From: an uncultured Anaerolineae bacterium
GTDB taxonomy: Bacteria; Chloroflexota; Anaerolineae; Fen-1058
NCBI GenBank assembly: GCA_964398185.1
Contig: CAYNML010000022.1
Span: 6,877 to 70,876, forward strand
Direction of reading: 5' to 3'
DNA: 64,000 nucleotides
Part shown: positions 1 through 64,000 of the stretch, in pieces
Position numbering within the stretch: the first letter of the stretch is position 1
How the letters are laid out: each line of letters starts with the position of its first letter
Position numbers and translations under genes: made by a program
The notes under the pieces: model-generated
Database searches by the model: none
Told to the model about the DNA's origin: nothing
What the model saw: the letters and a program-made list of their open reading frames with translations, nothing else

Positions 1-208
1 AATCTTCCACCTCGACATCAGCCCAGATGTTTTTGTGCAGGCCGCGCATCACTTGCGCAAAGCTGGCCGGACGTGAGCGCACGACGATTTCCCCGTCGCG
101 AATAATGAAGAGCAGTTCGTCGCCGCTCTTGACGCCCAGCTCGTCACGCACTTCACGCGGGAGCACAATTTGATTCTTGCTGCTCACCCTGGCCGTCACT
201 GTTAGCAT
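1..208 (-). CDS. AbrB/MazE/SpoVT-type DNA-binding domain protein (antitoxin-like); C-terminus lies beyond window start
   Basis: Minus-strand translation from ATG at 206-208 reads MLTVTARVSSKNQIVLPREVRDELGVKSGDELLFIIRDGEIVV..., the swapped-hairpin AbrB/SpoVT pattern. The ORF runs off the window edge. Confidence 0.6.
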   Translation of the reverse strand, partial: MLTVTARVSSKNQIVLPREVRDELGVKSGDELLFIIRDGEIVVRSRPASFAQVMRGLHKNIWADVEVED

Positions 209-271
209 TTGACTTACTCCGTGATAGTTTGTAAGGCAAGTATACAATACGCCTTACTTTCTGTCAATGCA

Positions 272-1213
272 TCACTCTGCCCGCTGCTCCGCCGGAATCT
301 TCAACTTGGAATTGATGAAGGCCTTGCGCGGTACGTATAAAAACGAAGCGATGGACCCAATCTCGTTGAGTTCGGCCTGCGACACAAAGCCATCGGCGGC
401 CGCCACCACAAAGAGCGCGTCAATCAAGTGTGCCCGCTCGTCTTCATCGGTGATGTCCAGCAATTCCTGCGCCAGCCGCAGCGGATCGGTATCGAGGCTG
501 ATACCGGACAGCGTCGCTTCGGCGGCGATGCGCGCCACCTCGGCGGAAATCGGCCAGTGGGATTGCAGGGCCTGCGCGATAGCCGCATGCTCTTCTGCGC
601 TAGATGAAGGATCAGTGCGGCTGACGCGGGCCATGAGACCCGCCACGGTGCCAAGTTTGCGCAGCTCGGTCTCGGAAATCCCCGCCTCCACGCCCGCCTC
701 GGTTAAGCGCGTGCGGATCATGTAGTAGGATTTGTTCTTCATGAACTCTTCCAGATCGCGCTCGCGATTGGGCGCGCCCGCCGAGGCGACTTGCTTGACC
801 GATCGGCCAAACAGCCGTCCCAACGCTTTCACATTGCCGCCTGCCGCCGCGTCGATGGCCGCCGTCACCTCGGCGATGACGGCCTGCTCGTCGGCGGTGA
901 CGGAGCCGTCGGCCTGCACCAGCCTGGTCAGCGTCTCGATCGCCAACTGGCGATCGGCCGGCGTCCATTTGGCGGCCTGCAATTCCTCCAGCAAGCGCGC
1001 GCGCTCGTCGGCTGCCACGGGCAGGCGGGCATACATTTCCAGCATGGCAAATTCACGCGCCGTCAACTGCGGGCCGCTCTTGCCGCCGGAGTTGGGCAGG
1101 CGCATCAGAACTTCTTTGACGCTGTTGATTTCCTTTGGCGTAATCTCGCCGTCGGCCCAGGCCGTGGCGATGGCAACTTTGGCTAATGCGAGTATCAAAT
1201 TTCGATCGGGCAT
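272..1213 (-). CDS. TerB-like (tellurite-resistance TerB/DjlA-N family) tandem-domain protein
   Basis: 313-aa ORF with two repeated acidic helical TerB-like modules (ADGEITPKEINSV..., AADGFVSQAELNEIGSIASFL). Confidence 0.55.
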   Translation of the reverse strand: MPDRNLILALAKVAIATAWADGEITPKEINSVKEVLMRLPNSGGKSGPQLTAREFAMLEMYARLPVAADERARLLEELQAAKWTPADRQLAIETLTRLVQADGSVTADEQAVIAEVTAAIDAAAGGNVKALGRLFGRSVKQVASAGAPNRERDLEEFMKNKSYYMIRTRLTEAGVEAGISETELRKLGTVAGLMARVSRTDPSSSAEEHAAIAQALQSHWPISAEVARIAAEATLSGISLDTDPLRLAQELLDITDEDERAHLIDALFVVAAADGFVSQAELNEIGSIASFLYVPRKAFINSKLKIPAEQRAE

Positions 1214-1472
1214 GTCTTTTCCTTGCTTTGTGGAAGAAACCGGGGTTCTTCAGTCCGAATGGAACTGTGCGCTCGGTCAGAGAAACCCGGTTTCTGATTT
1301 TCATCGATTATAGCACGCGCGTTCGCGCCTCTCGCGCCAGGCGCACCATCTCTAATGGAACGCTAACAGTCCACATGCATCCATCTAACACGTTTCAGGT
1401 ATCCTGAGCGCAGTTCTGAGGAAAACATCAGACAACAAACTCAAATTTCAAAAAGGATTGGGGAGGTTTCAC

Positions 1473-1937
1473 ATGGCTCGCAATATGATTGTCCGCACGA
1501 ATGATCCGTTTTTCATGCCGTTGAGCGCCGCGGTGAATGCGCTGTTCAATGACGCGCAGGTCAGCCCGCGCGCGGCTGAATGGGCCACCGCCTGGGGCGT
1601 GGGTTCGCGCCTGCCGCTGAACATCTACGCCGATGCCGAGGGGTACACCTTTGTGGCGCTGGTGCCCGGTGTCAAGGCCGATGAGTTGAACATCGAGACG
1701 GAGGGCAACACCGTCAAGATCAGCGGCGAATTGATCGCGCCCGCGCTGTCGGCCGACGAGCACGTCCGCACGCTGCGCAGCGAGATCGGCTTTGGCAAGT
1801 TCAACCGCGCGTTTGAGATGCCGGAAGAGATCGACGCCGACAAGATCGAAGCGAACCTGGACAACGGCGTGTTGACCGTCCGCGTGCCCAAGGCCGAGGC
1901 TGTCAAGCCGCGCACGATCAAGGTGCAGGCGAAGTAA
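1473..1937 (+). CDS. Hsp20/alpha-crystallin family small heat-shock protein
   Basis: GGAGG 6 nt upstream of ATG 1473. Alpha-crystallin domain ends in GVLTVRVPK. The longer track ORF from 1458 lacks an RBS. Confidence 0.9.
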   Translation: MARNMIVRTNDPFFMPLSAAVNALFNDAQVSPRAAEWATAWGVGSRLPLNIYADAEGYTFVALVPGVKADELNIETEGNTVKISGELIAPALSADEHVRTLRSEIGFGKFNRAFEMPEEIDADKIEANLDNGVLTVRVPKAEAVKPRTIKVQAK

Positions 1938-1972
1938 GATTGACTGTTAGAAGTTAGCATGCAGAAGTGGAA

Positions 1973-2008
1973 GAGCCGCTCCGCTGTGAGGCGTGAGCGG
2001 CTTTTTGA
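1973..2008. terminator. Bidirectional rho-independent terminator between hsp20 and the convergent SARP gene
   Basis: Stem agccgctc...gagcggct followed by TTTTT. Confidence 0.55.
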
Positions 2009-2044
2009 TTGATGGCCAATCGGCTCAGCCAGGTTCGCCGGCGT

Positions 2045-5000
2045 TTAACTGTTACCGGATTCTGTAGTCAAGCTGAGCGCCAGCGCGATCGCTTTGTCCA
2101 GCGTTAGCGTCTGCCCATTTTCCCAGGCGGCCGCATAGGCGCTTGCGTCGAATTGCGCGCGCGCCCGATCGTGATAAGGCGCGAGTTGAGCGACTTCATC
2201 CGGCGACAACGGCGAACCGATCGCTTCCCGCCCAGCTTCGGCCGCTCCGAGGATGGTGATCGCCTCGACGTACCGGCCGCGAATGATCGCAACCTCGGCC
2301 AGCCCTTCGACGTTGGAAAGGATGCCAGACTTGTCGCCTTGCTCACGCGCCAGGGCAAGACTCTCTCGAAAAGCTGCGACTGCGCGCGCCGCGTCGTGTT
2401 GTTCCACCCACGCCAGGCCCAGGTTATTGAGTGACGAGGCGATCCCGCGCGCGGCGCCGATCTCGCGCTGCAGTTGCAAACTGCTTTCGTGCAGAGCGAC
2501 CGCTTGCGTATAATCCCCTTGCAGCCGCGCCACAATCCCGAGGCTGTTGAGCGCATTGGCTACGCTGGCCACGTCACCGATTTCGCGGTACAGCGTCAGG
2601 CTCTGCTCGTAAAACGCGTGCGCTTGCGCCAGGTCATTCTGATGGCGGGCCACATTGCCCAGATTTTGCAGCGAGTCGGCAATATCATGTGGATCGCGCA
2701 GCTTCTGCCGAATGGCCAAGCTCTCCTCAAATAATGCCCGGGCGCGCTGATAGTCACCTCGCCGTCGAGCGATAATGCCCAGGCTGTTCAGTCCCCGGGA
2801 AATGCCCCTTTGATCTCCCGACTCGCGCCACAAGGTCAAACTCTCTTCCAGCAACCTGCTGGCCTGTTCCAGATCACCTTGATCCCTGACGATCAGGCTC
2901 AGGCTATTCAGCGCCATCGCCACGCCCGGTTTGTTGCCCAACTCCCGCTGCAACGCGAGCGCCTGCTGCGCCAATGCAGCCGCGCGCGGCAAATCGGCCT
3001 GGGCGCGCGCCAGCCGACACGCGCCATCGATCAGTTCCGCCCGCACCGCCGTCGATAAGCCTGCGCCGTGCGTCAACACGCGCTCCAGCCACTGACGGCC
3101 TTCGGCATAATGGCCGCGCAAATGCCAGAAACGCTGCAGCGCCGCGCCGAGCCGCGCCGCACTTTCGATCTGCTGATGCTCCAGCGCCCACTGCAGCGCC
3201 GTGCGCAAGTTGTCATTCTCAACCTCAAGTTGCCGCAGCCAGCGCGCCTGCTCCTGGCCCAGCAGCTGCGCTTCGGCCTCGGCAGCGAGTTGCACAAACC
3301 ACGCCAGCTGCCGCTCTTGAGCGCGATCGATCTCGCCCGCTTCGATCAGCTTCTCGCGCCCGTATTGGAGCAGGAGTTCATGTAGATCGTAACGTCCATC
3401 GCCTTCGCGCTGCACCAGCGATTTGTCGATCAACGCCGCCAGCAACGCGGGGGTAGCGGCGGCGACATATTGCGCCGCTTCGATCTGAAAACCGCCGCGA
3501 AAAACGGCCAGGCCACGAAACGCCGCCCGTTCGTCGCTTGTGAGCAGCTGCCACGAATGCTCGAACACTGCCCACAGGCTGCGATGCCGCTCGGGGACAT
3601 CACGCAGCCGGGTCGAGAGCGCGCGCAAACTGCCGGCGATTTCGGCGGCGATGGCGTCGCACGACTGGGCGGTTACGGTGGCTGCCGCCAACTCGATCGC
3701 CAGCGGCAGCCCCTCGACCAGGCGGCAGATGCGGGCGATGGCGGCGGCGTTGTCCGCCGCGAGGTGAAACTTGCGCTGCACGCGCTGCGCCCGCTCGACG
3801 AAGAGCTGCACCGCCTGATACCGCGCCATGTCCGGGGCTGACTCAGCGAGAGGGTAATCAAGTCCACCGACTTCAAACACTTGCTCAACCTGCAGCGCCA
3901 ACCGCTCGCGCGAGGTGATCAACAGCGTAAGGCGCGGCGCTTGCTGAATCAAGCGAATGAGCAGCTCGACGCCGGTCAGCAGATGCTCCACATTGTCCAA
4001 CACTAGCAGCAGTTCGCGCGGCCGCAGATAGGCCATGAGCTGTTGTTCAGGATCGGTGTGTTTCTCCCGCGTCACACCCAACGCGGACAAGATCGTGGCT
4101 GGTAGAAGATCAGCGGAAGCAAGCGCGGCCAGCGAGACAAAGGCTGCACCATCCTCAAAGATCGGCGCATTGGCCGTTAAAGCCGCGAGAGCTAAGCGGG
4201 TCTTGCCGATGCCGCCCGGCCCGACGATCGTGATCAACCGCTGGGCGGGATCGGACAACAGATCGGTCAAATCCGCCAGTTCGGTCTCGCGTCCGATCAA
4301 TTTCGTCGTCGCGATCGGCAGCTCGATCGATCGGGTGAGGGCGGTATCCTCGATCGGTGCTCCCGCGCGAATCTGTTCGACCAGGTGCTGCGTGGCGGCG
4401 ATCGGTTCCACGTTGAATTGATCGGCCAGGATGCGGCGGCAGGCTTCATACTGCGCCAGCGCCGCGCCGCGCTGCCCGGCGCGATACAGCAGACGCATCA
4501 GGCGAGCGTGCGCCATTTCGTCCCACGGCTCCAGCTCGATCAACCGCGTCAGCAGTTCGCGCGCGCGCGCTGCAGCGCCCCAGCGTTCATGATACTGCGC
4601 CAGGTGCGTCAGCGCTTCCACCGCGCGTTGATGCAGCGCTTCACGTTTCAACACCAGCCATTCTTCAAAGGGCGCGCTGTCAACCGAGGGCAGCTGAGCC
4701 AGAAAGTCGCCGCGATACAACTGCGCTGCTTCTGCCAGGCGCGCGGCGCAGATTGGACAACGCGCGATGTGCCGATGACGATGTCGCGCGCACTCGTCCA
4801 GCAATGCCGTGAAGCGTGTCACGTCGAGGGTGTAATCGCTGGCGGGGTTCAACTGCACGGTATCGCGCGTGGTGATGAGAAACGGCGCGGCGGGATCACC
4901 GGGGCCGATCGTGTCCCGCAAGCTCGTCAAGACTTGCCGCAGGTTGGTGCGCGCCGCGGCATCGGGCATATCGGGCCACAATAGACCGACGATGGCATCC

Positions 5001-5137
5001 CGTTGCTGCGGACGATCCGCTTCCACGGCAAGGTAGGTCAACAGGGCACGCGCTTTGTTGTAGGCAAAACCGCTCAACACCTGCCCGTCCAGGCTGACTT
5101 GCACGGGACCGAGAAGAGAAATTGACAGATGCGGCAT
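2045..5137 (-). CDS. SARP/AfsR-family regulator: OmpR-type winged helix + BTAD + NB-ARC ATPase + TPR repeats
   Basis: 1030 aa. N-terminus LLGPVQVSLDG...AYLAVE (winged helix/BTAD), Walker A GPGGIGKTRLA, C-terminal array of TPR-like repeats (ALNSLG..., LNNLG...). Confidence 0.85.
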   Translation of the reverse strand: MPHLSISLLGPVQVSLDGQVLSGFAYNKARALLTYLAVEADRPQQRDAIVGLLWPDMPDAAARTNLRQVLTSLRDTIGPGDPAAPFLITTRDTVQLNPASDYTLDVTRFTALLDECARHRHRHIARCPICAARLAEAAQLYRGDFLAQLPSVDSAPFEEWLVLKREALHQRAVEALTHLAQYHERWGAAARARELLTRLIELEPWDEMAHARLMRLLYRAGQRGAALAQYEACRRILADQFNVEPIAATQHLVEQIRAGAPIEDTALTRSIELPIATTKLIGRETELADLTDLLSDPAQRLITIVGPGGIGKTRLALAALTANAPIFEDGAAFVSLAALASADLLPATILSALGVTREKHTDPEQQLMAYLRPRELLLVLDNVEHLLTGVELLIRLIQQAPRLTLLITSRERLALQVEQVFEVGGLDYPLAESAPDMARYQAVQLFVERAQRVQRKFHLAADNAAAIARICRLVEGLPLAIELAAATVTAQSCDAIAAEIAGSLRALSTRLRDVPERHRSLWAVFEHSWQLLTSDERAAFRGLAVFRGGFQIEAAQYVAAATPALLAALIDKSLVQREGDGRYDLHELLLQYGREKLIEAGEIDRAQERQLAWFVQLAAEAEAQLLGQEQARWLRQLEVENDNLRTALQWALEHQQIESAARLGAALQRFWHLRGHYAEGRQWLERVLTHGAGLSTAVRAELIDGACRLARAQADLPRAAALAQQALALQRELGNKPGVAMALNSLSLIVRDQGDLEQASRLLEESLTLWRESGDQRGISRGLNSLGIIARRRGDYQRARALFEESLAIRQKLRDPHDIADSLQNLGNVARHQNDLAQAHAFYEQSLTLYREIGDVASVANALNSLGIVARLQGDYTQAVALHESSLQLQREIGAARGIASSLNNLGLAWVEQHDAARAVAAFRESLALAREQGDKSGILSNVEGLAEVAIIRGRYVEAITILGAAEAGREAIGSPLSPDEVAQLAPYHDRARAQFDASAYAAAWENGQTLTLDKAIALALSLTTESGNS

Positions 5138-5249
5138 AGCTCGCTGCGTGAAAGATGTTACAAGCTGGAATTACTCTAAATTGTATCACTATCACGTTTT
5201 TATCACGTTGGTTTGGTAAAGTAACTTCATCCTTCGGCGGGGGATGTGA

Positions 5250-5465
5250 GTGAATTCAGCTGCGGAGACACGCCACTATCACGCTTATCTGCTGCGCCTC
5301 TGGCAAGCCAGTGAGGGCGAAGCCGTCATGTGGCGCGCGCTGCTGGAAGATCCGCGCACCGGCGAGCGGCGCGGCTTTGCTGATCTCGACAGTCTGTTTG
5401 CTTTTCTGTTGGCCACGTGCCGCGAAGGCCCTTCGGGTGATGAAGCAATTCCTACAACACACTGA
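5250..5465 (+). CDS. small conserved hypothetical protein (71 aa), divergent from the SARP regulator
   Basis: GTG start preceded by GGGGGAT. Coding-like codon usage. Motif YLLRLWQ...WRALLEDPRTGERRGFADLDSLFAFL, which I recall from small actinobacterial/Chloroflexi hypotheticals. Confidence 0.45.
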   Translation: MNSAAETRHYHAYLLRLWQASEGEAVMWRALLEDPRTGERRGFADLDSLFAFLLATCREGPSGDEAIPTTH

Positions 5466-5488
5466 ACCATTTTAGGGAGGAAACACGC

Positions 5489-7474
5489 ATGACGCACAAA
5501 TCAAAGTCTACCTTGATGATCGTATTGATCGCAGCGCTGATGTTCAGCACGGCCTGCGGCAGCCCGGCGGCAACGAGTACGCCTGCCGCGCCGACGACCG
5601 CACTAACGACTGCGCCCGTCCAGTCGGCCACGGCGACGCCGGACACACCGCCCACCGCGGCGCCCACGCCAACGCCCGACGTTCCGGCTGAGCGCAGCGT
5701 GCAGCTGGACGCGCTGTATTATCAACAGACCGCCGATGGCGCACAGGGCGGCACCAGCCCCATTCAAGTCCGCATTCAGCCAGCCGCTCAACCGGGCCAG
5801 CTGCGCGTGGGCTTCTTTCAAGAAGAAGTGCAGGGCACCGGCAATCAATGGCAGAGCTCCGGCTGGATCGCGGTGCTGTTGGCCTCGCTGCTGGAAGGCA
5901 TCGATCCCACCAATTACGAGTACAGCTTCAGCAGCGGCGGCTGGATCGATGGGCCTAGCGCGGGCGGCCTGATGACCGTGGGCGTGCTGGCGGCGCTGCG
6001 CAATGAACAGGTGCGCGACGACGCGTCGATGACGGGCACGATCAATCCTGACGGCACCATCGGGCCGGTGGGCGGCATCCCACACAAGATCGACGGGGCC
6101 GCGAAAGCCGGCAAGAAGCTGATCCTGGTCCCAATCGGCCAGCGCTACGACTTCGATTCCAATCAACAGCAATTGGTCGATCTCGTCGAGGCCGGCCAGA
6201 AGGTGGGCGTGGAAGTGCGCGAAGTCGGCACGATCTTCGACGCGTACGAGCTGCTCACCGGCGAGACGCTGCCGCGCCCCGCGGCCGGCAGTGCGCCGCA
6301 GCTGCCGCCGCGCGCGTTCGATCGGATGCGGGCCAAGACGCTGGAGTGGATCGGCCGCTATCAGAAGACCCGCAACGAGTTCAACGCGCTGGTGCAGGAA
6401 GTGCAGGACCTCGTCGCTGATTACGCCTTATTGGCCGACGGCAAAGCCGCCGACGCGGACAAAGCGCTCAAGCAGGGGCTGGTAGCGGTCGCCTATGCCG
6501 ACGCTTCAGAAGCCGCCATCTACGCCCAGCTGGCTACCATGATGGGGCAGATCGTGCAAAACTATCTGATTGGCGGGCTGCAAAAAGCAGTCGACCAGTA
6601 CCAGGCCTCCAGCGCGGCGCAGACGGAACTGAAAGCAGTGATTGCCGCGTTGAAAGCGGAAGATCCCAAAACCGTCAGCGACATCCTGGCGCTAGCTGAC
6701 GCTTACAGCAACGTCGGCACAGCGGAAGGGCTGCTGATGATGGCCGACGGTGAAATCGCCAACATGGTGCAGAATGCCGATTCGCTGAGCGAGGAAGAAA
6801 TCTTGCAGGGCTTCACCGTGGCATCGCTGGAACAGGCGTTGGCCAGCGTCGTCATCCAGTACGCGCGCGATGCGGCGGACATCGGGCTGGGGTTTGGCAA
6901 GGCGCCCGTGCCCGATGCGGCGCGCGTGCAGCAGATCGCCGAAACGCTGCGCCGCGCCGCCGATTCCAACCTGGCTTTGTTTGATGCGATCATCGTCGAC
7001 GCCTACGCGCGGCAGACCGGTATGCATCCCGATGTCATCAAGAACATCCTGATGTCCAAAGAGACGAATTATCTCCTCGCCGTTGCGGCGCGGCAGGGCA
7101 TCGATGTCTTGAAGGATGAAGTCGGTCAGGGGCAGCCGCTCGCGGCCTTGACGTTCGGTCAATCGAATAACGCCTATGCGTTGTCGGCGGGGCTGTTGGC
7201 CAAGCATTACTCGCTGGGGGCGCAGGTCGACGAAAATCTCGACGTCGTCTCGTTCCAGCGCGAGAAGGCGCTGGGCGAGATGCTGGACTTTGCCGATCAA
7301 CGCGCGCGCGAATTGATCAACGCTGCCGGGGAAGATGCTTCGATCGCGGCGTTGTACTACTACGAACTGGGCCGCTCGCAGCGCCAGGGTGATCCGCAAG
7401 AGCAGCTGGATGCGCTGGGCTACTACTGGCAGGCGGCCATGCTGGCCCAGGCGGGCGCGTATCTGAGCAAGTAA
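5489..7474 (+). CDS. lipoprotein with Lon-like (peptidase S16) proteolytic domain plus large helical C-terminal domain
   Basis: Strong RBS AGGGAGG. Signal peptide with lipobox FSTAC. DGPSAGG...GGIPHKIDGAAKAGKK matches the Lon Ser-Lys dyad context. Confidence 0.7.
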   Translation: MTHKSKSTLMIVLIAALMFSTACGSPAATSTPAAPTTALTTAPVQSATATPDTPPTAAPTPTPDVPAERSVQLDALYYQQTADGAQGGTSPIQVRIQPAAQPGQLRVGFFQEEVQGTGNQWQSSGWIAVLLASLLEGIDPTNYEYSFSSGGWIDGPSAGGLMTVGVLAALRNEQVRDDASMTGTINPDGTIGPVGGIPHKIDGAAKAGKKLILVPIGQRYDFDSNQQQLVDLVEAGQKVGVEVREVGTIFDAYELLTGETLPRPAAGSAPQLPPRAFDRMRAKTLEWIGRYQKTRNEFNALVQEVQDLVADYALLADGKAADADKALKQGLVAVAYADASEAAIYAQLATMMGQIVQNYLIGGLQKAVDQYQASSAAQTELKAVIAALKAEDPKTVSDILALADAYSNVGTAEGLLMMADGEIANMVQNADSLSEEEILQGFTVASLEQALASVVIQYARDAADIGLGFGKAPVPDAARVQQIAETLRRAADSNLALFDAIIVDAYARQTGMHPDVIKNILMSKETNYLLAVAARQGIDVLKDEVGQGQPLAALTFGQSNNAYALSAGLLAKHYSLGAQVDENLDVVSFQREKALGEMLDFADQRARELINAAGEDASIAALYYYELGRSQRQGDPQEQLDALGYYWQAAMLAQAGAYLSK

Positions 7475-7589
7475 ATCACGTTCCCGCCAAACGCGTGAAA
7501 CCGGGTTTCGACAGGCATCTGCATTTCCAGGCGCAGGCAGCACAGGAGCCCGGTTTTTTCAATTGAGCTGCAAGTCAAAGGAGGAGACC

Positions 7590-9767
7590 ATGTTCAACAG
7601 CAATCGATCGATACGTTGGTTATTCGTTGCAGCGCTTAGCGCGGCGGCGCTGTTGATCAGCTTCGCCTCGATCAATCGAGCGTCGGCGCAGGACGCCGGG
7701 CCGCAAGCGCCGCAAGCTGCGGCGGGATCATCTTTCACATACCAAGGCCGCCTGATCAAAAACGGCCAACCCATCAGCGATGTCTGCGCGCTGAGCTTCT
7801 CGCTGTATGATGCTGCATCCGGCGGCAGTTTCCTCAACAGCAACACCTTCAACACCGTGCCCATCAGCAACGGGCTGTTCACCGTGCAGCTCGATTACGG
7901 GTCTGCCACCTTCAACGGCGACGAGCGCTGGATCGAAACGGCGGTGAAATGCACGGGCGATGCGAACTACATCACACTCAGCCCGCGCACCAGGTTGACC
8001 GCCGCGCCGTATGCCATCTATGCGTTGAACAATTGGGCGCTGAACGGCAACAGCGGCACGGGCGGCAGCGGCTTCATGGGCACCACCGATAACACCGCGT
8101 TAACGATCGGCGTGAACGGCCAGGCCGCGCTGCGCCTCTATCCGCAGCCGCAAAGTCCCAACATCATCGGCGGCTACAGCGGCAACGCCATCTCGCCGAC
8201 GACCTACGGCCAGACTATTGCGGGCGGCGGCGCGTTCTTTTACGAGAATCGCACGCTTAACACCTATGCCACGGTGGGCGGCGGGCGCAAGAATCAATCC
8301 GATGGGTACGGCGCGACCATTGCAGGCGGCATCGATAACCGCGCGAGCAACGATTACGCGGTCGTGGCGGGCGGGCTGAATAATCAGGCCACGGGCAGCT
8401 CGTCGGCCATCGGCGGCGGCTTCTACAACGTGGCCGCCGGTTACGTGTCTTACGTCGGCGGCGGCGATCTCAACCTAGCCATGACGCAGAATGCCACTAT
8501 CGGCGGCGGGTACAGCAACACCATCACGGGTGGTCAGCTGATCGCCAACAACACCATCGGCGGCGGTGTGTTCAATTTCAACTCCGGCTTTGCGGCGACG
8601 ATCGCGGGCGGGCACGGCAATCAAGCGACGGGCGAATGGGCGTCGCTGGGCGGCGGCGGCTTCAACACCGCGTCGAATCGTAGCGCCACGGTCAGCGGCG
8701 GCGAATACAACAACGCAGGTGGAGCGCGCGCCACCATCGGCGGCGGCGCGTACAACGTGGCCGCCGGGAGTGGATCGACGATCGGGGGTGGCGGCTATAA
8801 CGGCAGCGGCATCTTCGGCGGCAATCGCGCCAGCGGCACCGCGTCCACCATCGGCGGCGGCTATGGCAACGTCACCAGCATCGATGCGGGCTATGGCGCC
8901 ATTGGCGGCGGACAGCAAAATCAGATCAGCGCCACGGTCGGTACCAATCTCAACATCGCCACTATCGGCGGCGGCTTCAACAACAAGATTTCGCTGGGTG
9001 GCGGAACGATCGCGGGCGGCAACAGTAACACGGCCAGCGGCTTCGACGCGACCGTGGGCGGTGGCATCAATAACACGGCCAGTGGCGGAGCCTCGGTGGT
9101 GCCTGGCGGCTCCAGCAACCTGGCGCAGGGCAACACCAGTTTCGCCGCGGGCTATCGCGCCAAGTCCTACAACAACGGCTGCTTCACGTGGGCCGACTCC
9201 AACGATTTCGATTACGGCTGCACGCTCAACAATGCGTTCACGGCGCGCGCCACGGGCGGTGTGTACTTCGTCACGGGCATTAACGGTTCCGGCGGAACCA
9301 CGGCGGGCGTCACGGTGCCGGCCGGCGGCAATGCGTGGTCGGCCCTCAGCGATCGTAACAGCAAGGCCAACTTCGCGGCGGTAGATCCGCGCGCGGTGGT
9401 GGAAAAACTCGCGCAGATGCCGATCAGCACGTGGAACTACAAGACGCAGGCTGCGAGCATTCGCCATATCGGTCCGATGGCCCAGGACTTTGCCGCAGCC
9501 TTTGGCGTGGGCGAAGATGATACGCACATCAGCACCATCGATGCGGATGGCGTCTCACTGGCCGCGATTCAGGGACTTTATCAACTCTCGCTGGAAAAGG
9601 ATCAGCAGATCGCGCAGTTGCAAACGCGACTTGAAGCGCTGGAGAATCATGCCAACCCGATCGGTTCGGCGAGACCCCCCGGATTGATCGGGTTCATTGC
9701 CGGCGCCATGATCGGCCTGGGCGCCTTCTGGTTGGGAACTCGTCGAACACAAGGTGGTGTGCGATGA
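7590..9767 (+). CDS. secreted fibre-like protein: signal peptide, Hep_Hag-like Gly-rich beta-helix repeats, C-terminal peptidase S74 intramolecular chaperone domain
   Basis: AAAGGAGGAG RBS before ATG 7590. Signal peptide ...INRASA/QD. About 30 repeats of the xIGGGxxNxAxG type. C-terminus SDRNSKANFAAVDP...WNYK...GPMAQDF matches the S74 auto-cleaving chaperone (SDxxxK Ser-Lys). Confidence 0.7.
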   Translation: MFNSNRSIRWLFVAALSAAALLISFASINRASAQDAGPQAPQAAAGSSFTYQGRLIKNGQPISDVCALSFSLYDAASGGSFLNSNTFNTVPISNGLFTVQLDYGSATFNGDERWIETAVKCTGDANYITLSPRTRLTAAPYAIYALNNWALNGNSGTGGSGFMGTTDNTALTIGVNGQAALRLYPQPQSPNIIGGYSGNAISPTTYGQTIAGGGAFFYENRTLNTYATVGGGRKNQSDGYGATIAGGIDNRASNDYAVVAGGLNNQATGSSSAIGGGFYNVAAGYVSYVGGGDLNLAMTQNATIGGGYSNTITGGQLIANNTIGGGVFNFNSGFAATIAGGHGNQATGEWASLGGGGFNTASNRSATVSGGEYNNAGGARATIGGGAYNVAAGSGSTIGGGGYNGSGIFGGNRASGTASTIGGGYGNVTSIDAGYGAIGGGQQNQISATVGTNLNIATIGGGFNNKISLGGGTIAGGNSNTASGFDATVGGGINNTASGGASVVPGGSSNLAQGNTSFAAGYRAKSYNNGCFTWADSNDFDYGCTLNNAFTARATGGVYFVTGINGSGGTTAGVTVPAGGNAWSALSDRNSKANFAAVDPRAVVEKLAQMPISTWNYKTQAASIRHIGPMAQDFAAAFGVGEDDTHISTIDADGVSLAAIQGLYQLSLEKDQQIAQLQTRLEALENHANPIGSARPPGLIGFIAGAMIGLGAFWLGTRRTQGGVR

Positions 9768-10042
9768 AACGCAACCGCAGCATGGTGATCGCCCTGCTCT
9801 TGCTGGCGCTGACCGTATCGGCGGCGGCGGCGCAGACCGGCGGCGGTTACGATTTGACGTGGAGCACCAGCGACAGCGGCGGCGGCACGGCGAGCGGCGG
9901 ATCGTTCACGCTCGACGGCACAATCGGTCAATTCGATGCGAATGTAATGAGCGGCGGCGGCTACACGTTGGCCGGCGGATTCTGGACCAGCCTGACGGCG
10001 GTGGCGGCGTTCAAAGTCTACTTGCCGTTGATTCTGCGGTAA
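9764..10042 (+). CDS. small secreted protein with duplicated GGGY(D/T)L...GG motif
   Basis: ATGA overlap with the upstream stop (translational coupling). Signal peptide MKRNRSMVIALLLLALTVSAAAA. Motif GGGYDLTWS...GGGYTLAGGFW present twice. Hydrophobic C-terminus. Confidence 0.55.
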   Translation: MKRNRSMVIALLLLALTVSAAAAQTGGGYDLTWSTSDSGGGTASGGSFTLDGTIGQFDANVMSGGGYTLAGGFWTSLTAVAAFKVYLPLILR

Positions 10043-10155
10043 CTCAAACCAGCGATTTAGCGGCGCACGAGCCGCTCGTTGCTGAGCGGCTTTTGTGTCG
10101 CCGGGCGTGAAGATCGATCGGGCGGCGCCGCATCGCCGAAGCCGCGCGTGATCTC

Positions 10156-10809
10156 TTGCAGACCGATCGGAAGATCATCGAGATCACGTTCGATTACCAG
10201 TTCAATAACCCAGAGACATTCGCGCGGGCTTTCAAGCGTGTATTTGACATGCAGCCCACGCAGTGGCGCAAGCAGGGACGCTTGGATCGACGGTTGATCA
10301 TGCCGCGCCTGACGCTAGCGCATCTAGCGCACCTGGCGCAGGGATCATATTTGCAGCCGGTCTTGATCGAACGGCCTGAGCTGCACCTGGCGGGATGGAT
10401 GACGCTGGTGCAAGGTGATCTGGCGGCGATGGAAACACTCTGGGGTTGGTTCACCCGCCCGATCGAATCACGCGGCGATCCGATCGAGCGCGATGTGTAC
10501 GGCATCTTGCACTATGCCGTAGAGGATGAACCCGCTGGTTACTTCTACTTGCTCGGCGTGCCCGTCGATGATGAGACACTGCCGGCGCCGACGTGGGTCA
10601 CGCAGATGTTGCCCGCGCAATCATGCGCGCGTTTCATTCACAAGGGTCTGCGTTGTGACTTGCAACTTACTCTCGACTACATCTACTACACGTGGTTGCC
10701 ACAAGCGAATGTGCAACTCCGCCCATCGACCATCTTGTTGCACTATGGGCCTGGCTTTGCAGATTCACCACAGGCTGAAACAGAGGTGTGGGTGGAACTC
10801 GGCGGATGA
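10156..10809 (+). CDS. AraC-family C-terminal HTH fragment fused to GyrI-like effector-binding domain (N-terminally truncated, possible pseudogene)
   Basis: The in-frame ORF opens after a stop at 10108. Only the second AraC HTH (IIEITFDYQFNNPETFARAFKRVFDMQPTQWR) is present, then a GyrI-like domain. The only available start is TTG. Confidence 0.55.
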   Translation: MQTDRKIIEITFDYQFNNPETFARAFKRVFDMQPTQWRKQGRLDRRLIMPRLTLAHLAHLAQGSYLQPVLIERPELHLAGWMTLVQGDLAAMETLWGWFTRPIESRGDPIERDVYGILHYAVEDEPAGYFYLLGVPVDDETLPAPTWVTQMLPAQSCARFIHKGLRCDLQLTLDYIYYTWLPQANVQLRPSTILLHYGPGFADSPQAETEVWVELGG

Positions 10810-10812
10810 TGG

Positions 10813-11190
10813 CTACATCCGTTCCACCCACTGGGCGCGCCACTCCGGCGCGGCGTAGGGTTCAGGCCAGTAATCGATCTCGTGATGAATCCTGTCATCG
10901 CGAATTTCGTAGAACGACACGACCACGACGATCTGCTCTTCCCACGTCAGCGCCACTTCCGACGCAACTTGATCGCCCTGCCCGATCACGCGTTTGACCT
11001 CGGCCGCCCAGCGACCAGGATAGTTGGCATTCAACGCCACGAAGTTCTCACGCCCGCGAATGCGCTCGTTCGATTGCGGCCATTCGCCGATGTAGTCGTC
11101 GTGCAGCAACTCGCCCGCGCCCGCAAAATCAAAACGCCCCAGTCGCTGCCATAACTCGACGACCAGTTGACGATGAATCTCTTCGCTCAT
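10813..11190 (-). CDS. NTF2-like/SnoaL-like (ketosteroid-isomerase fold) protein
   Basis: 125 aa. LVVELWQRLGRFDFAGAGELLHDDY...IDYWPEPY is the typical SnoaL_2 pattern. Confidence 0.6.
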   Translation of the reverse strand: MSEEIHRQLVVELWQRLGRFDFAGAGELLHDDYIGEWPQSNERIRGRENFVALNANYPGRWAAEVKRVIGQGDQVASEVALTWEEQIVVVVSFYEIRDDRIHHEIDYWPEPYAAPEWRAQWVERM

Positions 11191-12467
11191 GCTTGTGCTC
11201 CATGTGCCAGACGCGTCTTCAGTTGCTGTGCCAGTTTAACTTCGGCTTTGGCGGCTTTGATGGCCGACAGATCGATCGTTGGCGCGTTGATAAACCGCAT
11301 GAAACGCTGCAAACCGCGTGTCAACGCCGTGACAAACTGCGGCTCTTCGGCCAGGACGGCTGTTTCCAGCCACAGGCCGTTGATCACCAGGGTGTTCGTG
11401 CTGCGATCAAGCTTGGGATCGAACCGCGCCACTAATCGATCGCCGTACAGGATGGGCAGCGTGTAATAACCCCAGCGGCGCTGCTGAGCAGGTTTGTACA
11501 CTTCCCACACGTACTCGAAATCGAACCAGACCTTCGCTCGCCCGCGCGCGCTGACGATGTCGAGCGGCGCGAGAAAGGTGGCCTCTTCTTCAGTGGTCGT
11601 AGCGAGCGGCTGCCACTCCGCGGGAACGCCGCCCGCTTCAAGCGCGATCAACGCCGGAGCATCGGCGGCCAGGGCATACAACGGCTCTTTCCAATCCTCT
11701 GCTTGCAGCGACACGACCTCGCCGTGGTCAATCATCTTATTCAAGCGCCGCTGCCCTTCGTCGAGACTGACGCGCCGTTCGATGAAGCCCGCCCACGAAT
11801 TGGTAAATGTGCGCGCCCGGCTCAGCCCCATGAAGGCCAGCGCTTTGCGCGCAAAGAAATCCTCGGATTGCGCCACCGTAGCTGTGCGCTTCAAGCCGTC
11901 GGGCACGATATTCTGGCGGAAGTCAAACACCCGATCGAAGTTGCGGCGATGGTGCGTCATCAACTCGCCGGTGAGCCAGAGGAAATACATGGCAATCCCG
12001 CTGTCCTTGCTGGAGCGGTAATTGTCACCGTACGCCCGCCCCTCGAATTCGCGATTGCTCAGCGGGCCGCGCCGGCGCAGCTCGGTTTTCACTTCCTTGA
12101 TCAAATCCGGTTGCTGCGCGGCGAATCTGGCCCAACGCGGCTCCTGCCCCTTGCGCTGCATGACGCTGCGCCAGTAGGGCAGCTCGTCGATCGGGTAGAT
12201 GAAGATCGTACCGCCGTAGTCGAAGAACAGCCGATCGGCGTACAACAGCCGATCGAGCTGCTCCGGTTGATAGTCGATCACGCGGCTGTGCAGCGTCAAG
12301 TCGTGATTGCGCGCGATCGCGATCAGCGGATCGACCTGCACAGCTTCACACGCGCGCAGGGCCTGCGCCGTGCCAGCCAATCCCTGCCAACGCCGACCGG
12401 GCCACAAGCCCTGGCGGCCCAGCAGAAACCGTCGGGCGGTGGTACGACTGATCGTGAGATCAGACAT
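11187..12467 (-). CDS. winged-helix DNA-binding protein, YcaQ/AlkZ-like (DUF1006) putative crosslink-repair DNA glycosylase
   Basis: 426 aa. N-terminus RFLLGRQGLWPGRRW...QVDPL matches the YcaQ/HTH_42 family. Confidence 0.7.
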   Translation of the reverse strand: MSDLTISRTTARRFLLGRQGLWPGRRWQGLAGTAQALRACEAVQVDPLIAIARNHDLTLHSRVIDYQPEQLDRLLYADRLFFDYGGTIFIYPIDELPYWRSVMQRKGQEPRWARFAAQQPDLIKEVKTELRRRGPLSNREFEGRAYGDNYRSSKDSGIAMYFLWLTGELMTHHRRNFDRVFDFRQNIVPDGLKRTATVAQSEDFFARKALAFMGLSRARTFTNSWAGFIERRVSLDEGQRRLNKMIDHGEVVSLQAEDWKEPLYALAADAPALIALEAGGVPAEWQPLATTTEEEATFLAPLDIVSARGRAKVWFDFEYVWEVYKPAQQRRWGYYTLPILYGDRLVARFDPKLDRSTNTLVINGLWLETAVLAEEPQFVTALTRGLQRFMRFINAPTIDLSAIKAAKAEVKLAQQLKTRLAHGAQA

Positions 12468-12777
12468 CGGTGCTGATCTTTCCGGCCAGCGCGATGCGAA
12501 ACGGGAATAACTCCGCGTGCATGACGCCTTTTCGTACGGCCGGATCGCTGTTCATGATCGCTCGTGCCTGTTCCTCTGATTCAGTCTGAAAGATTGCGAT
12601 GCCAAACGTCCGCGGCGAGTCATCCTGCGTGCGCCCGACGAGCAGCATCACACCCTGCTCGGTCAACGCTGCCAGATGCGCCAAGTGCTCGCTCACGATG
12701 GCCTGTTCTTCCGGCGTCGGCCCGGCCGTGACCATTTCACTGCGTGCGGGTGTCAAACGATATAGAAACTGCAGCAT
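12460..12777 (-). CDS. YciI-like (Dabb) stress-responsive protein
   Basis: 105 aa. MLLVGRTQDDSPRTFGIAIF...AELFPF is the YciI fold signature. Confidence 0.65.
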   Translation of the reverse strand: MLQFLYRLTPARSEMVTAGPTPEEQAIVSEHLAHLAALTEQGVMLLVGRTQDDSPRTFGIAIFQTESEEQARAIMNSDPAVRKGVMHAELFPFRIALAGKISTDV

Positions 12778-12795
12778 GTCTTCCTCCCGAATCTT

Positions 12796-13299
12796 TCACG
12801 TGCGCTGCTGGTAGAGTTGGCTCACGGCATCGATCTGCCGATGGTGAAACGCCTCATGTCCGCCATAACTCAGTAACCATTCTGCACCGTTCATGGCTTC
12901 CTCGAAACCACCCTGATGACGCAGCGCAAGGTTGGCGTCGGCTGGCCAGTTCTCCAGCAATCGGCGTGTGAGCAGGCGCGTGCGCTCGAACCAGAAGAGG
13001 ATGGCGTCTTTGGGCAGGCCGTGCGGCGGAGGCGGCGGCAGAAATTCGATGCTCTCTGGCGGCTTGACGCCTTCCAGCAGCGGCCGCGCGATGTTCTCGC
13101 GCAGATGGTGTTCGTCAATGGCGATGTGCATGAAAATCTCGCCCAGCGACCATTCGTCGGCGCCGGTGTCGGCACGTTTGACACCGGGACGCCAATCGAG
13201 TTCTTCCTGCGTCAAGTTACGCAGTCGTCCCAATGTTTCAGTGCGGACTTCTTCGAGCCTGACTAGTATCGCGTGTGGATCGATCGGGTTGCCAGACAT
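12796..13299 (-). CDS. DinB/YfiT-like (DinB_2) metal-dependent four-helix-bundle protein
   Basis: His-rich motifs FMHIAIDEHHLRENI and GGHEAFHHRQID. Confidence 0.65.
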   Translation of the reverse strand: MSGNPIDPHAILVRLEEVRTETLGRLRNLTQEELDWRPGVKRADTGADEWSLGEIFMHIAIDEHHLRENIARPLLEGVKPPESIEFLPPPPPHGLPKDAILFWFERTRLLTRRLLENWPADANLALRHQGGFEEAMNGAEWLLSYGGHEAFHHRQIDAVSQLYQQRT

Positions 13300-13550
13300 G
13301 TTGTCCTCCTCGCATGGGTCTCAGTTGCAGAGTGTAACACACCACGCCCCGTCAAAAAAGGGACAGCGGTCAATGATCATCTTGATCATCGACCGCTGTT
13401 CGTGTTGACACCCGGTTCATGCGCTGTAGCGCACCCCACCGCTGCGGTTTCCCCAGAGAGTACGATCCGGTCTCAACCGGTCATGGAAAGTGCAGTGGAC
13501 GCGTGAGCGATGCGGCCCGCCAGCGCAGCGGCAGCGTTACCGGGGTCAAC

Positions 13551-13838
13551 CTATCCGGCGATATGCCATGTGTTGTGGCGCAAATCCTGATAGATGTTGT
13601 ACGTCCCTTCGGCGCACCGCACCTGAAAGTAGTGACGATCCAGCTGGCCGCCGTTGCGGCGCGAAGCCGTGGTCCAGCAGCGCTCCACGGCCTCCACCTG
13701 AAACTCGCGGCCGCGCCACACAAAGGTGCGCGGGAAATAGCCGAAGCGCCGCGAGCGCATGTCAATGGCCTCGGTTCCCCGGCGCTTCATGATCGGTTTC
13801 ACTTCCGTTTTGGCATTACCAAACAGACTCAGGCTCAT
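13551..13838 (-). CDS. hypothetical small protein (start uncertain; alternatives at 13790 and 13901)
   Basis: GAGGAG about 10 nt upstream of ATG 13838, inside the 3' end of the upstream membrane gene (coupling). Cys/Trp-containing C-terminal motif ERCW...RHYFQVRCAEGTYNIYQDL. No family recognised. Confidence 0.4.
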   Translation of the reverse strand: MSLSLFGNAKTEVKPIMKRRGTEAIDMRSRRFGYFPRTFVWRGREFQVEAVERCWTTASRRNGGQLDRHYFQVRCAEGTYNIYQDLRHNTWHIAG

Positions 13839-14202
13839 GGTAGACGATCTCCTCTTCACCAATGGTGGTAAATTCACGCTGCGCCGCAGGTGCACGGCCA
13901 CCTGGCGCCGCCGACACGACTTGCAGCGCGGCCGGATACGTTACGGCTCCCGTTAGACCTTGATAGGCGGGTGACGGCATGACTACGGTGGGCGGCGGCG
14001 AGGTGTACGCCCGATCGGAATGGCGCTGCGCCTTCACGGCCCAGCCGATCACCAATCCGATCGGGAACGCGGCCATGCCGCCGAAGATCACACCCGCCAT
14101 GAACGCCAGCGTCTGTTCGCTCAAGCGGCTGCCGATCACGCCCCCGGCCACCAGAATGAAAGTCACCAATCCTAACGCAACGTACCACGGCCAATATTTC
14201 AT
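13816..14202 (-). CDS. small membrane protein (two predicted TM helices)
   Basis: N-terminal hydrophobic segments WYVALGLVTFILVAGGVIG and FMAGVIFGGMAAFPIGLVIGW. Begins 4 nt after the FtsK-like gene stop. Confidence 0.5.
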   Translation of the reverse strand: MKYWPWYVALGLVTFILVAGGVIGSRLSEQTLAFMAGVIFGGMAAFPIGLVIGWAVKAQRHSDRAYTSPPPTVVMPSPAYQGLTGAVTYPAALQVVSAAPGGRAPAAQREFTTIGEEEIVYHEPESVW

Positions 14203-14205
14203 GAC

Positions 14206-15360
14206 TTATCGATCGATACCCGGCAGCGCGAAGACGGCGCTATCCAGCACAGAATTCCTGGTGCGCGCTACGGAGGTCACGGTACTCGGCCTGCCCGATT
14301 GAATGATCTCGTCCCCGCGGATGCCTTGCGCCAGTTGTTGCACGCTCGCTTCAATTTCATTCGCCGAAGTGTAGGCTGCTTGAAACCGGATCAAGCCCGG
14401 TCCATACACCGCCACAAAGTCACCGCGCCCCGTCAACTTCTCTGCCCCCGTGCCGCCTACTCCGGCGGCGACGCGTGCGTCCTCGGCGCTAACGACATGC
14501 CCCACCAACCTCACCGGGAAGTTGGCTTTCACCAGCGGGCCAATGATGGAACTCGACGGTTTCTGCGTTGCGCCGATGACGTGGATGCCGGCCTCGCGTC
14601 CGCGCTGTACCAGCCGTCCCAGGCCCTCGAGAATCGCCGGGCCGCCCGTCTGCACCAGATCGGCCAACTCGTCGATCGCTACAACGATGCGCGGATCAGT
14701 CACCCGCGATCGATCGCGCTGTTCCATCAGGTTCACCAGATCGCCGAGGGCCTGCACCGCCTGATCGGGTTGTGTCACGATGCCCGATGATAGTGCGGGG
14801 CACGCTGTCGGGCGCAGGAGGTGCGGCAGGCGGGCCATCGGCTCGAAGGCGCGGCCCTTCGGATCGATCAGCACGAACTGCAGCTGGCGGCGGTGATTCA
14901 ACAGCGCCAGCGACAGGATGATGGTCTGCATCAGCGCGGTCTTGCCGGAGCCCGTCGTGCCCGCCACCAACACGTGCGCCACTTCCGGCGAAGGCAGGCG
15001 GATCAGCAGCGGCGCACCATCGTCGGCCAGGCCCAGCACCGCCGTGCCAAACGGGATGCGCGAGGGCGGAATGCGGGCGCAGAGCGGCAGCAGTTTCAGC
15101 GGCTGTGGATCGCTGCGCGGCACTTCGATGCGCACGGCATTGCCCTGTGTGGTCACGCGCGCGCTCGGCGCACCCAGCGCCACGGCGATTTCGCGCGACA
15201 ACGACTCCACGCGGCTGATCTTCACTCCGGGGTTGGTCTGCAATAGGAACTGCACCCAGCGCGGCGTGACGTGGCCGCCGGTCACACGGGCCGGAGCCTT
15301 GTGTTCGTGAAGCACCATTTCGATGGCATCTGCTTTCGCTTCCAGTTCACGCCGCTGCAT
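14206..15360 (-). CDS. FtsK/SpoIIIE-family DNA-translocase motor domain protein (no TM anchor, no gamma domain)
   Basis: Alpha/beta motor (PGVKISRVESLSREIAVALGAPSARV), Walker A VAGTTGSGKT, Walker B IVVAIDELADL. 384 aa only. Confidence 0.8.
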   Translation of the reverse strand: MQRRELEAKADAIEMVLHEHKAPARVTGGHVTPRWVQFLLQTNPGVKISRVESLSREIAVALGAPSARVTTQGNAVRIEVPRSDPQPLKLLPLCARIPPSRIPFGTAVLGLADDGAPLLIRLPSPEVAHVLVAGTTGSGKTALMQTIILSLALLNHRRQLQFVLIDPKGRAFEPMARLPHLLRPTACPALSSGIVTQPDQAVQALGDLVNLMEQRDRSRVTDPRIVVAIDELADLVQTGGPAILEGLGRLVQRGREAGIHVIGATQKPSSSIIGPLVKANFPVRLVGHVVSAEDARVAAGVGGTGAEKLTGRGDFVAVYGPGLIRFQAAYTSANEIEASVQQLAQGIRGDEIIQSGRPSTVTSVARTRNSVLDSAVFALPGIDR

Positions 15361-15488
15361 GGGATCGTCTCCTCGAAGGTTGTGCCAGGCGTTCTGCGCG
15401 GAATGAAGTGCAGTCGAAGAACGCGGCTGTGATGGTGGGCATCCTTCGACTTCGCTGTGCTCCGCTCTGGATGCCTGCTGATGTCAGG

Positions 15489-16097
15489 CTAGTGTACGCG
15501 CCGAATGACGGCGACAACACGGCCTTGAATTTCGAGATTTTCCGGATGGGTGTAGATCGGGCCAAGCGAGGGATTGGCCGGCTGCAGTCGCACGCGATTC
15601 GGTTCGCGGAAGAAATACTTCAACGTTGTCTCATCGCGATCGATCAAGCGGGCGGCCACCATGTCGCCGTTCTTCGCTTCGGCCTGTTTTTTCATCACGA
15701 CGATGTCGCCGTCGTCCACCATCGCGTCGATCATCGATGTGCCGCGCACCTTGAGCGCGAACAGACCGTCTTGCTCCGGCACGATGTCGCGCGTCAGCAC
15801 CAGCGCTTCGTTGGCTAAATCCGCGAAGGACATCGTCGGCAAGCTGGCGCCGATCGAGCCGACGTAGGGCACGCTAAAGGCTTCGGCCTGCACCAGGCGC
15901 AGACCGCGCGGTGTGGCGCGATCGCGGCTGATAAAGCCGGCTTCCTCCAGCGCGGTCAGGTGATAATCCACCAGCGATTTGGTGGACAGTCCCAGTCCGC
16001 TGCGGATTTCTTCATAGGTGGGCGGGTAATGCTGCCGCGCCATGAAGTCTTCAATAAAGGTGAGAATCTGCTGTTGTTTGACGGTCAGGGGTTTCAT
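15489..16097 (-). CDS. lexA: LexA repressor (paralog 1)
   Basis: LexA winged-HTH LTVKQQQILTFIEDF...PPTYEEI. S24 peptidase with AlaGly-like cleavage region and Ser/Lys (GTSM...KK). Start set at MKPLTV, which has an upstream RBS. Confidence 0.88.
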   Translation of the reverse strand: MKPLTVKQQQILTFIEDFMARQHYPPTYEEIRSGLGLSTKSLVDYHLTALEEAGFISRDRATPRGLRLVQAEAFSVPYVGSIGASLPTMSFADLANEALVLTRDIVPEQDGLFALKVRGTSMIDAMVDDGDIVVMKKQAEAKNGDMVAARLIDRDETTLKYFFREPNRVRLQPANPSLGPIYTHPENLEIQGRVVAVIRRVH

Positions 16098-16148
16098 TTC
16101 TGTCCTTTCGACGAGCGGCTGCGAGTTGGAATGTTGTTGGGAGAAATA

Positions 16149-16160
16149 GAACGCTCGTTC
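16149..16160. promoter_or_regulatory. Cheo-type SOS box GAACGCTCGTTC upstream of lexA paralog 1
   Basis: GAAC-N4-GTTC 52 bp upstream of the lexA1 start. A weaker half-site repeat GCACGTTTGTTC lies at 16172-16185. Confidence 0.6.
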
Positions 16161-16253
16161 GAGTCTATTATAGCACGTTTGTTCTAGTGTCAATAGAACA
16201 AATCCTTAAAAAAACGCGGGTCTTCCGACTTTGGCGGGAAACCGTCGGTGCAT

Positions 16254-16399
16254 CGTCATTGCGAGCGCTTTCGCCAGGCGCGCCCCCGCGCATAGCGCGG
16301 ACAGGGCGTGCGAAGCAATCTCCTTTCGACCGGTACTGAGATTGCTTCGTCGCGAACAGCGCTCACCTGCCCCGCGCCGTTGGCGGGGTCGCAATGACG
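16254..16399. repeat. nested-palindrome REP-like element, family A copy 1 (CGTCATTGCGAG...CTCGCAATGACG with inner GAAGCAATCTC...GAGATTGCTTC)
   Basis: Outer and inner inverted repeats read directly. Related copies at 27296-27372 and 57037-57123. Confidence 0.7.
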
Positions 16400-16508
16400 C
16401 ACGTTGGTGACAATAATCCCGCTGAACCCGGAAGAGCCAAAAACGCGAAAACGCCCGATCGGGCTGAGCTGACCGATCGGGCGTTGGCAGGAACGCAGAG
16501 AAGAAGCG

Positions 16509-17159
16509 TTACGCGGGTTTGTTGGGATGCCGGATCACGAGAACGACGCGGCCCTGTACTTCAACGTTTTTGGGATCGGCAAAGATGGGCGACATCGTCG
16601 GGTTGGCAGGCTGCAAGCGCACCCTGCCCTTTTCGAGATAGAAGCGCTTGAGGGTGGTTTCTTCGCGGTCTTTCAGCCACACAGCCACCAGCTCGCCATT
16701 GTCGGCCTTCTGACGCTGCTGCATGACCACGATGTCGCCGTCGCCGATCATCGCGTCGACCATCGAGTCGCCGCGCACCTGCAGGGCGAACAGGCCCTTG
16801 TCGTCCAGCGGCAGCAGTTCGCGCGTCAGTTCGATCATCTCGTCGCCAAGGAGAGCGAAATCAGAATTGGGTACGGGCATTGGTTCGCCAGCGGCGATGC
16901 GGCCCAGCACCGGAATCCGGATTGTCTCGATGGGCGCGGCTTCGGCCTCATCAGTCACCAGCTTGATGCCGCGCGAAATGGTCTTGTCGCGTGCAATGTG
17001 CCCCTGCTTTTCCAGGACGTTCAGGTTGTAGTTGACCACCGAGGTTGACGAAATCCCCACGGATTTTCCGATTTCGCGGATGGTGGGCGGGTACTTGGTG
17101 CGGCCGGAAAAATCGCGGATGAAGTCCAAAATGGCTTGCTGGCGATCGGTGAGTGTCAT
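16509..17159 (-). CDS. lexA: LexA repressor (paralog 2)
   Basis: LTDRQQAILDFIRDF...PPTIREI wHTH plus S24 peptidase domain. 216 aa. Confidence 0.88.
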   Translation of the reverse strand: MTLTDRQQAILDFIRDFSGRTKYPPTIREIGKSVGISSTSVVNYNLNVLEKQGHIARDKTISRGIKLVTDEAEAAPIETIRIPVLGRIAAGEPMPVPNSDFALLGDEMIELTRELLPLDDKGLFALQVRGDSMVDAMIGDGDIVVMQQRQKADNGELVAVWLKDREETTLKRFYLEKGRVRLQPANPTMSPIFADPKNVEVQGRVVLVIRHPNKPA

Positions 17160-17170
17160 AATTCCTCCGA

Positions 17171-17290
17171 AGATAACCCCAACTTATCCCAAGAATTACC
17201 CAATGATAACCCAAATTTTCACTGCGCTGGGCAAATTGACTTGGTTATCCCAAGTTTATCCAAAGGATTTCCCAAGTCTGCTGGCATTAT
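17171..17290. repeat. array of six to seven imperfect direct/inverted copies of TTATCCCAAG / GATAACCCA in the lexA2 leader
   Basis: gataaccccaac ttatcccaag aattacccaa tgataacccaaa ... cttggttatcccaag tttatccaaag gatttcccaag. Confidence 0.6.
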
Positions 17291-17294
17291 AAAC

Positions 17295-17306
17295 GAACAA
17301 TTGTTC
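17295..17306. promoter_or_regulatory. perfect palindromic SOS box GAACAATTGTTC upstream of lexA paralog 2
   Basis: GAAC-N4-GTTC perfect palindrome, 136 bp upstream of the lexA2 start. Confidence 0.65.
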
Positions 17307-17355
17307 TGTGTCAATAGGCTACGGTGATTTTGGGGTGTTTTCGGGGGTGGACAGA

Positions 17356-19050
17356 TCAGGTGGGCAGCGGGGTAGTGCACGGCACGGTAAACTGCACGGT
17401 TGTGCCCTTGCCGACTTCACTGGTGGCCCAGATTCTGCCGCCGTTGCGCTGCACCATTTCCTGGCAGATGATCAAGCCCAGACCGGTGCCGGGCTCGTTC
17501 TCGGTGCCGACCGTGCTGTGCTGGGTATCAATGCGGAACAGATTCGCCAGGACGGCGTCGGTCATGCCCACGCCCGTGTCCTGCACGGCGATGGTGACAA
17601 AGCCGGGCAGCCGATACGCGCTGCCGGTATGTGCGCTGAGCGTGACTTGTCCGCCGCGCGGGGTGAACTTCAGCGCATTGCCGGCGAGGTTGCGCATGAC
17701 GGTTTCCAGCATGTTCCGATCGGCGTGTACCCACAACCCCGGCTCGATGGTGTGGCTGAGTGCGATCTCTTTCTGGGCAGCGACCGGGTCTAAGACGCGA
17801 TGCACGGTGCGCACGACCTCGATCAACTCAAGCGGTTCAGGGTTGTACGCGAGGCCGCCTTCACGCTGCAAGCGTGACCACGTCAACAGGTTCTCCAGCA
17901 GGTTGTAGACCGCGCGCGCGCCGTGATGTATGCTCTGGGCGATGTTCTTGAGTTCGGCCGGGCTGGCCGTATCGACGGACTTGAGCAGGAACTTGGCGTT
18001 GCCCAGCACAATGTTGAACGGGCTGCGCAGATCGTGCGAGATGATCGAGAAGAATTTGTCCTTGTCGGCGTTCAGCCGCGCCAGGGCCTGGGCTTTTTCC
18101 TCTTCCGCGCCGCGCAGATCTTTTTCGAGTTTGTAGACCAGCGCATTGCCGATGGCGATGGTGATCTGGTTGGCCAGCATCTGCAGGACCTGCTGATCTT
18201 CGGCGTCGAAAGCGGCCGGCTGCTCGCTCCAAATGTCCAGCGCGCCGATGGTCTGCTGCCCCACGCGCAGCGGCAGCACAATTTGGGAGCGCATCTGCGG
18301 CGGGCCTTCGGGGCGCAGCGATTCCGGCACGTCGGCGACGTTGCCGATGAGCACCGCTTCGCCGCTGCGGCAGACGCACGCTACGACGCTGGCGGCGCCG
18401 TCGAGCGGGATCGAAAAATCGGGGCTGGAGAGCTGGCCGTTGAAATCGATCCCTGCGCGCAGCAGGACCTTGTCGTGGCGATCGCTCAACAGCCAGATGC
18501 CGACGAAGTAATAGCCAAACCGGGATTGAATGGACTTGACCACCGCCGTCAGCAGTTCGTTCATATCGAGGATGGACGTCACCTGCTGGCTGATCTGACT
18601 GCTGGCCTCCAATTCGTTCGCGCGCTTGGACAACACGGCGTTCGCCTGCTGCACGGCCCGGCGCTGCTGGTACAACTCGACGAAGATCTTCAGCTTGCTG
18701 AGCAGAATCTCTGGCACGAAAGGCTTGCTCATGAAGTCGACCGCGCCCGCTTCGTAGCCCTTGCGGTGGTGATACTCGTCGGAAAAAATGGCGCTGACGA
18801 AGATGACGGGCAGGGTGGCCGTGCCTTCATTGCTGCGCAGCAGCTCGACCAGTTCATAACCGTCCATGCCCGGCATCTGAATGTCCACCACAGCCACGCA
18901 GAAATCGTGCTCCAGCACCAATCCCAGCGCTTCCGGCCCGGAGAGCGCCTCAAGCACGTCGACGTCCAGGCTCTTGAGCAGCTTGTTCAGCGCGAACAAG
19001 TTCTCCGGCTTGTCATCCACGATGAGGATTTTGGGGCGATCGAGTTTCAT
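17356..19050 (-). CDS. response-regulator receiver + GAF + histidine kinase (HisKA/HATPase_c)
   Basis: REC (ILIVDD...DVLEALSG...D), GAF region, H-box SIISHDLRSP, HATPase G-boxes (GTGLGL). Confidence 0.85.
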   Translation of the reverse strand: MKLDRPKILIVDDKPENLFALNKLLKSLDVDVLEALSGPEALGLVLEHDFCVAVVDIQMPGMDGYELVELLRSNEGTATLPVIFVSAIFSDEYHHRKGYEAGAVDFMSKPFVPEILLSKLKIFVELYQQRRAVQQANAVLSKRANELEASSQISQQVTSILDMNELLTAVVKSIQSRFGYYFVGIWLLSDRHDKVLLRAGIDFNGQLSSPDFSIPLDGAASVVACVCRSGEAVLIGNVADVPESLRPEGPPQMRSQIVLPLRVGQQTIGALDIWSEQPAAFDAEDQQVLQMLANQITIAIGNALVYKLEKDLRGAEEEKAQALARLNADKDKFFSIISHDLRSPFNIVLGNAKFLLKSVDTASPAELKNIAQSIHHGARAVYNLLENLLTWSRLQREGGLAYNPEPLELIEVVRTVHRVLDPVAAQKEIALSHTIEPGLWVHADRNMLETVMRNLAGNALKFTPRGGQVTLSAHTGSAYRLPGFVTIAVQDTGVGMTDAVLANLFRIDTQHSTVGTENEPGTGLGLIICQEMVQRNGGRIWATSEVGKGTTVQFTVPCTTPLPT

Positions 19051-19071
19051 CTAAGTCACACGGCAACAACT

Positions 19072-24360
<5,289 letters not shown>

Positions 24361-24400
24361 TCACCGCGTCCTCGCGGACGGCGAGCAGGATAATAAAAAT

Positions 24401-24979
24401 CTACTGAACGATCTTCACGAACAACTTGCCGATTTCCGGCACGGCTAAGATGTGATCAACCGGCGCGGCTTCCAGCGCAGCTTGCGGCATGTACGTGCTC
24501 TCGGCCGTGCGCGGATCCTGCACCACCGCCAAGCCGCCGCGTTCCTTGATTTTTCGCAAGCCCGCGGCCCCATCGTTATTCGCACCCGTCAGCACCACGC
24601 CCACGACGTGCGCGCCATAAGCCTGCACTGCGCTCTCGAACAGCACGTCGATGGCGGGCCGGCAGAAGTTCACGCGCTCGTCGATGGACAACGAGAAGGT
24701 GTGATCCTTTTCGATCAGCAGATGATAATTCGGCGGGGCCAGATAGATCGTGCCTGGCTGAATCGCTTCTTTCTCATCGGCCTCTTTTACTCGTAGCGCG
24801 CACAGGCTGTCCAGTCGTGCCACGTGCGAACTATCCTGCCGCGGATGCAGATGCACCACAATCGCGATCGGGAGCGGGTATCCCGCCGGGAGCGTGGGCA
24901 GCAGTTCGGTCAGCGCCGTCAGCGCGCCGGCCGATCCACCGATGACGATAATCTGATTGAACCTGTCAGGCGAGGTCAT
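24401..24979 (-). CDS. cheB: CheB-type chemotaxis protein-glutamate methylesterase catalytic domain (no receiver domain)
   Basis: IVIGGSAGALTAL...VVLTGANNDGAAGL matches the CheB_methylest catalytic domain. Confidence 0.85.
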   Translation of the reverse strand: MTSPDRFNQIIVIGGSAGALTALTELLPTLPAGYPLPIAIVVHLHPRQDSSHVARLDSLCALRVKEADEKEAIQPGTIYLAPPNYHLLIEKDHTFSLSIDERVNFCRPAIDVLFESAVQAYGAHVVGVVLTGANNDGAAGLRKIKERGGLAVVQDPRTAESTYMPQAALEAAPVDHILAVPEIGKLFVKIVQ

Positions 24980-25859
24980 GGGTCTGTCGCTGGCCGCGCT
25001 TCTGATAGATGCTGGCGCGCTCGTCGATGGTCTTGAATTGATCGATCGCCGCAGAATACTGCAGCGATTCCTTGCTGCCCAGACAGAGGAACCCGCCCGG
25101 CGCTAGGCTCGCGGCGAACAGCCCCAGCACGCGCTGCTGCAAGTCCTTGTCGAAATAGATCAGCACGTTGCGGCAGAAGATCACTTGCACTTCGCTGAAG
25201 ACGCCGTCGGTGGCCAGGTTGTGACTGGCGAAAGTGATGCGGCGCTTCAACGCCGGATCCATGATGGCCAGTTCGTACTTGGCGTGGTAGTAGTCAGCGA
25301 ACGATCGAATGCCGCCGGCGCTGAGGTAGTTCAGCGAATATTGGCGCATGTCCTTCAGCGAGTAGATCCCCTCACGCGCTTTGTCCAGCACCGCGTCGTT
25401 GTAGTCCGTGGCGAAAATCGTCGCGCGCTCGTACAACCCCTCTTCCTGGAGCACGATGGCCAGCGAGTATACCTCTTCGCCCATGGCGCAGCCGGCATGC
25501 CACACGCGGAGGTAGGGATAGGTCTTCAAGTAGGGGACGACGGTCTGGCGGAAGGCGCGGTAGAAATCGGGGTCGCGGAACATCTCGGTGACGGCGATCG
25601 AGAAACCCTGAATGGCGGTCTGCGAAAAACCTTCATCGTACAGCAGGCGGGGGATCATCTCCGTGACGCGGGTGCAGCCGGTGATTTCCAACAGGCGCTG
25701 CACCCGGCGCTTGACCGAGGCGCGGGCATAATGCCGGAAGTCGTAGCCGTAGCGCTGAAAGATCGCCTCTAAAAACAGATTGATTTCGATGTCTTCAATA
25801 TCGTCTGGTTCCGTCACGGACATGGGCGGTCGCTCTCGGCGCCAATCAGCGAGCCTCAA
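24966..25859 (-). CDS. cheR: CheR-type protein-glutamate O-methyltransferase
   Basis: CheR N-terminal helical region and SAM-MTase core (RVWHAGCAMGEEVYSLAI...IFCRNVLIYF). An alternative internal start lies at MSVTEP (25823). Confidence 0.85.
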   Translation of the reverse strand: MRLADWRRERPPMSVTEPDDIEDIEINLFLEAIFQRYGYDFRHYARASVKRRVQRLLEITGCTRVTEMIPRLLYDEGFSQTAIQGFSIAVTEMFRDPDFYRAFRQTVVPYLKTYPYLRVWHAGCAMGEEVYSLAIVLQEEGLYERATIFATDYNDAVLDKAREGIYSLKDMRQYSLNYLSAGGIRSFADYYHAKYELAIMDPALKRRITFASHNLATDGVFSEVQVIFCRNVLIYFDKDLQQRVLGLFAASLAPGGFLCLGSKESLQYSAAIDQFKTIDERASIYQKRGQRQTHDLA

Positions 25860-26118
25860 TTTCTTTGATTAAGAATCTTTAATACAAAAAAGTATAGTCG
25901 AATTTTGTCCCCGCAATGTTGCACTTCCATTTCAGAACCATTTCAGTTTGGCCCTGCGCGCGGGTGAGGATTGCACGACCGGGCATTGGCGGAACAAGAG
26001 TTTGCGCGAGGTTGGGCACGCGGCAGAAAGCGCGTCCGCGGTCTAGCCGGCATTCGTCAGGCCTGCGGTTTCACGTTATAATGAGCTTACCCCCACCCTT
26101 TTCAACAGGAGCATAGCC

Positions 26119-27285
26119 ATGCCGGGCCCTAACCTCGATCTCACCGAAGAGCATCAGATGATTCGTGACACCGCGCGCGATTTTGCGCAGAACGAAATCG
26201 CGCCCATCGCCGCACACTTCGACGAAACCGGCGAGTTCCCGCGCGAGACGATCAAGAAGATGGGCGCGCTGGGCTTGATGGGTATCGAAGTGCCCGAAGA
26301 GTACGGCGGCGCGGGCCTGGACACGCTGGCCTACGTGCTGGCGATGATCGAAATCGCCAGGGCCGACGTGAGCCACAGCACCATCATGTCGGTGAACAAT
26401 TCGCTGTACTGCCACGGCATTCTGAAGTTCGGCACGGAAGCGCAGAAAAAGAAGTACGTCGTGCCGATTGCCACCGGCCAGAAGATCGGCGCGTATTCGC
26501 TGACGGAGCCGATGAGCGGATCGGATGCGGGCACGATGAAGAGCCGCGCCGTGCGCGACGGTGATCACTACATCGTCAATGGCCGCAAGAGTTGGGTCAC
26601 GTCCGGCCCGGTGGCCGATTACATCGTGTTATTCACGATGACGGCGCCGGAGTTGAAGCACAAGGGTATCACCGCGTTCATCGTGGAAGCCGATCAGCCG
26701 GGGTTCATTCGCGGCAAGAAGGAACCGAAGTTGGGCATTCGCGCCTCGGCCACGTCCGAGATTGTGTTCGAGGACTATCGGGTGCCGGTGGAAAACCGCC
26801 TGGGTGAAGAAGGCGAAGGCTTCAAGATCGCGATGACGGTGCTGGATGCGGGCCGTATTGGCATTGCGAGTCAGGCGCTGGGTGTGGCCGAGGCCGCGTT
26901 TGAAGCGGCGGTGAGTTACGCGAAAGAGCGTGAAGCGTTCGGCCAGCCGATCGGACAGTTTCAGGGCATTCAGTGGATGCTGGCCGATATGAAGACGCGC
27001 CTCGAGGCGGCACGCTTGTTGATCTGGAATGCGGCATTGGCGAAGGAACGATCGAAGCACGATGGCGGACGTTATACGCTGGAAGCCAGCATGGCGAAGT
27101 TGTTCGCCAGCGAAACCGCGATGTGGGTCACCGAGAAAGCCGTGCAGATTCACGGCGGCATGGGCTACAGCAAGGAACTGCCGCTGGAGCGCTATTTCCG
27201 CGATGCGAAGATCACCGAGATCTACGAAGGCACCAGCGAGATTCAACGGCTGGTCATCGCGCGGAATGTGCTGGGAATGAAGTAA
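26119..27285 (+). CDS. acyl-CoA dehydrogenase (short/branched-chain, butyryl-CoA dehydrogenase-like)
   Basis: AGGAG RBS. 388 aa with canonical ACAD N/M/C domains ending YEGTSEIQRLVIAR. Confidence 0.9.
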   Translation: MPGPNLDLTEEHQMIRDTARDFAQNEIAPIAAHFDETGEFPRETIKKMGALGLMGIEVPEEYGGAGLDTLAYVLAMIEIARADVSHSTIMSVNNSLYCHGILKFGTEAQKKKYVVPIATGQKIGAYSLTEPMSGSDAGTMKSRAVRDGDHYIVNGRKSWVTSGPVADYIVLFTMTAPELKHKGITAFIVEADQPGFIRGKKEPKLGIRASATSEIVFEDYRVPVENRLGEEGEGFKIAMTVLDAGRIGIASQALGVAEAAFEAAVSYAKEREAFGQPIGQFQGIQWMLADMKTRLEAARLLIWNAALAKERSKHDGGRYTLEASMAKLFASETAMWVTEKAVQIHGGMGYSKELPLERYFRDAKITEIYEGTSEIQRLVIARNVLGMK

Positions 27286-27295
27286 CTACTGGGAA

Positions 27296-27372
27296 CGTCA
27301 TTGCGAGCGAAGCGAAGCAATCTCGGTTTGACCGAGGCGGAGACTGCTTCGCTGCGAAGCGCTCGCAGTGAC
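27296..27372. repeat. REP-like nested palindrome, family A copy 2
   Basis: acgtcattgcgagcgaagcgaagcaatctc...gagactgcttcgc...cgctcgcagtgacg. Confidence 0.7.
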
Positions 27373-27386
27373 GCAGATAGGCGATC

Positions 27387-27791
27387 ATGAAACGTCCGTT
27401 CGTCGTAACTCTGTTCAGCCTGTTGGTGTTATTACTCGCGGCCTGGAATGTCTTTCAGATCATCAGCGTGTGGCAGCGCTACGATCTGATGCGCGTGCTG
27501 AATGTGACGACCCCGGCAAATCTCTTGATCGTGATGGGAGCGACCTGGGCGATCGGGTTTGGGTTGGCCGCGTGGGGGTTGTGGCGGCTGCGCTCGTGGG
27601 GACGCACGTGGATGCTGATCGCCATTGTCGCGTATCAAGCCCAGCAATGGATTATGCGCTTCACGCTGGTACGCTCATCCGATGAAGTCGTTCGCCGCCC
27701 GGCGGATTTGTTCCTGTCACTGTTGAGCATCGCCGTGGTGTGGGGCTTTTTGTTCATTCCGAAGATTCGCAGACTGTATCGTAACGAGTAA
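27387..27791 (+). CDS. hypothetical membrane protein (4 TM)
   Basis: 134 aa with hydrophobic helices. No family recognised. Confidence 0.5.
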   Translation: MKRPFVVTLFSLLVLLLAAWNVFQIISVWQRYDLMRVLNVTTPANLLIVMGATWAIGFGLAAWGLWRLRSWGRTWMLIAIVAYQAQQWIMRFTLVRSSDEVVRRPADLFLSLLSIAVVWGFLFIPKIRRLYRNE

Positions 27792-27838
27792 CGAGTAACC
27801 AGTAACGAGCAAAAATTACGTGTTACTCGTTACTCATT
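27781..27838. repeat. hairpin repeat family C (GTAACGAGTAAC units; arms gtaacgagtaacgagtaacc / ggttactcgttactc)
   Basis: Palindrome starts in the stop codon of the membrane gene. Related copies at 48728-48754 (half) and 59812-59866. Confidence 0.65.
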
Positions 27839-27853
27839 ATCAGCGGGGTATTC

Positions 27854-29407
27854 ATGTCCACAATTGATCCCAAGATTCAACGCCTTTACAATCTGCGCGA
27901 ACAGGCCCGGCAGGGCGGCGGAGCCGATCGGGTGGAGAAGCAGCACGCGCAGGGCAAGCTCACCGCGCGCGAACGGATCGACCTGCTGCTCGACAGCGGC
28001 TCGTTCCGCGAACTCGATATGTTCGTCCAGCATCGCGCCACTGATTTCGGCATGGGCGACAAGAAATATCTGGGTGACAGCGTCGTCACCGGCTGGGGCA
28101 CCATCGAGGGCCGGCTGGTCTACATTTTCTCGCAGGATTTCACGGTGTTCGGCGGCAGCCTCAGCCAGGTGCACGCGCAGAAGATTTGCAAGGTCATGGA
28201 CCTGGCGCTGAAAAACGGCGCGCCCCTCATCGGCCTCAACGATTCCGGCGGGGCGCGCATTCAAGAGGGCGTGGTCTCGTTGGGCGGTTACGCCGATATT
28301 TTTCTACGCAACACGCTGGCGTCAGGCGTGGTGCCGCAGATCAGCGCCATCATGGGGCCATGTGCGGGCGGTGCGGTTTATTCGCCGGCGCTGACCGATT
28401 TCATCTTCATGGTGAAGAATACGTCGTACATGTTCATCACCGGGCCGGATGTGGTGAAGGCCGTGACGCACGAAGATGTAACCTTTGAAGAACTGGGCGG
28501 CGCGATCGTGCACAACAGCAAGAGCGGCGTCGCGCATTTTGCGTCGGACAGCGAAGCCGATTGCCTGTACATGATCCGGCAGCTGCTGGCTTATCTGCCG
28601 CAGAACAACCTGGAGGATCCGCCGTTCGTGCCGACGCAGGACGATCCGCTGCGGATGGAAGAGGCCCTCAACTCGATCGTGCCCGACAATCCCAACAAGC
28701 CGTACGACATGAAGGAAGTGATCCGCCTCATTGTGGATGAAGGAACGTTCTTTGAAGTGCAGGAACATTTCGCCATGAACATCGTGGTGGGCTTTGCGCG
28801 GCTGGGCGGGCACTCGATCGGCATTGTGGCGCAGCAGCCGCAAGTGCTGGCCGGCGTGCTCGACATCGATTCCAGTGAGAAGGCAGCGCGCTTCATCCGC
28901 TTCTGCGATTCGTTCAACATCCCGCTGATCACCTTTGAAGATGTACCCGGCTTTTTGCCCGGCCTCAGCCAGGAACATGGCGGCATCATTCGATCGGGCG
29001 CGAAACTACTGTATGCGTACTGCGAAGCGACTGTGCCCAAGATCACCGTCATCACACGCAAGGCCTATGGCGGCGCGTACGACGTGATGAACAGCAAGCA
29101 CGTGCGCGGCGATCTGAACCTGGCGTGGCCCACCGCCGAGATCGCGGTGATGGGGCCGGACGGCGCGGTGAACATCATCTTCCGCGATGAACTGCGCAAA
29201 GCCGCAGACCCGGTGGCGAAGAAGGCCGAATTGGTAGCAATGTACCGCGAGAAGTTCGCCAATCCGTATGTGGCGGCGGAGTGGGGCTACATCGACGACG
29301 TGATCGAGCCGAAGGAAACGCGCCCGCGCCTGATCAACGCGCTGGAAATGTTGCAAAACAAGCGCGATTCCAATCCGCCCAAGAAGCACGGGAATATTCC
29401 GTTGTAG
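27854..29407 (+). CDS. pccB: acyl-CoA carboxylase carboxyltransferase (beta) subunit, propionyl-CoA carboxylase PccB-like
   Basis: 517 aa. N- and C-terminal carboxyltransferase halves with the typical methylmalonyl-CoA decarboxylase/PccB motifs. Confidence 0.9.
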
Positions 29408-29424
29408 ACAGCGGAGGTTTGAAT

Positions 29425-29847
29425 ATGGGCATTGCTCGCACCTCACCCCCAGCATCTGCCATTAAACCCTTCCGCGTGCGGCGCAGCACGCAGGTGGCGC
29501 CGGCCTCGTTTTACTGGTGGCCGATCACCGAAGCCAAGATCCGGCGCGCGGCGCAGAAACTGGTCGATGAATTACAGCCGGAGAAGATCATTCTCTTTGG
29601 GTCGTTCGCTTACGGCCATCCGACCATTGATAGCGACGTCGATCTGTTGATCGTCATGCGCAGCAAGGCCCGGCCAGTCGATCGAATCCGACAAGCTTCA
29701 GCCGTGCTTGATCCGCGGCCGTTCCCAGTAGACATCATTGTGCGGACGCCGGCTGAAATTGCGGAGCGGCTTCGCGTCAAAGACTGCTTTATCGAAGAAA
29801 TTGTAACCAAAGGCAAAGTGCTTTATGAGCGCTCATCCCAGCGTTGA
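29425..29847 (+). CDS. nucleotidyltransferase-domain protein (MNT-type antitoxin)
   Basis: GGAGG RBS then ATG 29425. GSFAYG...DSDVDLLIV nucleotidyltransferase motif. The longer track ORF overlaps pccB and lacks an RBS. Confidence 0.75.
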   Translation: MGIARTSPPASAIKPFRVRRSTQVAPASFYWWPITEAKIRRAAQKLVDELQPEKIILFGSFAYGHPTIDSDVDLLIVMRSKARPVDRIRQASAVLDPRPFPVDIIVRTPAEIAERLRVKDCFIEEIVTKGKVLYERSSQR

Positions 29848-30214
29848 GTGGATTGAAAAGGCTGAGGGCAATTACGACAGTGCGCGGGTTTTGATGCGCC
29901 AGCGCAAGCACCTCGTGCCTGACGTCGTGTGCAATCAGTGTCAGCAGTGTGCGGAGAAATATCTCAAGGCGCTGTTGGTCAGACACGGCTTGAGCTTTCC
30001 CAAAACACATGATCTAACCCAACTCAAAAACCTGATTAAATCAATTGACGCCGACATACTCCTGATCGCGCCTGCGCTAGAGACACTGAATCCATACGGC
30101 ATCGATGTGCGTTATCCAGGATTGCAGGCAACCGCTGGCGATGCGCGTGAGGCCGTCGTTGCGATGAAGGCGGTGCGCAAATTCGCGCGCGCCAAACTGG
30201 GTCTCAAGCCGTAA
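29825..30214 (+). CDS. HEPN-domain protein (toxin partner of the MNT)
   Basis: Overlaps the MNT gene by 23 nt. HEPN helices with R...H motif region (...FPKTHDLTQL). Confidence 0.7.
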   Translation: MSAHPSVEWIEKAEGNYDSARVLMRQRKHLVPDVVCNQCQQCAEKYLKALLVRHGLSFPKTHDLTQLKNLIKSIDADILLIAPALETLNPYGIDVRYPGLQATAGDAREAVVAMKAVRKFARAKLGLKP

Positions 30215-30236
30215 TTGCAGTCAGGGGAATTCATTC

Positions 30237-31739
30237 ATGTTCCAAAAAATCCTCATCGCCAATCGCGGCGAGATCGCCTTACGCATTCAGCGGGCCTGCC
30301 GCGAGTTGGGCATCCACACCGTCGCGGTCTATTCCGATGTCGATCGCAATGCGCTGCACGTGCGCTACGCCGACGAGGCGTACCTCATCGGACCGGCGCC
30401 GTCGCGCGAATCGTATCTGCGCGCCGACAAGATTCTGGAGGTGGCGCGGAAGTCCGGTGCGGATGCGATCCATCCCGGTTACGGTTTTCTCGCCGAGCGG
30501 GAAGACTTTGCGCAGGCGTGCGCCGACGAGGGGATCAAATTCATCGGGCCTAAGCCGTCCGCCATCGCTGCGATGGGCGATAAGGCCGTGGCGCGCGCGA
30601 CCGTGCAGAAAGCGGGTGTGCCTGTGGTGCCCGGCACCGAGGGGGAGGGCGGTCTGCGCGACGAAGAGATCATCGCCATCGCGCCGCAGATCGGTTTTCC
30701 ATTGCTGATCAAGGCGACGGCGGGGGGCGGGGGCAAAGGGATGCGGCGGGTCGATCGGATGGAGGATCTGCCCGGCGCACTGGCCTCCGCACGGCGTGAA
30801 GCGGAAGCGGCCTTCGGCGATGGATCGGTCTATCTCGAAAAACTGGTGCAGGGTGCGCGTCACATCGAGATTCAACTGCTGGCCGACGAGCACGGCAATG
30901 TCATCCATCTGGGCGAGCGCGAATGCTCGATCCAACGCCGGCATCAGAAGATCATCGAAGAGTCGCCGTCCCCCGCGATCGATGCGGAGTTGCGCGAGCG
31001 GATGGGCAGCATCGCCGTGAAAGCCGCGCAGGCGGTGGACTATCACAACGCCGGCACGATCGAATTCCTGCTCGACAAAGACAAGAACTTCTACTTCCTC
31101 GAAATGAACACGCGCCTGCAGGTGGAGCATCCCATCACCGAGATCGTCACCGGCACGGACATCGTGAAAGAGCAGATTCGCATCGCGCGCGGACGACCGC
31201 TGCGCTTGAAGCAGCGCAACATCAAGCAGCGCGGCTGGGCGATCGAGTGCCGCCTCAACGCCGAAGATCCGTTCAACAATTTCATGCCGTCGACGGGCAC
31301 CATCACGCGCATCGAGCGCCCGACCGGCCCCGGTGTGCGCATCGACAGCAGCATGTACGAAGGCGTCGAAGTCACGCCGTATTACGATTCGTTGATCGGC
31401 AAATTGATCTGCTGGGGCGAATCGCGCGCCGAGGCCATCATCCGCATGCGCCGCGCGCTGAACGAATATCGCATCATCGGCGTGCGCACCAACATCCCGT
31501 TCCACCAGGCGATGATGGACAGCCATCGCTTCATTGGCGGCTCGTTCGATACGACGTTCGTCGAAGAACGCTTTGCGCTGGAACACGACGAGCGCCCGGA
31601 CGATGAACGCATCGCGGCGGTGATCGCCACGCTGGTGGAGCATCGCTACGAGCAGCACGCCGCGCAGGTGGTGCGCCGCAACGAGCGCGACACCAGCAAC
31701 TGGAAGTGGATCGCGCGCTGGGAGAGGATGCAGCGATGA
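30237..31739 (+). CDS. accC: biotin carboxylase subunit of acetyl/propionyl-CoA carboxylase
   Basis: MFQKILIANRGEIALRI... ATP-grasp. 500 aa. Confidence 0.9.
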   Translation: MFQKILIANRGEIALRIQRACRELGIHTVAVYSDVDRNALHVRYADEAYLIGPAPSRESYLRADKILEVARKSGADAIHPGYGFLAEREDFAQACADEGIKFIGPKPSAIAAMGDKAVARATVQKAGVPVVPGTEGEGGLRDEEIIAIAPQIGFPLLIKATAGGGGKGMRRVDRMEDLPGALASARREAEAAFGDGSVYLEKLVQGARHIEIQLLADEHGNVIHLGERECSIQRRHQKIIEESPSPAIDAELRERMGSIAVKAAQAVDYHNAGTIEFLLDKDKNFYFLEMNTRLQVEHPITEIVTGTDIVKEQIRIARGRPLRLKQRNIKQRGWAIECRLNAEDPFNNFMPSTGTITRIERPTGPGVRIDSSMYEGVEVTPYYDSLIGKLICWGESRAEAIIRMRRALNEYRIIGVRTNIPFHQAMMDSHRFIGGSFDTTFVEERFALEHDERPDDERIAAVIATLVEHRYEQHAAQVVRRNERDTSNWKWIARWERMQR

Positions 31740-32230
31740 AGTACATCACCACCATCGGCGAGCGGCAGTACACGATCGAGATCAACCGCGACGATCAGAT
31801 CACGATCGACGGCGCGGCCTACCCGATCGATCTGCGCGCCATCGATGAAGCCACCTTTTCGTTGCTGATCGACAACGCCTCGCACGAGGCGCTGGTGGAA
31901 TCGTCGAACGGCGAACTGCACGTGCTGCTGCGCGGGCGCTTATATGCGGTGCGTGTGGAGGATGAACGCGCGAGCCGCCTCAGCCGATCGGGCGGCGGGC
32001 TGCACGCCGCTTCGGGCGAGGTTACGATTAAATCGCCCATGCCCGGTCTCATCGTCGCGATTGCCGTGAGTGAAGGGCAGGCCGTGAAGAAGGGCCAGAC
32101 CGTGGTCGTGCTGGAATCGATGAAGATGGAGAACGAATTGAAAGCCCCGCGTGATGGGACGATCACAGCGATCAAAGTCTCGCCGCGCCAGAGCGTGGAG
32201 CAGGGGCAGCCGCTGGTAGTGCTGACGTAG
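31736..32230 (+). CDS. biotin carboxyl carrier protein (biotinyl domain)
   Basis: ATGA overlap with the accC stop. Biotinylation motif VLESMKMENEL. Confidence 0.85.
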   Translation: MKYITTIGERQYTIEINRDDQITIDGAAYPIDLRAIDEATFSLLIDNASHEALVESSNGELHVLLRGRLYAVRVEDERASRLSRSGGGLHAASGEVTIKSPMPGLIVAIAVSEGQAVKKGQTVVVLESMKMENELKAPRDGTITAIKVSPRQSVEQGQPLVVLT

Positions 32231-32277
32231 CACAACAACAACTTGCGTTATATCTCATTTTGAGATACACTTAAACC

Positions 32278-32565
32278 ATGCACGTCATCTCGCGTAAAGC
32301 CCTGCGCCAGTTCTGGGAACGATACCCGGACAGCAAGACCGCTGTGGCGCGCTGGTTCAAGATTGTGCAGCAGACTAAATTCAGCAACTTTGCCGAGCTG
32401 CGTGCCGCGTTTCCGACGGCAGACAAAGTGGATGATTGGATTGTCTTCAATATTGGCGGCAACAAGTATCGTTTGATCGCGTCGGTGCATTTTAATCGGG
32501 GCAAGGTCTATATCCGCCAAGTTTTGACGCACGCCGAGTATGATCGAGGAGCCTGGAAACAATGA
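32278..32565 (+). CDS. higB: type II toxin HigB (RelE/ParE superfamily)
   Basis: MHVISRKALRQFWERYPDSK...IASVHFNRGKVYIRQVLTHAEYD is the HigB pattern. Toxin-first gene order. Confidence 0.8.
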   Translation: MHVISRKALRQFWERYPDSKTAVARWFKIVQQTKFSNFAELRAAFPTADKVDDWIVFNIGGNKYRLIASVHFNRGKVYIRQVLTHAEYDRGAWKQ

Positions 32566-32963
32566 GCGCTATGCTGACCACCGATCTGAAAACTCATTGG
32601 CCGACCATCCGCCCGTTGCTGACCATCCGCAACGAGCGTGAATACGATCGCGCCGTCAAACTACTGAATGAGCTGCTGGACGAGATCGGCGCGAATGAAC
32701 GCCATCCGCTGTATAGTTTCATGGACACGCTGGGTACACTGATTGAAGCCTACGAAGAAGAGCATCATCCGGTCCCAGCCAGCAGTGGGGCAGAGATGCT
32801 GCGTTACTTTATGGAAGAGCATGGCCTGTCGCAATCTGATCTAGCCGAGATCGGCTCGCAAGGTGTCGTTTCGGAAGTGCTGAATGGCAAGCGCGAACTG
32901 AACGTCCGGCAGGTGCGGGCACTGGCGAAGCGTTTTCACGTATCACCGGCCGTGTTTATTTAA
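32562..32963 (+). CDS. higA: HigA antitoxin (XRE-family HTH)
   Basis: 4-nt overlap with higB. C-terminal HTH LSQSDLAEIGSQGVVSEVLNGKRELNVRQVRALAKRFHVS. Confidence 0.8.
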   Translation: MSAMLTTDLKTHWPTIRPLLTIRNEREYDRAVKLLNELLDEIGANERHPLYSFMDTLGTLIEAYEEEHHPVPASSGAEMLRYFMEEHGLSQSDLAEIGSQGVVSEVLNGKRELNVRQVRALAKRFHVSPAVFI

Positions 32964-33102
32964 GCGGGCGCAGCAAAACCACGCCCGTTTATGATCTCGA
33001 TCACGTAGATCGTAGTCATCCATCACTTGTTGAATTTTCCCCCGCGCGCCACAATTAACCCGAAATTTCCTGCGCTCGATCGAGCGCAAAGAAAGCCGCA
33101 CT

Positions 33103-34719
33103 ATGTCTGAAGAAAAACCTCGCAGAGCAGAGCAGCGTAAGCCTCGTTTTGCCACATCGTCCGACATCGAACTGAAGCCCTACTACACGCCGGGCGATGT
33201 CGCCGCCGATCCCGATCGGGACATTGGCAAGCCCGGCGAATTTCCGTACACACGCGGCGTGCAGCCCACGATGTATCGCGGCCGCTTCTGGACGATGCGC
33301 CAGTATGCGGGCTATGCCAGCGCGGCGGAATCGAATCAGCGGTATCGCTACCTGCTCGATCAGGGGCAGACGGGTCTCTCGGTCGCGTTCGATCTGCCCA
33401 CGCAGATCGGTTACGACGCCGATGATCCCATCGCCGCCGGGGAAGTGGGCAAGGTCGGCGTGAGCATCTCGTCGCTGCGCGATATGGAACTGCTGTTCGA
33501 TCAGATTCCGCTGGACAAGGTCAGCACCAGCATGACGATCAATGCGCCCGCGGCGGTGCTGCTGGCGATGTACATCGCGGTGGGCAAGAAGCAGGGCGTT
33601 GAATCGAAGGACTTGCGCGGCACGATCCAGAACGACATCCTGAAGGAATACATCGCGCGCGGCACGTACATTTTTCCGCCGCAGCCCGCGATGCGGTTGA
33701 TCACCGACATCTTCCAGTATTGCACGCGCGAAGTGCCGCACTGGAATACGATTAGCATCAGCGGTTATCACATCCGCGAAGCCGGATCGACGGCGGTGCA
33801 GGAAGTGGCCTTCACGCTGGCAAATGCGATCGCGTACGTGGAAGCGGCATTGAAGGCCGGCCTCAACATCGACGACTTCGCCGGACAGCTGTCGTTCTTC
33901 TTCAACGCGCACAACAACTTCCTCGAAGAAGTTGCCAAGTTCCGCGCGGCGCGGCGCTTATGGGCGCGCCTGATGCGCGATCGGTTTGGCGCGCAGAAAC
34001 CCAATTCGCTGAAGCTGCGCTTCCACACGCAGACCGGCGGCTCGACGTTGACGGCGCAGCAGCCGGAGAACAACGTGGTGCGCGTGACGCTGCAAGCACT
34101 GGCCGCGGTGCTGGGCGGCACGCAGTCGCTGCACACCAACTCGCGCGACGAGGCGTTGTGGCTGCCCACCGAAGATAGCGTCCGCATTGCGCTGCGCACG
34201 CAGCAGATCATCGCGCACGAATCGGGCGTGGCCGACACGATCGATCCATTGGCGGGATCATACGTCGTCGAGAGCCTGACCGACGAAATTGAAAAGCAGG
34301 CGCGGGCCTACATCGAGCGGATCGATCAGCTGGGCGGGGCGCTGAAGGCGATCGAGGCCGGGTACATTCAGGGCGAGATCGGCGACGCGGCGTATGCGTA
34401 TCAACGCGCCGTTGAGCGCGGCGAGCAGATCGTCGTGGGGATGAATCAATTCCAGGTGCAGGAGGAACTGCACTTGCAGCGCCAGAAGATCAATCCCGAA
34501 ATTGAGTCCGAGCAGAAGCGCCGCCTGGCCGAACTGCGCGCACGGCGCGACAATGCGAGAGCCAGCGAACTGCGTGGACAGTTGGAAAACGCCGCGCGCG
34601 GCACGGACAATTTGATGCCGCACATCCTGGCCTGCGTTGAAAACGATGTGACGTTGGGCGAAGTGTGCAACACGCTGCGCGGCGTGTTCGGCGAGTATCA
34701 CGCGTCGGCGGGAATCTAA
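33103..34719 (+). CDS. methylmalonyl-CoA mutase family catalytic (N-terminal TIM-barrel) subunit, lacking a fused B12-binding domain
   Basis: 538 aa. [25 protein letters not shown]...[18 protein letters not shown] is diagnostic of MCM-family mutases. Confidence 0.85.
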
Positions 34720-34781
34720 AGCGTAAAACGTGAAACGTGAAGCGTAATCGGCCCATTACGTTTTACGCCTTACGTTTTACG
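34720..34781. repeat. hairpin repeat family D (CGTAAAACGTGAAACG ... CGTTTTACG)
   Basis: gcgtaaaacgtgaaacgtgaagcgtaatcggcccattacgttttacgccttacgttttacg. Related copies at 61375-61427 and 62689-62745. Confidence 0.7.
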
Positions 34782-34798
34782 AATTTTCAGGAGCAAGC

Positions 34799-35203
34799 AT
34801 GGCCGTTAAACGAATCGATCACATTGCGGTTGTTGTAGACGACATCGACGCTTCACTCGCTTTCTGGCGTGATGCGCTGGGGATGGACATGACGCACCTC
34901 GAAGAAGTGAAGGAGCAGGAATCCATCGTGGCGTTTCTGCCCACGGGCGGCAGCGAGGTGGAACTGGTGAAGCCGACGACCGAGACCAGCGGCGTCGCCA
35001 AGTACCTGGCCAAGCGCGGCCCCGGCATGCATCACATCTGCCTCGAAGTGGACAACCTCGAAGCGATGCTGGCCGACATGAAGGCCAAAGGCGTGAAGCT
35101 GATCAACGAGACGCCGACCCTCGGCGCGGGCGGGAAGAAGATCGCCTTCATTCATCCGTCCAGCGCGAACGGGGTGCTGGTGGAGTTGTATCAGGACGCG
35201 TGA
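34799..35203 (+). CDS. methylmalonyl-CoA epimerase (VOC/glyoxalase-fold)
   Basis: 134 aa. IDHIAVVVDDID...HHICLEVDN...LVELYQ. Context with PCC and MCM. Confidence 0.8.
   Translation: MAVKRIDHIAVVVDDIDASLAFWRDALGMDMTHLEEVKEQESIVAFLPTGGSEVELVKPTTETSGVAKYLAKRGPGMHHICLEVDNLEAMLADMKAKGVKLINETPTLGAGGKKIAFIHPSSANGVLVELYQDA
35120..35203. repeat. direct repeat DR-L: authentic 3' end of the epimerase gene (84 bp), duplicated at 36252-36335
   Basis: 80/84 identity with 36252-36335. Confidence 0.8.
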
Positions 35204-35251
35204 ACGAAGGATGAGGGCGCGCCAGGCGGCCCACCGCTGCTTTTTCGTTAC

Positions 35252-35281
35252 TTGACGCGAATTGTTAAGCGGCGCTATACT
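35252..35281 (+). promoter_or_regulatory. sigma70-like promoter TTGACG-N18-TATACT for the MNT/HepT cassette
   Basis: Hexamers read directly. About 100 bp upstream of ATG 35380. Confidence 0.5.
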
Positions 35282-35379
35282 TAATTTCAGGCACAGTCCA
35301 TCGGTGAGTTGGCTTCGATTCCCACATCGAAACCTGAGTCCATGATTCATGGATCAAGATCAAGAGCGAGCAGCTGATC

Positions 35380-35742
35380 ATGTCCTGGACAGCCGAAGAA
35401 ATGCACATCTATCAAAAGACGGCGCTAAAACGCCACCAAGCCGCCAGACAGCAGGTGGCACAGCGCCGCGCACGGGCGTGGGAATTGGCACGGCAAGCGG
35501 CCGAGCGCCTGAAGACCGAGTTCGGCGTCGAGCGGGTGATGGCCTTTGGCTCATTGATACACGCCGATCGATTTACGGAATGGTCAGACGTCGATCTGGC
35601 AGTGTGGGGGCTGACCAATCACAATTGGTTACGGGCCTCAGCGGCGGTGGGCTACGGTGACATTGAAATCAACCTGGTTGATGTGCAGAGCTGCCAACCG
35701 GAGTTACTGGCCAGCATTGAGCGCGAAGGAGTGCCGCTATGA
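35380..35742 (+). CDS. nucleotidyltransferase (MNT-type) antitoxin
   Basis: MAFGSLIHADRFTEWSDVDLAVWG nucleotidyltransferase motif. Confidence 0.75.
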   Translation: MSWTAEEMHIYQKTALKRHQAARQQVAQRRARAWELARQAAERLKTEFGVERVMAFGSLIHADRFTEWSDVDLAVWGLTNHNWLRASAAVGYGDIEINLVDVQSCQPELLASIEREGVPL

Positions 35743-36239
35743 TTCCGCGTTATCGCTTGTTGGCGGCTCGCATTCGAGCCGAGTTGCCAACGTTGGAGCG
35801 CAGCGTCGCGCAAACCGAGGGCGCCTTATTGCGCGCCGAACGGCAACCGGCTGATCAATCTTACTTTGTCGCGGCGGTGGCCTTCGAACTACACAGTTTT
35901 TACGCCGGTCTGGAGCGCCTGTTTGAATTGATTGGCAGCGACGTCGAACAAAGCCGCCCCTCCGGCGCGGCGTGGCATCGTAACCTGCTGACGCAAATGG
36001 CGCTGCCCATCACTGACGTGCGCCCCGCCGTCATACAGACCGAGACACAGACTGCTCTATTGGAATATCTGGAATTTCGACATGTGGTGCGGCACATGTA
36101 CACGTTCAATCTGCGGATCGATCGCGTCACCGAGTTGGGGCGGAGCTTACGTCCGGCCTTTGATCTGGCCCGCCGTGATTTGTTGCGGTTCGCAGAATTC
36201 CTCGATGGGTTAGCGACCGCCGATGAGGCTGGCCTGTAA
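35739..36239 (+). CDS. HepT-like (DUF86/HEPN) RNase toxin
   Basis: 4-nt overlap with the MNT gene. R-X4-H-X-Y motif in FRHVVRHMY. Confidence 0.7.
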   Translation: MIPRYRLLAARIRAELPTLERSVAQTEGALLRAERQPADQSYFVAAVAFELHSFYAGLERLFELIGSDVEQSRPSGAAWHRNLLTQMALPITDVRPAVIQTETQTALLEYLEFRHVVRHMYTFNLRIDRVTELGRSLRPAFDLARRDLLRFAEFLDGLATADEAGL

Positions 36240-36251
36240 AGCACACGGTCA

Positions 36252-36335
36252 CTCGGCGCGGGCGGGAAGTAGATCGCGTTCATTCATCCGTCCAGCGCGA
36301 ACGGGGTGCTGGTGGAGTTGTATCAGAACGCTTGA
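36252..36335. repeat. direct repeat DR-R: decayed copy of the epimerase 3' end (contains an in-frame TAG)
   Basis: Four mismatches relative to 35120-35203, including AAG to TAG. Confidence 0.8.
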
Positions 36336-36508
36336 GAATCAGCGAGTCAGCGAATCAGCGAAGGGGAGAGGTTCCCTTTCGCTGATTTTTGTTTTGCTTT
36401 GCGACTCCAGACCGACATTGCCCATGTGCAGCAATTTCACACTGCCAAGAGGTTGAAAGTATAATAATTGCACTCGCTTTGAGCCTTTCGAAAAGGTGAT
36501 GGTTATTC

Positions 36509-37621
36509 ATGTCTACAGATCATTTCTTCGATGAAACCACTGAGCAGTCAACTGTTAAAACCGCGATAGTGTCGAAGTACTTTTGGGCTTGGGCAAAGGT
36601 AATAATGCCGACAGCCAAGAAAGGTCCTGGAAGAATTGCCTACATTGACTTGTTTGCTGGACCCGGTCGCTACAAGGACGGAACAAAATCCACGCCTGTA
36701 CTCATTTTGGAGAAGGCGATACAAGATGCGGATATGCGCCGAATGCTTGTTACGATGTTTAATGACAAAGACGAAGATAACTCACGTTCATTAGAGAAAG
36801 CAATCCGCGAGTTGCCGGGAATTGAAACACTAAAGCACCGGCCTCAAATCAGCACACAGGAAGTCGGTACTGAGCTCGTCAAAATGTTTGAGCGGATGCG
36901 GTTAGTGCCGACCCTGTTCTTTGTTGATCCTTGGGGATACAAGGGTCTGTCGCTTCGGTTGGTCAACTCGGTGTTAAAGGATTGGGGCTGTGACTGCATC
37001 TTTTTCTTTAACTACAATCGCATCAGCATGGGACTCAATAACGATCTGGTGCGCGAACACATGAATGCATTGTTTGGGCAGAAGCGCGCGGATGAATTGC
37101 GGTTAAGAATGGAGCCGCTTCAGCCACACGAACGTGAGCTGGTCATCGTGGAAGAAATCTGTCAAGCACTGAAAGAAATGGGCGGTGCATATGTCTTGCC
37201 GTTTCGCTTCAGGAACTATCTCGGCAGTAGAACAAGTCATCACTTGATATTTGTCAGCAAGCATCCCAAGGGCTACGAAATCATGAAAGAGATTATGGCC
37301 CAACTAAGTTCTTCTAGCGAGCAAGGAGTGCCCTCTTTTGAATATAGCCCTGCGGATAAGCGACAGCCGTTGTTGTTTGAATTGTCCCGCCCGTTGGACG
37401 ATTTGGAGGAAATGCTCGTCTCAGATTTCGCAGGTAAAACGTTGACGATGCAGCAGATCTACGAAAGTCATAACGTCGGTAGACCGTATATCAAACGGAA
37501 TTATAAAGATGTATTGATGAAGTTGGAGGCAAGTGGTACGATTAAAGTAGAACCGCATCGTAAAGGTACTTTTGGCGACAATGTCGTTGTCACATTTCCA
37601 CAAAAACGCGGGGGCAAGTAG
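36509..37621 (+). CDS. tcmP: TcmP-like (three-Cys-motif partner protein) family protein
   Basis: 370 aa. TATAAT and AAAAGGTGA upstream. Motifs DLFAGPGRY and [10 protein letters not shown]. Immediately followed by a three-Cys Gp37/Gp68-family gene, the defining context I recall for the TcmP family. Confidence 0.65.
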
Positions 37622-37623
37622 AA

Positions 37624-38355
37624 GTGGCCACCAAATCCAGCATCGAATGGACTGAATCCACCTGGAATCCATTAACGGGCTGCACCAAGATCAGCCCGGG
37701 CTGCAAGCATTGTTATGCTGAACGCATGGCAAAACGTCTACGCGCCATGGGCCAGCCCAACTACGCCAACGGCTTCAAGTTGACGCTGCATCCGCAAGCG
37801 CTGGAAATTCCGCTGGGCTGGAAGAAGCCGCAGATGATCTTCGTCAACTCCATGAGCGATCTCTTCCACAAAGATGTGCCGGTGGACTTCATTCAGCAAG
37901 TCTTTGATGTGATGCGCCGCGCCGACTGGCACCGGTTTCAAGTTCTCACCAAACGCGCTGAACGCTTGCTTGAAATCGACCCGCAAATTGAGTGGCCGTC
38001 CAACGTGTGGATGGGGGTCAGCGTCGAGAATCAGGACTACAAGTATCGCATCGAGTTGCTGCGGCAGACTCACGCCAAGATCAAGTTCCTCTCGCTGGAA
38101 CCGCTGTTGGGGCCACTGCCTCGCTTGAACTTGAAGGGCATCAACTGGGTCATCGTCGGGGGTGAATCGGGGCCGGGCGCACGGCCTTTGCGGGAAGAAT
38201 GGGTAATCGACATTCGCGATCAATGCAAAGCAAGGCACGTGCCGTTCTTCTTCAAGCAATGGGGCGGCGTGCAAAAGAAACGGGCCGGGCGATTGCTGCA
38301 AGGGGAAATCTACAGCCAGATGCCCGAACAAGATTGGATCGGCGCAACAGCTTGA
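37624..38355 (+). CDS. three-Cys-motif protein, phage Gp37/Gp68 (DUF5131) family
   Basis: 243 aa. N-terminus [20 protein letters not shown] (C-X6-C-X2-C). C-terminus [13 protein letters not shown]...FFFKQWGG. Confidence 0.7.
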
Positions 38356-38541
38356 ACTGCTGATTATCTTTTCTGTTTCGGATCAATAAGCGAGCGAATC
38401 GTGCTGACGATTCGCTCGCTCGTTGATTCATTGATTCGCTGATTTTGACTTCCCCTGTGGTACAATCGCTCCACTCAACTTGCCGCGAATCCTCCCGGAG
38501 GTTCTAAACCTCCGGGAGGCTCCAGGTCTTCAGGTGATTCA

Positions 38542-41403
38542 ATGGATTTGCTGCACGGACTCAATCCCCAGCAGGCGCGGGCAGTGGAAGCGCCCGACGG
38601 GCCGGTGCTGGTTCTCGCCGGACCCGGCTCGGGCAAGACACGCGTGCTCACACATCGCGTGGCGTATCTGGTCGAGGTGCGCAAGGTCTGGCCGCGCCAG
38701 ATCCTGGCGGTGACGTTTACGAACAAGGCCGCGCGCGAGATGCGCGAACGGCTCGCTAAGATCCTCGGCCCAACCCGATCGGGTGAGCTGACCCTCGGCA
38801 CGTTCCACGCCATCTGCGCGCGCTGGCTGCGCCGCGATGCGCCCGAGATTGGCCTGAGCCGCGACTTTGTGATCTTCGACGAGGACGATCAGCAGCAGGT
38901 GGTCAAGCGCGTGCTGGCCGAGTTGAACATCGACGACAAGAAGTACAAGCCCTCGGCGGTGCTCAACGCGATCTCGAATGCGAAAAACGAACTGATCACG
39001 CCCGACATCTATCAGCCTCCGACGTACTGGCACGAGATGATCCGCCGCATCTATCCGCGCTATCAGGAACTGCTGCGCCAGAGCAACGGCCTGGACTTCG
39101 ACGATCTGCTGCTGGAAGTGGTGCGCCTGTTCGATGCGCGCCCTGACATTCTATCGCGCTATCAGGATCGCTACCAGCACATCCTCGTCGACGAATTTCA
39201 AGATACCAACACGGTGCAGTATGCGTTGATCAGTCGCCTAGCGGCGAAGTCGCATAACATCTTCTGCGTGGGGGATGAAGATCAATGTTTGCCAGCGGGT
39301 ACGCTGGTGCAAACGCCCGATGGCGTAAAGCCGATTGAGCGTATTCGAGTAGGTGAGCAGGTCATTGCCGCCAGCGGCGCAGGTGATGTGCAGGCCGCAT
39401 TGGTCACCCATGTGGATAGCCGAGACTACGCTGGATACGCTGTTCGGCTGAAGACGCGCGACGGTTATGCAGTTTGCGCTACGCCCAATCATGTCATGTT
39501 TGCGCGAACCGCGACAGCCGCAAATGAATTGCGGCCTGCTAGGGAAAACAGGCTGAAGCCTGTTGCGGCGGCGGCGTCTGCGTCTGAAATCCGTTTTAAC
39601 GGATTTGATCCTATCAGACGCCGAATTCATTCGGCGGGCTTGCGCTCCTCCATGCTGCTGGACGAGAACGCAGCGAATGGCCAAGCGCTTGAAGTTGCGT
39701 GCGGCCCCTATTTGTGCGATTTTACCGATCAAATTCCAGCCCGGCGTTTCGAGCTGCTCCCCTTAAGCCATTTGCGCACCTCAATGCGCGTGGCTGTTTT
39801 TTACGAAGGGCAGATCGTGGAAGACGAAGTTGCCGAAGTTCAGTGGGAGCACTACCGCGGCAAGGTCTATGACCTTGAAGTAGCCGATGTGCATAACTAC
39901 CTGGCTGGAGGCGTCGTCGTTCATAACTCAATTTACAAGTGGCGCGGCGCGGACTTCCGCAACATCCAGCGTTTCCGCGAGCACAACCCCGGCCTGACGC
40001 AGATCGTCCTCGAAGAGAATTACCGCTCGACGCAGACCATCCTCGATGCGGCGCGCGGCGTGATCGACAAGAACACCCAACGGACGCGCAAGAACCTCTT
40101 CACGCAGCGCTCGGGTGGCACGGCGATCAGCGTCTACGAAGCTTACAATCAGGACGACGAAGCGCAGTACGTCGTCGATACGATTCAGCAGTTGATCAAA
40201 AAGCAGCAGTACAAGCTCTCCGATTTTGCCGTGTTCTATCGCACCAACGCCCAGTCCCGCGCGATTGAAGATACGTTCGTGCGGATGGGCGTGCCGTATC
40301 GGCTGGTGGGCGGCGTGCGCTTCTATTCGCGCCGAGAAATCAAGGACGTGCTGGCGTATCTGCGGCTGGTGCACAATCCGCACGACGCGGTGAGTCTGGC
40401 GCGCGTGATCAACGTGCCCGCGCGCGGCATCGGCGTCAAGACGCTGGAGGTGCTCGACGAAGCGTCACGCCGCAGCGGCCACTCGCCGTATCAACTCATT
40501 CACGACGCACCCAATCTCGATCAGGCCGTGCCGGGTCTCACAACGAAAGCCAGGCAGGCGCTGCTCGGCTTTGCGCAGTTGATCGATCGCTGGATCGATT
40601 CGCCGCAGCGGGCGCGCAGCGTGGCCGAGTTGATGGATCTCGTCCTGCGCGATTCCGGCTACTTCAAGCACGTCAACGACGGCACCGACGAAGGCCGCGA
40701 TCGCTGGGACAACATCAAGGAACTGCGCAACGTCGCCGCCGATTACACACAGGCGCTGGGCGACGATCCGCTGGCGCACTTCCTCGAAGATGTGGCGTTG
40801 GTGGCCGATGTCGATTCGCTGAAGGATCAGGTCGATGCGCCGGTGCTGATGACGCTGCACGCCGCAAAAGGGCTGGAATTCCCGATCGTTTTCATCACCG
40901 GCATGGAAGAAGGGCTGCTGCCGCACTCGCGTTCGCTGGAAGATCCCGAAGAGATGGCCGAGGAGCGCCGCCTGTGTTACGTGGGCATCACGCGCGCCAA
41001 AGATCGCGTCTTCCTGTCGTATGCCTTCCGCCGCACCATGTGGGGCAGCAGCGATGTCAGCACGCCGTCGCGTTTCTTGAGCGACATTCCCAAAGCGCTG
41101 GTCAGCGGATCGGCTTCGTTTGCCGATGTGCGACCGCGCGAGGCCGCCGCGATTCGTGCTTCGACGTGGGAGACGCCGTCCGGCGCGGCCGCCGGGGCCA
41201 AGCCCGCCCGATCGGTTGCCGCACCCTCGCGCGCTTTGCAGTTCCGCGCGGGGCAGCGCGTGAAACACGCCCAGTTCGGCGAAGGCATCGTGATCGAAAG
41301 CAAGCTCGATCGCAACGACGAAGAAGTGACGGTGGCCTTCAAGAAGGCCGGCATCAAGCGTCTGCTGGCGAGCTTTGCGAACTTGCAGAAATTACCTGGC
41401 TAA
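38542..41403 (+). CDS. pcrA: ATP-dependent DNA helicase PcrA/UvrD (SF1), interrupted by an in-frame intein (exteins 38542-39285 and 39928-41403)
   Basis: Motif I GPGSGKT, II HILVDEFQDTN, III VGDEDQ / SIYKWRGAD split by a 214-aa insert. The C-terminal Tudor-like domain is present. Confidence 0.9.
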   Translation: MDLLHGLNPQQARAVEAPDGPVLVLAGPGSGKTRVLTHRVAYLVEVRKVWPRQILAVTFTNKAAREMRERLAKILGPTRSGELTLGTFHAICARWLRRDAPEIGLSRDFVIFDEDDQQQVVKRVLAELNIDDKKYKPSAVLNAISNAKNELITPDIYQPPTYWHEMIRRIYPRYQELLRQSNGLDFDDLLLEVVRLFDARPDILSRYQDRYQHILVDEFQDTNTVQYALISRLAAKSHNIFCVGDEDQCLPAGTLVQTPDGVKPIERIRVGEQVIAASGAGDVQAALVTHVDSRDYAGYAVRLKTRDGYAVCATPNHVMFARTATAANELRPARENRLKPVAAAASASEIRFNGFDPIRRRIHSAGLRSSMLLDENAANGQALEVACGPYLCDFTDQIPARRFELLPLSHLRTSMRVAVFYEGQIVEDEVAEVQWEHYRGKVYDLEVADVHNYLAGGVVVHNSIYKWRGADFRNIQRFREHNPGLTQIVLEENYRSTQTILDAARGVIDKNTQRTRKNLFTQRSGGTAISVYEAYNQDDEAQYVVDTIQQLIKKQQYKLSDFAVFYRTNAQSRAIEDTFVRMGVPYRLVGGVRFYSRREIKDVLAYLRLVHNPHDAVSLARVINVPARGIGVKTLEVLDEASRRSGHSPYQLIHDAPNLDQAVPGLTTKARQALLGFAQLIDRWIDSPQRARSVAELMDLVLRDSGYFKHVNDGTDEGRDRWDNIKELRNVAADYTQALGDDPLAHFLEDVALVADVDSLKDQVDAPVLMTLHAAKGLEFPIVFITGMEEGLLPHSRSLEDPEEMAEERRLCYVGITRAKDRVFLSYAFRRTMWGSSDVSTPSRFLSDIPKALVSGSASFADVRPREAAAIRASTWETPSGAAAGAKPARSVAAPSRALQFRAGQRVKHAQFGEGIVIESKLDRNDEEVTVAFKKAGIKRLLASFANLQKLPG
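39286..39927 (+). mobile_element. mini-intein (214 aa) inserted in helicase motif III of PcrA
   Basis: Begins CLPAGTLVQTPDG (block A). Block B CATPNHVMF (TxxH). Ends VYDLEVADVHNYLAGGVVVHN followed by extein Ser. No LAGLIDADG/HNH endonuclease blocks seen. Confidence 0.8.
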
Positions 41404-41454
41404 AGAAGACCTCGGAGGTTTCGCGAAGCGCCTCCAAGGTCTATTGGTGGCATC

Positions 41455-41937
41455 ATGCAAAAACTTCTCATCGACGGCCATAACCTCATCGGGCAGACGC
41501 CGGGCCTCTCGCTGGCGGATCCCCACGACGAGCAGAAGCTCGTCGTGATGCTGCGCCAGTATGCGGCGCGCAAGAACGCCCGCATCGTGGTCGTCTTTGA
41601 TTCCGGAAATCCCGGCGGGAAGTCGAAGGAACTCTCGGGCGGCAACGTGACCGCCATCTTTGCCGGATCGCACACCATCGCCGATCGCATCCTGATGGAG
41701 CGCATCCGCGAATTGAAGAACTCGGGCGACTGGATCGTAGTGTCGTCCGATCGGGAAGTGCAGCAGGCCGCGCAGCAGCGCAAGATGAACGTGTGGAGCT
41801 CGGCCGACTTCGCCAAAAAACTGGGCGCCGCGCCGCAGCGCGACGCCTCGGCGGAACCGCCTCAGGCGAAAGACAGCGGCCTGACCAAATCCGAAGTAGA
41901 TGAATGGCTGCGTTTGTTCAAACAGGAGCGGAAGTAG
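41455..41937 (+). CDS. NYN/YacP-like PIN-fold RNA-binding domain protein
   Basis: LLIDGHNLIGQ...VVFDSG is the YacP-like NYN pattern. Confidence 0.7.
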   Translation: MQKLLIDGHNLIGQTPGLSLADPHDEQKLVVMLRQYAARKNARIVVVFDSGNPGGKSKELSGGNVTAIFAGSHTIADRILMERIRELKNSGDWIVVSSDREVQQAAQQRKMNVWSSADFAKKLGAAPQRDASAEPPQAKDSGLTKSEVDEWLRLFKQERK

Positions 41938-42783
41938 ATGGACGTCTTCGATCAAATTGAACAACAAGTGAATGAGGCTGCGGCCGCCGCGCCGCTGCTG
42001 GTGCAGCGCCTGCTGATCGGCCTGCTGGTGTTTGCGATCGGCTATGGGGTGACGCGGCTGGTTCAATACTTGATCGTGCGCGCGGCGCGCCGCACCTCTG
42101 GCGGCCTCACCGTGGAACGGGCGCTGTCGCGCGTGATCGAGATCACGGGCATCACCCTGGCCCTGTTGACGGCGCTCTCGACGATGGGCGTGGACATCGG
42201 CGCGCTCGTCGCCGCGCTGGGCCTGACCAGCCTGGCGATCGGTCTGGCCCTGAAGGACACCATCGAGAATGCCATTACCGGCGTGCTGTTGTTGATCCAG
42301 CGTCCCTTCAAAGTGGGCGATGTGATCAAGGTAAGCGAGATCACCGGCACGGTGGCCGATGTTTCCATCCGCACGACGAACATCAAAACCTTCGACGGGC
42401 TGCACGTGTTGATTCCCAACCGGCACGTCTACAACGAGGTCATCACCAACTGGTCGTATTACCCCACGCGCCGCGTGACCATCACCGTCGGCGTGGCCTA
42501 TGACACGGATTTGGCGCAGGCCTATCGCGCCTTGAGTGAAGCCGTGGCGGCCACGCCGGGCGTCCTGTCTGAACCCGCGTCGGCAGTGTCGTTTGAGGGC
42601 TTCGACGAGAGTTCGATCCGCATGGTGTTCCGCTTCTGGATTGAGTGGCAGACCACCAACCCGTTCGCGATTCAAACGCAGTTGACCCAGGTGCTTGTGG
42701 ATGTGGCGCGCCGCGAAGGGATCAATATTCCGTTTCCGATCCGGACGGTGATCCTGCACAACCCGATCGACTCTGCCGGCTAA
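41938..42783 (+). CDS. mechanosensitive ion channel, MscS family
   Basis: TM helices then the conserved beta-domain (FKVGDVIKVSEITGTVADVSIRTTNIKTFDG). Confidence 0.85.
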   Translation: MDVFDQIEQQVNEAAAAAPLLVQRLLIGLLVFAIGYGVTRLVQYLIVRAARRTSGGLTVERALSRVIEITGITLALLTALSTMGVDIGALVAALGLTSLAIGLALKDTIENAITGVLLLIQRPFKVGDVIKVSEITGTVADVSIRTTNIKTFDGLHVLIPNRHVYNEVITNWSYYPTRRVTITVGVAYDTDLAQAYRALSEAVAATPGVLSEPASAVSFEGFDESSIRMVFRFWIEWQTTNPFAIQTQLTQVLVDVARREGINIPFPIRTVILHNPIDSAG

Positions 42784-42823
42784 AACGCAACGACTCGCTG
42801 ACAGACAGCGAGTCGTTTGGCAG

Positions 42824-42896
42824 TGGGCCCAGCTGGGGTCGAACCGGCAACCAACGCTTTATGAGAGCGCTGCTCTAACCTTTGAGCTATGGGCCC
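42824..42896 (-). tRNA. tRNA-Met (anticodon CAT; elongator type, lysidine-Ile2 not excluded)
   Basis: Minus-strand GGGCCCATAGCTCAAAGGTTAGAGCAGCGCTCTCATAAAGCGTTGGTTGCCGGTTCGACCCCAGCTGGGCCCA. 7-bp acceptor stem with G1-C72. CCA not encoded. Confidence 0.85.
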
Positions 42897-42909
42897 GTGG
42901 TCTGCCAGG

Positions 42910-42938
42910 ATTATAAGCAGGAACAGAATCTCCGTCAA
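42910..42938 (-). promoter_or_regulatory. TTGACG-N17-TATAAT promoter driving the tRNA, 11 nt upstream of tRNA +1
   Basis: Reverse complement of attata (42910-42915) and cgtcaa (42933-42938). Confidence 0.55.
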
Positions 42939-42991
42939 ACAAACCCCGCCGCGAGTCAGGTCTCACGGCGGGGTTCCGTTTCAATCTGTTT

Positions 42992-43075
42992 GTCCGTTGT
43001 CAAGTCCGTTGACAGTCGTCCGTTACGATCCGTTTGTCCGCTTTGCCGCAGGCGGTCCGTTGATGGCATCCGTTA
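42992..43075. repeat. six to seven tandemly spaced copies of GTCCGTT (AACGGAC on the transcribed strand) between the tkt stop and the tRNA promoter
   Basis: tgtccgttg, agtccgttg, cgtccgtta, atccgtttgtccgct, ggtccgttg, catccgtta. The last copy overlaps the tkt stop codon. Confidence 0.65.
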
Positions 43076-45139
43076 CAACCGCTGGGTCACATCGCCCCGC
43101 ATCTGGCGGCTCACCGTGACCACCGCGTCCACCGTGAAGCCAAACTTCTCGGCCAGCACACTCGCCGGAGCCGACGCGCCGAAGCGCTCGATACTCATGA
43201 TCTTGCCTTCATCGCCCACGTACTTGTGCCAGCCCTGCGCCACACCCGCTTCGATGGCGAGCCGCGACTTGACGTGCGGCGGCAGCACGCTTTCGCGGTA
43301 ATCGCGCGGCTGCGCGTCGAACAATTCCCACGACGGCAGGCTCACCACGCGGGCGCGCAGCCCGCGCTTGGCCAGTTCGTCGCGCGCGCCCGCCGCCAGC
43401 GCCACTTCCGATCCACTGGCGATGAGGATGATGTCCGGCGGGCCATCGGTGTCGATGAGCACGTAGCCGCCCTGGCGCACGCCTTCCGCCGAAGCGACTA
43501 CCGCTCGATCGAAGGTGGGGACGCTCTGGCGGGAGAAGATCAACGCCGTGGGGCCGTGCGTCCGCTCGACGGCGACCTGCCACGCGACGGCAGTCTCATG
43601 CGCATCGGCGGGACGAATCACCACCAGGTTGGGGATCGACCGCAGGGCCGCCAGATGCTCGATCGGTTGGTGGGTGGGGCCGTCTTCGCCCAGAAAGATG
43701 CTGTCGTGCGTGAAGACGAAGATCACGCGCTGTTCCATCAATGCGGCAAGCCGGATCGCCGGGCGCATGTAGTCGGCAAATTGCAGGAACGTCGCGGTGA
43801 ATGGAATCACGCCGCCGTGCAAGGCGAGGCCGTTGCTGAGACTGCCCATGGCATGTTCGCGCACGCCATACGGAATGTTGCGCCCGGCGTAACTCCACAC
43901 CCCCCCCACAGCGCCTTGCCTGTCGGCGCTGGCGAATGCGGCGCTTTGAAAATCACCCAGCCCCTTCAAAGCCGTGTTAGTCGAGGGGTTCAGATCGGCT
44001 GAGCCGCCGATGATCTGCGGCACCTTGGCCGCGATGGCGTTGAGCACCTGCCCGCTGCTGACGCGCGTGGCCTGACCCTTGCCGGCTGGGAATACGGGCA
44101 GATCGGTATTCCAGCCTTCGGGCAGCGCGCCTTGCAGGGCGCGTGACAGTTCCGCGGCGAGCTCCGGATAAGCTGCGGCATACGCGTCCCACTTCTTCTG
44201 CCACGCGGCCTGCTGCGCTTTGCCCTGCGCGATCGCCTGGCGGAAATGATCGAGCGCGTCGCTGTGAATCCAGAAGGGCGGCTCCACCGGCCAGCCCAGA
44301 TTCTCTTTGGCGGCCTTCACTTCGTCCGGCCCCAGCGGCGAGCCGTGGGCCTCGCAGGTGTTCTGTTTGTGGGGCGCGCCGAAGCCGATGATGGTGCGGA
44401 CGCGAATCAACGTGGGGCGCCGGGTGTCCGATCGGGCGGTGGAGAGCGCCGCTTCGATCGCCGCTACATCATTGCCGTCCTCTACCATCAGCACTTGCCA
44501 GCCATATGCTTCGAAGCGTTTCGTCACGTCTTCGGTGTAGGTGAGATCGGTCGCGCCGGCCAGCGAGATGCGGTTGTCGTCGTACAAGTAGATCAACTTG
44601 CCCAACTGCCAGTGCCCGGCCAGGGAGGCCGCCTCGTGCGAGATGCCTTCCATCAGATCGCCGTCGCTGACGATGCCGTAGGTATAGTGATCGATGATGG
44701 TGTGATCGGGCCGATTGTAGCGCGCGGCCAGATGCGCTTCGGCCATGGCCAGCCCCACGCCCATCGCAAAGCCCTGCCCCAGCGGGCCGGTGGTCACTTC
44801 CACGCCGGGCGCCAGGCCGTACTCGGGATGCCCCGGCGTTTTGCTGCCCCACTGCCGGAAGTTCTTGATCTCATCCAGCGAGAGATCGTAGCCGGTGAGG
44901 TGCAGCAGCGAGTACAGCAGCATGGAACCGTGCCCGCCCGATAGGACGAAGCGGTCCCGATCGGGCCACGCGGGATCGCTCGGGTTGTGGCGCAGGAACC
45001 TGGTCCACAAGACGTACGACATCGCGGCCGCGCCCATCGGCAAACCGGGATGACCGGAGTTGGCTTTCTGCACGCCGTCGACGGATAAGAACCGAATGGT
45101 GTTGATGCAGAGCTGATCGAGGTTGGAAACAGAGGACAT
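43073..45139 (-). CDS. tkt: transketolase
   Basis: ATG 45139 with AGGTGA 6 nt upstream; the track ORF's first M is an in-frame GTG at 45148. TPP-binding GHPG and GDGxxxEG motifs, transketolase C domain. Confidence 0.9.
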
Positions 45140-45271
45140 GATCTTCACCTGTTGGGGCGCGTGATCGCGCCGGATGGATAGGCGTAATTATACGCCAAAA
45201 TCGGCCAACGAATTGGCAAAATATGATATACTCGCTAGCAACTCAATCCTTGCCGGAAAGCAGGTGCGACG

Positions 45272-45829
45272 ATGGGCATCGGAATCATACTCGACCTGAT
45301 CATTCTGTTTGCGCTGGTGGGCGGCGTCTTGTGGAATATGCGGCGCGGCTTCGCGCGCGCGCTCGTGGGCCTGTTCATGTTGTTTCTGGCCATGACGATC
45401 TCGGCGCTGCTCTACAGCGCGCTGTTGGGCTGGTTCGGGCGCGCCGTCAATCCGGCGGCCGCCAATCGCACGTCCGGCCCGTACATCTTCGGCTTCATGA
45501 TCATCGTCTTCTATGCCGGCCTGGAATACATGGTCAGCCGCAATTACCCGGGCATGCGCATCCAGCGGCTGGGCGTATGGGACAACATTCTGGGCGCGGT
45601 CGTGGGTGTGGGCTGGTCGTTCCTGGCCATCAGCCTGTTCCTGGTGACGCTGGAATTCTGGACGTTGACGGTGGGGCGCGGTATGCCGGTGGTCGATCTG
45701 TTCGGTAATCTGCTGGCAACGTCGTTCATGGTGCCGGTGTTCCGCCAGTTCTTTAACCTGCCGCTGATCCCGGTGAAATTGCTGTTCCCGGCCGGCTTGC
45801 CGGAAATTTTTGTGTATTTCACACGTTAA
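45272..45829 (+). CDS. CvpA-family membrane protein
   Basis: Four TM helices. N-terminus ILDLIILFALVGGVLWNMRRGF is typical of CvpA. Confidence 0.65.
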   Translation: MGIGIILDLIILFALVGGVLWNMRRGFARALVGLFMLFLAMTISALLYSALLGWFGRAVNPAAANRTSGPYIFGFMIIVFYAGLEYMVSRNYPGMRIQRLGVWDNILGAVVGVGWSFLAISLFLVTLEFWTLTVGRGMPVVDLFGNLLATSFMVPVFRQFFNLPLIPVKLLFPAGLPEIFVYFTR

Positions 45830-45950
45830 GCCGGCTGCGTTTGTCGAAGTGAGCCAACGGGGGAACAGTCGTCATGTTCCCTCGTTTGTTTTCCCGCTTC
45901 GTTCCTCGCCTGGTCTAGGAGAGGGGACGGGGGGTGAAGTGTAAAGGATC

Positions 45951-48320
45951 ATGCTCGAAGCTCATCATTGGCATACGCTGGAACTACCCAAAGTTCTGGC
46001 AAAACTTGCTCGTTACACCGCGTTCTCGGCCAGCACCGAACTGGCGCTGGCGCTGGAACCTTCAACCTTTGCCGATGTGGTGCAGCAGCGGCTGGCGGAA
46101 ACACGCGAGGCCCGATCGCTCCTCACCACGCGCGGCGATCTGAGCGTGGGCGGCGTGCACGACGTGCGCCCCGTGGCCGAGAATGCCCTGCGCGGCGCGC
46201 GACTCTTAGTGCCCGATCTGCTGGCCGTGCGCAACACGTTGATCGCGGCGCGTGATCTGCGCCGCTCGTTAATCAAACTGGAATCTCAGTACCCCCGCTT
46301 GGCTTCGGCGGCCCAGCGGTTGTACGAATCCACCGGCCTCATCAACGAGATTGGCCGCTGCCTGGACGAGAACACCGGCGAAGTGCGCGACGACGCCACG
46401 CCAGAACTGGCCGACGCGCGCCGCTCACTGCGCGAGGTCTTTGGCCGCGTGCAGGAAAAACTGCGCCGCATCGTGGGCAATGCGCGCAATGCGCCGTATC
46501 TGCAGGAAGCCATCATCACGCAGCGCGGCGGGCGCTACGTCATTCCGATCAAAGCCGATTTCAAAGGCCGCATTCAAGGCATCGTGCACGATCAGTCGGC
46601 CAGCGGCGCGACGCTGTTCATCGAGCCGCTTTCGACGGTGGAACTCAACAATCAGCTGCGCGAGCTGCAACTGACAGAGCAGCACGAAGTGGAACGCGTG
46701 CTGCAGATGTTATCCGCGCTCGTGGCCGCCGACGCGCAGCCCATCATCTACACCGTGGAAGCGCTGGCCGACCTCGACGTGATCTTCGCCAAAGCAAAAT
46801 ACGCCGACGACAGCGACGCGATCGAGCCGGCGCTGGAGAACGGCCCGCGCGCCACGCTGCGCCTGATCCGCGCGCGGCATCCGCTGCTCGATCCGCGCAC
46901 CGTCGTGCCCATCGACATCGATCCTGACCCCAGCACGCACATCATCGTGTTGACAGGGCCAAACACCGGCGGCAAGACGGTCACGTTGAAGACTGCCGGC
47001 CTGCTGGCGTTAATGACGCAATGCGGATTGCACATTCCGTGCAGTGCCGGTTCGGCGCTCAGCGTCTTCGAGGACATCTTCGCCGACATCGGCGACGAGC
47101 AATCGATCGAGCAGAGCCTCTCCACGTTCTCGTCGCACCTGGTCAACATCGGCGGCTTCATCGATCGCATCGGGCCGAAGTCGTTGGTGCTGTTCGACGA
47201 GTTGGGCGCGGGGACCGATCCGGCCGAAGGTTCGGCGCTGGCCCGATCGATCCTCGATCACGTCAAAGAGACCAAAGCGATGACGCTCGTCGCCACGCAC
47301 TATCCCGAGCTCAAGGTGTGGGCGCACACGACGCCGGGCGCGACGAATGCCTCGGTGGAGTTCGATCCGGAAACGCTGCGCCCGACCTTCAAGCTCACGA
47401 TCGGTCTTCCCGGCCGCTCGAATGCCTTTGCCATCGCCACGCGTCTTGGCTTGAAACCAGAGATCGTGGCGCACGCCAAATCGATGGTGGCTGAGGGCGA
47501 TCTGAAGGTGGAAGACCTGCTGGCGGAGATCCATCAGCAGAAGGAAGCGATCACGCAGTCGCGTGAGATCGCCGATCGAGCGCGGCGCGAAGCCGAAACA
47601 ATGTCGCGGCAACTGCGCGAACGGCTCAATAAGATTGAAGACGAACGTGCCGAGATTCTCGATCGGGCGCGCGCGGACGCGCAGGCCCAAGTGGAACTGC
47701 TGCGCGAGGAGATCGATCGGCTGCGGAAGAAACTATCGGATGTGCAGCAGCCGGAAGTGGCTGCGGCTGCCGCCGAGATCATCGCAGAGATCAAGCAGCT
47801 CGAAGAGCAAGCCGAAGCGATTGTGCCGACACCCACGCCCATCGAGAAACCGGCGCTGGGTTCGCGTCGCAAGCCGCGCGTGGGCGATACCGTCTTTGTC
47901 GAGCGCATCGGTTCGACGGCGGAAGTCACCGCGCTCGATCGCGGCCTGATCGAAGTCGCCATCGGCTCGCTGCGCCTGAAGGTCAAGCCCGACGAAGTGG
48001 AATGGCGCGCGTCACCCAAACCCGCCGAAGCGGTTGCTGCTCCCACAAAAGTGAAACTGAGTTCGCAGGCGCGCATGGAGATCGATCTGCGCGGGCTGCG
48101 TGTGGACGACGGCCTGGATGAACTGGCGCGTCAACTCGACGCGGCGTATCTGAACGGCATGCCGTTCGTGCGCATCATTCACGGCAAAGGCACCGGCGCG
48201 ATGAAGAAGGCCGTGCGCGAAGCGCTGCACAGCAATCCGCACGTCAAGCGCTTTGAAGGCGGCAAGGATGAGGAAGGCGGCGAGGGCGTGACGATTGCGT
48301 TTATGATTTCTGATCTGTGA
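45951..48320 (+). CDS. mutS2: endonuclease MutS2 (MutS domain III/V ATPase + C-terminal Smr domain)
   Basis: 789 aa. Walker A GPNTGGKT. C-terminal Smr (IDLRGLRVDDGLDEL...RIIHGKGTG). Confidence 0.9.
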   Translation: MLEAHHWHTLELPKVLAKLARYTAFSASTELALALEPSTFADVVQQRLAETREARSLLTTRGDLSVGGVHDVRPVAENALRGARLLVPDLLAVRNTLIAARDLRRSLIKLESQYPRLASAAQRLYESTGLINEIGRCLDENTGEVRDDATPELADARRSLREVFGRVQEKLRRIVGNARNAPYLQEAIITQRGGRYVIPIKADFKGRIQGIVHDQSASGATLFIEPLSTVELNNQLRELQLTEQHEVERVLQMLSALVAADAQPIIYTVEALADLDVIFAKAKYADDSDAIEPALENGPRATLRLIRARHPLLDPRTVVPIDIDPDPSTHIIVLTGPNTGGKTVTLKTAGLLALMTQCGLHIPCSAGSALSVFEDIFADIGDEQSIEQSLSTFSSHLVNIGGFIDRIGPKSLVLFDELGAGTDPAEGSALARSILDHVKETKAMTLVATHYPELKVWAHTTPGATNASVEFDPETLRPTFKLTIGLPGRSNAFAIATRLGLKPEIVAHAKSMVAEGDLKVEDLLAEIHQQKEAITQSREIADRARREAETMSRQLRERLNKIEDERAEILDRARADAQAQVELLREEIDRLRKKLSDVQQPEVAAAAAEIIAEIKQLEEQAEAIVPTPTPIEKPALGSRRKPRVGDTVFVERIGSTAEVTALDRGLIEVAIGSLRLKVKPDEVEWRASPKPAEAVAAPTKVKLSSQARMEIDLRGLRVDDGLDELARQLDAAYLNGMPFVRIIHGKGTGAMKKAVREALHSNPHVKRFEGGKDEEGGEGVTIAFMISDL

Positions 48321-48346
48321 TCTGCGATCTCGGATTGTGGATTGCT

Positions 48347-48444
48347 AGACCTGGCAGGTTTTCACCAGTTCATCTGGCCGAGTTATTCAACTGGAATTGT
48401 TCGCCGCGAGTGTGTGAGGATGATCAGCAAAAACCTGCCAGGTC
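48347..48444. repeat. inverted-repeat element family B copy 1 (termini TAGACCTGGCAGGT ... AAACCTGCCAGGTCT, ~70 bp non-conserved core)
   Basis: Terminal 13-15-bp inverted repeats identical to those at 56445-56541. Confidence 0.7.
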
Positions 48445-48678
48445 TGTCGAAGTGAGCGGATCGTTAAAGTCGGGGCTGATCCAGATTGAGCCGTTGTGCA
48501 GGCCGGCCACGTGCTGCCTGGCCGCGACATTGAGCGGCGTCAAACGCGCCACCGGCAAGTTGTTCTGGGTGAGGATGACCTCAGCGCCACCGGATACCGT
48601 AGACAGCAGTTCCGTGAAACGGCTCTGGGCTTCGCGTACATCGACCGTTTGAGTTGTCATGGCGTCTCTCCGTTCCAT
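48424..48678 (-). CDS. orphan Phd/YefM-VapB-type antitoxin-like protein
   Basis: TVDVREAQSRFTELL...EVILTQNNLPVARL antitoxin fold. C-terminal IWISPDFNDPL motif typical of antitoxins of PIN toxins. No toxin gene follows; family B repeat instead. Confidence 0.5.
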   Translation of the reverse strand: MERRDAMTTQTVDVREAQSRFTELLSTVSGGAEVILTQNNLPVARLTPLNVAARQHVAGLHNGSIWISPDFNDPLTSTDLAGFC

Positions 48679-48753
48679 ATTTAGCTGTACTACAAGCGGT
48701 AGACGGGCAGTGCGGCAGGCAAGCGTCGAATTACTCGTTACTGGTTACTCGTT

Positions 48754-49647
48754 ATGACCTTCTTCATCGGCTCCGCCGTCTGGGCGCATCAAGGCTGGGT
48801 GGGCAACTTTTTCCCGAAAGGGACGAAGCAGGCCGACTATCTGCGCGAGTATGCCAAGCGCCTCACTACCGTCGAGGGCAACACCACGTTCTGGGCGACG
48901 CCTTCGAGTGAAACCGTTCTGCGCTGGGTGCAGGATACTCCCGCGTATTTTCGCTTTTGCCCCAAACTCCCGCGCGGGATCAGTCACACCGGGCAGTTGA
49001 TGCCACATCTCAGCGAGGCGCAGCGCTTCATCGATCTGATGCGCCACCTCGGCACGCGCCTTGGCCCGCTGTTCCTGCAACTCCCGCCGCGCTACTCACC
49101 GAAACTGATCAACGATCTCACAAAGTTTCTCGCCGCGTGGCCGCGCGAGGTGCAGCTCGCGCTGGAGGTGCGCCATCTCGATTGGTTTAGCGAGCCGCAT
49201 CACTCCGCGCTGAACGATTTGCTGCGAACGCACGATGTGGCGCGCGTGTTGATCGATACGCGGCCGATTCGTAACTTGCCGGATGCAAAGATCGAGGGTG
49301 GCAAGGTGCAGGTGCTGCTGCAGCAGGCGCAAGAGCGCAAACCCGACGTGCCGCTGCTGCCCGAACGGACTGCTTCGTTTGCGTTTGTGCGCTACATCGG
49401 CAATCCCGATGTGATGGCGAATACTGCACTGCTAGATGAATGGGCCGATCGCATGGCGGGTTGGCTGAAAGAAGGTACGACCATCTTCGCGTTCTGTCAC
49501 TGTCCCGACGAAACTTTCTCTCCGCAGATTTGCCGCGAACTCCATCGGCGTGTGGCCGCGCGGGTGCAGATCGATCCGCTGCCGTGGGACAAAGCAGGGC
49601 AAGATGACACGCGAAGCGTGCCCTACACGCAAGCTTCCATGTTCTGA
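48754..49647 (+). CDS. DUF72 (YecE-like) family protein
   Basis: FFIGSAVWAHQGWVGNFFP...VEGNTTFWATP is the DUF72 signature. Confidence 0.75.
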   Translation: MTFFIGSAVWAHQGWVGNFFPKGTKQADYLREYAKRLTTVEGNTTFWATPSSETVLRWVQDTPAYFRFCPKLPRGISHTGQLMPHLSEAQRFIDLMRHLGTRLGPLFLQLPPRYSPKLINDLTKFLAAWPREVQLALEVRHLDWFSEPHHSALNDLLRTHDVARVLIDTRPIRNLPDAKIEGGKVQVLLQQAQERKPDVPLLPERTASFAFVRYIGNPDVMANTALLDEWADRMAGWLKEGTTIFAFCHCPDETFSPQICRELHRRVAARVQIDPLPWDKAGQDDTRSVPYTQASMF

Positions 49648-49757
49648 ATTCAAACAGCCACGGATTACACAGATTTCACGGATGATGGTTCATATCCGTG
49701 TTAATCCGTGTAATCCGTGGTCAGTTAAGAACGCGATTCACGGTATAATGCATCCTC

Positions 49758-51266
49758 GTGAGTCGCTTGAACTGGAAGTTAATCGCGCTGTGCGCCGCCG
49801 CCTTCATTCTCTCCGCTGCCGTGGCGTGGGGCGTGTATGGCTCCATGCCGCACCTGGAAGATGAGCAAGCTAACGTTTTTCAGGCCAGGGTTTTTGCCAG
49901 CGGCAATCTGGCCGTGCGCATGCCCGGCGTGCAGCCCAACTCGTTTTACATCCCTTTCATCCTCAATCAAGCCGGCTGGTTGTTCGGCAAATATCCCCCC
50001 GGCTATTCCTTGCTGCTGCTGCCCGCCGCGTGGACTGATCAATGGTGGTTGATCAACGCCGTGGCCGCCGTGGTCGTCGTGTTGGGCGTCTATCTGCTGG
50101 GGCGCGATCTGTTCGAGGCGCACACGGGCCTGCTGGCCGCCGCGCTGGGCCTGCTCGCGCCGATGTTCATCCTGCTGAGCGGCGCGCTGGTCTCGCACCT
50201 GGTGACGATGGCGCTGTTGACGATCTTCACGTGGGGCTTCATCCGCGCACGCCAATCGGATCACAGACACCCGAGCGGTTTGGCGGCCCTCGCCGGAATC
50301 ACACTCGGTCTGGCCTTCATCACGCGGCCATGGACCACGTTCGCCATCGGCCTGCCGTTTGCCGTGCAGGCGCTGATCGATCTGGCGCGGCGCGGGCGCG
50401 TGGTGTGGCGTCCTTACGGAATCATGCTGATCACCTGTGGCGCGATCGCGGCGCTGCTCCCGCTGTACAACGCCGCGCTCACCGGCTCGCCGTTCACCAA
50501 CACCTATGAACTGTGGTGGCAAATGGATCGCATCGGTTTCGGGCCTGGCATCGGCACCGCGCCCGGCGGGCACAGCCTGTACACGGCCATCATCAATTTC
50601 CGGCTGGATTTTCCGATCTTCGGACAGATGCTGTCCGGCTGGCCGGATGTGATCGGTGTGTCGCTGGTGTGGGCGCCGCTCATCGCCGGGCTGCTGCTGC
50701 CGCCGGTGACCAAGCGCGAGTGGGCGCTGCTGCTGCCGCCCCTCATGCTGGTCGGCGCGCACTTCCTCTACTGGGCGCGCGGCAGCAGTTTCTACGGTCC
50801 GCGCTATTACGCCGAAGCGATGCCGTTTTTGTGGCTCATCATCGCGCGCGGCCTGATCAAAATCTGCGCCATCAAAACTCCGTGGCCGCGCCGCTTCCCC
50901 GCAGCGCCGCGCTACGTGGTGTATGCGGCGCTGCCGCTGCTCATCGCGTGGAACATTGTGTACGTCGTCGAGCCGCGCTTCATGGCCGGCTTCGCGCAGT
51001 ATCGATCGGCGCGGCGGGCCATCAACACCATCGCGCAGGCCGACGTGCATCACGCGCTGATCTTTGTGAAGGCGCAGCAGTGGCAGGACTATGCGGCGCT
51101 GGGCTGGCTCAACACGCCGCGCGTGTCCGACGGCGATCTGATCTTTGCGTACGACTTTGGTCCATGGGGGAATGCGCGTTTGATTGAGGAGTATCCCGAT
51201 CGGGCCGTGTACTACTTTGATCCATCGCAGCCCTATCCGTTGGTGGCCGCGCGCGAGGAGAAATGA
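49758..51266 (+). CDS. integral-membrane glycosyltransferase, family 39/83 (PMT/ArnT-like)
   Basis: 502 aa with about 11 TM helices and an early DE-containing loop (HLEDEQ). Confidence 0.65.
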   Translation: MSRLNWKLIALCAAAFILSAAVAWGVYGSMPHLEDEQANVFQARVFASGNLAVRMPGVQPNSFYIPFILNQAGWLFGKYPPGYSLLLLPAAWTDQWWLINAVAAVVVVLGVYLLGRDLFEAHTGLLAAALGLLAPMFILLSGALVSHLVTMALLTIFTWGFIRARQSDHRHPSGLAALAGITLGLAFITRPWTTFAIGLPFAVQALIDLARRGRVVWRPYGIMLITCGAIAALLPLYNAALTGSPFTNTYELWWQMDRIGFGPGIGTAPGGHSLYTAIINFRLDFPIFGQMLSGWPDVIGVSLVWAPLIAGLLLPPVTKREWALLLPPLMLVGAHFLYWARGSSFYGPRYYAEAMPFLWLIIARGLIKICAIKTPWPRRFPAAPRYVVYAALPLLIAWNIVYVVEPRFMAGFAQYRSARRAINTIAQADVHHALIFVKAQQWQDYAALGWLNTPRVSDGDLIFAYDFGPWGNARLIEEYPDRAVYYFDPSQPYPLVAAREEK

Positions 51267-51326
51267 TCGCCGTTGGGGCAAGCCCGTGGGTTCGCCCCTG
51301 AATCGGGCCGATCCGCGGATCGACCC

Positions 51327-51986
51327 CTACGCCAGAATCTGCTTAATCCACCGCTCGATCTCTTTCATCCCCTGCGCCGAGACCTTGTGCCCCACGCGAT
51401 GCTCGTGATATTCGACGCTGGCTCCCCGGCTTTCTAACACCGATCGCGCTGCCCGCGCCCGATCGATTGGCGCCGCGTCATCGTGTGTGCCGTGGAGGAT
51501 GAGGTAACGTGGTAAAGCCGTCTTCGACTGCGCCGCTGCGCCGTTCCGCTCAGACGGCGAATGCGGCAGAAACCCAGCCAGGGCAATCACTCCGCGCAGC
51601 GACTCCGGGTACCTCAGCGAATACGCATAGCTCAGCGCCGCGCCTTGACTGAACCCCATGAGGATCACACGCTGCGGATCGATCTGATACAGCGCGATTA
51701 CCTCGGCCAGGAAGCGCGCCAACACTTCAAGCGCTGCCTGAAAATCGACGTTGTCCAGATCGCCGCGTACTGCCGATCGGGTCCAGCTAGCGCCGCCGAG
51801 CTCACTGGCGTACAGGGCGCGCGGCGCGATCAGCGTGGCGGCGCGGGGCAGCGCGTGATCGAAAATCCACATCACGTTTTCATCGCCGCCGAGGCCGTGC
51901 AGCATGACGATCAACGGGCCGCGCGGCTGGCCGCGCCGCACGCGATAGCGCAGGCCGCTGGCGGAGTGAATGATGTCCGTGCACAT
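51327..51986 (-). CDS. alpha/beta-hydrolase fold phospholipase/carboxylesterase
   Basis: Start at MCTDII; the longer track ORF overlaps degV. HGLGGD oxyanion region, nucleophile elbow GFSQG, C-terminal HxxGH. Confidence 0.75.
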   Translation of the reverse strand: MCTDIIHSASGLRYRVRRGQPRGPLIVMLHGLGGDENVMWIFDHALPRAATLIAPRALYASELGGASWTRSAVRGDLDNVDFQAALEVLARFLAEVIALYQIDPQRVILMGFSQGAALSYAYSLRYPESLRGVIALAGFLPHSPSERNGAAAQSKTALPRYLILHGTHDDAAPIDRARAARSVLESRGASVEYHEHRVGHKVSAQGMKEIERWIKQILA

Positions 51987-52041
51987 GCGGTTATTGTAGC
52001 AGAATGAGGTACAATGGGCGTACTTTGCCAAGGAGTGTGTC

Positions 52042-52899
52042 ATGAAGATTGTCACCGATAGCGCCGTCGATCTGCCGGAGGAGATGTTCGCGCAGTACGG
52101 GGTGGAACGTATGCCGTTGTTGATCAACTTCGGCACCGAGTCGCTGCGCAGTGGTATCGACATTCAACCCGAAGAGTTCTATCGCCGCCTGGCCGCCGAT
52201 CCCGATCATTTGCCGACGACGGCCCAGCCCTCGGTGGGCGAATTTGTGGAGTTGTACCGGCGCGTTGGACAGCTGGATAAGGACATCGTGTCGCTGCACG
52301 TGTCGTCGGGGTTGAGCGGCACCATCAATTCGGCGGCGCAGGCGGCCAAGCAGTGCCCTGAGTTGAACATCACGCTGATCGATACCAAGACGCTGTCCGC
52401 CGCGGAAGGTTTCCAGATTGTGGCGGCGGCGCAGGCGATCCGGCGCGGTTGGCCGCTGGAGAAATTGAAGCAGCGCGTGCAGGACGTGGCCGATCAGACC
52501 GACATCTTCTTCACGCTGGACACGCTGCACTATCTGCAAAAAGGTGGGCGCATCGGACGCGTGCAGGCCATGGCCGGATCGCTGTTGAACTTGAAGCCGG
52601 TGATCACGGTGGACAAAGGGCCGGGCACCTACATCACCGTGGCGAAGGGACGCAGCATGTCCAAGTCGATCACGCTCATCGCCGATCAGGTGCAGGAGAA
52701 GATGAAGAGTCGCCCCGCGTGGGTGCACGTGCTGCATACTAACTCACCGGTCATGGCGCAGCAGTTGGCCGAATGGGTGACACAGCGCCTGCCCACCGCG
52801 AAGATCACCACCGGCCAGATCGTGCCGGTGCTGGGGGTGCATACCGGGCCGGGCTGCGTGGGCGCGGTGTGCGGACCGCTGGATGTGTTGGACGAGTAG
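52042..52899 (+). CDS. DegV-family fatty-acid-binding protein
   Basis: MKIVTDSAVDLPEE...SLHVSSGLSGT are the DegV motifs. Confidence 0.85.
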   Translation: MKIVTDSAVDLPEEMFAQYGVERMPLLINFGTESLRSGIDIQPEEFYRRLAADPDHLPTTAQPSVGEFVELYRRVGQLDKDIVSLHVSSGLSGTINSAAQAAKQCPELNITLIDTKTLSAAEGFQIVAAAQAIRRGWPLEKLKQRVQDVADQTDIFFTLDTLHYLQKGGRIGRVQAMAGSLLNLKPVITVDKGPGTYITVAKGRSMSKSITLIADQVQEKMKSRPAWVHVLHTNSPVMAQQLAEWVTQRLPTAKITTGQIVPVLGVHTGPGCVGAVCGPLDVLDE

Positions 52900-52908
52900 A
52901 CAAGGAAT

Positions 52909-52958
52909 AGGAAACAAGTAGACAAAGAGGCTTGGTTTTCTTGCTTACTTGTTTCCTT
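52909..52958. repeat. hairpin repeat family E (GGAAACAAGTAG ... CTACTTGTTTCC)
   Basis: Perfect 11-bp arms. A single-arm related copy lies at 63723-63750. Confidence 0.65.
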
Positions 52959-52984
52959 AGCTACTTTTGCGAAAGGAACGACGC

Positions 52985-53446
52985 ATGGCCACCAAGAAGA
53001 CCGTGAAGAAAACTGTTGCGAAGAAAACTACCACGAAGAAAACCGTTGCTGCGCCAAAAGCCACCAAGCGCACCGTCATCAGTACCGAGCTGGCGCCCAA
53101 AGCCATCGGGCCGTATTCGCAGGCGATCCGCGTGAACGGCCTGGTGTTCTGCGCCGGGCAGACGCCGATCGATCCGGCGGTGGGCCAGCTCATCGAGGGT
53201 GATGTGCCTGCCCAGACGCGGCGCGTGCTGGAGAATCTCAGCGCCATTCTGGAGGCGGCGGGCACGTCGCTGGCGAAGGTGGTGAAGACTACCGTGTTCC
53301 TGACCGACATGGCGAACTTCAAGGCGATGAATGAAGTCTACGCCGAGTTTTTCCCGGAGCATCCGCCGGCGCGATCGACCATCGCCGTGGCCGGGCTGCC
53401 GCTGGGCGCGCAAGTGGAAATCGAGTGCATCGCTCTTGGTAGTTAG
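52985..53446 (+). CDS. RidA/YjgF family deaminase with a ~28-aa Lys/Thr-rich N-terminal extension
   Basis: AAAGGA RBS. MATKKTVKKTVAKKTTTKKTVAAPKATKRT then canonical RidA (APKAIGPYSQA...). Confidence 0.8.
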   Translation: MATKKTVKKTVAKKTTTKKTVAAPKATKRTVISTELAPKAIGPYSQAIRVNGLVFCAGQTPIDPAVGQLIEGDVPAQTRRVLENLSAILEAAGTSLAKVVKTTVFLTDMANFKAMNEVYAEFFPEHPPARSTIAVAGLPLGAQVEIECIALGS

Positions 53447-53458
53447 TGGCTAGGGGTT

Positions 53459-53496
53459 GGTCGTTGGTTAGGCAGTGCGAATAACCAACGACCAAC
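53459..53496. repeat. hairpin repeat family F (GGTTGGTCGTTGGTTA ... TAACCAACGACCAACC) plus an extra ACCAACGACCAA copy
   Basis: Read directly between the ridA stop and the response-regulator start. Confidence 0.65.
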
Positions 53497-53508
53497 CACC
53501 AACGACCA

Positions 53509-54192
53509 ATGACTAAAGAAACCATCCTCGTCGTCGACGACGAACAGAACATCATCGAACTGGCGCGGCTGTACCTGGAGCAGGACGGCTTTCGCGTCGA
53601 ACAGGCCAACACCGGCCGGCAGGCGCTGGATAAGATCAAGCAGGTCGATCCGGCGCTGCTGATCCTTGATCTGATGCTGCCCGAGATCGACGGCTGGGAA
53701 GTGTGCCGCCGGGTGCGCGCGGCGAGCGACTTGCCGATTATCATGCTCACCGCGCGCGATGAGGATGTCGATAAGATCGTCGGGCTGGAGTTGGGCGCCG
53801 ACGATTATATGACTAAGCCCTTCAATCCGCGCGAGTTGGTGGCGCGCGTCAAGGCGATCCTGCGCCGATCGGAGCGCGCGGCGTCGCCGCCGAGGACCTA
53901 TCGGATTGGCGATCTCACGATCGATCCGGCGCGGCGCGAGGTGACGGTGGCCGGCCAACCGATCGATCTCCGCACGAAAGAGTTCGACTGCCTGCTCACG
54001 CTGGCCGAGCACAAGGGCATCGTGTTGAGCCGCGAGAAGCTGCTGGAACTGGCGTGGGGCTACGACTTCGCCGGGCAGACGCGCACGGTGGATGTGCACG
54101 TGGCGCACCTGCGCAAGAAGCTCAGCCACAGCGCCGCGCAGATCGAAACGGTGACGGGCGTGGGTTACAAGCTAATTAACAATGATCAATGA
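53509..54192 (+). CDS. OmpR/PhoB-family response regulator (REC + winged helix), no cognate kinase adjacent
   Basis: ILVVDDE...D...LILDLMLP, T/K. C-terminal wHTH ending GVGYKLI. Confidence 0.85.
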   Translation: MTKETILVVDDEQNIIELARLYLEQDGFRVEQANTGRQALDKIKQVDPALLILDLMLPEIDGWEVCRRVRAASDLPIIMLTARDEDVDKIVGLELGADDYMTKPFNPRELVARVKAILRRSERAASPPRTYRIGDLTIDPARREVTVAGQPIDLRTKEFDCLLTLAEHKGIVLSREKLLELAWGYDFAGQTRTVDVHVAHLRKKLSHSAAQIETVTGVGYKLINNDQ

Positions 54193-54236
54193 ACAATGAT
54201 CAATGAACAATGATCAATGAACAATGAGTAATGACA
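54178..54236. repeat. 3.5 tandem copies of a 15-bp unit ACAATGATCAATGA(A) spanning the regulator stop codon and the NUDIX start
   Basis: aacaatgatcaatga x3 then acaatgagtaatgac. Confidence 0.7.
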
Positions 54237-54871
54237 AATGCCCGGTGAAAGAGTGGGGACTCGACGAGATTCGCGCGGCGCTGCATAAGCCGCTGCCCGG
54301 GCTGGCAGCGCAATTAAAGCTGGCGCCGGAGTATCGCGTGGAGAGTCTGCGCGCTACGCCGCCCGCCGATGCACGGGCCGCAGGCGTGTTGATTCTGCTG
54401 TATCAATATGACGGCAGGTGGCACTTCCCGCTGATGAAGCGCGTGGAGGATGGGCTGGTGCACAGCGGGCAAATCTCGCTGCCGGGCGGCTCGCAAGAGC
54501 CGGGCGAGTCGCTGCGTGAGACGGCGCTGCGCGAAGCGTGCGAAGAGATTGGCGCGGCCTGCGCTGAAGTGGAAGTGCTGGGCCAGCTCTCCACGATCTA
54601 CATTCCGCCCAGCAATTTTCTCGTCACCCCCACGGTGGGTTATGCCAGCGAGCGCCCGGACTTCCGCTGCGATCCGCGCGAAGTGGCCGAGCTGATCGAG
54701 GTGCCGTTGCGTGTGTTGTTCGATCGGGATGTGGTGCGCCGCGAGCCGTGGCCTCTGCGCGGCGTGACGGTGGAAGTGCCGTTCTATCAAATCGGCCCGC
54801 ACAAGGTGTGGGGCGCGACGGCGATGATCTTAAGCGAGTTCAGCCTGCTGCTCGCGGAAATGGATGTGTGA
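54224..54871 (+). CDS. NUDIX hydrolase, CoA pyrophosphatase (NudL-like)
   Basis: NUDIX box GGSQEPGESLRETALREACEEIG. NudL-type upstream motif LLYQYDG...PLMKR. Confidence 0.75.
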   Translation: MSNDKCPVKEWGLDEIRAALHKPLPGLAAQLKLAPEYRVESLRATPPADARAAGVLILLYQYDGRWHFPLMKRVEDGLVHSGQISLPGGSQEPGESLRETALREACEEIGAACAEVEVLGQLSTIYIPPSNFLVTPTVGYASERPDFRCDPREVAELIEVPLRVLFDRDVVRREPWPLRGVTVEVPFYQIGPHKVWGATAMILSEFSLLLAEMDV

Positions 54872-55518
54872 TGAAAGAACTCGAAGCACCGGCGGCGGCG
54901 TTCAATCAGCCGCGCGAATGGCTGCGCTGGACAGCGGCAACAGCCGGCGGGTGGGTCCTGGGCTCGGCCATCAGCTACGTCCTGTCGCTGCTGTTCAGCC
55001 TGACCGGGCTGAGCGCCGCGCTGGATGCCAATCCGGCTGATTTGCCACAAGAAACCATGCTGCTGCTGATGGGGGTCTCGGTGCTGATGTTGTTGATCAT
55101 CGGTGTGAGCGTGGGCGCTTTGCAATGGCTGGTGCTGCGGCGGCACGTGCCGGGACTGCAGCGCTGGGCCATCTTCACCGGGTTGGGGTTTGCGTTGGGG
55201 GCGTTTATCTTTCTGGCCTTTATGGGGCTGGGCGTGGGCCTGCTGCAGTGGCTGTTGCTGCGTCGCGATTTAAACAAGACTGGCTGGTGGCCGGTCATGA
55301 GCGCCGTGGCCTGGCCGCTGGGCTATATGCTCGGCGGCGGCCTGGGTGTGACGGTGGGGCAAGCCCTCGGCTCGCCGCTGGTGCTCAACCTGCTGGGCGG
55401 GCTGCTGACCGGCGCCATCATCGGCGCGGTGACGGGCGCGGTGCTGTTGTGGCTGCTGCGCGAGAATCGTGCGCTGCTGGACGGGTTGCGCGCCGAGGCG
55501 GAACAGGCTGGGCAATGA
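54871..55518 (+). CDS. hypothetical polytopic membrane protein
   Basis: TGATG overlap with the NUDIX stop. 215 aa, six hydrophobic helices. The upstream track extension lacks a start context. Confidence 0.5.
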   Translation: MKELEAPAAAFNQPREWLRWTAATAGGWVLGSAISYVLSLLFSLTGLSAALDANPADLPQETMLLLMGVSVLMLLIIGVSVGALQWLVLRRHVPGLQRWAIFTGLGFALGAFIFLAFMGLGVGLLQWLLLRRDLNKTGWWPVMSAVAWPLGYMLGGGLGVTVGQALGSPLVLNLLGGLLTGAIIGAVTGAVLLWLLRENRALLDGLRAEAEQAGQ

Positions 55519-55967
55519 ACAAAACAGAATTGTTGGCCAACATCCGCTCGGGCCGCAAGCAATTGGAAGTCGCCCTGGCGCGCTTCAGCGAGGCAGAACT
55601 GCTGGCGCCCCAGCTGCACGGCGGCTGGTCGCTCAAAGATCTCATCGCGCACTTCGGGTTCTGGGAAGGCCGCATCGTCACGCTGTACGGCCACTTGCTG
55701 CGCGATGAAAAACCGGCCGACGAACCGGCGCTGGACGAACTCAACGCGCAGGCGTTTGCTCACTCGCAAACGCGGTCGCTCGACGAGGTGCGGCGTGACG
55801 AGCGCGCGGCCTACACCCAATTGCTCACCATCGCAGTCGAGGCTTCCGAGGAGACGTTGTTCAATCCGCTGAAATTTGCGTGGACGCAGGGCCGGCCGTT
55901 CGCGGAGTGGATTGAGAACAACACTTACGGTCACTACGAGGAACACGCCGGGGATTTGCGAAGGTAA
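55515..55967 (+). CDS. ClbS/DfsB-family four-helix-bundle protein (DUF1706)
   Basis: ATGA overlap. MNKTELLANIRSGRKQLEVALARFSEAELLAP...WSLKDLIAHFGFWE is the family pattern. Confidence 0.65.
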   Translation: MNKTELLANIRSGRKQLEVALARFSEAELLAPQLHGGWSLKDLIAHFGFWEGRIVTLYGHLLRDEKPADEPALDELNAQAFAHSQTRSLDEVRRDERAAYTQLLTIAVEASEETLFNPLKFAWTQGRPFAEWIENNTYGHYEEHAGDLRR

Positions 55968-55999
55968 TGCGTGCTGCGTCAAGCGCAGGCCGTTACGCA

Positions 56000-56434
56000 T
56001 TACGGATTTTGCAGCACCTCATCCAGAATCGGCTGCAGCACCACGATCACCTGCGCCAGTCGCGCCGCCACCCGATCGACATACGCGGCGTTAAAGGTCT
56101 CCATCGGGATGGTCTCGTAGACCTTGGTCCAGCCGCGATCCCACATCTCCGCTTCGATCCGATCCCCCAGTTCTACTTTGATCTCGAAGAGATGCTGCAT
56201 GAAACCGTTGAGCCAACGTGCATTGGCGGCGGAATTACGGCTCTCAAAATGCAAGCCGATCTCCAGCTCGGCGCGTTTGATGCCGAGGGTCACCACTTCA
56301 TAATGCACGTGCGGATCGGCGTAGTACAACTGCACCAGCCACGATCGTCTGGCGACCTTGAAGTCTTGCAGTGCCGGGGGAAGTTTCGCCTGCGCTGCCG
56401 GGGGAATGGCGCGCATCAGCTCGTCGAGTCGCAT
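56000..56434 (-). CDS. hypothetical protein
   Basis: 144-aa ORF, coding-like. No family recognised. Confidence 0.45.
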   Translation of the reverse strand: MRLDELMRAIPPAAQAKLPPALQDFKVARRSWLVQLYYADPHVHYEVVTLGIKRAELEIGLHFESRNSAANARWLNGFMQHLFEIKVELGDRIEAEMWDRGWTKVYETIPMETFNAAYVDRVAARLAQVIVVLQPILDEVLQNP

Positions 56435-56444
56435 ACGGTGTATA

Positions 56445-56541
56445 GACCTGGCAGGTATTGTACGGCCGCGTTGGCGTGTTTCCAGTCAAGTGGTGCGCGG
56501 TGCTGAAGACCTTACGGGCAGGCGGAAACCTGCCAGGTCTT
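56445..56541. repeat. inverted-repeat element family B copy 2
   Basis: tagacctggcaggt...aaacctgccaggtct. Same termini as copy 1 and a similar length (97 bp) with a different core. Confidence 0.7.
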
Positions 56542-56546
56542 CTGCC

Positions 56547-57020
56547 TCAACGGCGTAAGGTCGCAACCAGCCGCTTCGGATACAGCAGCACCCCAAGCGC
56601 GTCAAAGATGTTGTGCGTCACCACATCGGCGGCGGCCAGCGCCTCGAAGGCCGCGCCCTCGTGGCCGATGACGGCGATGCCCAGCGCGGCGACCTTCAGC
56701 ATGTCCACATCATTTCCCCCGTTGCCGATGGCGACGACTTTGCCGGCGCCCAGCGTGCGGACGTAGTCGGCTTTTTGTTCGCGCTCGTGGCCGCCGGGCT
56801 TCAGCCGATCGGCGCTGAACTTCAACTGGCGATCGATCTCGGCCTGCTTGCCGTGCGTGTCCGCCGTGAGCAGGCGCACCTCCAGCTTGCCGCGCAGCTG
56901 CGCGATGAGCGGCTCCACGCCTTTGATGAGCTGCCCGTCGACGGCCAGCGTGCCGTTCACGTCGAAGACCGCGTATTCCAGTTCGATGATGCCCCGGCCG
57001 GGGATGGCTAGTTCGATCAT
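56547..57020 (-). CDS. HAD-superfamily hydrolase (P-type-ATPase-like soluble HAD domain)
   Basis: DxDGT motif region (FDVNGTL), motif III/IV (GNGGNDVDM). Confidence 0.65.
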   Translation of the reverse strand: MIELAIPGRGIIELEYAVFDVNGTLAVDGQLIKGVEPLIAQLRGKLEVRLLTADTHGKQAEIDRQLKFSADRLKPGGHEREQKADYVRTLGAGKVVAIGNGGNDVDMLKVAALGIAVIGHEGAAFEALAAADVVTHNIFDALGVLLYPKRLVATLRR

Positions 57021-57036
57021 GAGGCCCTCTGAAACA

Positions 57037-57123
57037 CGTCATGGCGAGGAGGCCGCAAACCGACGAGGCAATCTCGTGATCGTTGGAGGAGATTGCTTCG
57101 GCCCTGCGGGCCTCGCAATGACG
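57037..57123. repeat. REP-like nested palindrome, family A copy 3
   Basis: cgtcatggcgagg...gaggcaatctc...gagattgcttc...cctcgcaatgacg. Confidence 0.7.
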
Positions 57124-57127
57124 GAAC

Positions 57128-58012
57128 TCAATAATTCCACACCGTCAATTCCTGCCCGCCGCCGCGCGCGTCCGGCGCGCTGTTGATGTTGCGCGCCGTC
57201 TCAAAGGCCTGCATACGGATCACTACCCCGCGCTCCTCAAAGGCCGATCGGTACAGCTCGCGCACTTGAGGCGTGTCCGCATTGTTGATCAGCACGTAGC
57301 AGCCGCGCCGCGCCGCCCGTGCCAGCCACTTGGCCAGCCGCTGCTGCTCGCTCCAACCAAAGCCGCGTGAAGTGTAGGCGGTGAAATTCGCGGTGCGGCT
57401 CAACGGCTGATACGGCGGATCGACGTAGATAAAGTCGCCCTTGCGCGCCAGCCGCAGCGGCTGGGCGAAATCGCTGCACATTAAATCGACACGCTGCAGA
57501 GCCAGGTGCGCGGCTTTCAAGACATCCCGATCGAGCACGGTGGGATGCTTGTAGCGCCCGAACGGCACATTGAAATAGCCGCTCTGGTTCACGCGATACA
57601 GGCCATTATAGCCGGTCTTGTTCAAGAAGATCGTGCGCGCGGCGCGCACCGGCAGCGGCCACTGCGCAAAGTCCGGTTCGCGATCGAGATTGCGGATGGC
57701 GTAATAGTAATCGGGATCGTTGACGTGCGCCTGATGCCGGGCCAGTTCGTCGATCAACTCGTCGAGATGATCGCGCACCGCCTGATAGACCGACATCAAT
57801 TCACCGTTAAAATCGTTGAGGATGGCGGGCACCACGCGCAGCCGGGGATTCGCACCGATGCGGCCCAGGTTGTACAGCCGGAAGAAAACCGCGCCGGCCC
57901 CGGCGAACGGCTCGATATAGCGGTTGAACCTGGGCGGGAACAGCGGCTGCAAGCGATCGAGCAGCTGCCCTTTGCCCCCGGCCCATTTCAAAATCGGACG
58001 CGCGTCCGGCAT
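57128..58012 (-). CDS. Dam-family (D12 class) N6-adenine DNA methyltransferase, orphan
   Basis: ILKWAGGKGQLL...FAGAGAV (motif I/X) and DPPY. No restriction partner adjacent. Confidence 0.8.
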   Translation of the reverse strand: MPDARPILKWAGGKGQLLDRLQPLFPPRFNRYIEPFAGAGAVFFRLYNLGRIGANPRLRVVPAILNDFNGELMSVYQAVRDHLDELIDELARHQAHVNDPDYYYAIRNLDREPDFAQWPLPVRAARTIFLNKTGYNGLYRVNQSGYFNVPFGRYKHPTVLDRDVLKAAHLALQRVDLMCSDFAQPLRLARKGDFIYVDPPYQPLSRTANFTAYTSRGFGWSEQQRLAKWLARAARRGCYVLINNADTPQVRELYRSAFEERGVVIRMQAFETARNINSAPDARGGGQELTVWNY

Positions 58013-58019
58013 GAGAGAT

Positions 58020-58448
58020 TCACCTGAAGATTAAGCTGTGTCCCCGCGTTGGGCGCGCAGGCGTTGCACGGCGGTCTCGGTCAAGAGGTCGGTTTGTTGT
58101 TGCGGCCCGTCCAGAAAGAGCGTCAGGCGATTCAACACCGCGGCCCAGGATGAGTTCGTCGCCGCTCTCGTCGGCCACGACGTAGAGACCGGGTATGACG
58201 GTTGGGCCGATCTGCAATTCGACCAGGAATTTTTGCGCCTGTTGCCGCTCGCCGAAGTGACTGCGCAGCAGCGCCCAGCCGCTTTCCACGGCGTCGATTT
58301 CTGCCAGCCAGGCGCGCGGGATCAACGTGGCATCAGCGCCGGTATCGATCAGTGCGGATAAGGGGCCGCGCTGCCCGGTCTCACTACGCAGCGTAGCCTG
58401 CAACGCGGGGAAAGGCGGCCGGTAATCGGAGCGATGCGGCGTGTTCAT
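58020..58448 (-). CDS. retropepsin-like (clan AA) aspartic protease; 3' end possibly frameshifted
   Basis: Active-site ALIDTGADATLIP. After ...ELILGRG a +1 frame reads VLNRLTLFLDGPQQ..., the usual C-terminal pattern. Confidence 0.6.
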   Translation of the reverse strand: MNTPHRSDYRPPFPALQATLRSETGQRGPLSALIDTGADATLIPRAWLAEIDAVESGWALLRSHFGERQQAQKFLVELQIGPTVIPGLYVVADESGDELILGRGVESPDALSGRAATTNRPLDRDRRATPARPTRGHSLIFR

Positions 58449-58813
58449 TCAGTCACCAGGCGTGGGCTGCGGATTACAAACTCCTTGATCGGTTCTTCTT
58501 CGACCTGAGTGATCAGCACCGGCGTGTCACCGAAGCGGTCACGGATACGGTGCAGCAGCAGGGTTACATCAGGATCAACATCGACCAGCTGGCCGTCGTG
58601 AATCGCGACATGCTGATTCAGATACTTTGCTTTGAGCTCGGCATGCATGGCCTGATAGTGTACAAACTCAGCGTTGATCTTTTCGTGTCGTGCCTGCCGC
58701 AGGTACTGGCGCGCGAGGTCGTTCATCACGTCCTCAACGCTGGCGCCGCGTTCATCGGCCACGCGCTGTAATGATTGAGCTAACTTAGCATCCATCGGCA
58801 CTTGAGCCAGCAT
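58445..58813 (-). CDS. ribbon-helix-helix-like N-terminus + DUF5678-like C-terminal domain protein
   Basis: 4-nt overlap with the protease gene. HVAIHDGQLVDVDPD...LITQV resembles DUF5678 (recalled; uncertain). Confidence 0.45.
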   Translation of the reverse strand: MLAQVPMDAKLAQSLQRVADERGASVEDVMNDLARQYLRQARHEKINAEFVHYQAMHAELKAKYLNQHVAIHDGQLVDVDPDVTLLLHRIRDRFGDTPVLITQVEEEPIKEFVIRSPRLVTE

Positions 58814-59048
58814 GGCGAACCTCCTTACCGTACTTCACTGCCCAGATTGTAGCACAATCGAATGGGGAATGACGAATGCGGAAGGTGGAATGCCGATCGT
58901 CGAGTGGGTGTCGAGGCACGTCAGTCCCACACTGTAAGCGGGAATCCAGCGTTTGGCCGGGGCAGGTTACTTATCAGAAATTTGGATGTCCGATGAAGGC
59001 CCTCGGGCATGACGGATAAGCGACCGCGTTTTCTCTGGATGCTATTGG

Positions 59049-59804
59049 CTAGAGTTTCGCTCCCCGCGGCGTCATGAATTCTTCGATCACGCGCGTCATG
59101 CGTTGATAGTGCGAGCCTGGCCAGAAGACCTTGCCGCAGGCAGCGCAGCGCCAGAACTCCGTGTAGAAACGCGCAGCGTTTTCTGGCACTTCATCCTTCA
59201 CGTCATCCAATGCTGCGGATTGCAGCGGGCCGTTGCAGCTGAGACAGCGCGTGAAAGGTCTGGCCATGCGTTGAAGATCGAAGCGTGTCATCACTTCGCG
59301 CAGCTGCTCACGCGGCGCAGTGGCGCGCACCCAGTAACCATGGGTCACCGCGCTGCGCTTGAGCAAGCCTTGATCGCGCGTCAGCAAAATGCGCTGCTCA
59401 CTCTTTGAAATCTCAGCCAGCACCGCATCGTCGGCGTGATTCTGATACCATGTGTCGAAGCCCAGCATCCGCAGATACGCCGCCAACCGGCCGAGATGCC
59501 CGTCGAGCACGAAGCGGACTTCGCGCAGCGGCTGCGGGCGCAGACGGATCAGCGGGGTGATGTCCAGCGCCTCGAACACGGGATACACCGCCACCCGATC
59601 GCCCTCCTGCGGCTGATAGGCCCAGTCGACCGAGCGATCGTTGACGAGGATCAGATCGACTTCGGTGTGCGGCACACCCAGCGCTTCGATCAGATGCTTG
59701 ATCGACGGCGTGCCGCGCCATTCGTGCTCGAACGGTACCTGGCGCTGCGCAGGTGGCAGAAAATCGTTGAGCTCTTGGTAGAAGCGAAAGGTGGCGCGCG
59801 GCAT
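59049..59804 (-). CDS. Mut7-C RNase (PIN-like) domain protein with N-terminal ubiquitin-like domain and C-terminal Zn ribbon
   Basis: 251 aa. Two CxxC pairs (CLSCNG, CAACGK) at the C-terminus. DUF82/Mut7-C core. Confidence 0.65.
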   Translation of the reverse strand: MPRATFRFYQELNDFLPPAQRQVPFEHEWRGTPSIKHLIEALGVPHTEVDLILVNDRSVDWAYQPQEGDRVAVYPVFEALDITPLIRLRPQPLREVRFVLDGHLGRLAAYLRMLGFDTWYQNHADDAVLAEISKSEQRILLTRDQGLLKRSAVTHGYWVRATAPREQLREVMTRFDLQRMARPFTRCLSCNGPLQSAALDDVKDEVPENAARFYTEFWRCAACGKVFWPGSHYQRMTRVIEEFMTPRGAKL

Positions 59805-59811
59805 GGGGTGT

Positions 59812-59866
59812 AATGAGTAACGAGTAACGAGTAATGGTTTTACTCGTTACTCGTTACTCGTTTATG
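59812..59866. repeat. hairpin repeat family C copy (GTAACGAGTAACGAGTAATGG / TTACTCGTTACTCGTTAC)
   Basis: Read directly. Same word units as 27781-27838. Confidence 0.65.
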
Positions 59867-59897
59867 GGTTAGATTACCTCGCAATCAACAAGCAAAG

Positions 59898-61358
59898 CTA
59901 CAACAATCCGACCTCGGCGTTGAACTCATCAATCAACACGTCGATCTCGTCGGTCTGGCCGTGCAGGCTGGTCCAGTAATCTGGCTGATACCACTGCGCC
60001 TGAATTTCTTCATAGGTCTTGCCCTGCTGCTCGACCCACGTGTAATACTTCAGGTTGTGGACGCGCTTGCGCGCCGGGTAGGTGAGTTCTTCCATGTAAG
60101 AGACATCCTGCCCCATCAGATATTGATGATAGGACACGGCGGCGTCGCGGGCGGTGTATGCGCCGCGCTCTTCGGTCAGTTCGCGCAGGCGGCTGCCGTA
60201 CAGTTCCATCGAGTCGGTCAGCACGGTGATCACCGCGTCGCCTTCGCCCCACTCGTACCACTTCGCCATCTTGATGGCTGACAGCAAATTGGCTGCGCAG
60301 GAAATGCCCAGCAGATGCAGCTGGCTGATCAGCGCTTCGGGCACGCCCATCTGCGCCAGATACTTCTGGCCTTCCGGCTCGTTGAACAGGCGGATTAGCT
60401 GGATCGGCGCTTCGTCGTCGATGGCCATCACCATGTCGGTATTGGCGATGTTGTGAATCCACGGCACGTGCTTGTCGCCGATGCCTTCGATGCGGTGCGC
60501 GCCGAAACCGTTGATCAATAGCGTGGGGCATTGCAGCGCTTCACTCGCGCCGAGCTTGCTGGTCGGGAAAATTTCTTTCAGGTAGTCACCAGACCCGATC
60601 GTGCCCGCCGATCCCGTCGTGAACACTGCGCCGCGCAGGGTCTCGCCGGGTTTCAGCGCGTGCTGCAAGACTTCTTCCAGCGCATGACCGGTGACATCGT
60701 AGTGCCACAGGTAATTGCCGAACTCTTCGAACTGATTGAAGATCATCAGGTCCTGGCCGGAGCGGCGCAGTTCCCAGCACTTGTCGAAGATTTCCTTGAC
60801 GTTGCTTTCGGTGCCGGGCGTGGCGATGACTTCACCGGCGATCTTCGACAGCCACTCGAAACGCTCGCGGCTCATGCCTTCCGGCAGGATCGCGATCGAC
60901 TGGCAGGCCAGCAGCGCCGAGTCGTACGCGCCGCCGCGGCAGTAGTTGCCGGTGCTGGGCCACACGGCCTTCTGCGTCGTCGGATCGAATTGCCCCGTGA
61001 CCAAGCGCGGCACGAGGCAGCCAAAGGCTGCGCCGACCTTATGCGCGCCGGTGGGGAACCACTTGCCGACGGGCGCGAAGATGCGGGCCTTGACGCCCGT
61101 CAATTCCGGCGGAAATTCCAGGTAATTCACGCCGCCGAAGCCGCCGCCGCTGGCGACGGGTTCGTTGTGCCACGTGATGCGGAACAGGTTCAACGGATTC
61201 ACATCCCACAGGCCGACGTTCTTCAAGCCGGCTTTGATCTTGTCGGGAATCAACGCGGGATTCTTCATCTGCTTGTAGGTGGGGATGATGATGTTGCGCT
61301 CGCGCGCGCGCTGGATCGCGCGTTTACGGCGATCGGGATGGATGGTGAGATCGATCAT
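59898..61358 (-). CDS. PLP-dependent fold-type II (TrpB/Thr-synthase superfamily) enzyme, 486 aa, specific function unclear
   Basis: Putative Lys-PLP site PTGAHKVG. Glycine-rich loop TTGSAGTIGSG. Unusually long for the family. Confidence 0.55.
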   Translation of the reverse strand: MIDLTIHPDRRKRAIQRARERNIIIPTYKQMKNPALIPDKIKAGLKNVGLWDVNPLNLFRITWHNEPVASGGGFGGVNYLEFPPELTGVKARIFAPVGKWFPTGAHKVGAAFGCLVPRLVTGQFDPTTQKAVWPSTGNYCRGGAYDSALLACQSIAILPEGMSRERFEWLSKIAGEVIATPGTESNVKEIFDKCWELRRSGQDLMIFNQFEEFGNYLWHYDVTGHALEEVLQHALKPGETLRGAVFTTGSAGTIGSGDYLKEIFPTSKLGASEALQCPTLLINGFGAHRIEGIGDKHVPWIHNIANTDMVMAIDDEAPIQLIRLFNEPEGQKYLAQMGVPEALISQLHLLGISCAANLLSAIKMAKWYEWGEGDAVITVLTDSMELYGSRLRELTEERGAYTARDAAVSYHQYLMGQDVSYMEELTYPARKRVHNLKYYTWVEQQGKTYEEIQAQWYQPDYWTSLHGQTDEIDVLIDEFNAEVGLL

Positions 61359-61374
61359 GAGAATGTCCTTTGGG

Positions 61375-61427
61375 GTAAAACGTGAAGCGTAAAACGTAAA
61401 AGCCAGTTACGCTTCACGTTTTACGTT
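61375..61427. repeat. hairpin repeat family D copy 2
   Basis: gtaaaacgtgaagcgtaaaacgtaaaagccagttacgcttcacgttttacgttttacg. Confidence 0.7.
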
Positions 61428-62678
61428 TTACGCGGTCAGTTGACTCGCCACTCGCTTCACATCAGCAAGGTCTTTGTTCACGGTAAACGGCTCGCCCACG
61501 GACTTGCGCGCCGAGGCCACATCCTTCAGGCCGTTGCCAGTGACCAGCACGACGATGCGCTCGTCGGGATTCACTAAGCCATCGGCCACGGCTTTCACCA
61601 GACCGGCATACGACGCTGCACCGGCGGGTTCGGCGAACACGCCCGCGCCGCGCCCCAACACCGGGATCGCCGCAAGGATTTCTTCATCGGTCACCTTGAT
61701 GTACGCGCCTTCGGTCTCGCGCACAGCGGCCAGCGCTTTGATGCGATCGCGCGGCAGGCCCGCCGAGATGCTGTCCGCGATGGTCTGCGCCTCGATCGGC
61801 TGCATGTCCAGCGCGTTCATGCCGGTCTTCCACGCCTCGTACAACGCCGCCGATCCGGCTGCTTGCACGCCCATCAATTTCGGCAGCTTGTTGATCCAGC
61901 CGAGCGCCAGCAAATCCTTCAGACCCTTGTGCAAGCCGCCGATGATGCAGCCATCGCCGACGGACACGAAGATCCGATCGGGCGCGTCCCAGCCCAGCTG
62001 TTCGCAGATTTCCAGCGAGGCGGTCTTCTTGCCTTCGGTCATGTACGGGTTGTAGCCGGTGTTGCGGTTGTACCAGCCAAACTCCTTGGCGGCTTGCAGG
62101 CACAACTCGAACGCATCGTCGTAGGTGCCACGCACGAGCAGCACGGTCGATCCGAAGACGAGCAGCTGCGCGATCTTGGCGGGCGGAGCGGACTGTGGCA
62201 CGAAGATCACATTGCGCTGCCCCACGCTGGCACACAAGCCCGATAGAGCGGCGGCGGCGTTGCCGGTACTCGCCGTCGTGATGATCTCTGCTTTGCGTTC
62301 GCGGCCTTTCACCACCGCAATCGCGCTCGCGCGATCTTTGAACGACGCGGTGGGCAAACGGCCATCGTCCTTGACCCACAGGTGTTTCAACTTGAGAGAT
62401 GCCGCCAGCCGATCGGTTTTGTAGAGCGGCGTGCCCCCCACGGTGAGCGGCGGCACGGGACTCTCCGGCTCGATCGGCAGCAGCGGCCGATAACGCCAGA
62501 TCGTCCGATCGGGGTTTTGTTCCAGCACCGAGGGGCTGATCCGCCGCCCGATGAGATCGTAATCGTACTGCACATCGACGATGCCTTCATCGCCGTGAGC
62601 GGGGCAGACGTAGTCGATCTGGTTGGGCGCATACTCTTTGCCGCAGATTAAACACTTAAGTGATTTAACGTGATCCAT
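61428..62678 (-). CDS. thrC: threonine synthase (with N-terminal Cys4 zinc-ribbon)
   Basis: PLP lysine motif PTASFKDR. N-terminus CLICGKEY...CPAHG. 416 aa. Confidence 0.8.
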   Translation of the reverse strand: MDHVKSLKCLICGKEYAPNQIDYVCPAHGDEGIVDVQYDYDLIGRRISPSVLEQNPDRTIWRYRPLLPIEPESPVPPLTVGGTPLYKTDRLAASLKLKHLWVKDDGRLPTASFKDRASAIAVVKGRERKAEIITTASTGNAAAALSGLCASVGQRNVIFVPQSAPPAKIAQLLVFGSTVLLVRGTYDDAFELCLQAAKEFGWYNRNTGYNPYMTEGKKTASLEICEQLGWDAPDRIFVSVGDGCIIGGLHKGLKDLLALGWINKLPKLMGVQAAGSAALYEAWKTGMNALDMQPIEAQTIADSISAGLPRDRIKALAAVRETEGAYIKVTDEEILAAIPVLGRGAGVFAEPAGAASYAGLVKAVADGLVNPDERIVVLVTGNGLKDVASARKSVGEPFTVNKDLADVKRVASQLTA

Positions 62679-62688
62679 AGTTTGCTCC

Positions 62689-62745
62689 GTAAAGCGTGAA
62701 ACGTGAAACGTAAAAGCGCCATTACGTTTTACGCCTTACGTTTTA
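62689..62745. repeat. hairpin repeat family D copy 3
   Basis: gtaaagcgtgaaacgtgaaacgtaaaagcgccattacgttttacgccttacgttttag. Confidence 0.7.
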
Positions 62746-63699
62746 GTCCGGCACAATCCACGTGCCGGTCTGGCCGTTCAACGCGTCGACGATGTGCGGC
62801 GGATCGGTGATGAGGCCCTGGCCGTTGGGATTCGCTTCCAGGAACGCGATGATCGCTTCGATCTTCGGCCCCATGCTGCCCGAGAGGAAGTGTCCCTCTT
62901 TGTAATACTGCTTTGCTTCACTCAGCGTCATCCTGTCCAGCCACTTTTGATCAGGCTTGTTGAAGTTGATGGCGACCTTTTCGACTGCGGTGGAGATCAA
63001 CAGCAGATCGGCCTTCAATTCCGCGGCGAGCAGGCTGCTGGCGCGATCTTTGTCGATGACGGCGAACACGCCTTGCAGATCGCCTTTTTCATTTTCGATC
63101 ACGGGGATGCCGCCGCCGCCCACGCCGACCACGATGAAGCCGTTGTCGATCAGGTTCTTGATCGCATCGAACTCGACGATCTTCAGCGGAATCGGTGAAG
63201 CGATCATGCGCCGCCAGCCGCGTCCGGCGTCTTCCTTGACGATCCAGCCTTCCTGCTTGAAGATCTCGGCTTTGTCTTGCGTGGTGAAGCCGCCGATGCC
63301 CTTGGTGGGATTCTTGAAGCCGGGGTCATCCCGATCAACCAGGACCTGCGTGACGACGGCGGCCACGCTGCGCTGAATGCCGCGCTGCTTGAATTCGTTG
63401 TCCAGCGCGCGAGAGATCATGTAGCCGATGGCGCCCTGCGTGTCTGCGCCGATCACGTCGAGCGGGGTGGAGTGCACTTCGGGATAGGCCAGCTCGTTGC
63501 GGCGCAGAATGAAGCCGACCTGCGGGCCGTTGCCGTGCGTCACGACGACGTTCCAGCCCTGCGCGATCATGGCGGCGATGTGCTTGCAGGTTTCTTCGAC
63601 CGCGCCGACCTGCGAGGCGACATCTTCATGCGCCTTGTCCAGAATCAGCGCATTGCCGCCCACGGCGACGACGGCGGTTTTGTTGGGGGTGGGGGTCAT
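62743..63699 (-). CDS. arcC: carbamate kinase
   Basis: Start at MTPTPNKTAVVAVGGNAL (AAAGGA RBS). The amino-acid kinase fold with VVTHGNGPQVG is typical of ArcC. Confidence 0.85.
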   Translation of the reverse strand: MTPTPNKTAVVAVGGNALILDKAHEDVASQVGAVEETCKHIAAMIAQGWNVVVTHGNGPQVGFILRRNELAYPEVHSTPLDVIGADTQGAIGYMISRALDNEFKQRGIQRSVAAVVTQVLVDRDDPGFKNPTKGIGGFTTQDKAEIFKQEGWIVKEDAGRGWRRMIASPIPLKIVEFDAIKNLIDNGFIVVGVGGGGIPVIENEKGDLQGVFAVIDKDRASSLLAAELKADLLLISTAVEKVAINFNKPDQKWLDRMTLSEAKQYYKEGHFLSGSMGPKIEAIIAFLEANPNGQGLITDPPHIVDALNGQTGTWIVPD

Positions 63700-63756
63700 G
63701 GGTTCAGTCCTTTCTTGGATAGGTAGATAAGGAAACAAGTAGGCAAGTAGACAGGG

Positions 63757-64000
63757 CTAAGCTGCATCCGGCTTGGCGGGCGGCAGCATGTCGCTGGTTG
63801 TATCGGCGATGTAGCGTTCGCCGTAGTGATTGCGGCCTTGCTGCTGCTTCCACGTGAAGTTGATGTAGCCGTTCAGCGTGCGTTCGGCTTCACGACCCAG
63901 ATCGTACAGCGCTTGATGCTGCTCGGCATTGGTGTATTCCAGATCGCGGGCCGTGATGATGTGGCTGATCGTTTCTGTCAACGAGCCGCGCGCGATGTAA
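63757..64000 (-). CDS. hypothetical protein, N-terminus beyond window end
   Basis: The ORF is open to the window edge (no in-frame stop). C-terminus ...ARDLEYTNAEQHQALYDLGREAERTLNGYINFTWKQ. Confidence 0.35.
   Translation of the reverse strand, partial: YIARGSLTETISHIITARDLEYTNAEQHQALYDLGREAERTLNGYINFTWKQQQGRNHYGERYIADTTSDMLPPAKPDAA

Follow-up and report, generated by a model that had tools for sequence, protein, structure and literature searches.

In this study, we analysed a locus within a 64,000-nucleotide stretch of DNA (the window) and find that it holds two conserved units, one made up of a SARP regulator, the small protein small71 and an S16 lipoprotein (Unit A), and the other of a fibre and its small partner small92 (Unit B). 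Our overall reading, in which the two happen to adjoin in this Thermoflexales-like (Chloroflexota) lineage and Unit B is a surface-fibre system of the Bdellovibrio MAT design, seems to us moderately likely. The original prediction had treated the four genes as one dedicated module; instead, one conserved unit comprises SARP, small71 and S16, and another the fibre and small92. Each of the five genes is real, conserved and located where it had been placed, with a plausible ribosome-binding site. The fibre pair adjoins a regulator, a small protein and a tethered protease that are conserved separately from it, and it therefore has the appearance of a cellular surface-fibre system, akin to the prey-recognition fibres of Bdellovibrio, rather than of a captured phage part. 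The original view is upheld in several points: the fibre is secreted, ends in S74, has YadA/UspA1-head-like repeats and lies in a non-phage context; it is coupled with a small protein that is secreted as well; and its neighbours include a SARP regulator and an S16 lipoprotein located outside the cytoplasm. The features are as follows.

2045..5137 (-): SARP/AfsR-type STAND regulator, 1030 aa, with wHTH-BTAD, NB-ARC and TPR regions (Pfam)
5181..5207 (+): conserved direct-repeat box TTGTATCACTATCACGTTTTTATCACG in the small71 promoter, over the -35 position; candidate SARP site
5217..5222 (+): TAAAGT, putative -10-like hexamer, 9 nt past the last repeat
5250..5465 (+): small71, 71-aa cytoplasmic protein of a conserved family
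5489..7474 (+): S16 (Lon_C) lipoprotein, 661 aa (Pfam and conserved residues)
5489-5557 (+): S16 signal and lipobox, Cys23
5744-6160 (+): S16 protease domain, ~aa 86-224
S16 ~aa 260-661 (+): uncharacterised helical domain
7502..7560 (+): hairpin and U6 tract between the S16 and fibre genes, from folding; possible terminator or attenuator
7590..9767 (+): fibre precursor, 725 aa, ATG start at 7590
fibre aa 1-33 (+): probable signal peptide, from sequence and conservation
fibre ~aa 46-150 (+): N-terminal beta-sandwich (AF2 model)
8208-9149 (+): UspA1-head-like repeats, ~20 x 15 aa, fibre aa 207-520
9348-9503 (+): S74 chaperone, from S587 of the fibre (Pfam)
fibre ~aa 655-690 (+): coiled coil
9681-9737 (+): transmembrane (TM) helix, fibre aa 698-716, followed by a basic tail
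9764..10042 (+): small92, 92 aa
small92 aa 1-23 (+): probable signal peptide, from sequence and conservation
9836-9991 (+): three 19-aa GG-x-Y-x-L-x-G repeats, small92 aa 25-76, followed by a linker
10010-10039 (+): C-terminal YLP-box KVYLPLILR of small92 (NCBIfam)
10078..10100 (+): intrinsic-terminator-like hairpin and T-run 3' of small92 (terminator scan)

Two units in one locus

The whole gene set recurs in the same order in the window and in loci L003, L007 and L011, in agreement with the expectation that the genes would be co-conserved in relatives, and variants of the set are present in L005, L019, L020 and L021. The shared order, the presence in 10 of 25 loci of the S16 subclade of fibN, small92 or YLP-box genes that lie 3' of S16 and share its strand, and an S74 domain of the type typical of phage fibres would all fit one four-gene operon, in which a domesticated phage tail fibre is matured or regulated by its own S16 protease under SARP control. 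However, we regard such an operon as improbable. Fibre pairs are mostly located away from S16: neither S16 nor SARP is present in 401 kb of DNA centred on 83 small92 homologues, and in GCA_905338865 the fibre pairs are on a different contig from S16. The spacer between S16 and the fibre gene is variable and bears hairpins; it has been invaded by repeats in L007, varies likewise in L011, and carries a different GC-rich hairpin at the equivalent place in L003, while the hairpin of the window itself has a z of -1.3 and is alone not significant. Furthermore, the direct-repeat box is found upstream of small71 only and is absent from the region upstream of the fibre gene. As for maturation of the fibre by S16, a helper protease would be unnecessary, because S74 domains cleave themselves (PMC10769870).

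As first noted, there are no phage structural genes near the locus. Calling the fibre domesticated is nonetheless misleading, as its N-domain (fibN; 1,502 matches) and its partner small92 (294 matches in one search and 11,739 clusters in another) are very large cellular families. Both families are all but missing from 2.9 million viral contigs, and no PHROG match was obtained; in addition, the architecture parallels that of the cellular MAT fibres of Bdellovibrio. The region has a G+C content of ~0.60-0.66 and contains numerous spurious overlapping ORFs, which could have made the glycine-rich repeats and the small ORFs a translation artefact of GC-rich DNA. This explanation is rejected, with a residual probability close to nil, on the basis of protein-level conservation over many loci in which the DNA has diverged, the domain matches, the in-register alignment with UspA1 described below and the absence of a tandem repeat at the DNA level in the fibre repeat region.

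The fibre and its small secreted partner

The C-terminal Peptidase_S74 domain that had been predicted for the fibre was recovered with PF13884 (E=4e-10; 40.2 bits, gathering score 22; aa 587-638, covering positions 1-53 of the 58 in the profile), and the match starts exactly at S587 of the catalytic SDxxxK motif, which reads SDRNSK at 587-592 here and SDRN[SV]K in all five close homologues. The repeats had been assigned to a YadA-head/Hep_Hag or phage tail-fibre-like beta-helix and counted as ~30; there are about 20, of 15 residues each, which match the head of UspA1 in register (PDB 3pr7, E=2e-19) but gave no Pfam Hep_Hag match at E<=10, and they are therefore alike in kind without belonging to that family. 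Two parts of the protein had been overlooked, namely a conserved N-terminal domain, and a coiled coil and TM helix after S74. The coiled coil, the TM helix and its basic tail are conserved in 5/5 close homologues, and 18 of 20 S74 fibres from metagenomes have a TM or TM-like segment (16 over the hydropathy threshold, two by eye). With a coiled coil and a TM anchor following S74, the chaperone would therefore be tethered to the membrane, as it is in MYRF.

AF2 models the N-domain as a confident beta-sandwich (pLDDT above 90), within which a pair of cysteines covaries: both are present in 27 sequences, neither in 13 and one alone in none, with three gapped. No PDB homologue was found for this domain. 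Seven of 12 homologues match Bdello_MAT_N (NF053851), all of them below its cutoff of 60 bits (best 24.1 bits, E=2.5e-5), a score that is compatible with distant homology to the MAT N-domain and not with membership of that family.

The domains suggest how the fibre might be made. The 725-aa precursor would be exported by Sec, and the C-terminal TM helix would act as a stop-transfer segment that retains the S74 intramolecular chaperone at the membrane. S74 and the coiled coil may then trimerise and template the folding of the UspA1-head-like beta-roll stalk, after which Ser587 and Lys592 would cut the chain, freeing a mature fibre of ~553 residues and leaving a stub of 139 residues in the membrane.

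Translation of small92 is coupled to that of the fibre, as had been proposed, by the overlap of its start with the fibre stop (ATGA). Its motif, previously counted as occurring twice, is present in three copies with a period of 19 residues, and the observed value for this period was reached by 1 of 2000 shuffles. What had been taken for a hydrophobic tail is the NCBIfam sort_motif_YLP (NF050076; aa 83-92; 16.1 bits, cutoff 15). There is no Pfam model for the small92 family, nor any mention in the searched literature. In all 23 of the metagenome loci whose upstream DNA extends to 2.5 kb or more, small92 is preceded by a fibN ORF, and 12 of the 14 pairs in genome loci are ordered fibN then small92; in L019 and L021, one small92 homologue is located 5' of the fibN gene and not 3'. 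The YLP-box was never found at the C-terminus of the fibre itself among the fibres examined in genome loci.

Taken together, these observations point to small92 as a dedicated partner that may bind the constant N-terminal beta-sandwich base of the fibre and fix this base to the envelope via its YLP-box, so that the variable tip would face outward as an adhesin. We consider anchoring of this kind the most likely role for small92, at a probability a little short of even. Alternatively, small92 could help to assemble or cap the fibre, or be a secreted peptide that acts independently of it. Phage tail-fibre assembly proteins are encoded just 3' of fibre genes, and both the gene order and the translational coupling resemble phage fibre-chaperone pairs; moreover, AF2 finds no stable fold for small92 alone (pLDDT ~45), and its three pseudo-repeats could cap a three-fold axis. 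However, the protein itself carries a signal peptide and ends in a recognised sorting tag; in some members (variants P0371 and P0442) a dockerin, an anchoring module, takes the place of this tag. A chaperone is already supplied by S74, the partner also accompanies fibres without S74, and small92 is essentially absent from viral contigs, all of which makes a function other than anchoring unlikely.

The regulator, the S16 lipoprotein and the YLP-box

The regulator has the architecture of AfsR-type SARPs, namely an OmpR-type wHTH (Trans_reg_C, weak, E=0.002) with BTAD (1e-24), NB-ARC (2.5e-8) and TPR (TPR_12, 5e-35) regions, and scores 128 bits, under the cutoff, with the NCBIfam AfsR equivalog model. 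A homologous SARP adjoins S16 in 14 loci. SARP sites are usually direct repeats with an 11-bp period that overlap the -35 position. The box at the small71 promoter, which had not been listed in the original prediction, contains TATCAC units that start at 5184, 5190 and 5201, the last two having this period. The window, L003, L007 and L008 carry it in near-identical form, with one T/G difference, between flanks that have diverged, and TATCAC-N5-TATCAC occurs once in the 64 kb against 0.03 expected. Because of this repeat geometry and conservation, it is probable that the SARP acts as an activator, binding the 11-bp-spaced TATCAC repeats and then driving the small71-S16 operon. A like hexamer lies at an equal offset from the repeats in L007 (TAAAGT) and L008 (TAAGGT); since a consensus sigma-70 scan called no promoter at 5217..5222, TAAAGT is proposed as a -10 element only tentatively.

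The conservation of small71 is confirmed by family members in 17 related S16 loci, in nearly every one of which it lies immediately 5' of S16. Its family alignment shows the motif F/L-x-x-R-x-W ... W-R-G ... H ... G-E, and searches of Pfam and the PDB returned no match.

The prediction of a lipoprotein with an intact Lon-type Ser-Lys domain holds. S16 matches Lon_C with 43.7 bits (E=3e-11; cutoff 21.1), which places it among Lon/S16 protease domains, and all of 12 diverse homologues retain Ser157 of DGPSAG, Lys200 and the lipobox Cys23, with Cys23 following a hydrophobic region in each, as in bacterial lipoproteins; the lipobox of the window, STAC, is a weak variant. On account of these three invariant residues, the 661-aa start is favoured over the alternative JGI call of 591 aa. 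A PDB profile search matched Lon protease domains only (8dvh, 8e-17). Pfam gave no match for the C-terminal helical domain, and the protein showed neither a PDZ domain nor any other domain known to bind C-termini; it scores 33.7 bits with the SepM model NF041438 (cutoff 200) and is not a member of that family. It seems plausible that this Ser-Lys lipoprotein works on envelope proteins outside the cytoplasmic membrane.

A possible substrate is suggested by the YLP-box, a predicted sorting tag. Present in 26/26 sampled small92 homologues (once as YLL), it is internal rather than terminal in some members of the family, and it directly follows the choice-of-anchor Q domains of large neighbouring proteins. 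The searched literature describes neither the YLP-box nor a cognate enzyme. In S16-centred loci (15,105 ORFs), 20 of the 21 YLP-ended ORFs are on the S16 strand within 10 kb, and all YLP-ended ORFs of S16 loci come from the Anaerolineae, Thermoflexales, Ardenticatena or Caldilineales subclade. A choice-of-anchor Q protein with a YLP-box is encoded between small71 and S16 in both L003 and L007, with spacers of 24-36 bp in L003. Owing to this repeated adjacency, S16 might be the missing sorting peptidase for the tag [YF]LP[LIV][IVL]x[RK] of small92 and the choice-of-anchor Q proteins, either removing the tag or transferring its bearer to an acceptor in the envelope, in the manner of PorU with the T9SS CTD or sortase with LPXTG. 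S16 is extracytoplasmic and membrane-tethered, with its catalytic residues intact, and SepM, an S16 protease that trims a C-terminus extracellularly, provides a precedent. However, the S16 family, with at least 565 species-level genome matches, is much wider than the observed range of the YLP-box: it reaches the Actinomycetota, the Planctomycetota and further phyla, in which no gene for a YLP-box protein was observed nearby. Many YLP-box proteins are also encoded far from S16, no C-terminus-binding domain is recognisable in S16, and YLP-box genes cluster with each other, so the adjacency to S16 may reflect nothing but surface-protein islands. We therefore put S16 forward as a doubtful candidate for the YLP-box processing peptidase.

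Comparison with known systems

If S16 does read the YLP-box, the two would constitute a new sorting-signal/sorting-peptidase pair for the Chloroflexota, which are generally regarded as single-membrane bacteria. Compared with the literature searched, three elements are new: a small partner that is paired with the fibre and occurs in more than 11,000 clusters, a membrane-tethered S74 chaperone that would be a bacterial counterpart of the MYRF logic, and a concrete candidate enzyme, regulator and set of substrates for the orphan YLP-box sorting signal. Two questions become testable, namely what anchors MAT-like fibres on the cell and how surface proteins are sorted in the Chloroflexota. To date, descriptions of MAT-type fibres come from predatory Bdellovibrio (PMC10769870), and the searched literature contains no link between them and the Chloroflexota; the same design across this phylum suggests a general bacterial mode of displaying swappable adhesin tips.

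In the MAT (mosaic adhesive trimer) fibres of Bdellovibrio bacteriovorus, a signal peptide precedes a constant N-domain, which is rich in beta structure and ~130 aa long, and this leads into a trimeric stalk with an S74 or non-S74 tip; the authors refer to a surface element, which they did not identify, that binds the N-domain (PMC10769870). The fibre described here has the same layout, with a long and putatively trimeric beta-stalk, swappable tips that may or may not end in an S74 chaperone (SDxxxK), many paralogues, a cellular and not a phage context, and likewise an N-domain lacking a PDB homologue. It differs in that the likeness of its N-domain is sub-cutoff (24 bits against 60), its stalk is a 15-residue roll of the UspA1-head type, its S74 domain is followed by a coiled coil and TM anchor, and its host belongs to the Chloroflexota. 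In addition, a YLP-box partner gene follows each fibre here, and none is described for MAT fibres in the passages of PMC10769870 consulted. The small92 protein could be the surface element that holds MAT-type fibres, sitting as a pseudo-threefold monomer on the axis of the N-terminal base much as PAAR proteins cap trimeric spikes, and its YLP-box, like that of dozens of Chloroflexota surface proteins, could be read by the SARP-controlled S16; we regard this combined proposal as a long shot.

As in phage endosialidases and tailspikes, S74 begins at the catalytic Ser of SDxxxK, and trimer folding followed by a self-cut is predicted; export by a signal peptide, a membrane-anchored chaperone and the lack of phage genes and PHROG matches set the present fibre apart. 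The arrangement is also reminiscent of MYRF, a eukaryotic membrane-bound transcription factor with an S74-type (ICA) domain right before a transmembrane helix, in which trimerisation-dependent self-cleavage frees the N-terminal trimer from the membrane (PMC3742440). Here, an S74 domain is likewise predicted ahead of such a helix, but MYRF frees a DNA-binding domain on the cytosolic side (PMC3742440) and the fibre is extracytoplasmic, so that the likeness is one of logic only. The xATIGGGxxNxAxGx repeats are shared with the UspA1/YadA adhesins, from which the fibre differs in having neither the YadA_anchor beta-barrel nor Hep_Hag or HIM domains (Pfam) and in ending with S74 and a TM helix, and it is thus not a trimeric autotransporter by its barrel or its Pfam head repeats.

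For Unit A, the regulator shares its wHTH-BTAD, NB-ARC and TPR regions with the SARP/AfsR proteins of Streptomyces, and 11-bp-period direct repeats overlap the -35 position in both; in contrast, it is found in the Chloroflexota near envelope genes and not in an antibiotic biosynthesis cluster. S16 has the Lon_C fold and Ser-Lys dyad of SepM, YlbL and Lon, and like SepM and YlbL is extracytoplasmic and free of an ATPase domain, but it is a PDZ-less lipoprotein rather than a transmembrane protein and carries a unique C-terminal helical domain of ~400 aa. Finally, many secreted proteins have the YLP-box at their very C-terminus, as others have the signals of the LPXTG/sortase, PEP-CTERM/exosortase and T9SS CTD/PorU systems; the YLP-box differs from these in being ultrashort, with ~8-10 residues and no transmembrane helix.

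The fibre precursor and its small partner

The five ORFs that had been predicted in the window were all found there, each with a good ribosome-binding site:

2045-5137, minus strand: SARP, a regulator
5250-5465, plus strand: small71, a protein of 71 aa
5489-7474, plus strand: S16, a lipoprotein of 661 aa with a Lon_C domain
7590-9767, plus strand: fibre precursor of 725 aa with an S74 chaperone domain
9764-10042, plus strand: small92, a protein of 92 aa

The fibre gene starts at ATG 7590, and the first ~110 mature residues of its product form a conserved domain (FTYQGRL...; fibN), which had been overlooked in the original prediction and which occurs on proteins differing widely in their C-terminal parts. 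The fibN family has 1,502 matches; proteins of 130-217 aa that consist of the N-domain only are apparently frameshifted gene calls. AF2 models fibN as a beta-sandwich with a pLDDT above 90, no counterpart was found in the PDB, and matches to the NCBIfam model Bdello_MAT_N in 7 of 12 homologues remained below the cutoff (24 bits vs 60). The fibN cysteine pair (window 7725-8039; positions 33 and 88 in the fragment aa 34-175) covaries across 43 homologues, 27 of which have both residues, 13 neither and none only one, with three gapped, which suggests a disulfide in the exported domain.

Residues 207-520 of the fibre hold about 20 repeats of 15 residues each (xATIGGGxxNxAxGx), rather than the ~30 counted previously. 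These repeats had been likened to YadA-head or Hep_Hag repeats; the likeness to a head domain holds, as an in-register alignment with the head of UspA1 shows (3pr7, E=2e-19), whereas the Hep_Hag assignment does not, the Pfam model giving no match even at E<=10 with the whole fibre or with the repeat region alone. There is no DNA tandem repeat underneath, and we therefore regard them as old protein repeats and not as an artefact. The predicted S74 domain was confirmed, with the Peptidase_S74 match starting exactly at S587 of SDRNSK. Beyond it the chain runs through a coiled coil into a hydrophobic helix (aa 698-716) and then a basic tail, an arrangement that had previously gone unnoticed and that is kept in all five close homologues. 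Among 20 metagenome S74 fibres, the post-S74 segment lies above the hydropathy threshold in 16, and in 2 further proteins a hydrophobic segment can be seen ahead of basic residues.

The start of small92 overlaps the fibre stop codon (ATGA), in agreement with the translational coupling proposed before. Its layout had been missed: a signal peptide is followed by three 19-residue repeats (SGGGYDLTWSTIDGGGGTS / xGGxYxLxGTxGQPDAGVL / SGGGYTLAGGFWGG), rather than a motif repeated twice, and by a C-terminal VYLPLILR. The repeat signal was matched by only 1 of 2000 shuffles, and VYLPLILR passes the cutoff of the NCBIfam 'YLP-box putative sorting motif'. AF2 predicts no fold for small92 when it is modelled alone (pLDDT about 45). 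The family is large (11,739 clusters at E<=1e-3); it has no Pfam family, its members are all named 'hypothetical', and no paper on it or on the YLP-box was found in the literature searched. A match to the NCBIfam model CPR_pilus_PamT (E=0.006; 16 bits vs a cutoff of 240) was treated as noise, since PamT is an Ig-like tip pilin according to the Pam pilus preprint.

The YLP-box recurs on many secreted neighbour proteins and in large ones comes C-terminally after choice-of-anchor Q domains, and in two members of the small92 family (P0371 and P0442) two or three tandem repeat domains are followed by dockerin-like repeats in its place. Based on these sequence contexts, we propose that the YLP-box may serve as an anchoring or sorting tag. 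Four other family members (P0392, P0414, P0453 and P0484) have an internal YLP-box, with more sequence C-terminal to it. It was never present in fibre proteins.

The SARP, small71 and S16 genes

The identification of an SARP/AfsR-type regulator was borne out by its BTAD, NB-ARC and TPR domains. The small71 protein is a conserved cytoplasmic protein; its profile gave nothing significant against PDB and Pfam, and 2 of 15 members match DUF3104 weakly. Its promoter region holds a box not recognized earlier, TTGTATCACTATCACG(T/G)TTTTATCACG, which is conserved in four loci with diverging flanks. The pair of repeats with 11-bp spacing in this box occurs only once in the window (0.03 expected). A third TATCACG at 5277-5283 lies inside the small71 coding sequence (TAT-CAC = Tyr-His) and is also present in locus L008; given its coding position and its absence from L003, it is probably a chance match within codons rather than a third operator.

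S16 is, as predicted, a Lon-type Ser-Lys lipoprotein: it matches Lon_C (E=3e-11), and Cys23 of the lipobox, Ser157 (DGPSAG) and Lys200 are invariant in 12 aligned homologues (41-82% identity). Therefore, the 661-aa lipoprotein is right and the 591-aa JGI call, which starts at 5699, is too short. As the conserved lipoprotein signal places the start at 5489, the 71-aa minus-strand ORF annotated by JGI at 5452-5667 is probably spurious. Only residues about 86-224 of S16 resemble solved Lon protease domains, the remaining ~400 having no Pfam match. One MAG (CAZKBQ01) has two S16 paralogues with 82% and 77% identity to that of the window (loci L007 and L026); SARP, small71 and a fibre gene accompany only the first of them.

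It could be speculated that S16 is the peptidase acting on the YLP-box. This is suggested foremost by its adjacency to YLP-ended ORFs, 20 of 21 of which share its strand in S16-centred loci, and by the gene order in L003 and L007, where a YLP-box gene lies between small71 and S16. However, the S16 family, with at least 565 species matches including Actinomycetota, Planctomycetota, Armatimonadota and Vulcanimicrobiota, is spread more widely than YLP-box genes, and we consider this role unlikely.

Two neighbouring units in a cellular setting

The original prediction had placed these genes in one four-gene module. In 80 genome loci sampled through S16, small71 is directly upstream of S16 in 17 and an SARP gene adjoins it in 14. 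No SARP, small71 or YLP-box genes accompany S16 in the four phyla just named, and genes downstream of S16 in distant phyla have no C-terminal motif in common. All-against-all clustering of S16 neighbours, which was noisy, gave no neighbour kept throughout the S16 family except overlapping ORFs within S16. In the Anaerolineae-type subclade, SARP, small71 and S16 form an obligate trio, and genes for fibN fibres, for small92 or for YLP-box proteins lie downstream of S16 on the same strand in 10 of 25 loci.

An independent sampling through small92 covered 80 metagenome loci (83 small92 genes, 401 kb). A fibN ORF precedes small92 in all 23 loci with >=2.5 kb of upstream DNA, so that fibre and small92 are an obligate pair, whereas S16 and SARP are absent from all 80 loci. 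In GCA_905338865, fibre pairs and S16 are on separate contigs. The S16-fibre spacer varies from 97 to 690 bp and contains hairpins as well as, in L007, a repeated element, and no SARP-type repeat box is conserved upstream of the fibre gene. The two samplings, the separate contigs and the variable spacer therefore lead us to conclude that the pair and the trio are frequent neighbours and not one operon. The two samplings can be reconciled if each genome has many fibre pairs but a single S16 locus. In the orthologous cluster of L007, spacers 7179-7482, 9763-10003 and 11972-12660 are invaded by an intergenic repeat of ~120 bp (GTCATGCCCGAATGCCCGCGAAGC...GGATTCCCGCTAAAAGCGTGCGGGAATGAC), which is absent from the window.

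A domesticated phage fibre had also been suggested. However, fibN and small92 are cellular families, with one and no loci, respectively, on IMG/VR viral contigs. As predicted, no phage structural genes were found among the flanking genes (TerB, HSP20, AraC/GyrI-like regulator, AlkZ-like, DinB_2, FtsK-like and two LexA paralogues), which were taken from the JGI annotation of the same DNA (metagenome contig Ga0394876_0000217, 178 kb). A phage or defence reading is likewise unsupported, since PHROGs and PADLOC gave nothing for fibre, small92 or small71. The closest homologues of the window proteins are in Thermoflexales and Anaerolineae MAGs, and the genes around the two units are as follows:

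272-1213, minus strand: TerB-domain protein, beyond the SARP gene
1485-1937, plus strand: HSP20, just past the SARP gene (HSP20 also adjoins SARP in L003)
10156-17159: DNA-damage or xenobiotic-type run by Pfam: AraC/GyrI-like (Cass2), SnoaL, AlkZ-like, YCII, DinB_2, DUF6504, 128-aa ORF, FtsK/SpoIIIE-like
15489-16097 and 16509-17159, both minus strand: tandem LexA paralogues (Pfam) ending this run
17356-19050: response-regulator/GAF/kinase protein, 564 aa, adjoining the next gene
19072-24360, minus strand: hybrid sensor kinase, about 1750 aa (periplasmic-binding, multiple GAF, HisKA)

Overall, the observations of the original prediction stand with corrections, and its interpretation stands only in part.

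Proposed mechanism and comparison with known fibres

Domains and motifs, together with the pairing of the two genes and their conservation, were observed directly; from the domains we infer a mechanism in which Sec would export the fibre precursor and the C-terminal transmembrane helix would hold it in the membrane, while S74 and the coiled coil would drive trimer formation. Self-cleavage at S587 would then release a fibre of ~553 residues and leave a 139-residue membrane stub, which is the same logic of release from the membrane as in MYRF (PMC3742440). Since the released fibre would have neither an anchor of its own nor a YLP-box, and its constant partner has a YLP-box, we propose that small92 would bind the constant fibN domain and anchor the fibre. 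It is tempting to speculate that the threefold repeat of small92 reflects one monomer per fibre trimer.

In the mosaic adhesive trimer (MAT) fibres of Bdellovibrio, a signal peptide precedes a beta-rich N-domain of ~130 aa, which is invariant and presumably binds an as yet unidentified surface element; they also have a trimeric stalk and either an S74 (SDxxxK) chaperone or a different kind of tip (PMC10769870). The Chloroflexota proteins share the layout, S74 and non-S74 versions alike; no paper on MAT fibres in Chloroflexota was found in the literature searched. We regard the fibre as a variant of the MAT and S74 fibre kind; what is new is its obligate pairing with a YLP-box protein, the predicted tethering of its chaperone to the membrane, and the SARP/small71/S16 unit next to it.

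Follow-up and report, generated by a model that had tools for sequence, protein, structure and literature searches.

What do CheR and CheB act on when they are encoded beside histidine kinases and away from any chemoreceptor? The question is raised by a locus in a 64,000-nucleotide stretch of DNA (hereafter, the window) from an uncultured Anaerolineae bacterium of the Chloroflexota (GCA_964398185.1). Its minus strand encodes, in order, CheR, a CheB that lacks a receiver domain (REC), a cytoplasmic hybrid sensor kinase of 1752 or 1762 amino acids and a REC-GAF kinase (Table 1). The first-pass annotation, made from the sequence alone, had proposed this order with the 1762-aa kinase, and the open reading frames and Pfam domains agree with it; public gene calls place the kinase start at ATG 24330, which gives 1752 aa. 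The cheR and cheB genes overlap by 14 nt, 70 nt separate cheB from the kinase gene and 21 nt separate the two kinase genes, a tight spacing that fits an operon. The most likely start of cheR is MSVTEPDD at 25823, giving a 285-aa protein that is 100% identical to a database protein (P0006). The only Pfam domain in the CheB is CheB_methylest, with no REC. The operon is flanked by a divergent acyl-CoA dehydrogenase gene and by a LexA-like gene that has a 12/12 sigma-70 consensus of its own.

Table 1. Features of the four-gene locus, with positions counted from the first letter of the window and residues numbered along the hybrid kinase or, for CheB, along that protein.
Feature	Position	Strand	Assignment and basis
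cheR	24966..25823, ORF reaching 25859	-	SAM-dependent protein-glutamate methyltransferase, kinase-associated CheR3/CfcB-like subfamily; Pfam CheR_N + CheR, E 6.5e-41
cheB	24401..24979	-	192 aa, methylesterase/deamidase catalytic domain only; Pfam CheB_methylest residues 11-185, E 5.7e-58
Hybrid sensor kinase	19072..24330 (ATG, 1752 aa) or to 24360 (TTG, 1762 aa)	-	Pfam architecture
LacI-type periplasmic-binding-protein-fold (PBP) sensor	23428..24267, residues 32-311	-	Peripla_BP_1, Peripla_BP_3, Peripla_BP_4 (Pfam)
First GAF domain	22105..22527, residues 612-752	-	GAF + GAF_2 (Pfam)
First coiled coil / N-terminal helix of second GAF, containing EAAEAAQQEAETARRATEEA	21862..22083, residues ~760-833	-	AlphaFold helix 2-38 of model
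Second GAF domain, in conserved GAF-CC2 module	21508..21861, residues ~834-951	-	Second GAF_2 stretch (Pfam); AlphaFold
CC2, one continuous ~127-residue helix, GAF to DHp	21127..21507, residues 952-1078	-	AlphaFold helix 157-283 of model
NEEL-heptad core TQQQAGELQVQEEELRAANEELAAQAENLRASEAKLRANQAELETVNVELEEK	21250..21408, residues 985-1037	-	Near-invariant residues and motif counts
HisKA/DHp, phospho-acceptor His1085 in FLANMSHELRTP	20932..21135, residues 1076-1143	-	Pfam HisKA; sequence
HATPase_c catalytic domain	20422..20790, residues 1191-1313	-	Pfam
Three receiver domains	19090..20238, residues ~1375-1757	-	Pfam Response_reg, 3 stretches
Second kinase, REC-GAF-HisKA-HATPase, 564 aa, CfcD-like fourth gene	17356..19050	-	Pfam
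Divergent intergenic region upstream of cheR, 295 bp	25824..26118	.	One weak promoter-like match, minus strand 26105-26078, consensus match only

Pfam resolves the hybrid kinase into PBP-GAF-GAF-coiled coil-HisKA-HATPase-3xREC. Its N-terminal domain matches Peripla_BP families and, because neither a transmembrane segment nor a signal peptide is predicted in the kinase, this domain is cytoplasmic, as the annotation had proposed. In an AlphaFold monomer model of the GAF-CC2 region (mean pLDDT 89.9), residues 952-1078 form a single helix, which we call CC2. The two peptides that had been singled out as possible methylation substrates are both present in the kinase: EAAEAAQQEAETARRATEEA (residues 792-811) in the first coiled coil and AGELQVQEEELRAANEELAAQAENL (residues 989-1013) in CC2.

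We searched for the usual partners of CheR and CheB. The annotation had stated that the window holds no methyl-accepting chemotaxis protein (MCP), CheA or CheW, and this was upheld: MCPsignal, CheW and CheA have no Pfam match among 44 window ORFs, and phmmer with Tsr and CheW seeds found no match in any window ORF of at least 60 aa (a positive control worked for the MCP seed; there was none for the CheW seed). A scan for the MCP signalling domain, which the annotation had proposed, was negative; MCPsignal has no Pfam match anywhere in the kinase at E ≤ 0.01, and neither coiled coil matches it even at E ≤ 10. The likeness to MCP methylation heptads survives in part. The loose pattern [ASTG]xx[EQ][EQ]xx[ASTG] matches in the kinase (for instance AANEELAA) and once in the first coiled coil (AAQQEAET), but the strict consensus [ASTG]2-x2-[EQ]2-x2-[ASTG]2 has zero matches in all four proteins.

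The catalytic and SAM motifs of the two enzymes are intact, as judged by alignment. The CheR motifs WhAGCamGEEvYS, atD and CRNVliYF align with those of B. subtilis CheR (5ftw), and the CheB Ser-His-Asp motifs GGSaG (GxSxG), vvHl and nnDG with those of T. maritima CheB (3sft). The CheRs and CheBs encoded beside CC2 kinases score against the window proteins with medians of 301 bits and 175 bits, respectively, whereas solved PDB chemotaxis enzymes reach 79-108 bits (CheR) and 97-119 bits (CheB). The window enzymes are also far under the NCBIfam cut-offs (93 vs 435 bits for CheR and 157 vs 342 bits for CheB). By these scores, the CheRs and CheBs beside these kinases form a conserved subfamily of their own.

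A reverse search seeded with the GAF-CC2 module retrieved 80 species-level loci, 54 of them untruncated, from Chloroflexota, Bacteroidota, Pseudomonas, Leptospira, Clostridium, Bacillaceae, Desulfobacterota, Myxococcota and others. Within 10 kb of the module, CheR is encoded in 60 of the 80 loci and CheB in 49, and cheR mostly adjoins the kinase gene on the same strand. CheR is encoded in 46 of the untruncated loci, against an assumed base rate of 2% (binomial P ~6e-70), and the other 8 have no cheR nearby. MCPsignal and CheW-like ORFs were found within 10 kb in none of the 80 loci (the CheW seed being without a positive control), and no CheA was found in these loci either. None of the 49 CheBs has a receiver domain, and the CheRs of these loci have no C-terminal extension. 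The commonest gene order is kinase, cheR, cheB, second kinase (K-R-B-k2, 22 of 80 loci). The REC-first second kinase also follows in other orders and is present in most loci, although it is absent from many that still have K-R-B. One relative, with 64% CheR identity, has the same R-B-K-k2 order as the window amid entirely different flanks, and in other Chloroflexota loci one or more GAF-CC2 proteins are encoded after cheR-cheB. The sensors ahead of the module vary in family (CHASE3, 4HB_MCP_1, dCache_1, NIT, HAMP and MASE11), the first five being of receptor type. The window operon is an Anaerolineae member of a cassette that is widespread in many phyla, and its arrangement is not unique. Because the cassette is kept across phyla with unrelated flanks and with no MCP or CheW within 10 kb, this comparison supports the view, already expressed in the annotation, that the functional partner of CheR and CheB is a kinase of this type and not an MCP.

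One may still suppose that these are ordinary chemotaxis enzymes serving MCPs encoded elsewhere in the genome, and that they adjoin the kinase through co-regulation only. The intact catalytic motifs would suit such a role, and in one related locus (L008) a HAMP-MCPsignal protein is encoded two genes upstream of the kinase. However, the enzymes belong to a separate subfamily, no MCPsignal ORF was found within 10 kb in the 80 loci or in the window, and none of the CheBs has the receiver domain through which CheB is coupled to CheA. Moreover, CheR3/CheB3 (CfcB/CfcC) of P. putida have no role in chemotaxis, according to work cited in PMC4951495. We consider this explanation quite improbable.

The conserved unit consists of a GAF domain and one long helix that runs into the DHp domain, with heptads of the form QEEELRAANEELxxQ. 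In the family alignment, CC2 (AGELQVQEEELRAANEEL...) is the best-conserved stretch of the module. Residues Q995, E997 (90%), E998 (93%), L999, N1003 (98%), E1004 (87%), E1005 (94%), L1006, Q1009 and L1013 are near-invariant, and a ladder of leucines, one every seven residues from 992 to 1055, is at least 90% conserved. Leu occupies every d position of the heptad and Asn, Gln or Thr the a position, and the near-invariant Glu-Glu pairs fall at the predicted exposed b/c positions; the family consensus is [AST]-N-E-E-L. The motif EE[LM]xxxNEE[LM], which reads EELRAANEEL in the window kinase, occurs in 99 of 101 CC2 ORFs and in 120 of 120 CheB-CheR fusions, compared with 0 of 9395 background ORFs. 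Most of the best 150 CC2 matches (136) also have the second-GAF domain upstream. The candidate methyl-accepting pairs of the window kinase are E997/E998, E1004/E1005 and E1035/E1036, with E1026 and E1033 as distal single glutamates. In this helix only the two proximal EEL heptads are fully intact, the distal ones reading AEL and VEL.

The annotation had proposed direct adaptation of the kinase through both coiled coils. The part concerning CC2 is supported by the conserved Glu-Glu pairs and by the motif that recurs in the CheB-CheR fusions; the part concerning the first coiled coil is not borne out. That segment is helical, rich in Glu, Gln and Ala and holds one loose match, but within the GAF-helix-DHp module (A1) it has no conserved columns before W821, being conserved only at its ...QMWQxxGQ... 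end, and homologues substitute HAMP-linked or unrelated charged helices. A methylation site in EAAEAAQQEAETARRATEEA (residues ~792-811) is highly improbable.

Could CC2 be a rigid signalling helix and nothing else, with CheR and CheB acting on another component, such as the REC-GAF second kinase, a receiver, a GAF domain or a downstream regulator? The REC-first second kinase accompanies most loci, kinases often have a long helical linker joining the sensor to the DHp, and CC2 lacks the MCP consensus. In addition, the similarity scores of CC2 are partly compositional: a CC2 profile matches the coiled coils of the CheB-CheR fusions with a best E of 5.4e-13, but the profile similarity appears partly compositional because reversed fusion sequences still match (108 of 120 at E ≤ 1e-3, best 1.6e-6). 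Against another target, the second kinase is missing from many K-R-B loci, and the one in the window has neither the CC2 motif nor conserved acidic heptads. The NEEL heptads are the sole element common to the cassette and the fusions. Furthermore, cheR-cheB in locus L009 precede four membrane GAF proteins that stop directly after CC2 and have no kinase domain, so CC2 is more than a linker to DHp. On balance we regard a target other than CC2 as rather unlikely.

Alternatively, the NEEL helix might serve CheR, CheB or both as a docking site, for regulation or tethering, and not be covalently modified itself. The tethering of chemotaxis CheR and CheB at receptor sites (the NWETF pentapeptide) is a precedent, and the association data fit binding as well as modification. 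However, both enzymes keep their catalytic residues throughout the subfamily, and the residues conserved on the helix are the very Glu pairs targeted by these enzymes in MCPs, which makes docking alone improbable in our judgement.

The comparative evidence suggests that the enzymes act on the kinase itself and not on a chemoreceptor. As the best explanation of the whole, we propose with moderate confidence that CheR and CheB methylate and demethylate the kinase's own signalling helix and that the cassette is an MCP-less adaptation system. CheR would methylate the CC2 glutamates and CheB would demethylate them, and the resulting charge neutralisation would alter the stability or register of a weakly packed coiled coil. 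Kinase output could then be reset after stimulation through the PBP or GAF domains, a chemotaxis-style adaptation or gain control that would operate without MCP, CheA or CheW. As this CheB lacks a receiver domain, feedback, if any, would have to depend on substrate conformation, with CheB phosphorylation playing no part. Several observations count against this proposal. There is no MCPsignal match and no strict consensus, 8 of the 54 untruncated loci have no nearby cheR, and the distal heptads of the window helix are degenerate. The substrate is predicted to be a parallel two-stranded helix, whereas the known CheR/CheB substrate is an antiparallel four-helix bundle. Our literature search found no report of any such kinase being methylated.

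The proposed system shares features with several known ones. In MCP adaptation (Tar/Tsr), homologous enzymes with intact active-site motifs act on heptad-spaced Glu-Glu on a long helix beside small residues; the Tsr methylation heptads EQQAASL/EETAASM/EQLTATV can be set against EELRAAN/EELAAQA/ENLRASE of the window kinase, and the receptor-type sensor domains of cassette relatives add to the resemblance. In contrast, MCP systems have MCPsignal, the strict consensus and CheA/CheW, all missing from the window system, whose CheB also lacks a receiver. The MCP is an antiparallel hairpin in a four-helix bundle, whereas the window kinase is modelled with one continuous helix (AlphaFold monomer). MCP systems recruit their kinase via CheW; here the putative methyl-accepting helix and the kinase are parts of one protein.

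The CheB-CheR fusions of KEGG K13924 resemble the window genes in that they lie outside che operons (one, in L003, among PAS/GAF kinases) and have EE[LM]xxxNEE[LM] in heptad phase, with 5-9 in-phase EE[LM] heptads in all 120 CheB-CheR-PAS-PAS_10 fusions. They differ in that the enzymes, in B-R order, are fused to the putative substrate helix, whereas the window has separate genes in R-B order. Their heptads are near-perfect (NEELQS) and accompanied by PAS and PAS_10 with no GAF, the window has no PAS_10, and their CheR domain is only a distant relative (median 110 bits). The closest fused relatives are two-domain CheR-CheB fusions (for example P0030 and P0015, from Nitrospirota MAGs), which share ~53% identity with the window enzymes. 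All 31 have the R-B order and lie beside CC2 GAF/PAS hybrid kinases, but each is one polypeptide of ~470-530 aa.

Pathways with alternative cellular functions (Wsp and CheR-TPR clusters) also employ CheR and CheB for outputs other than motility and often include multidomain REC proteins (PMC3447774). Unlike the window system, they keep MCP, CheW and CheA and often a TPR on CheR, whereas the window CheR has no C-terminal extension.

The arrangement of CheR and CheB with a kinase and no MCP is not a new kind, as homologous cassettes have been published from Pseudomonas, namely cfcABCDE (CfcA kinase, CheR3/CheB3) and bms (PMC4951495, PMC8175716). In P. putida, CfcA is the hybrid kinase PP_3761, CfcB/CfcC are CheR3/CheB3 and CfcD is the REC-first second kinase; the bmsA cluster of P. 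alkylphenolica and the P. fluorescens group encodes hybrid kinase-CheR-CheB-hybrid kinase, 'hybrid histidine kinase 3079' being the second kinase. CfcA activates the diguanylate cyclase CfcR, a REC-GGDEF/EAL regulator, in c-di-GMP and biofilm control. P. putida mutants in other cfc genes retained the CfcA-dependent crinkly phenotype (authors' unpublished remark, PMC4951495), so CheR and CheB are not needed for kinase activity as such, which counts against the methylation proposal. None of the 44 window ORFs scanned encodes a GGDEF protein equivalent to CfcR, and the cfcR gene of P. putida is likewise unlinked to its cassette. The tblastn search with module A1 retrieved four Pseudomonas loci (L061, L072, L084 and L086; 39-41% identity over ~260 aa, E 1e-43 to 4e-48), which we linked to CfcA by its published domain layout, by the sequence context of H496 and by primer matches. 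The best of these (L061; 41% identity, E 4e-48) has the order K-R-B-k2 and a CHASE3-GAF-HisKA-HATPase-3xREC kinase. The window and cfc/bms cassettes share the same four gene types, with cheR and cheB adjoining the kinase gene on the same strand, and kinases with a GAF directly N-terminal to HisKA/HATPase and three C-terminal REC domains; the H-box ANMSHEL is the site mutated in CfcA H496A. They differ in gene order and phylum (R-B-K-k2 in the Chloroflexota window, K-R-B-k2 in Pseudomonas) and in the sensor, which is a periplasmic CHASE3 domain in Pseudomonas and a predicted cytoplasmic LacI-type PBP with an extra GAF in the window kinase.

The genes for CheR, CheB, the hybrid kinase and a second, REC-first kinase are closely spaced on the minus strand (see table); cheR and cheB overlap by 14 nt, and the remaining gaps are 70 and 21 nt. 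Because the flanks are a divergent acyl-CoA dehydrogenase gene upstream and a LexA-like gene with its own perfect sigma-70 consensus downstream, we take the unit to consist of these four genes. CheR probably starts at MSVTEPDD, which gives a 285-aa protein identical to a database protein (P0006), and public gene calls place the start of the hybrid kinase probably at the ATG at 24330 (1752 aa). In this kinase the LacI-type periplasmic-binding-protein (PBP) fold occupies residues 32-311, HisKA 1076-1143 and HATPase_c 1191-1313. No transmembrane segment or signal peptide was found in it, and the PBP domain is therefore cytoplasmic, as the first-pass annotation had claimed; the sensors are this domain and an additional GAF domain. 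The description of CheB as a catalytic domain only also holds.

Coordinates of the operon and of other features of the window
Feature	Position	Strand	Description
cheR (ORF)	24966-25859	-	CheR_N + CheR, E 6.5e-41
cheB	24401-24979	-	192 aa, methylesterase domain only
Hybrid kinase (ORF)	19072-24360	-	1762 codons; LacI-type PBP fold, 2 GAF, HisKA, HATPase_c, 3 receiver domains
Stretch of hybrid kinase without Pfam match	about 22530-23400		residues ~320-610, ~290 residues from PBP domain to first GAF; could be a sensor or linker domain not yet characterised
Second kinase	17356-19050	-	564 aa, REC-GAF-HisKA-HATPase
Second LexA-like gene	16509-17159	-	LexA_DNA_bind + Peptidase_S24; 12/12 sigma-70 consensus ahead (17314-17286)
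First LexA-like gene	15489-16193	-	LexA_DNA_bind + Peptidase_S24; in tandem with the second
Two large proteins	5489-9767	+	661 aa with a Lon_C-like stretch only; 734 aa with Peptidase_S74 (endosialidase chaperone) at its end, as is characteristic of phage tail fibres
SARP/AfsR-like STAND regulator	2045-5137	-	1030 aa, BTAD-NB-ARC-TPR
GC dip to 0.50	35739-38355		HepT-like, GMT-wHTH and DUF5131 genes; possibly a small mobile or defence islet
UvrD/PcrA helicase	38542-41403	+	split by an intein (Intein_splicing/Hint, about aa 247-462)
OmpR-type response regulator	53509-54192	+	REC + Trans_reg_C; 30 kb from the operon

Beside the LexA-like pair stand genes for a short FtsK/SpoIIIE-like protein, for DinB_2 and for an AlkZ-like glycosylase, making this a DNA-damage neighbourhood.

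The first-pass annotation had described cheR, cheB and two kinases standing without MCP, CheA or CheW, and within the 64-kb window this was confirmed. Pfam found none of the three in 44 window ORFs, and phmmer searches with seeds for the Tsr signalling domain (which, as a positive control, detected the one MCP of a related locus) and E. coli CheW (a seed without positive control) gave no match in any window ORF of at least 60 aa.

The second coiled coil of the hybrid kinase (CC2), which runs from GAF to DHp, carries NEEL heptads. A word-indexed homologue search with this 105-aa segment returned only 5 short matches; when residues 975-1079 were compared exhaustively by phmmer with 1.84 billion representatives (clusters at 50% identity), 1313 matches reached E <= 1e-3 and 218 reached E <= 1e-10. 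The module has >1300 representative clusters at 50% identity and is spread over many phyla, with Pseudomonas, Leptospira, Bacteroidota and Chloroflexota among its carriers. Of the best 150 CC2 matches, 140 are followed by a kinase core, 136 are preceded by the same GAF domain, and none is fused to CheB or CheR.

The family consensus reads ...ELLEKTQQQAEELQAQQEELRAANEELEEQTEALKESEEELKAQQEELEATNEELEEK... Across 264 distinct sequences, Leu recurs at every seventh residue from 992 to 1055 (conserved in >=90%), and the intervening core positions are polar: Q996, N1003 (98%), T1010, E1017, Q1024, N1031 (99%), T1038 and N1052 (99%). In the same sequences, Glu-Glu pairs fill the two positions after the polar core residue (E997 90%, E998 93%, E1004 87%, E1005 94%, E1035 87%, E1036 86%). 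If Leu is assigned to d and Asn/Gln to a, positions b and c, which face the solvent, are taken by the Glu pairs, and g by the small residue before them. AlphaFold, run on a 22-sequence alignment, predicts an N-terminal helix, a GAF fold and a single unbroken helix (952-1078) leading into the DHp, with a mean pLDDT of 89.9. Both proximal EEL heptads of the window kinase are intact (EELRAAN and EELAAQA), and its distal heptads are weaker (AELETVN and VELEEKA). E997/E998 and E1004/E1005 are candidate methyl-accepting residues, as are their equivalents in CfcA, the kinase of the Pseudomonas putida cfc cassette.

The first-pass annotation had likened the coiled coils of the kinase to the methylation heptads of MCPs and had called for a scan with MCP-signal-domain profiles. 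The likeness was overstated: neither the strict MCP methylation consensus nor EExxA[ST] has a match, MCPsignal matches neither the whole kinase (E <= 0.01) nor either coiled coil even at E <= 10, and no hairpin appears in the AlphaFold prediction of the GAF-helix module. Pfam searches of the isolated coiled coils at E <= 10 gave generic eukaryotic coiled-coil families only. The further proposal, that CheR and CheB adapt the kinase directly, stood in part. The enzymes probably serve the kinase, and the second coiled coil is the favoured element; the first (residues ~760-833) is poorly conserved, and its residues 792-811 were dropped as a substrate because this stretch has no conserved columns.

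The two enzymes are set apart from those of chemotaxis. With CheRs adjoining CC2 kinases the window CheR has a median score of 301 bits, versus 79-108 with solved chemotaxis CheRs; with CheBs of related loci the window CheB has a median of 175, versus 97-119 with solved chemotaxis CheBs. Both fall well under the NCBIfam cut-offs for CheR and CheB. None of the 49 CheBs found among the best 80 related loci has a receiver domain, and none of the CheRs of related loci has a C-terminal extension. The SAM-binding motifs of CheR and the Ser-His-Asp motifs of CheB are intact. The high scores to cassette enzymes, the low scores to chemotaxis enzymes, the sub-threshold NCBIfam scores and the missing receiver domain mark the two enzymes as a dedicated subfamily, inherited along with the kinase. 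The closest fused relatives are CheR-CheB two-domain proteins (~53% identity, 31 of 31 in R-B order) located beside GAF/PAS hybrid kinases. NCBIfam offers no specific family for the kinase, as all of its matches (BarA, TorS, HrmK, LvrA) are far under cut-off; the identification of a Leptospira locus (L064) as LvrA/LvrB was ruled out by NCBIfam score.

The grouping of CheR and CheB with the kinase is widely conserved. In a relative whose CheR is 64% identical, cheR, cheB, a PBP/GAF hybrid kinase and a REC kinase follow in the same order among entirely different neighbours (gatCAB, xseAB). In other Chloroflexota loci cheR-cheB is followed either by two hybrid kinases or, in L009, by four membrane GAF proteins of ~450 aa that precede two kinases. 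We also performed the reverse test, starting from the GAF-helix module rather than from CheR, with the pattern EEL[RK]x[ATS]NEEL in one genome per species. There were at least 600 pattern matches, of which 366 were confirmed by tblastn, and the best 80 of those loci were kept. They span Chloroflexota, Bacteroidota, Pseudomonas/Stutzerimonas, Leptospira interrogans, Clostridium, Bacillaceae, Desulfobacterota, Myxococcota, Nitrospirota and further groups. CheR lies no more than 10 kb from the kinase in 60 of the 80 best loci, CheB in 49 and both in 48. For the 54 of these loci with at least 5 kb on either side, CheR was found in 46 and CheB in 39 (binomial P ~6e-70 for CheR in 46 of 54, with the base rate assumed to be 2%).

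MCPsignal occurs within 10 kb of the kinase in none of the best 80 loci, and neither do CheW-like proteins (the CheW seed lacking a positive control). That the enzymes of the cassette act on distant MCPs is very improbable. The only MCP seen is an 818-aa HAMP + MCPsignal protein (2455-4911 of L008, a Nitrospiraceae contig), two genes upstream of a HAMP-GAF-CC2 kinase and a CheR-CheB fusion, directly after which the contig ends.

The most frequent order among the best 80 loci puts kinase, cheR, cheB and REC kinase in that sequence on one strand, cheR lying directly next to the kinase; the order of the window (cheR-cheB-kinase-second kinase) was found again in four loci, including one from Leptospira. 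The main rival reading, in which another component within this cassette is the target of CheR and CheB, seems unlikely to us, and we lean towards the CC2 helix of the kinase as their substrate. Loci without a nearby cheR were checked for a degenerate motif, which they do not have. CheR may act in trans: the metagenome-assembled genome JBMOLU01 has at least 4 CC2 kinases (L011, L013, L014), with cheR-cheB seen solely at L011, which suggests one enzyme pair for several kinases.

CC2 also occurs apart from kinases. Between cheB and the CC2 kinase of L009 (11431-16886) lie four paralogous proteins of ~450 aa, each with a TM region, helix, GAF and CC2 and no kinase, and all end directly past the motif. 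They look like stand-alone receptors with a putative methyl-accepting helix. A short protein resembling this set precedes the kinase in L022, another related locus. The sensors found ahead of the GAF-CC2 module in the family are in chemoreceptor style (CHASE3, 4HB_MCP_1, dCache_1, NIT, HAMP and MASE11). These sensors and the short kinase-less proteins speak for the helix as the element that matters.

CheB-CheR-PAS-PAS_10 fusions (KEGG K13924), in which NEELQS-type heptads follow one another ~200 residues past the CheR domain, provide a second and independent association. Each of the 120 fusions examined contains 5-9 EE[LM] heptads in phase as well as the motif EE[LM]xxxNEE[LM]. This motif is present in 99 of 101 CC2-bearing ORFs versus 0 of 9395 other ORFs of the fetched loci (1.28 million residues in total). 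The CC2 profile also matches 108 of 120 reversed fusion sequences at E <= 1e-3 (best 1.6e-6 versus 5.4e-13 for native sequences), so the profile does not establish that the two coiled coils share an ancestor. We therefore dropped profile similarity as proof of homology in favour of the background count of the explicit motif. What CC2 kinases and CheB-CheR fusions share is the explicit motif with its link to CheB/CheR.

In the textbook mechanism of sensory adaptation, glutamates are reversibly methylated by CheR and CheB, which to our knowledge is known solely for chemoreceptors that signal via CheA. Many genomes carry "extra" CheR/CheB pairs without a chemotaxis role, CheR3/CheB3 of P. putida being an example. 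In the mechanism that we propose, CheR would methylate and CheB demethylate the Glu pairs of CC2. With their charges neutralised, the coiled coil, weakly packed and polar in its a-layers, would change in stability or register, which would shift the kinase/phosphatase balance and provide adaptation or gain control. As CheB has no receiver domain, any feedback would have to arise from conformation-dependent substrate availability. In its broadest form, to which we give even chances, the proposal is of a widespread MCP-free adaptation module in which a dedicated CheR and a CheB lacking a receiver domain add and remove methyl groups at Glu-Glu pairs of a polar-core NEEL helix (Asn/Gln at a, Leu at d) between GAF and DHp, the same helix being C-terminal in kinase-less GAF receptors and internal in CheB-CheR fusions.

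The cassette has a defined anatomy and is conserved, with dedicated enzymes and conserved, exposed Glu pairs on a continuous GAF-DHp helix. One well-conserved CheR/CheB subfamily is now tied to a sharply defined sensor-kinase helix motif, and the value of the locus lies in giving a large family a candidate methyl-accepting motif that can be tested. Since candidate residues can be named in both the window kinase and CfcA, the substrate question is directly testable in a tractable organism. If the proposal is true, ordinary two-component systems would gain chemotaxis-like memory and adaptation; kinases could adapt by covalent modification, changing dose-response and temporal models, including those of Pseudomonas biofilm and c-di-GMP control. 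If it is refuted, the cassette remains a conserved multi-kinase unit whose CheR/CheB target is still to be found.

Our literature search found no paper showing or proposing methylation of such a kinase, although the idea may still have been voiced; the topics covered included CheBR, CheB-CheR fusions, the NEELQS string and CheR with GAF in Chloroflexi. The arrangement itself is already known genetically from Pseudomonas (cfcABCDE and bms). According to PMC4951495 and PMC6849547, CfcA of P. putida KT2440 (PP_3761) is a multisensor CHASE3/GAF hybrid kinase, with His496 within ANMSHEL, that is needed for activity of the diguanylate cyclase CfcR. PMC4951495 also contains the authors' unpublished remark that the crinkly phenotype is kept in mutants of the other cfc genes, and cites CheR3/CheB3 (CfcB/CfcC) as being without a chemotaxis role. 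Four Pseudomonas loci (L061, L072, L084 and L086) have exactly the published layout, CHASE3-GAF-HisKA-HATPase-3xREC followed by CheR, CheB and the REC kinase. Like the window kinase they also bear the CC2 motif, whereas the window locus differs from these cassettes in sensor and gene order.

Follow-up and report, generated by a model that had tools for sequence, protein, structure and literature searches.

Integrative elements target the 3' ends of tRNA, tmRNA, and protein genes and bring a replacement end with them, and CIMEs are integrase-less derivatives of such elements. In chromosomal integrons, toxin-antitoxin cassettes are thought to stabilize arrays that would otherwise be prone to deletion. 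Toxin-antitoxin systems are classed as type VII when the antitoxin neutralizes the toxin by AMPylating it and the toxin cleaves RNA; we take NCBIfam NF047752 and Pfam PF20797 and PF18765 to be the families that represent HepT and MntA of this type. How chromosomal toxin-antitoxin systems move without a transposase or integrase is still poorly explained.

Restriction-modification systems offer a precedent. Their insertions are bounded by repeats of 30 to >100 bases, which often extend across the start or stop of a gene without disrupting it (PMC2853133, PMC3874152). The criteria for such an "insertion with long target duplication" are those of Nobusato et al. 2000 (Gene 259:99) and Furuta, Abe & Kobayashi 2010 (PMC2853133), reviewed in PMC3874152. 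In Rhs, CDI, and T6SS effector-immunity loci, C-terminal ends are displaced and orphan arrays form, which has been ascribed to illegitimate recombination facilitated by homology (Kirchberger et al. 2017, PMC5361080, with Jackson et al. 2009 cited in that paper). Literature searches for gene-end or long target duplications at toxin-antitoxin cassettes yielded only this restriction-modification precedent and the displacement arrays in other systems.

Here, we describe a locus in which an MNT/HepT cassette lies between two copies of the end of a methylmalonyl-CoA epimerase gene. The locus is part of the window, by which we mean the whole 64-kb stretch of DNA that was analyzed. Its value lies in a clean footprint, exact empty sites, a second diverged lineage, and like footprints around related cassettes elsewhere.

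A presumed toxin-antitoxin pair lies between two copies of an epimerase gene end

The features of the locus are as follows.

34799-35203, + strand: intact methylmalonyl-CoA epimerase gene (134 aa), ending in the 84 bases of repeat copy 1
35120-35203, + strand: repeat copy 1, functional replacement 3' end of the epimerase gene, up to the TGA stop
35204-35219, + strand: 16 bases, ACGAAGGATGAGGGCG, with the sequence of the epimerase 3' flank that is native to other strains ("type A")
35219/35220: left junction J1, at the end of the 16-base type A flank
35220-35379, + strand: cassette leader, with a weak terminator-like hairpin at 35224-35242 and a promoter at 35252-35281
35380-35742, + strand: MNT-type minimal nucleotidyltransferase, 120 aa, presumed antitoxin; Polbeta, motif GS..DVD
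35739-36239, + strand: HepT-like HEPN protein, 166 aa, presumed toxin; HepT-like_2, 4-base overlap with MNT
36240-36251, + strand: 12-base cassette tail, AGCACACGGTCA, homologous to the sequence that follows HepT in L094 and L095
36251/36252: right junction J2, GGTCA/CTCGGCG
36252-36335, + strand: repeat copy 2, the displaced, dead epimerase 3' end, with an in-frame TAG at 36270-36272
36336-36395, + strand: native "type G" 3' flank and terminator of the epimerase operon, with GAATCAGCG repeats and a hairpin at 36352-36388

The epimerase open reading frame scored 149.5 bits against TIGR03081 (cut-off, 115), also matched Glyoxalase_4, and is 96 to 99% identical to its counterparts in relatives. 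Comparison of the window with itself revealed that the last 84 bases of the gene recur as a gapless direct repeat in which 80 of 84 positions are identical (35120-35203 versus 36252-36335), including a 48-base stretch of perfect identity. The chance expectation for such a pair is ~1e-27 per 64 kb, and it is the sole repeat of this quality in the window. Both copies open with a CTC codon, and the identity between them stops exactly at the epimerase stop codon, which is also the limit of conservation between strains. Four positions differ between copy 1 and copy 2: A at 35138 against T at 36270, which changes AAG to TAG in frame; C at 35146 against G at 36278 (repeat position 27, GCC versus GCG); G at 35195 against A at 36327 (repeat position 76); and G at 35200 against T at 36332 (repeat position 81).

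The insertion totals 1,132 bases, with the MNT/HepT cassette occupying ~1.05 kb of it, and MNT and HepT are its only genes. A putative promoter, TTGACG-N18-TATACT, is located at 35252-35281. MNT scored 27.7 bits against Pfam Polbeta (PF18765), just over the cut-off of 26.9, and HepT scored 101.4 bits against Pfam HepT-like_2 (PF20797; cut-off, 27). The HepT translation contains RHVVRHMY, a match to the Rx4HxY motif that marks HEPN toxins. Like type VII HepT/MntA pairs, the pair in the window has MNT ahead of HepT with a 4-base overlap, and it carries the GS..DxD and Rx4HxY motifs. Unlike those pairs, its MNT reaches only 27.1 bits against NCBIfam MntA, under the cut-off of 60, and its HepT belongs to HepT-like_2 and not to the classical DUF86 group. 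We presume from these features that the cassette encodes a type VII-like toxin-antitoxin pair.

A preliminary description of this locus had reported the 84-bp duplication with its four mismatches, the AAG-to-TAG change that would make the downstream copy a dead remnant, and, between the copies, a promoter and overlapping MNT and HepT (R-X4-H-X-Y) genes. All of these observations stand, with the identity of the two copies above 90%.

Repeats can lead assemblers astray, and the window was assembled from a metagenome; the second copy could in principle be an assembly chimera or else what remains of a second epimerase paralog. The same sequence, however, runs across the locus in contigs from three samples (L001, L002, and L004), so that both junctions are present in independent samples and assemblers, and they are present again in the diverged lineage L176. 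The Logan contig L004 has both of its ends exactly at the k=31 limits from copy-specific variants, as reasoned from the contig ends. On this evidence, the structure is not an assembly artifact. As for paralogy, no second epimerase or longer fragment was present in any relative examined, including the full second paralog that the preliminary description had named as the alternative, and the remnant begins abruptly 12 bases after the HepT stop. We consider both variants of this explanation extremely unlikely. For annotation purposes, 36252-36335 is to be flagged as a pseudogene fragment.

Relatives carry empty sites and two types of native flank

The relatives with empty sites are contigs of the Thermoflexales (Chloroflexota). 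L178 has the GAATCAGCG-repeat terminator, which occupies 36336-36395 in the window, immediately after its epimerase stop codon, and L178 positions 4292-4444 match window positions 36253-36395 at 89.5%. In L177, L179, and L016, the epimerase gene leads straight to uvrD. A single epimerase gene end is found in each of these four and in L014, with an identical flank type in L178. These single-copy empty sites in relatives indicate that the cassette is an insertion. The sites in L178, L177, L179, and L016 further indicate that the downstream copy, together with the terminator, is the displaced original gene end and that the upstream copy now completes the epimerase gene.

The native sequence after the epimerase stop comes in two types, with type A in L014, L015, L017, and L053 and type G in L178, L177, and L179. 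Sequence of the type G flank (36336-36395) was also found downstream of the epimerase gene in L014, L015, L017, and L019. In the window, type A sequence (16 bases) comes after copy 1 and type G sequence after copy 2. These 16 bases (ACGAAGGATGAGGGCG) are identical in L017, match at 15 of 16 positions in L014, L015, and L053, and constitute the sole match of 35204-35379 outside the same strain (L001 to L004). The occurrence of type A after copy 1 and type G after copy 2 indicates that the inserted DNA starts with part of the epimerase 3' flank of another strain. At repeat position 27, each of the two states is found in some of the relatives.

An old insertion that has been maintained

L176, a second lineage that is ~5% diverged, has the same junctions as the window and intact genes. 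Identity between the two is uniform at ~95% over the epimerase gene, leader (94.4%), MNT, and HepT, and dS is 0.11 to 0.18, with dN/dS values of 0.37 for MNT and 0.21 for HepT. Because L176 shares the junctions and has intact genes (dN/dS of 0.2 to 0.4), the insertion is old and has been maintained under purifying selection.

L176 also puts the differences between the copies in order. The codon in its copy 2 is still AAG, and the TAG therefore arose later in the window lineage. Repeat position 27 differs between the copies in the window and L176 alike, making it an ancestral difference, and at positions 76 and 81 (GAC GCG) the derived state, relative to L176 and L014, is that of copy 1 in the window. 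Of the four differences, only the TAG represents decay of the remnant; the one at position 27 is ancestral, and those at 76 and 81 arose in the functional copy. The same comparison shows that the two copies were nearly identical at their origin, with position 27 as the sole difference. Before this comparison, three of the differences seemed to prove that copy 1 had recently been imported from another allele. L176 overturned this in part: with positions 76 and 81 changed in the window's own functional copy, the argument for import is cut to the flank types and position 27. A sliding comparison of the mutase-epimerase region with relatives, in search of a recombination breakpoint, was uninformative because intergenic sequence aligned poorly.

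Signatures of dedicated mobility systems

The preliminary description had read the duplicated gene end as the footprint of a site-specific integrating element, as at tRNA/tmRNA-type att sites. The insert would then be a small, nonautonomous, CIME- or satellite-like element with the epimerase 3' end as its att site and the repeats as attL and attR, the tyrosine or serine recombinase having acted in trans or been lost. Much of the architecture fits. As with integrative elements and CIMEs, direct repeats that resemble attL and attR bound the window element, the gene is restored, and its original end, with the terminator, has been moved downstream. The 48-base perfectly identical stretch in the repeat and the identical junctions in the window and L176 would also suit an att site, and tandem gene-end copies at the cassette locus L131, described below, resemble accretion at one. 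The identity of the junctions in L176 is, however, explained by common descent, given the uniform ~5% divergence.

Other evidence runs counter to a site-specific element. Precomputed Pfam annotation contained no integrase, recombinase, or intI within ~6 kb on either side, and Pfam scans of the open reading frames that fill the same slot in relatives gave no recombinase match. Unlike an integrative element, the window element consists of two toxin-antitoxin genes and a promoter only. Its closest cassette homologs, L094 and L095, share only 35361-36251; they lack any epimerase fragment, and the leader before 35361 has no homology to either. Nor does the family carry a constant att fragment: its members are flanked by pieces of sortase, VWA, TIR, and ClpB genes, a gene 5' start and an internal segment among them, where a cassette-borne att would predict otherwise. 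The left edges of the repeat vary among the L131 copies, and the 16 bases of native flank after copy 1 in the window point to the chromosome of a related strain and not to the attP of an element. We therefore regard site-specific integration as quite improbable, and this part of the preliminary description was not supported. Its other proposals fared better. It had predicted an empty site at which the terminator directly follows the epimerase gene (as in L178, with the gene running on to uvrD in L177, L179, and L016), and it had viewed the upstream copy as a replacement gene end, which the empty sites and the terminator behind copy 2 bear out. Its views that the insertion is old (shared with L176 at ~95% identity), that no integrase remains (none within ~6 kb), that the epimerase 3' end is a recurrent hotspot, and that MNT/HepT pairs might be flanked by unrelated gene-end duplications elsewhere (as in L131, L172, L149, and L099) were likewise upheld.

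Features of other mobile systems were also sought. No terminal inverted repeats of the kind found in transposons or MITEs were detected, the best terminal inverted match being 6 bases (E=1), and the duplication, at 84 bases, is not short. Small promoter-bearing toxin-antitoxin cassettes in repeat-separated arrays are likewise found in chromosomal integrons (a comparison drawn partly from PMC5361080). Unlike integron cassettes, the window has no attC-like site and no intI nearby, and its repeats are fragments of host coding sequence. With just 12 bases between the HepT stop and the repeat, and no inverted-repeat arm in them, there is no room for an attC. Searches of viral contigs and plasmids found no relatives of the insert.

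Duplicated gene ends at other cassettes

In several other genomes, too, related MNT/HepT cassettes lie between duplicated termini of unrelated genes. In L131, the 3' end of a VWA gene is present four times, and the copies separate a 229-aa open reading frame, a HigBA pair, and an MNT/HepT pair. A 29-base indel is common to two of the four copies, and the left edges of the copies differ by 10 to 25 bases. A sortase gene 3' end is duplicated over 67 bases in L172, a TIR gene 5' start over 192 bases in L149, and a ClpB 3' end in L099; in L165, a 375-base duplication lies within a gene, without restoring that gene. In the window and L131, the stop codon is exactly where the repeat ends; in L172, the repeat runs 6 bases beyond it. 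Repeat lengths around HepT loci cluster at ~60 bases or more, as would be expected if RecA needs a minimum length of homology.

In four cases, the repeat starts no more than 20 bases from the HepT stop (12 in the window, ~12 in L131, 0 to 6 in L149, and 20 in L172). This spacing is a hint that the cassette has a defined end, and it would not be expected from illegitimate joining that is purely random.

A first count had placed target duplications around at least 10 of 80 HepT loci, from which several were removed on inspection. L133 proved to contain paralogous DUF86 genes, L110 a duplicated HicB-like gene, and L166 a terminator. L158, L139, L161, L163, L174, and L144 were rejected as multicopy noncoding repeats; these repeats are heptamer-repeat hairpins or possibly attC-like sites. 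As background, 412 kb of epimerase loci contained one independent repeat pair of the kind sought. Rough Fisher tests for enrichment, with a small and nonmatched control, gave p values of ~0.001 to 0.005; per locus, the strict class was not significantly different from background (p=0.10), and only the rough per-gene comparison was significant.

Homology-assisted insertion as a proposed explanation

We tentatively explain the window locus as an "insertion with long target duplication" that was assisted by homology and needed no integrase, an account whose likelihood we place a little short of even. As in the restriction-modification cases, a small addiction-type unit without a mobility gene is bounded by long, variable direct repeats that occur as a single copy at the related empty site, and the target gene is kept intact. 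The repeat is longer than 30 bases, an empty site exists, and the insert is below 20 kb and free of mobile-element genes. Unlike in those cases, the cargo is an MNT/HepT-like pair and not a restriction-modification system. The toxin of such a HEPN/MNT pair is of the RNase type and does not cleave DNA, so DNA breakage by a restriction enzyme cannot apply here as the cause. Two further differences are that the copies in the window have different types of native flank, which points to recombination with a related strain, and that the gene end in L131 is present four times and forms a cassette array.

In homology-assisted insertion, the donor would have been a related strain that already had the cassette 16 bases downstream of its epimerase stop. 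Donor DNA would have paired with the recipient through the conserved epimerase gene end and may have integrated by a Campbell-type single crossover of a circularized piece, or else by homologous crossing over at one end combined with an illegitimate join (GGTCA/CTCGGCG) at the other. The last 84 bases of the epimerase gene would thereby have been doubled, the upstream copy keeping the gene intact and the downstream copy becoming a remnant. Both gene-end copies could then be used as portable homology arms for transfer between strains. Cells that lost the cassette by recombination between the repeats would be selected against through post-segregational killing by the cassette. Such selection by addictive cargo would explain why unstable repeat-flanked inserts persist mainly around toxin-antitoxin cargo.

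The arrays of Rhs, CDI, and T6SS loci resemble this process in that homology-anchored incoming DNA brings a gene end and cargo and pushes the old end downstream, with repetition giving rise to arrays such as that in L131. They differ in that their displaced ends are functional, variable toxin domains with immunity genes, whereas the end displaced in the window is that of a housekeeping gene, has the same function as its replacement, and accompanies an unrelated toxin-antitoxin pair. Against the homology-assisted account, the textbook outcome of homology-facilitated illegitimate recombination is an insertion with a deletion and not with a duplication (PMC5361080 and general knowledge).

The duplication could also have arisen locally and in one step, if a staggered double-strand break or a microhomology-mediated replicative template switch captured a linear cassette. 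Fill-in of 84- to 100-base overhangs would produce the two copies, and later allelic replacement would make their flanks differ. This would suit the near identity of the copies at their origin, where L176 leaves only position 27 different, as well as the variable repeat lengths elsewhere (67 to 375 bases) and the duplication within a gene that was not restored in L165. A breakage-based mechanism has been proposed for the restriction-modification cases by Furuta et al. (PMC2853133), and the mosaic 3' ends make it evident that homologous recombination is frequent among these strains. A local event, however, needs an additional one to place type A after copy 1 and type G after copy 2, and it leaves unexplained both the end of the repeat exactly at the stop codon (window and L131) and the lower length limit near 60 bases. 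Moreover, the breakage rationale is not transferable from restriction-modification systems to an RNase-type toxin that does not cleave DNA (general knowledge of HEPN toxins). We judge a one-step local origin to be unlikely.

If homology-assisted insertion is extended from the window to the wider family, toxin-antitoxin cassettes might spread without a recombinase as "homology-armed" units, each with a host-gene terminus of 60 to 400 bases. RecA would insert such a unit and the gene would be restored, repeated insertion would build arrays as in L131, and the addictiveness of the cargo would retain the inserts. We offer this generalization as possible but doubtful; were it true, long target duplication would mark addiction modules in general, whether or not their cargo cleaves DNA. 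Should the pattern hold in a matched survey, Kobayashi's "insertion with long target duplication" would extend to toxin-antitoxin systems, which would argue for a mechanism rooted in host recombination and in selection for addictive cargo rather than in any cutting of DNA by that cargo. The doubled end of a neighboring gene would then serve as a simple signature with which to date and trace toxin-antitoxin acquisitions.

The gap between the epimerase gene and uvrD is a hotspot

Among relatives, the gap between the epimerase gene and uvrD has at least seven different contents and is a hotspot. Two further toxin-antitoxin insertions are found in the same operon of the window, at 29425-30214 and 32278-32963; gene-end duplications were looked for at both, and none was clear. 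A core propionate-pathway operon tolerates three toxin-antitoxin insertions. At the hotspot itself, an esterase gene in L005 lies between two copies of 159 bases from the uvrD 5' region, and L020 has a chimeric junction of uvrD 5' and epimerase 3' sequence, followed by a PIN-type toxin-antitoxin pair.

A toxin-antitoxin cassette lies between two copies of an epimerase gene end

At the 3' end of the methylmalonyl-CoA epimerase gene, every element listed in the preliminary description was found where that description had placed it.

34799-35203: methylmalonyl-CoA epimerase gene (TIGR03081, 149.5 bits against a cut-off of 115)
35120-35203: copy 1, the final 28 codons with stop of the epimerase gene
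35224-35242: weak terminator-like hairpin, between the copies
35252-35281: promoter TTGACG-N18-TATACT, between the copies
35380-35742: MNT-type nucleotidyltransferase gene (presumed antitoxin), between the copies
35739-36239: HepT-like_2 HEPN gene (presumed toxin), between the copies, with a 4-base overlap with MNT
36252-36335: copy 2, without the gene's first 321 bases and with an in-frame AAG to TAG change at 36270-36272
36352-36388: strong hairpin terminator, 3' of copy 2

The two copies align without gaps and are identical at 80 of 84 positions, a repeat pair with a chance expectation of ~1e-27; no second repeat of comparable quality was found in the 64-kb window. Contigs of three samples (L001, L002, and L004) carry the identical sequence, and a JGI metagenome contig (Ga0394876_0000217) contains the window sequence in the opposite orientation. 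The Logan contig L004, of 1144 bases, runs from repeat position 46 in copy 1 to repeat position 57 in copy 2. Its two limits coincide exactly with the first and the last 31-mer to contain a copy-specific variant (position 76 and position 27, respectively), indicating that an independent assembler recovered both junctions with the same variants. An assembly artefact is ruled out by these limits and the three-sample recurrence.

Relatives retain a single-copy site

Close relatives were gathered by a metagenome scan with the epimerase, exact-protein look-ups, and blastn; one epimerase, 96% identical to that of the window, carries the NCBI source name Thermoflexales bacterium (Chloroflexota). An empty site, predicted to have the epimerase followed directly by the terminator, was found in the relative L178, where GAATCAGCG repeats and the same hairpin lie directly 3' of the epimerase stop codon (L178 4292-4444 against window 36253-36395, 89.5% match). 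In three further relatives (L177, L179, and L016), the epimerase is followed by one hairpin and then uvrD, and L177 has an insertion-free operon of carboxyltransferase, biotin carboxylase, BCCP, mutase, epimerase, uvrD without intein, and YacP. No second epimerase or longer epimerase fragment was found among the relatives examined. Together with the single-copy empty sites, this identifies copy 2 and the terminator as the original gene end, now displaced. On this sequence comparison, the insertion is 1132 bases long, and the gene is now completed by its copy 1.

The left junction follows an epimerase flank native to other strains

The closest homologues of the cassette (L094 and L095; HepT 86% identical) are located after an unrelated gene and lack the epimerase fragment, and their DNA homology to the window is confined to 35361-36251. 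The 12-base tail between the HepT stop and copy 2 (AGCACACGGTCA) has its homologue in the post-HepT sequence of both loci, which places the right junction, GGTCA/CTCGGCG, at 36251/36252. On the left, the 16 bases 3' of the copy 1 stop (ACGAAGGATGAGGGCG) are identical to the native epimerase 3' flank of the relative L017 and match that of L014, L015, and L053 at 15/16; this stretch is the sole match of 35204-35379 outside the window's own strain (L001-L004). Two native post-stop flank types occur in relatives, type A (ACGAAGGATGA...) and type G (GAATCAGCG...). The window has both: 16 bases of type A come after copy 1, and type G comes after copy 2. No terminal inverted repeats of the insert were found.

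The insertion is older than ~5% divergence

A cluster look-up identified L176, a 201-kb sister-sample contig whose first bases lie within the epimerase; it matches window 34983-36331 at 94.7% identity, with the same architecture and both junctions. Identity is even by segment (epimerase, 94.9%; leader between left junction and MNT, 94.4%; MNT, 94.7%; HepT, 95.4%), so the insertion must predate the ~5% divergence of the two. L014, whose distance from the window is similar to that of L176, does not carry it. Comparison of the window with L176 gives a dS of 0.11-0.18 and dN/dS values of 0.37 (MNT) and 0.21 (HepT); by these ratios, both genes are under purifying selection.

The four differences between the copies can be polarized with L176, which overturned the idea that copy 1 is a recent import. 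The TAG is limited to copy 2 of the window (the L176 codon is AAG), and the changes at positions 76 and 81 took place in the functional copy of the window. Position 27 (copy 1, GCC; copy 2, GCG) differs between the copies in the window and in L176 alike, and relatives are polymorphic for the two states. In L176, divergence of the remnant sets in at about position 74 and a GH6 glycoside hydrolase gene comes next, indicating that the site was rearranged again there.

The segment 36146-36325 (~95 bases at the end of HepT, the 12-base tail, and the remnant's first 73 bases) differs from L176 at 4 of 180 positions. The dead remnant accounts for 1 difference in 73, against ~5.5 per 100 elsewhere (dS ~0.12); ~9 would be expected of a neutral pseudogene (P ~0.0015), and against overall divergence P is 0.10. 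Constraint, gene conversion, or more recent exchange could explain this low divergence.

Gene fragments flank related cassettes in other genomes

A HepT-like_2 alignment scan with one genome per GTDB species yielded 80 loci, in which sequences upstream and downstream of each cassette were compared. Direct repeats no shorter than 50 bases and no less than 85% identical, with a spacing of 0.5-3.5 kb, occur in 14 of the 80, compared with one independent case in 412 kb of epimerase-centered background loci (Fisher p=1.8e-4). Inspection parted true analogues from look-alikes, and the former bear out the prediction that related cassettes would be flanked by gene-end duplications.

Duplicated fragments at HepT-like_2 loci of other genomes
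L172: 67-base sortase gene 3' end, to 6 bases beyond the stop; second copy 20 bases past the HepT stop
L131, 363-3652: last ~130 bases of a VWA-domain gene, four copies between three cassettes
L149: 192 bases, 5' start of a TIR gene
L165: 375 bases, internal to what we take from its translation to be a wecB-like UDP-GlcNAc 2-epimerase gene
L099: 81 bases, ClpB 3' end, around neighboring genes
L126: 53-base fragments, presumably carbamoyltransferase-like as judged by eye, around several toxin-antitoxin pairs

The L131 cassettes comprise a 229-aa ORF without family match, a HigBA pair (minus strand), and an MNT/HepT pair. Left edges of its repeat copies lie 10-25 bases apart, a 29-base insertion is present in copies 3 and 4 but not in copies 1 and 2, and positions 2528-2598 hold a partial fifth piece. 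The strict class amounts to 4-5 of the 80 cassettes against one per ~350 background genes, a rough comparison (p ~0.001-0.005); the per-locus test gives p=0.10.

Rejected as target duplications were repeats consisting of paralogous DUF86 or HicB genes (L133 and L110), multi-copy non-coding sequence (L158, L139, L161, L163, L174, and L144), or a terminator (L166). Some of these cassettes (L158, L161, and L163) form arrays with conserved non-coding repeats of 58-130 bases between them. In L158 (2358-2432, 3511-3568, and 4323-4397), the palindrome ACGGCCGT marks the bounds of the unit, which starts with a ...TAAC motif. The array repeats may represent attC-like sites, either of a chromosomal integron or of a CALIN.

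A homology-assisted route is tentatively favored

The window data match the "insertion with long target duplication" of restriction-modification systems, in which long, variable repeats occur without mobility genes, the empty site is single-copy, and the repeats often span start or stop while leaving the target gene intact (PMC2853133; PMC3874152). They also resemble Rhs and T6SS displacement arrays, attributed to homology-anchored illegitimate recombination (PMC5361080). While long target duplication itself is known, the toxin-antitoxin cargo and array formation are new here.

The preliminary description had interpreted the locus as an old, integrase-type insertion at a recurrent hotspot. Footprint, age, hotspot, and cross-genome prediction stand; the integrase mechanism is not supported, and we consider it less likely than a recombinase-free one. 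A site-specific recombinase acting in trans is improbable: no integrase was found within ~6 kb on either side, the host-gene fragments vary with no constant att fragment, and the repeat edges are variable. Our leading, though tentative, choice is homology-assisted insertion, because the inserted DNA starts with another strain's epimerase flank, repeat identity stops where between-strain conservation stops, the copies differ at a site polymorphic among relatives, and repeat lengths remain above ~60 bases. A one-step duplication by staggered break or template switch, with flank replacement at a later time, is a less likely possibility. By analogy with established addiction-module behavior, the cassette's addictiveness would guard the repeat-flanked insert against loop-out deletion.

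The epimerase-uvrD gap is a recurrent insertion site

Consistent with the proposed hotspot, gap contents differ among relatives with an epimerase at least 84% identical, and similar footprints occur in L005 and L020.

Contents of the epimerase-uvrD gap
L016, L177, L179: empty
Window, L014, L017: divergent TcmP partners and a conserved DUF5131 gene (DUF5131 also in L178)
L005: 502-aa protein and esterase
L053: alpha/beta hydrolase
L020: PIN-type toxin-antitoxin pair
L018, L176: other genes

In L005, a 159-base direct repeat (8164-8322 and 9375-9533, 87% identity) surrounds an Esterase_PHB gene and comprises the uvrD promoter region and uvrD's first 29 bases; the upstream copy reads CTG in place of ATG. 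This footprint is the mirror image of the window's, at the opposite edge of the hotspot, and its cargo is not toxin-antitoxin. In L020 (1016-1160), uvrD's first 36 bases run into a diverged fragment of the epimerase 3' end, which has a type-A-like flank; next comes a PIN and AF2212-like toxin-antitoxin pair (1259-2025, minus strand). Such a join would be the expected product of a circularized or tandemly duplicated "slot"; the contig ends before the rest of the locus.

The TcmP (TIGR04474, 227 bits) and DUF5131 islet (window 36509-38355; L014 2094-3693; L017 4188-6356) is bracketed in the window by an inverted repeat (36337-36361 and 38420-38444) and is wholly absent from L016, L177, and L179. 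GC content of the TcmP gene is ~0.46, against ~0.59 around it. Relatives keep the DUF5131 gene at 87-90% nucleotide identity, partnered with TcmP-family proteins (261 and 448 aa) that are very divergent.

Other features of the window

Two more toxin-antitoxin pairs occupy gaps of the propionyl-CoA carboxylase/methylmalonyl-CoA operon (29425-30214 and 32278-32963): an NTP_transf_2 and HEPN pair between the carboxyltransferase and biotin carboxylase genes, and a HigB and HTH_3 pair between the BCCP and mutase genes. Neither pair is present in L005, L013, or L177, and no clear gene-end duplication was seen at either site.

Tandemly repeated units of 7-8 bases (ACGTGAA/ACGTAAA or AATCAGCG) make up intergenic hairpins at 34722-34781, 36337-36388, 38382-38444, and 62688-62745. 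One of them, the mutase-epimerase hairpin, has a second copy at 62688-62745 (90% identity) and thus looks like a dispersed REP-like terminator element. Unit-repeat hairpins also occur in other Chloroflexota loci (L139 and L161), where they are a source of false "flanking repeat" matches.

The UvrD/PcrA helicase gene (38542-41403) contains an intein (Pfam Intein_splicing/Hint; insert ~39285-39927) that is also present in L005 and absent from L177, L178, and L179, whose blast alignment skips 39285-39927; the L177 uvrD product is 735 aa. Finally, about ten degenerate, GGCGGCGG-rich repeats of 45-50 bases at 8382-9121 look like part of a glycine-rich repeat protein gene.

Follow-up and report, generated by a model that had tools for sequence, protein, structure and literature searches.

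A two-gene TcmP-DUF5131 islet with an exchangeable gene for a putative methyltransferase inside an epimerase terminator of an Anaerolineales-like Chloroflexota genome

An islet of two genes, encoding a TcmP protein and a DUF5131 (Gp37/Gp68) protein, sits within the terminator that separates the methylmalonyl-CoA epimerase gene from uvrD/pcrA in an Anaerolineales-like Chloroflexota genome, and comparison of nucleotide sequences with related loci shows that the part exchanged recently is the TcmP gene with its promoter, while the DUF5131 gene stays in place. What is new here is a series of natural alleles at a single chromosomal site together with a fold assignment for TcmP, which emerges as a putative amine-directed methyltransferase that has RlmJ and Trm1 as its nearest folds and keeps the catalytic positions. 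The locus is a natural experiment, in which one conserved DUF5131 stands beside five or more very different TcmP alleles, with the site empty in some close relatives. We tentatively favour the reading that the islet is a specificity-swappable module for nucleic-acid modification or defence, although its biochemistry is something that we infer. Throughout, the window means the whole 64-kb stretch of DNA that was analysed.

The features of the islet are collected in Table 1. Both open reading frames are as the original prediction described them, the sequence motifs that it had read in the two proteins are all there, and the gap between the TcmP stop codon and the DUF5131 start is only 2 nt; the two genes are adjacent in every other locus examined as well. 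The promoter and ribosome-binding site that had been proposed were both located, the latter as AAGGTGA at 36493-36499, 9 nt 5' of the TcmP ATG. An ATTTCA..AGTATAAT element recurs 5' of the pair in four other loci (L180, L183, L093 and L094), and a scan of positions 35000-39000 against Rfam gave no match. The islet is also low in GC, as predicted, at 49.9% for the span 36391-38433, and the TcmP gene is the GC minimum among the 1113-nt stretches of the window (mean 0.609, sd 0.030). The individual GC figures had to be revised, from about 63% for the neighbourhood to 60.9% for the window, from about 48% to 46.8% for the TcmP gene and from about 53% to 56.3% for the DUF5131 gene.

Table 1. Features of the islet and its borders (positions are those of the window; residue numbers for protein domains)
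Feature	Position	Strand	Remarks
Islet as a whole	~2 kb		promoter, two genes and own terminator
Left arm of ancestral epimerase terminator (TCAGCGA repeats)	36337-36361	+	84% complementary over 25 nt to 38420-38444
Present terminator-like hairpin of epimerase gene and T-run	36352-36394	+	17-bp stem (36352-36388), then T-run
Left repeat copy TTCGCTGATTTT	36378-36389	+	exact 12 bp
Exchangeable cassette, promoter and TcmP gene	36395 to ~37622	+	loss and return of nucleotide similarity to L093 and L096
Sigma-70-like promoter TTCACA-18-TATAAT	36436-36465	+	11/12 positions match
TcmP gene	36509-37621	+	ATG start, 370 aa
TcmP, class-I SAM methyltransferase-like domain	residues ~1-266		
TcmP, C-terminal winged helix	residues 278-349		
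DUF5131 (Gp37/Gp68) gene	37624-38355	+	GTG start, 243 aa; three-Cys, radical-SAM-like product
Terminator-like hairpin, islet 3' end	38382-38427	+	21-nt arms, 90% complementary
Right repeat copy	38435-38446	+	3' arm and T-tail of ancestral terminator; then uvrD promoter TGTGGTACAAT

The islet had been described as bounded by a 13-bp direct repeat. The repeat is present; it is exact over 12 nt, the base preceding each copy differs between left and right, and the coordinates given for the left copy were one base off in register. That the left copy forms the 3' half of a terminator was correct, as it consists of the 3' arm and T-tail of the 17-bp-stem hairpin that now follows the epimerase gene. 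The motif TTCGCTGAT occurs four times in the 64 kb against 0.78 expected (0 of 100 shuffles reach four), and three of these four copies lie at this locus. A REP-like genome-wide element was considered as the source of the repeat and rejected, the motif being essentially confined to this locus within the window. The left arm of the ancestral epimerase terminator and the complementary stretch on the far side of the islet lie 2058 nt apart.

We compared metagenomic loci of relatives with about 90% nucleotide identity. Two empty alleles (L095 and L099) have a single repeat copy, in the same place as the right copy of the window, and in L099 both arms make one hairpin, GAATCAGCGAATCG-cattac-CGATTCGCTGATTC-TTTTTT. 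All filled alleles, by comparison, have the islet framed by two repeat copies. On the left, L093, L096, L173, L174 and L176 carry a copy TCGCTGATTTTT; on the right, alleles other than that of the window deviate at 1-3 of the 12 positions, and L093 has a degenerate form, TGCGCTGATTCC. The repeat arose by duplication of the 3' arm of the ancestral epimerase terminator. A clean transposon-like target-site duplication was rejected, since the empty sites have a different sequence from that on the left of the left copy, and there is no recombinase; no transposase, integrase or recombinase was found within or beside the islet. The earlier idea of an insertion needs correction, in that a single recent event does not account for the islet, DUF5131 being about as diverged as the chromosome in this clade. 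An exact search of metagenome and genome collections for the predicted empty-site junction CCTTTCGCTGATTTTGACTTCCCC returned zero matches; the prediction of one repeat copy plus flanks was wrong because the hairpin loop is not the same in the empty sites that do exist.

The epimerase hairpin is kept in all filled alleles (L093, L094, L096 and L098), and similarity between alleles ends just past it. At the other end, the terminator-like hairpin is conserved 3' of DUF5131 in L093 and L096, and in L183, where the context is unrelated, similarity to the window extends to 38443.

Comparison among relatives bears out that the islet is optional, since close relatives have empty alleles and more distant ones lack it: the pair followed the mutase and epimerase genes in 0 of 80 Anaerolineae-type genome loci. 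These 80 relatives, found in the genome collection through the mutase, are too distant (at most 76% amino acid identity) to supply an empty site. Such a distribution makes it very improbable that the pair is a housekeeping tRNA or rRNA modification system, in which a methyltransferase and a radical-SAM enzyme would cooperate as in the wybutosine or Cfr/RlmN-type pathways. The spread of homologues about 70% identical across phyla argues against it as well, and a core function is at odds with the low GC, with the replacement of alleles and with the location of some pairs inside restriction operons.

Alignments with L093 and L096 lose nucleotide similarity near 36394 and regain it at 37623-37625; the only part in common is the ribosome-binding stretch GCGGGGGC just 5'. 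The slot on the epimerase side holds at least five TcmP alleles, all of which pass TIGR04474 (227, 135.8, 100.6, 90.3 and 55.5 bits), with lengths of 261, 381, 447 and 448 aa for those other than the TcmP of the window. They are mutually no more than 25% identical, with the exception of one pair at 52%. DUF5131, which is kept in most of the close relatives sampled, is 87-91% identical in nucleotides and 92-95% in amino acids across the alleles, and the neighbouring genes are 89-95% identical in nucleotides. DUF5131 diverges like the chromosome and the TcmP slot is multi-allelic, and TcmP is therefore the swapped cassette. A tight complex in which both proteins co-evolve is made less likely by the association of one DUF5131 with partners of 25% identity or less, and a sequential pathway would fit. 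The protein identity of DUF5131, set against an identity of 0.70-0.79 at third codon positions, points to purifying selection on this gene.

The family membership predicted for TcmP, which is the named partner of DUF5131, was confirmed by TIGR04474, where the protein of the window scores 227 bits against a cutoff of 53 (E=3.7e-67, residues 12-265). Its predicted structure (pLDDT 96.5, pTM 0.93) has a Rossmann-like methyltransferase fold. DLFAGPG and FFVDPWGY, proposed earlier as motifs I and IV, are both conserved and follow strands 1 and 4: D47-L-F-A-G51-P-G53 comes after strand 43-47 and D140-P-W-G-Y after strand 135-139, at the position of motif IV, and N85-D86 ends strand 80-85. Across 101 homologues K17, G51, G53 and G143 are invariant, and conservation reaches at least 90% at D47, N85, D86, D140, P141 and Y144. 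K17 belongs to the N-terminal helix and does not vary in 103 sequences when the divergent alleles are included. The L093 and L096 alleles, at about 20% identity, retain K17, the Asp and Gly of motif I, the strand-2 acidic residue and the motif IV Asp, and the acidic position of motif I/strand 2 is D or E in divergent alleles. Motif IV is here a D-P-x-G variant and not DPPY, and reads D-H-S-G in the 261-aa allele. By this modelled structure TcmP is a putative exocyclic-amine SAM-dependent methyltransferase, both in its fold and in the conserved residues at the cofactor and catalytic positions.

The solved folds that appear closest to the TcmP model are RlmJ, the 23S rRNA m6A2030 methyltransferase, and Trm1, the tRNA N2,N2-dimethylguanosine-26 methyltransferase, at 13% and 11% identity respectively. 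At the level of sequence no PDB chain matched TcmP, and single-sequence and profile searches against solved structures gave no usable match for either TcmP or DUF5131; Foldseek against viral predicted structures gave weak, generic methyltransferase matches only (TM up to 0.37). RlmJ has a strictly conserved motif X residue, Lys18, which holds the catalytic Asp164 of its DPPY motif in position, and activity is lost when either residue is mutated (PMC3814359). TcmP has the same Lys-plus-Asp pattern in K17 and D140, and K17 may be the counterpart of the motif X lysine (K18 of RlmJ, K11 of T4 Dam). It differs from RlmJ/Dam-type N6-adenine methyltransferases in having DPWGY in place of DPPY, an extra C-terminal winged helix and a radical-SAM-like partner, and from Trm1 in that the latter has a housekeeping role and no radical-SAM enzyme as partner. 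The meaning of 'GMT' in PF22560 could not be traced in the literature.

DUF5131 likewise falls where it had been placed, matching PF07505 over profile positions 1-243 of 243 with 349.5 bits (gathering 28.9, E=1.2e-104), and it also matches phrog_2045 (3.8e-98). The family is listed as a radical-SAM subgroup (PMC9477430), and with more than 8000 close homologues scored it is a widespread subgroup of that superfamily. The three cysteines, C20-x6-C27-x2-C30, are invariant in 74 DUF5131 homologues; the canonical radical-SAM motif C-x3-C-x2-C is absent. Accepted members of the superfamily include variant cysteine spacings, so C-x6-C-x2-C does not exclude radical-SAM chemistry. TIGR04471 (Radical SAM mobile pair protein A) matches with 84 bits (E=1e-23) against an equivalog cutoff of 355, which makes DUF5131 a relative of that family and not a member. 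We regard DUF5131 as a putative radical-SAM-superfamily-like barrel, in keeping with the Cys-cluster protein envisaged before. Its closest folds include the DNA enzyme spore photoproduct lyase, and DUF5131 departs from the spore photoproduct lyase/MJ0683-like group in its C-x6-C-x2-C as opposed to C-x3-C-x2-C spacing and in being much shorter, at 243 aa. The non-canonical cysteine spacing, like the DPWGY motif IV of TcmP (D-H-S-G in one allele), counts against a modification or defence module.

A phage origin had been suggested for the islet and now looks weak, with TcmP in only 5 of 50,697 phage records. A search of plasmids gave seven TcmP matches, all distant. DUF5131 is named for phage proteins and occurs in 181 phage records, which together with the low GC could be taken to mean that the islet is a decaying prophage remnant without current function. 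This is scarcely credible, as both frames are intact and equipped with promoter, ribosome-binding site and terminator, the protein sequence of DUF5131 is conserved well beyond its third codon positions, no other phage genes lie near the islet and TcmP is almost absent from phages.

The genomic contexts of the pair support the link to defence that had been proposed. In L009 a type I system has the pair inserted between its hsdS and hsdR genes, in another locus a type III-like system has it between a res-like gene and mod, and in the Gordonia phage ThankyouJordi it is flanked by the integrase and immunity repressor genes. At the present locus the pair adjoins MNT/HepT, VapBC-like or Mrr-type genes. 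The two proteins correspond to the PADLOC candidates PDC-M30 and PDC-M41 (M30A 83 bits, M41A 26, M41B 413 and M30B 400, with A and B adjacent), and the islet pair is a typical member that shows no difference in kind. In PADLOC, B proteins that are nearly identical already come with A partners of two kinds, in agreement with the swapping of alleles at this locus. Its candidates were proposed for being embedded within known defence systems, and the pair shows such embedding in both type I and type III-like systems. In the literature searched, PDC-M30 appears in only two Pseudomonas surveys and PDC-M41 in no paper, the candidates put to experimental test there were others, and according to a 2026 survey validation is pending for most PADLOC candidates. 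In keeping with the original prediction, our literature search found no paper assigning a function to TcmP, DUF5131 or the pair. Several pairs stand alone among housekeeping genes, an observation that counts against a defence or modification module.

Two other readings draw on these contexts. The pair could be a sensor and effector of abortive infection, in which TcmP senses a phage component or the inhibition of a neighbouring restriction system, DUF5131 damages RNA or DNA of host or phage by radical chemistry and an arms race with phage triggers varies TcmP. The hsdS-hsdR slot of the type I operon would suit this, since in the E. coli prr locus it is held by the anticodon nuclease PrrC, and so would the prophage immunity region, the hypervariability of TcmP and the fact that its closest folds act on rRNA and tRNA. 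We nevertheless consider it unlikely, because TcmP keeps its cofactor and catalytic positions between alleles that are about 20% identical, and a pure sensor would not need them. Alternatively, the pair could be a selfish addiction module of the toxin-antitoxin or restriction-modification type, maintained by post-segregational killing and without a real role in defence. The same operon does hold three toxin-antitoxin-like pairs (NTP_transf_2/HEPN, HigB/HTH_3 and Polbeta/HepT), L174 has a PIN-containing pair 3' of DUF5131, and the islet is optional, with the 370-type pair found in unrelated contexts too. However, no known family of toxins or antitoxins is matched by either protein, DUF5131 is retained in most close relatives and under apparent purifying selection, and the repeated replacement of one partner only is hard to square with a matched toxin and antidote, so that addiction seems quite improbable.

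In the modification or defence module that we prefer, TcmP would pick a nucleic-acid target, most likely DNA, and methylate a base amine. DUF5131 would then apply iron-sulfur cluster and SAM radical chemistry to the methylated or targeted nucleotide, and the outcome may be base hypermodification or a lesion, serving to mark self or to disable DNA that invades. Were TcmP the specificity subunit, this would explain why it is the part that is swapped, as with the specificity subunits of type I systems. DNA is suggested as the target because the DUF5131 gene of the Gordonia phage Bakery abuts a C5-cytosine DNA methyltransferase gene, with one base common to stop and start, and because the fold of spore photoproduct lyase is among the closest. 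The RNA substrates of RlmJ and Trm1 are an observation against DNA. If true, the specificity-subunit idea would assign a chemistry to the radical-SAM family DUF5131 and to two PADLOC candidate systems. A bolder form of it is possible but rather doubtful, namely that the pair is a minimal immunity or epigenetic system of an undescribed kind, made up of an exchangeable RlmJ/Dam-like methyltransferase and a non-canonical radical-SAM enzyme, in which swapping would re-programme the target as it does with HsdS.

Neither protein has a nuclease domain by Pfam, NCBIfam or PADLOC, and that the pair carries no nuclease or other obvious restriction component counts against the modification or defence reading. 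Type I restriction-modification systems differ from the pair in this respect, as the pair is also without a helicase and a separate specificity subunit, and its variable part is itself a methyltransferase-like enzyme. What the two have in common is one conserved and one replaceable component at a fixed locus.

The islet of about 2 kb between the methylmalonyl-CoA epimerase gene and uvrD/pcrA holds two reading frames where the original prediction placed them (see table), whose overall observation is confirmed; the interpretation attached to it largely holds but needed correcting as to how the islet was inserted, what the repeat is and whether the islet comes from phage. The 370-aa protein scores 227 bits against the TIGR04474 model (cutoff 53). 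[quoted passage not shown] GC content is 46.8% in the TcmP gene, which is the lowest-GC 1.1-kb stretch of the entire window, and 56.3% in the DUF5131 gene, against a window mean of 60.9%. The islet carries a typical example of a gene pair that is already named but uncharacterised, and our literature search found no paper on the function of the TcmP or DUF5131 family.

Features of the islet and of its surroundings in the window
Feature	Position	Strand	Details
Two toxin-antitoxin-like pairs	~29425-30214 and ~32278-32963		break the propionyl-CoA carboxylase/mutase operon
Inverted repeat	34722-34781		between mutase and epimerase genes; 30-nt arms, tandem TTACGTTTTACG units
93-nt direct repeat	35111-35203 and 36243-36335		91% identical; duplicated 3' end of epimerase gene
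MNT-like nucleotidyltransferase/HepT-like pair	35380-36239		bracketed by the 93-nt repeat
Direct repeat TTCGCTGATTTT	36378-36389 and 38435-38446		12 nt exact
Promoter TTCACA-18-TATAAT	36436-36465	+	upstream of TcmP gene
Ribosome-binding site AAGGTGA	9 nt 5' of TcmP ATG	+
TcmP gene	36509-37621	+	ATG start, 370 aa
DUF5131 gene	37624-38355	+	GTG start, 243 aa
Palindrome in uvrD leader	38491-38519		perfect, 13-nt arms, CCTCCCGGAGGTT / AACCTCCGGGAGG
UvrD/PcrA helicase gene	38542-41403		953 aa; intein, from Hint and Intein_splicing matches

The history of the locus was resolved by close relatives, obtained from a metagenome scan with the epimerase, whose neighbouring genes are about 90% identical at the nucleotide level. 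The mutase shows no more than 76% identity to those of Anaerolineales and other Chloroflexota genomes, and none of 80 such loci carries TcmP, DUF5131, MNT or HepT genes after the mutase-epimerase pair. Among the close relatives (loci designated by L-numbers), L099 is a clean empty site, in which one hairpin, GAATCAGCGAATCG-cattac-CGATTCGCTGATTC-TTTTTT, follows the epimerase gene and leads straight into the uvrD promoter TGTGGTACAAT and the start of uvrD. L095 is also empty, but as it keeps a short inner hairpin similar to the islet's own 3' hairpin its empty state is probably a secondary loss. The islet is optional. A pair of RNA-modifying housekeeping genes is a poorly supported alternative.

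The filled alleles (window, L093, L096, L173, L174 and L176) have a single common layout, with TCGCTGATTTTT completing the epimerase terminator on the left and a TCGCTGATT-type copy 5' of the uvrD promoter on the right. In the window the left copy forms the 3' arm and T-tail of a terminator-like hairpin with a 17-bp stem, 3' of the epimerase gene. From the layout of filled versus empty alleles the direct repeat is therefore real and meaningful, and its left copy does lie in a terminator; what had to be corrected is its nature, since each copy corresponds to the 3' arm of the ancestral terminator, which alleles with the islet have twice. The repeat cannot count as a clean target-site duplication, because the left copy is preceded by a hairpin loop unlike that of the empty sites, the right copy differs at 1-3 of 12 positions among alleles (that of L093 is degenerate, TGCGCTGATTCC) and there is no recombinase gene. 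A genome-wide repeat was also rejected as the identity of the motif, which within the window is all but restricted to this locus.

The main new finding is that, of the pair, only TcmP is exchanged, which replaces the single-insertion history originally envisaged. Aligned with L093 or L096, the window loses nucleotide similarity at about 36394, just past the left hairpin, and regains it at 37623-37625, the start of DUF5131; just upstream of this the GCGGGGGC ribosome-binding stretch is the only part common to the three. The slot encodes TcmP proteins of 261 aa (L093, L098), 448 and 447 aa (L096, L176) or 381 aa (L174, L175), while in L173 it holds a further, frameshifted TcmP variant and a HARE-HTH/Mrr-type restriction gene, with which the L094 slot also starts. 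Each of the four intact alternative alleles is accepted by the TcmP model. They are at most 25% identical to one another and to the window's TcmP, apart from the 448/447 pair (52%), and all have a GC content of 44-47%. The adjacent DUF5131 genes show 92-95% protein identity and 87-91% nucleotide identity, the latter close to that of the mutase (89-92%), epimerase (90-96%) and uvrD (90-91%). Because its divergence is close to that of these genes, DUF5131 has been resident at this site throughout the divergence of these lineages, and several replacements of the TcmP cassette have occurred there.

Some details of the slot differ between loci. A conserved segment, GAACATATGTGCTATTATC..GCGGGGGC, about 45 nt 5' of the DUF5131 start in L096, L173, L174 and L176, looks like a separate DUF5131 promoter; the window is without it, and its DUF5131 begins 2 nt past the TcmP stop. 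The HARE-HTH and Mrr_cat restriction-endonuclease gene (L173:2386-4955) lies ahead of the TcmP variant, and in L094 the same gene follows the hairpin; the L173 copy is frameshifted, and the contig name suggests a long-read assembly. In L174, which has the 381-aa allele, a 93-aa gene and a PIN-domain gene (L174:5754-6448) stand between DUF5131 and the right repeat copy (6492), and the right flank is rearranged, since the genes beyond the repeat are not uvrD.

Profile searches found no relatives of TcmP in the PDB at sequence level. A structural model of TcmP built with 101 diverse homologues reached pLDDT 96.5 and pTM 0.93. The two stretches earlier read as methyltransferase motifs fall at the right structural places in this fold, with D47-L-F-A-G51-P-G53 after strand 1 and D140-P-W-G143-Y after strand 4; N85-D86 lies at the end of strand 2. 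Catalytic positions are conserved: K17, G51, G53 and G143 are invariant among the 101 homologues, and conservation is at least 90% at D47, D86, D140 and P141. The two very divergent local alleles that were aligned also keep the Lys, the Asp and Gly of motif I, the acidic residue of strand 2 and the Asp of motif IV. In RlmJ the strictly conserved Lys18, on the N-terminal helix of motif X, sets the position of the catalytic Asp164 in the DPPY motif, and the K18A and D164A mutants are inactive (PMC3814359), a pattern that K17 and D140 of TcmP appear to repeat.

DUF5131 is radical-SAM-like: the family figures among the radical-SAM subgroups, in the megacluster that also contains spore photoproduct lyase (PMC9477430). 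Its C20, C27, C30, GGESG and FFFKQWGG are invariant, and the protein weakly matches TIGR04471. On the favoured reading TcmP would select and methylate a base amine in nucleic acid, most likely DNA, and DUF5131 would next act on that nucleotide by radical chemistry; the outcome would be self-marking or anti-phage defence, with specificity set by TcmP. Since one conserved DUF5131 works with partners that are at most 25% identical, sequential action of the two proteins, or contact via the conserved core of the methyltransferase, is a better match than a tightly co-evolved complex. Both the assignment of a fold and motifs to TcmP and the series of natural alleles next to one DUF5131 are new, and together they make the specificity hypothesis directly testable.

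The pair occurs in defence-type contexts. In a type I operon from Chloroflexi it lies between hsdS and hsdR, in a type III-like system between res-like and mod genes, and at the window's locus and its relatives it neighbours MNT/HepT, a PIN-containing pair or an Mrr-type gene; in Sinorhizobium meliloti a TcmP gene lies near the Hna defence gene (PMC12445080). The pair is matched by the PADLOC models PDC-M30A/B and PDC-M41A/B, candidates of a kind put forward on the grounds that they sit inside known defence systems; neither was among those tested in the experimental literature found on PADLOC candidates. An abortive-infection module of the sensor-effector type and a selfish addiction module are rival readings of such a pair. 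The proposed phage origin was corrected, as TcmP is limited to 5 of 50,697 phage records, with DUF5131 in 181, and a dead prophage remnant is poorly supported. Gordonia phage ThankyouJordi carries the pair, in convergent orientation, in its integrase-to-repressor region, and in phage Bakery a C5-cytosine DNA methyltransferase gene directly adjoins DUF5131, with one base common at the stop/start junction.

Beyond this locus, the 370-aa type of pair is found at unrelated sites in other genomes (L180, L183 and the P0002 locus) at about 80% nucleotide identity. The promoter element ATTTCA..AGTATAAT recurs upstream of the pair in L180 and L183, and the islet 3' hairpin is common to the window and L183. 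Acidobacteria, Planctomycetes, delta-proteobacteria and Chloroflexi have homologues 67-74% identical, a spread that indicates horizontal transfer.

Other features of the region were also noted. The MNT/HepT-like pair is a separate, more recent insertion, since it is missing from all close relatives (L093, L095, L096, L173, L174 and L176). The two further toxin-antitoxin-like pairs are an NTP_transf_2/HEPN pair between the carboxyltransferase and biotin carboxylase genes and a HigB/HTH_3 pair 5' of the mutase gene, with a coincident GC dip to 0.52-0.57. The uvrD gene of L176 (934 aa) likewise contains an intein, and that of L173 (653 aa) is intein-free. The palindrome in the uvrD leader lies within a 48-nt segment that is present in the window and L093 and absent from L095 and L096.
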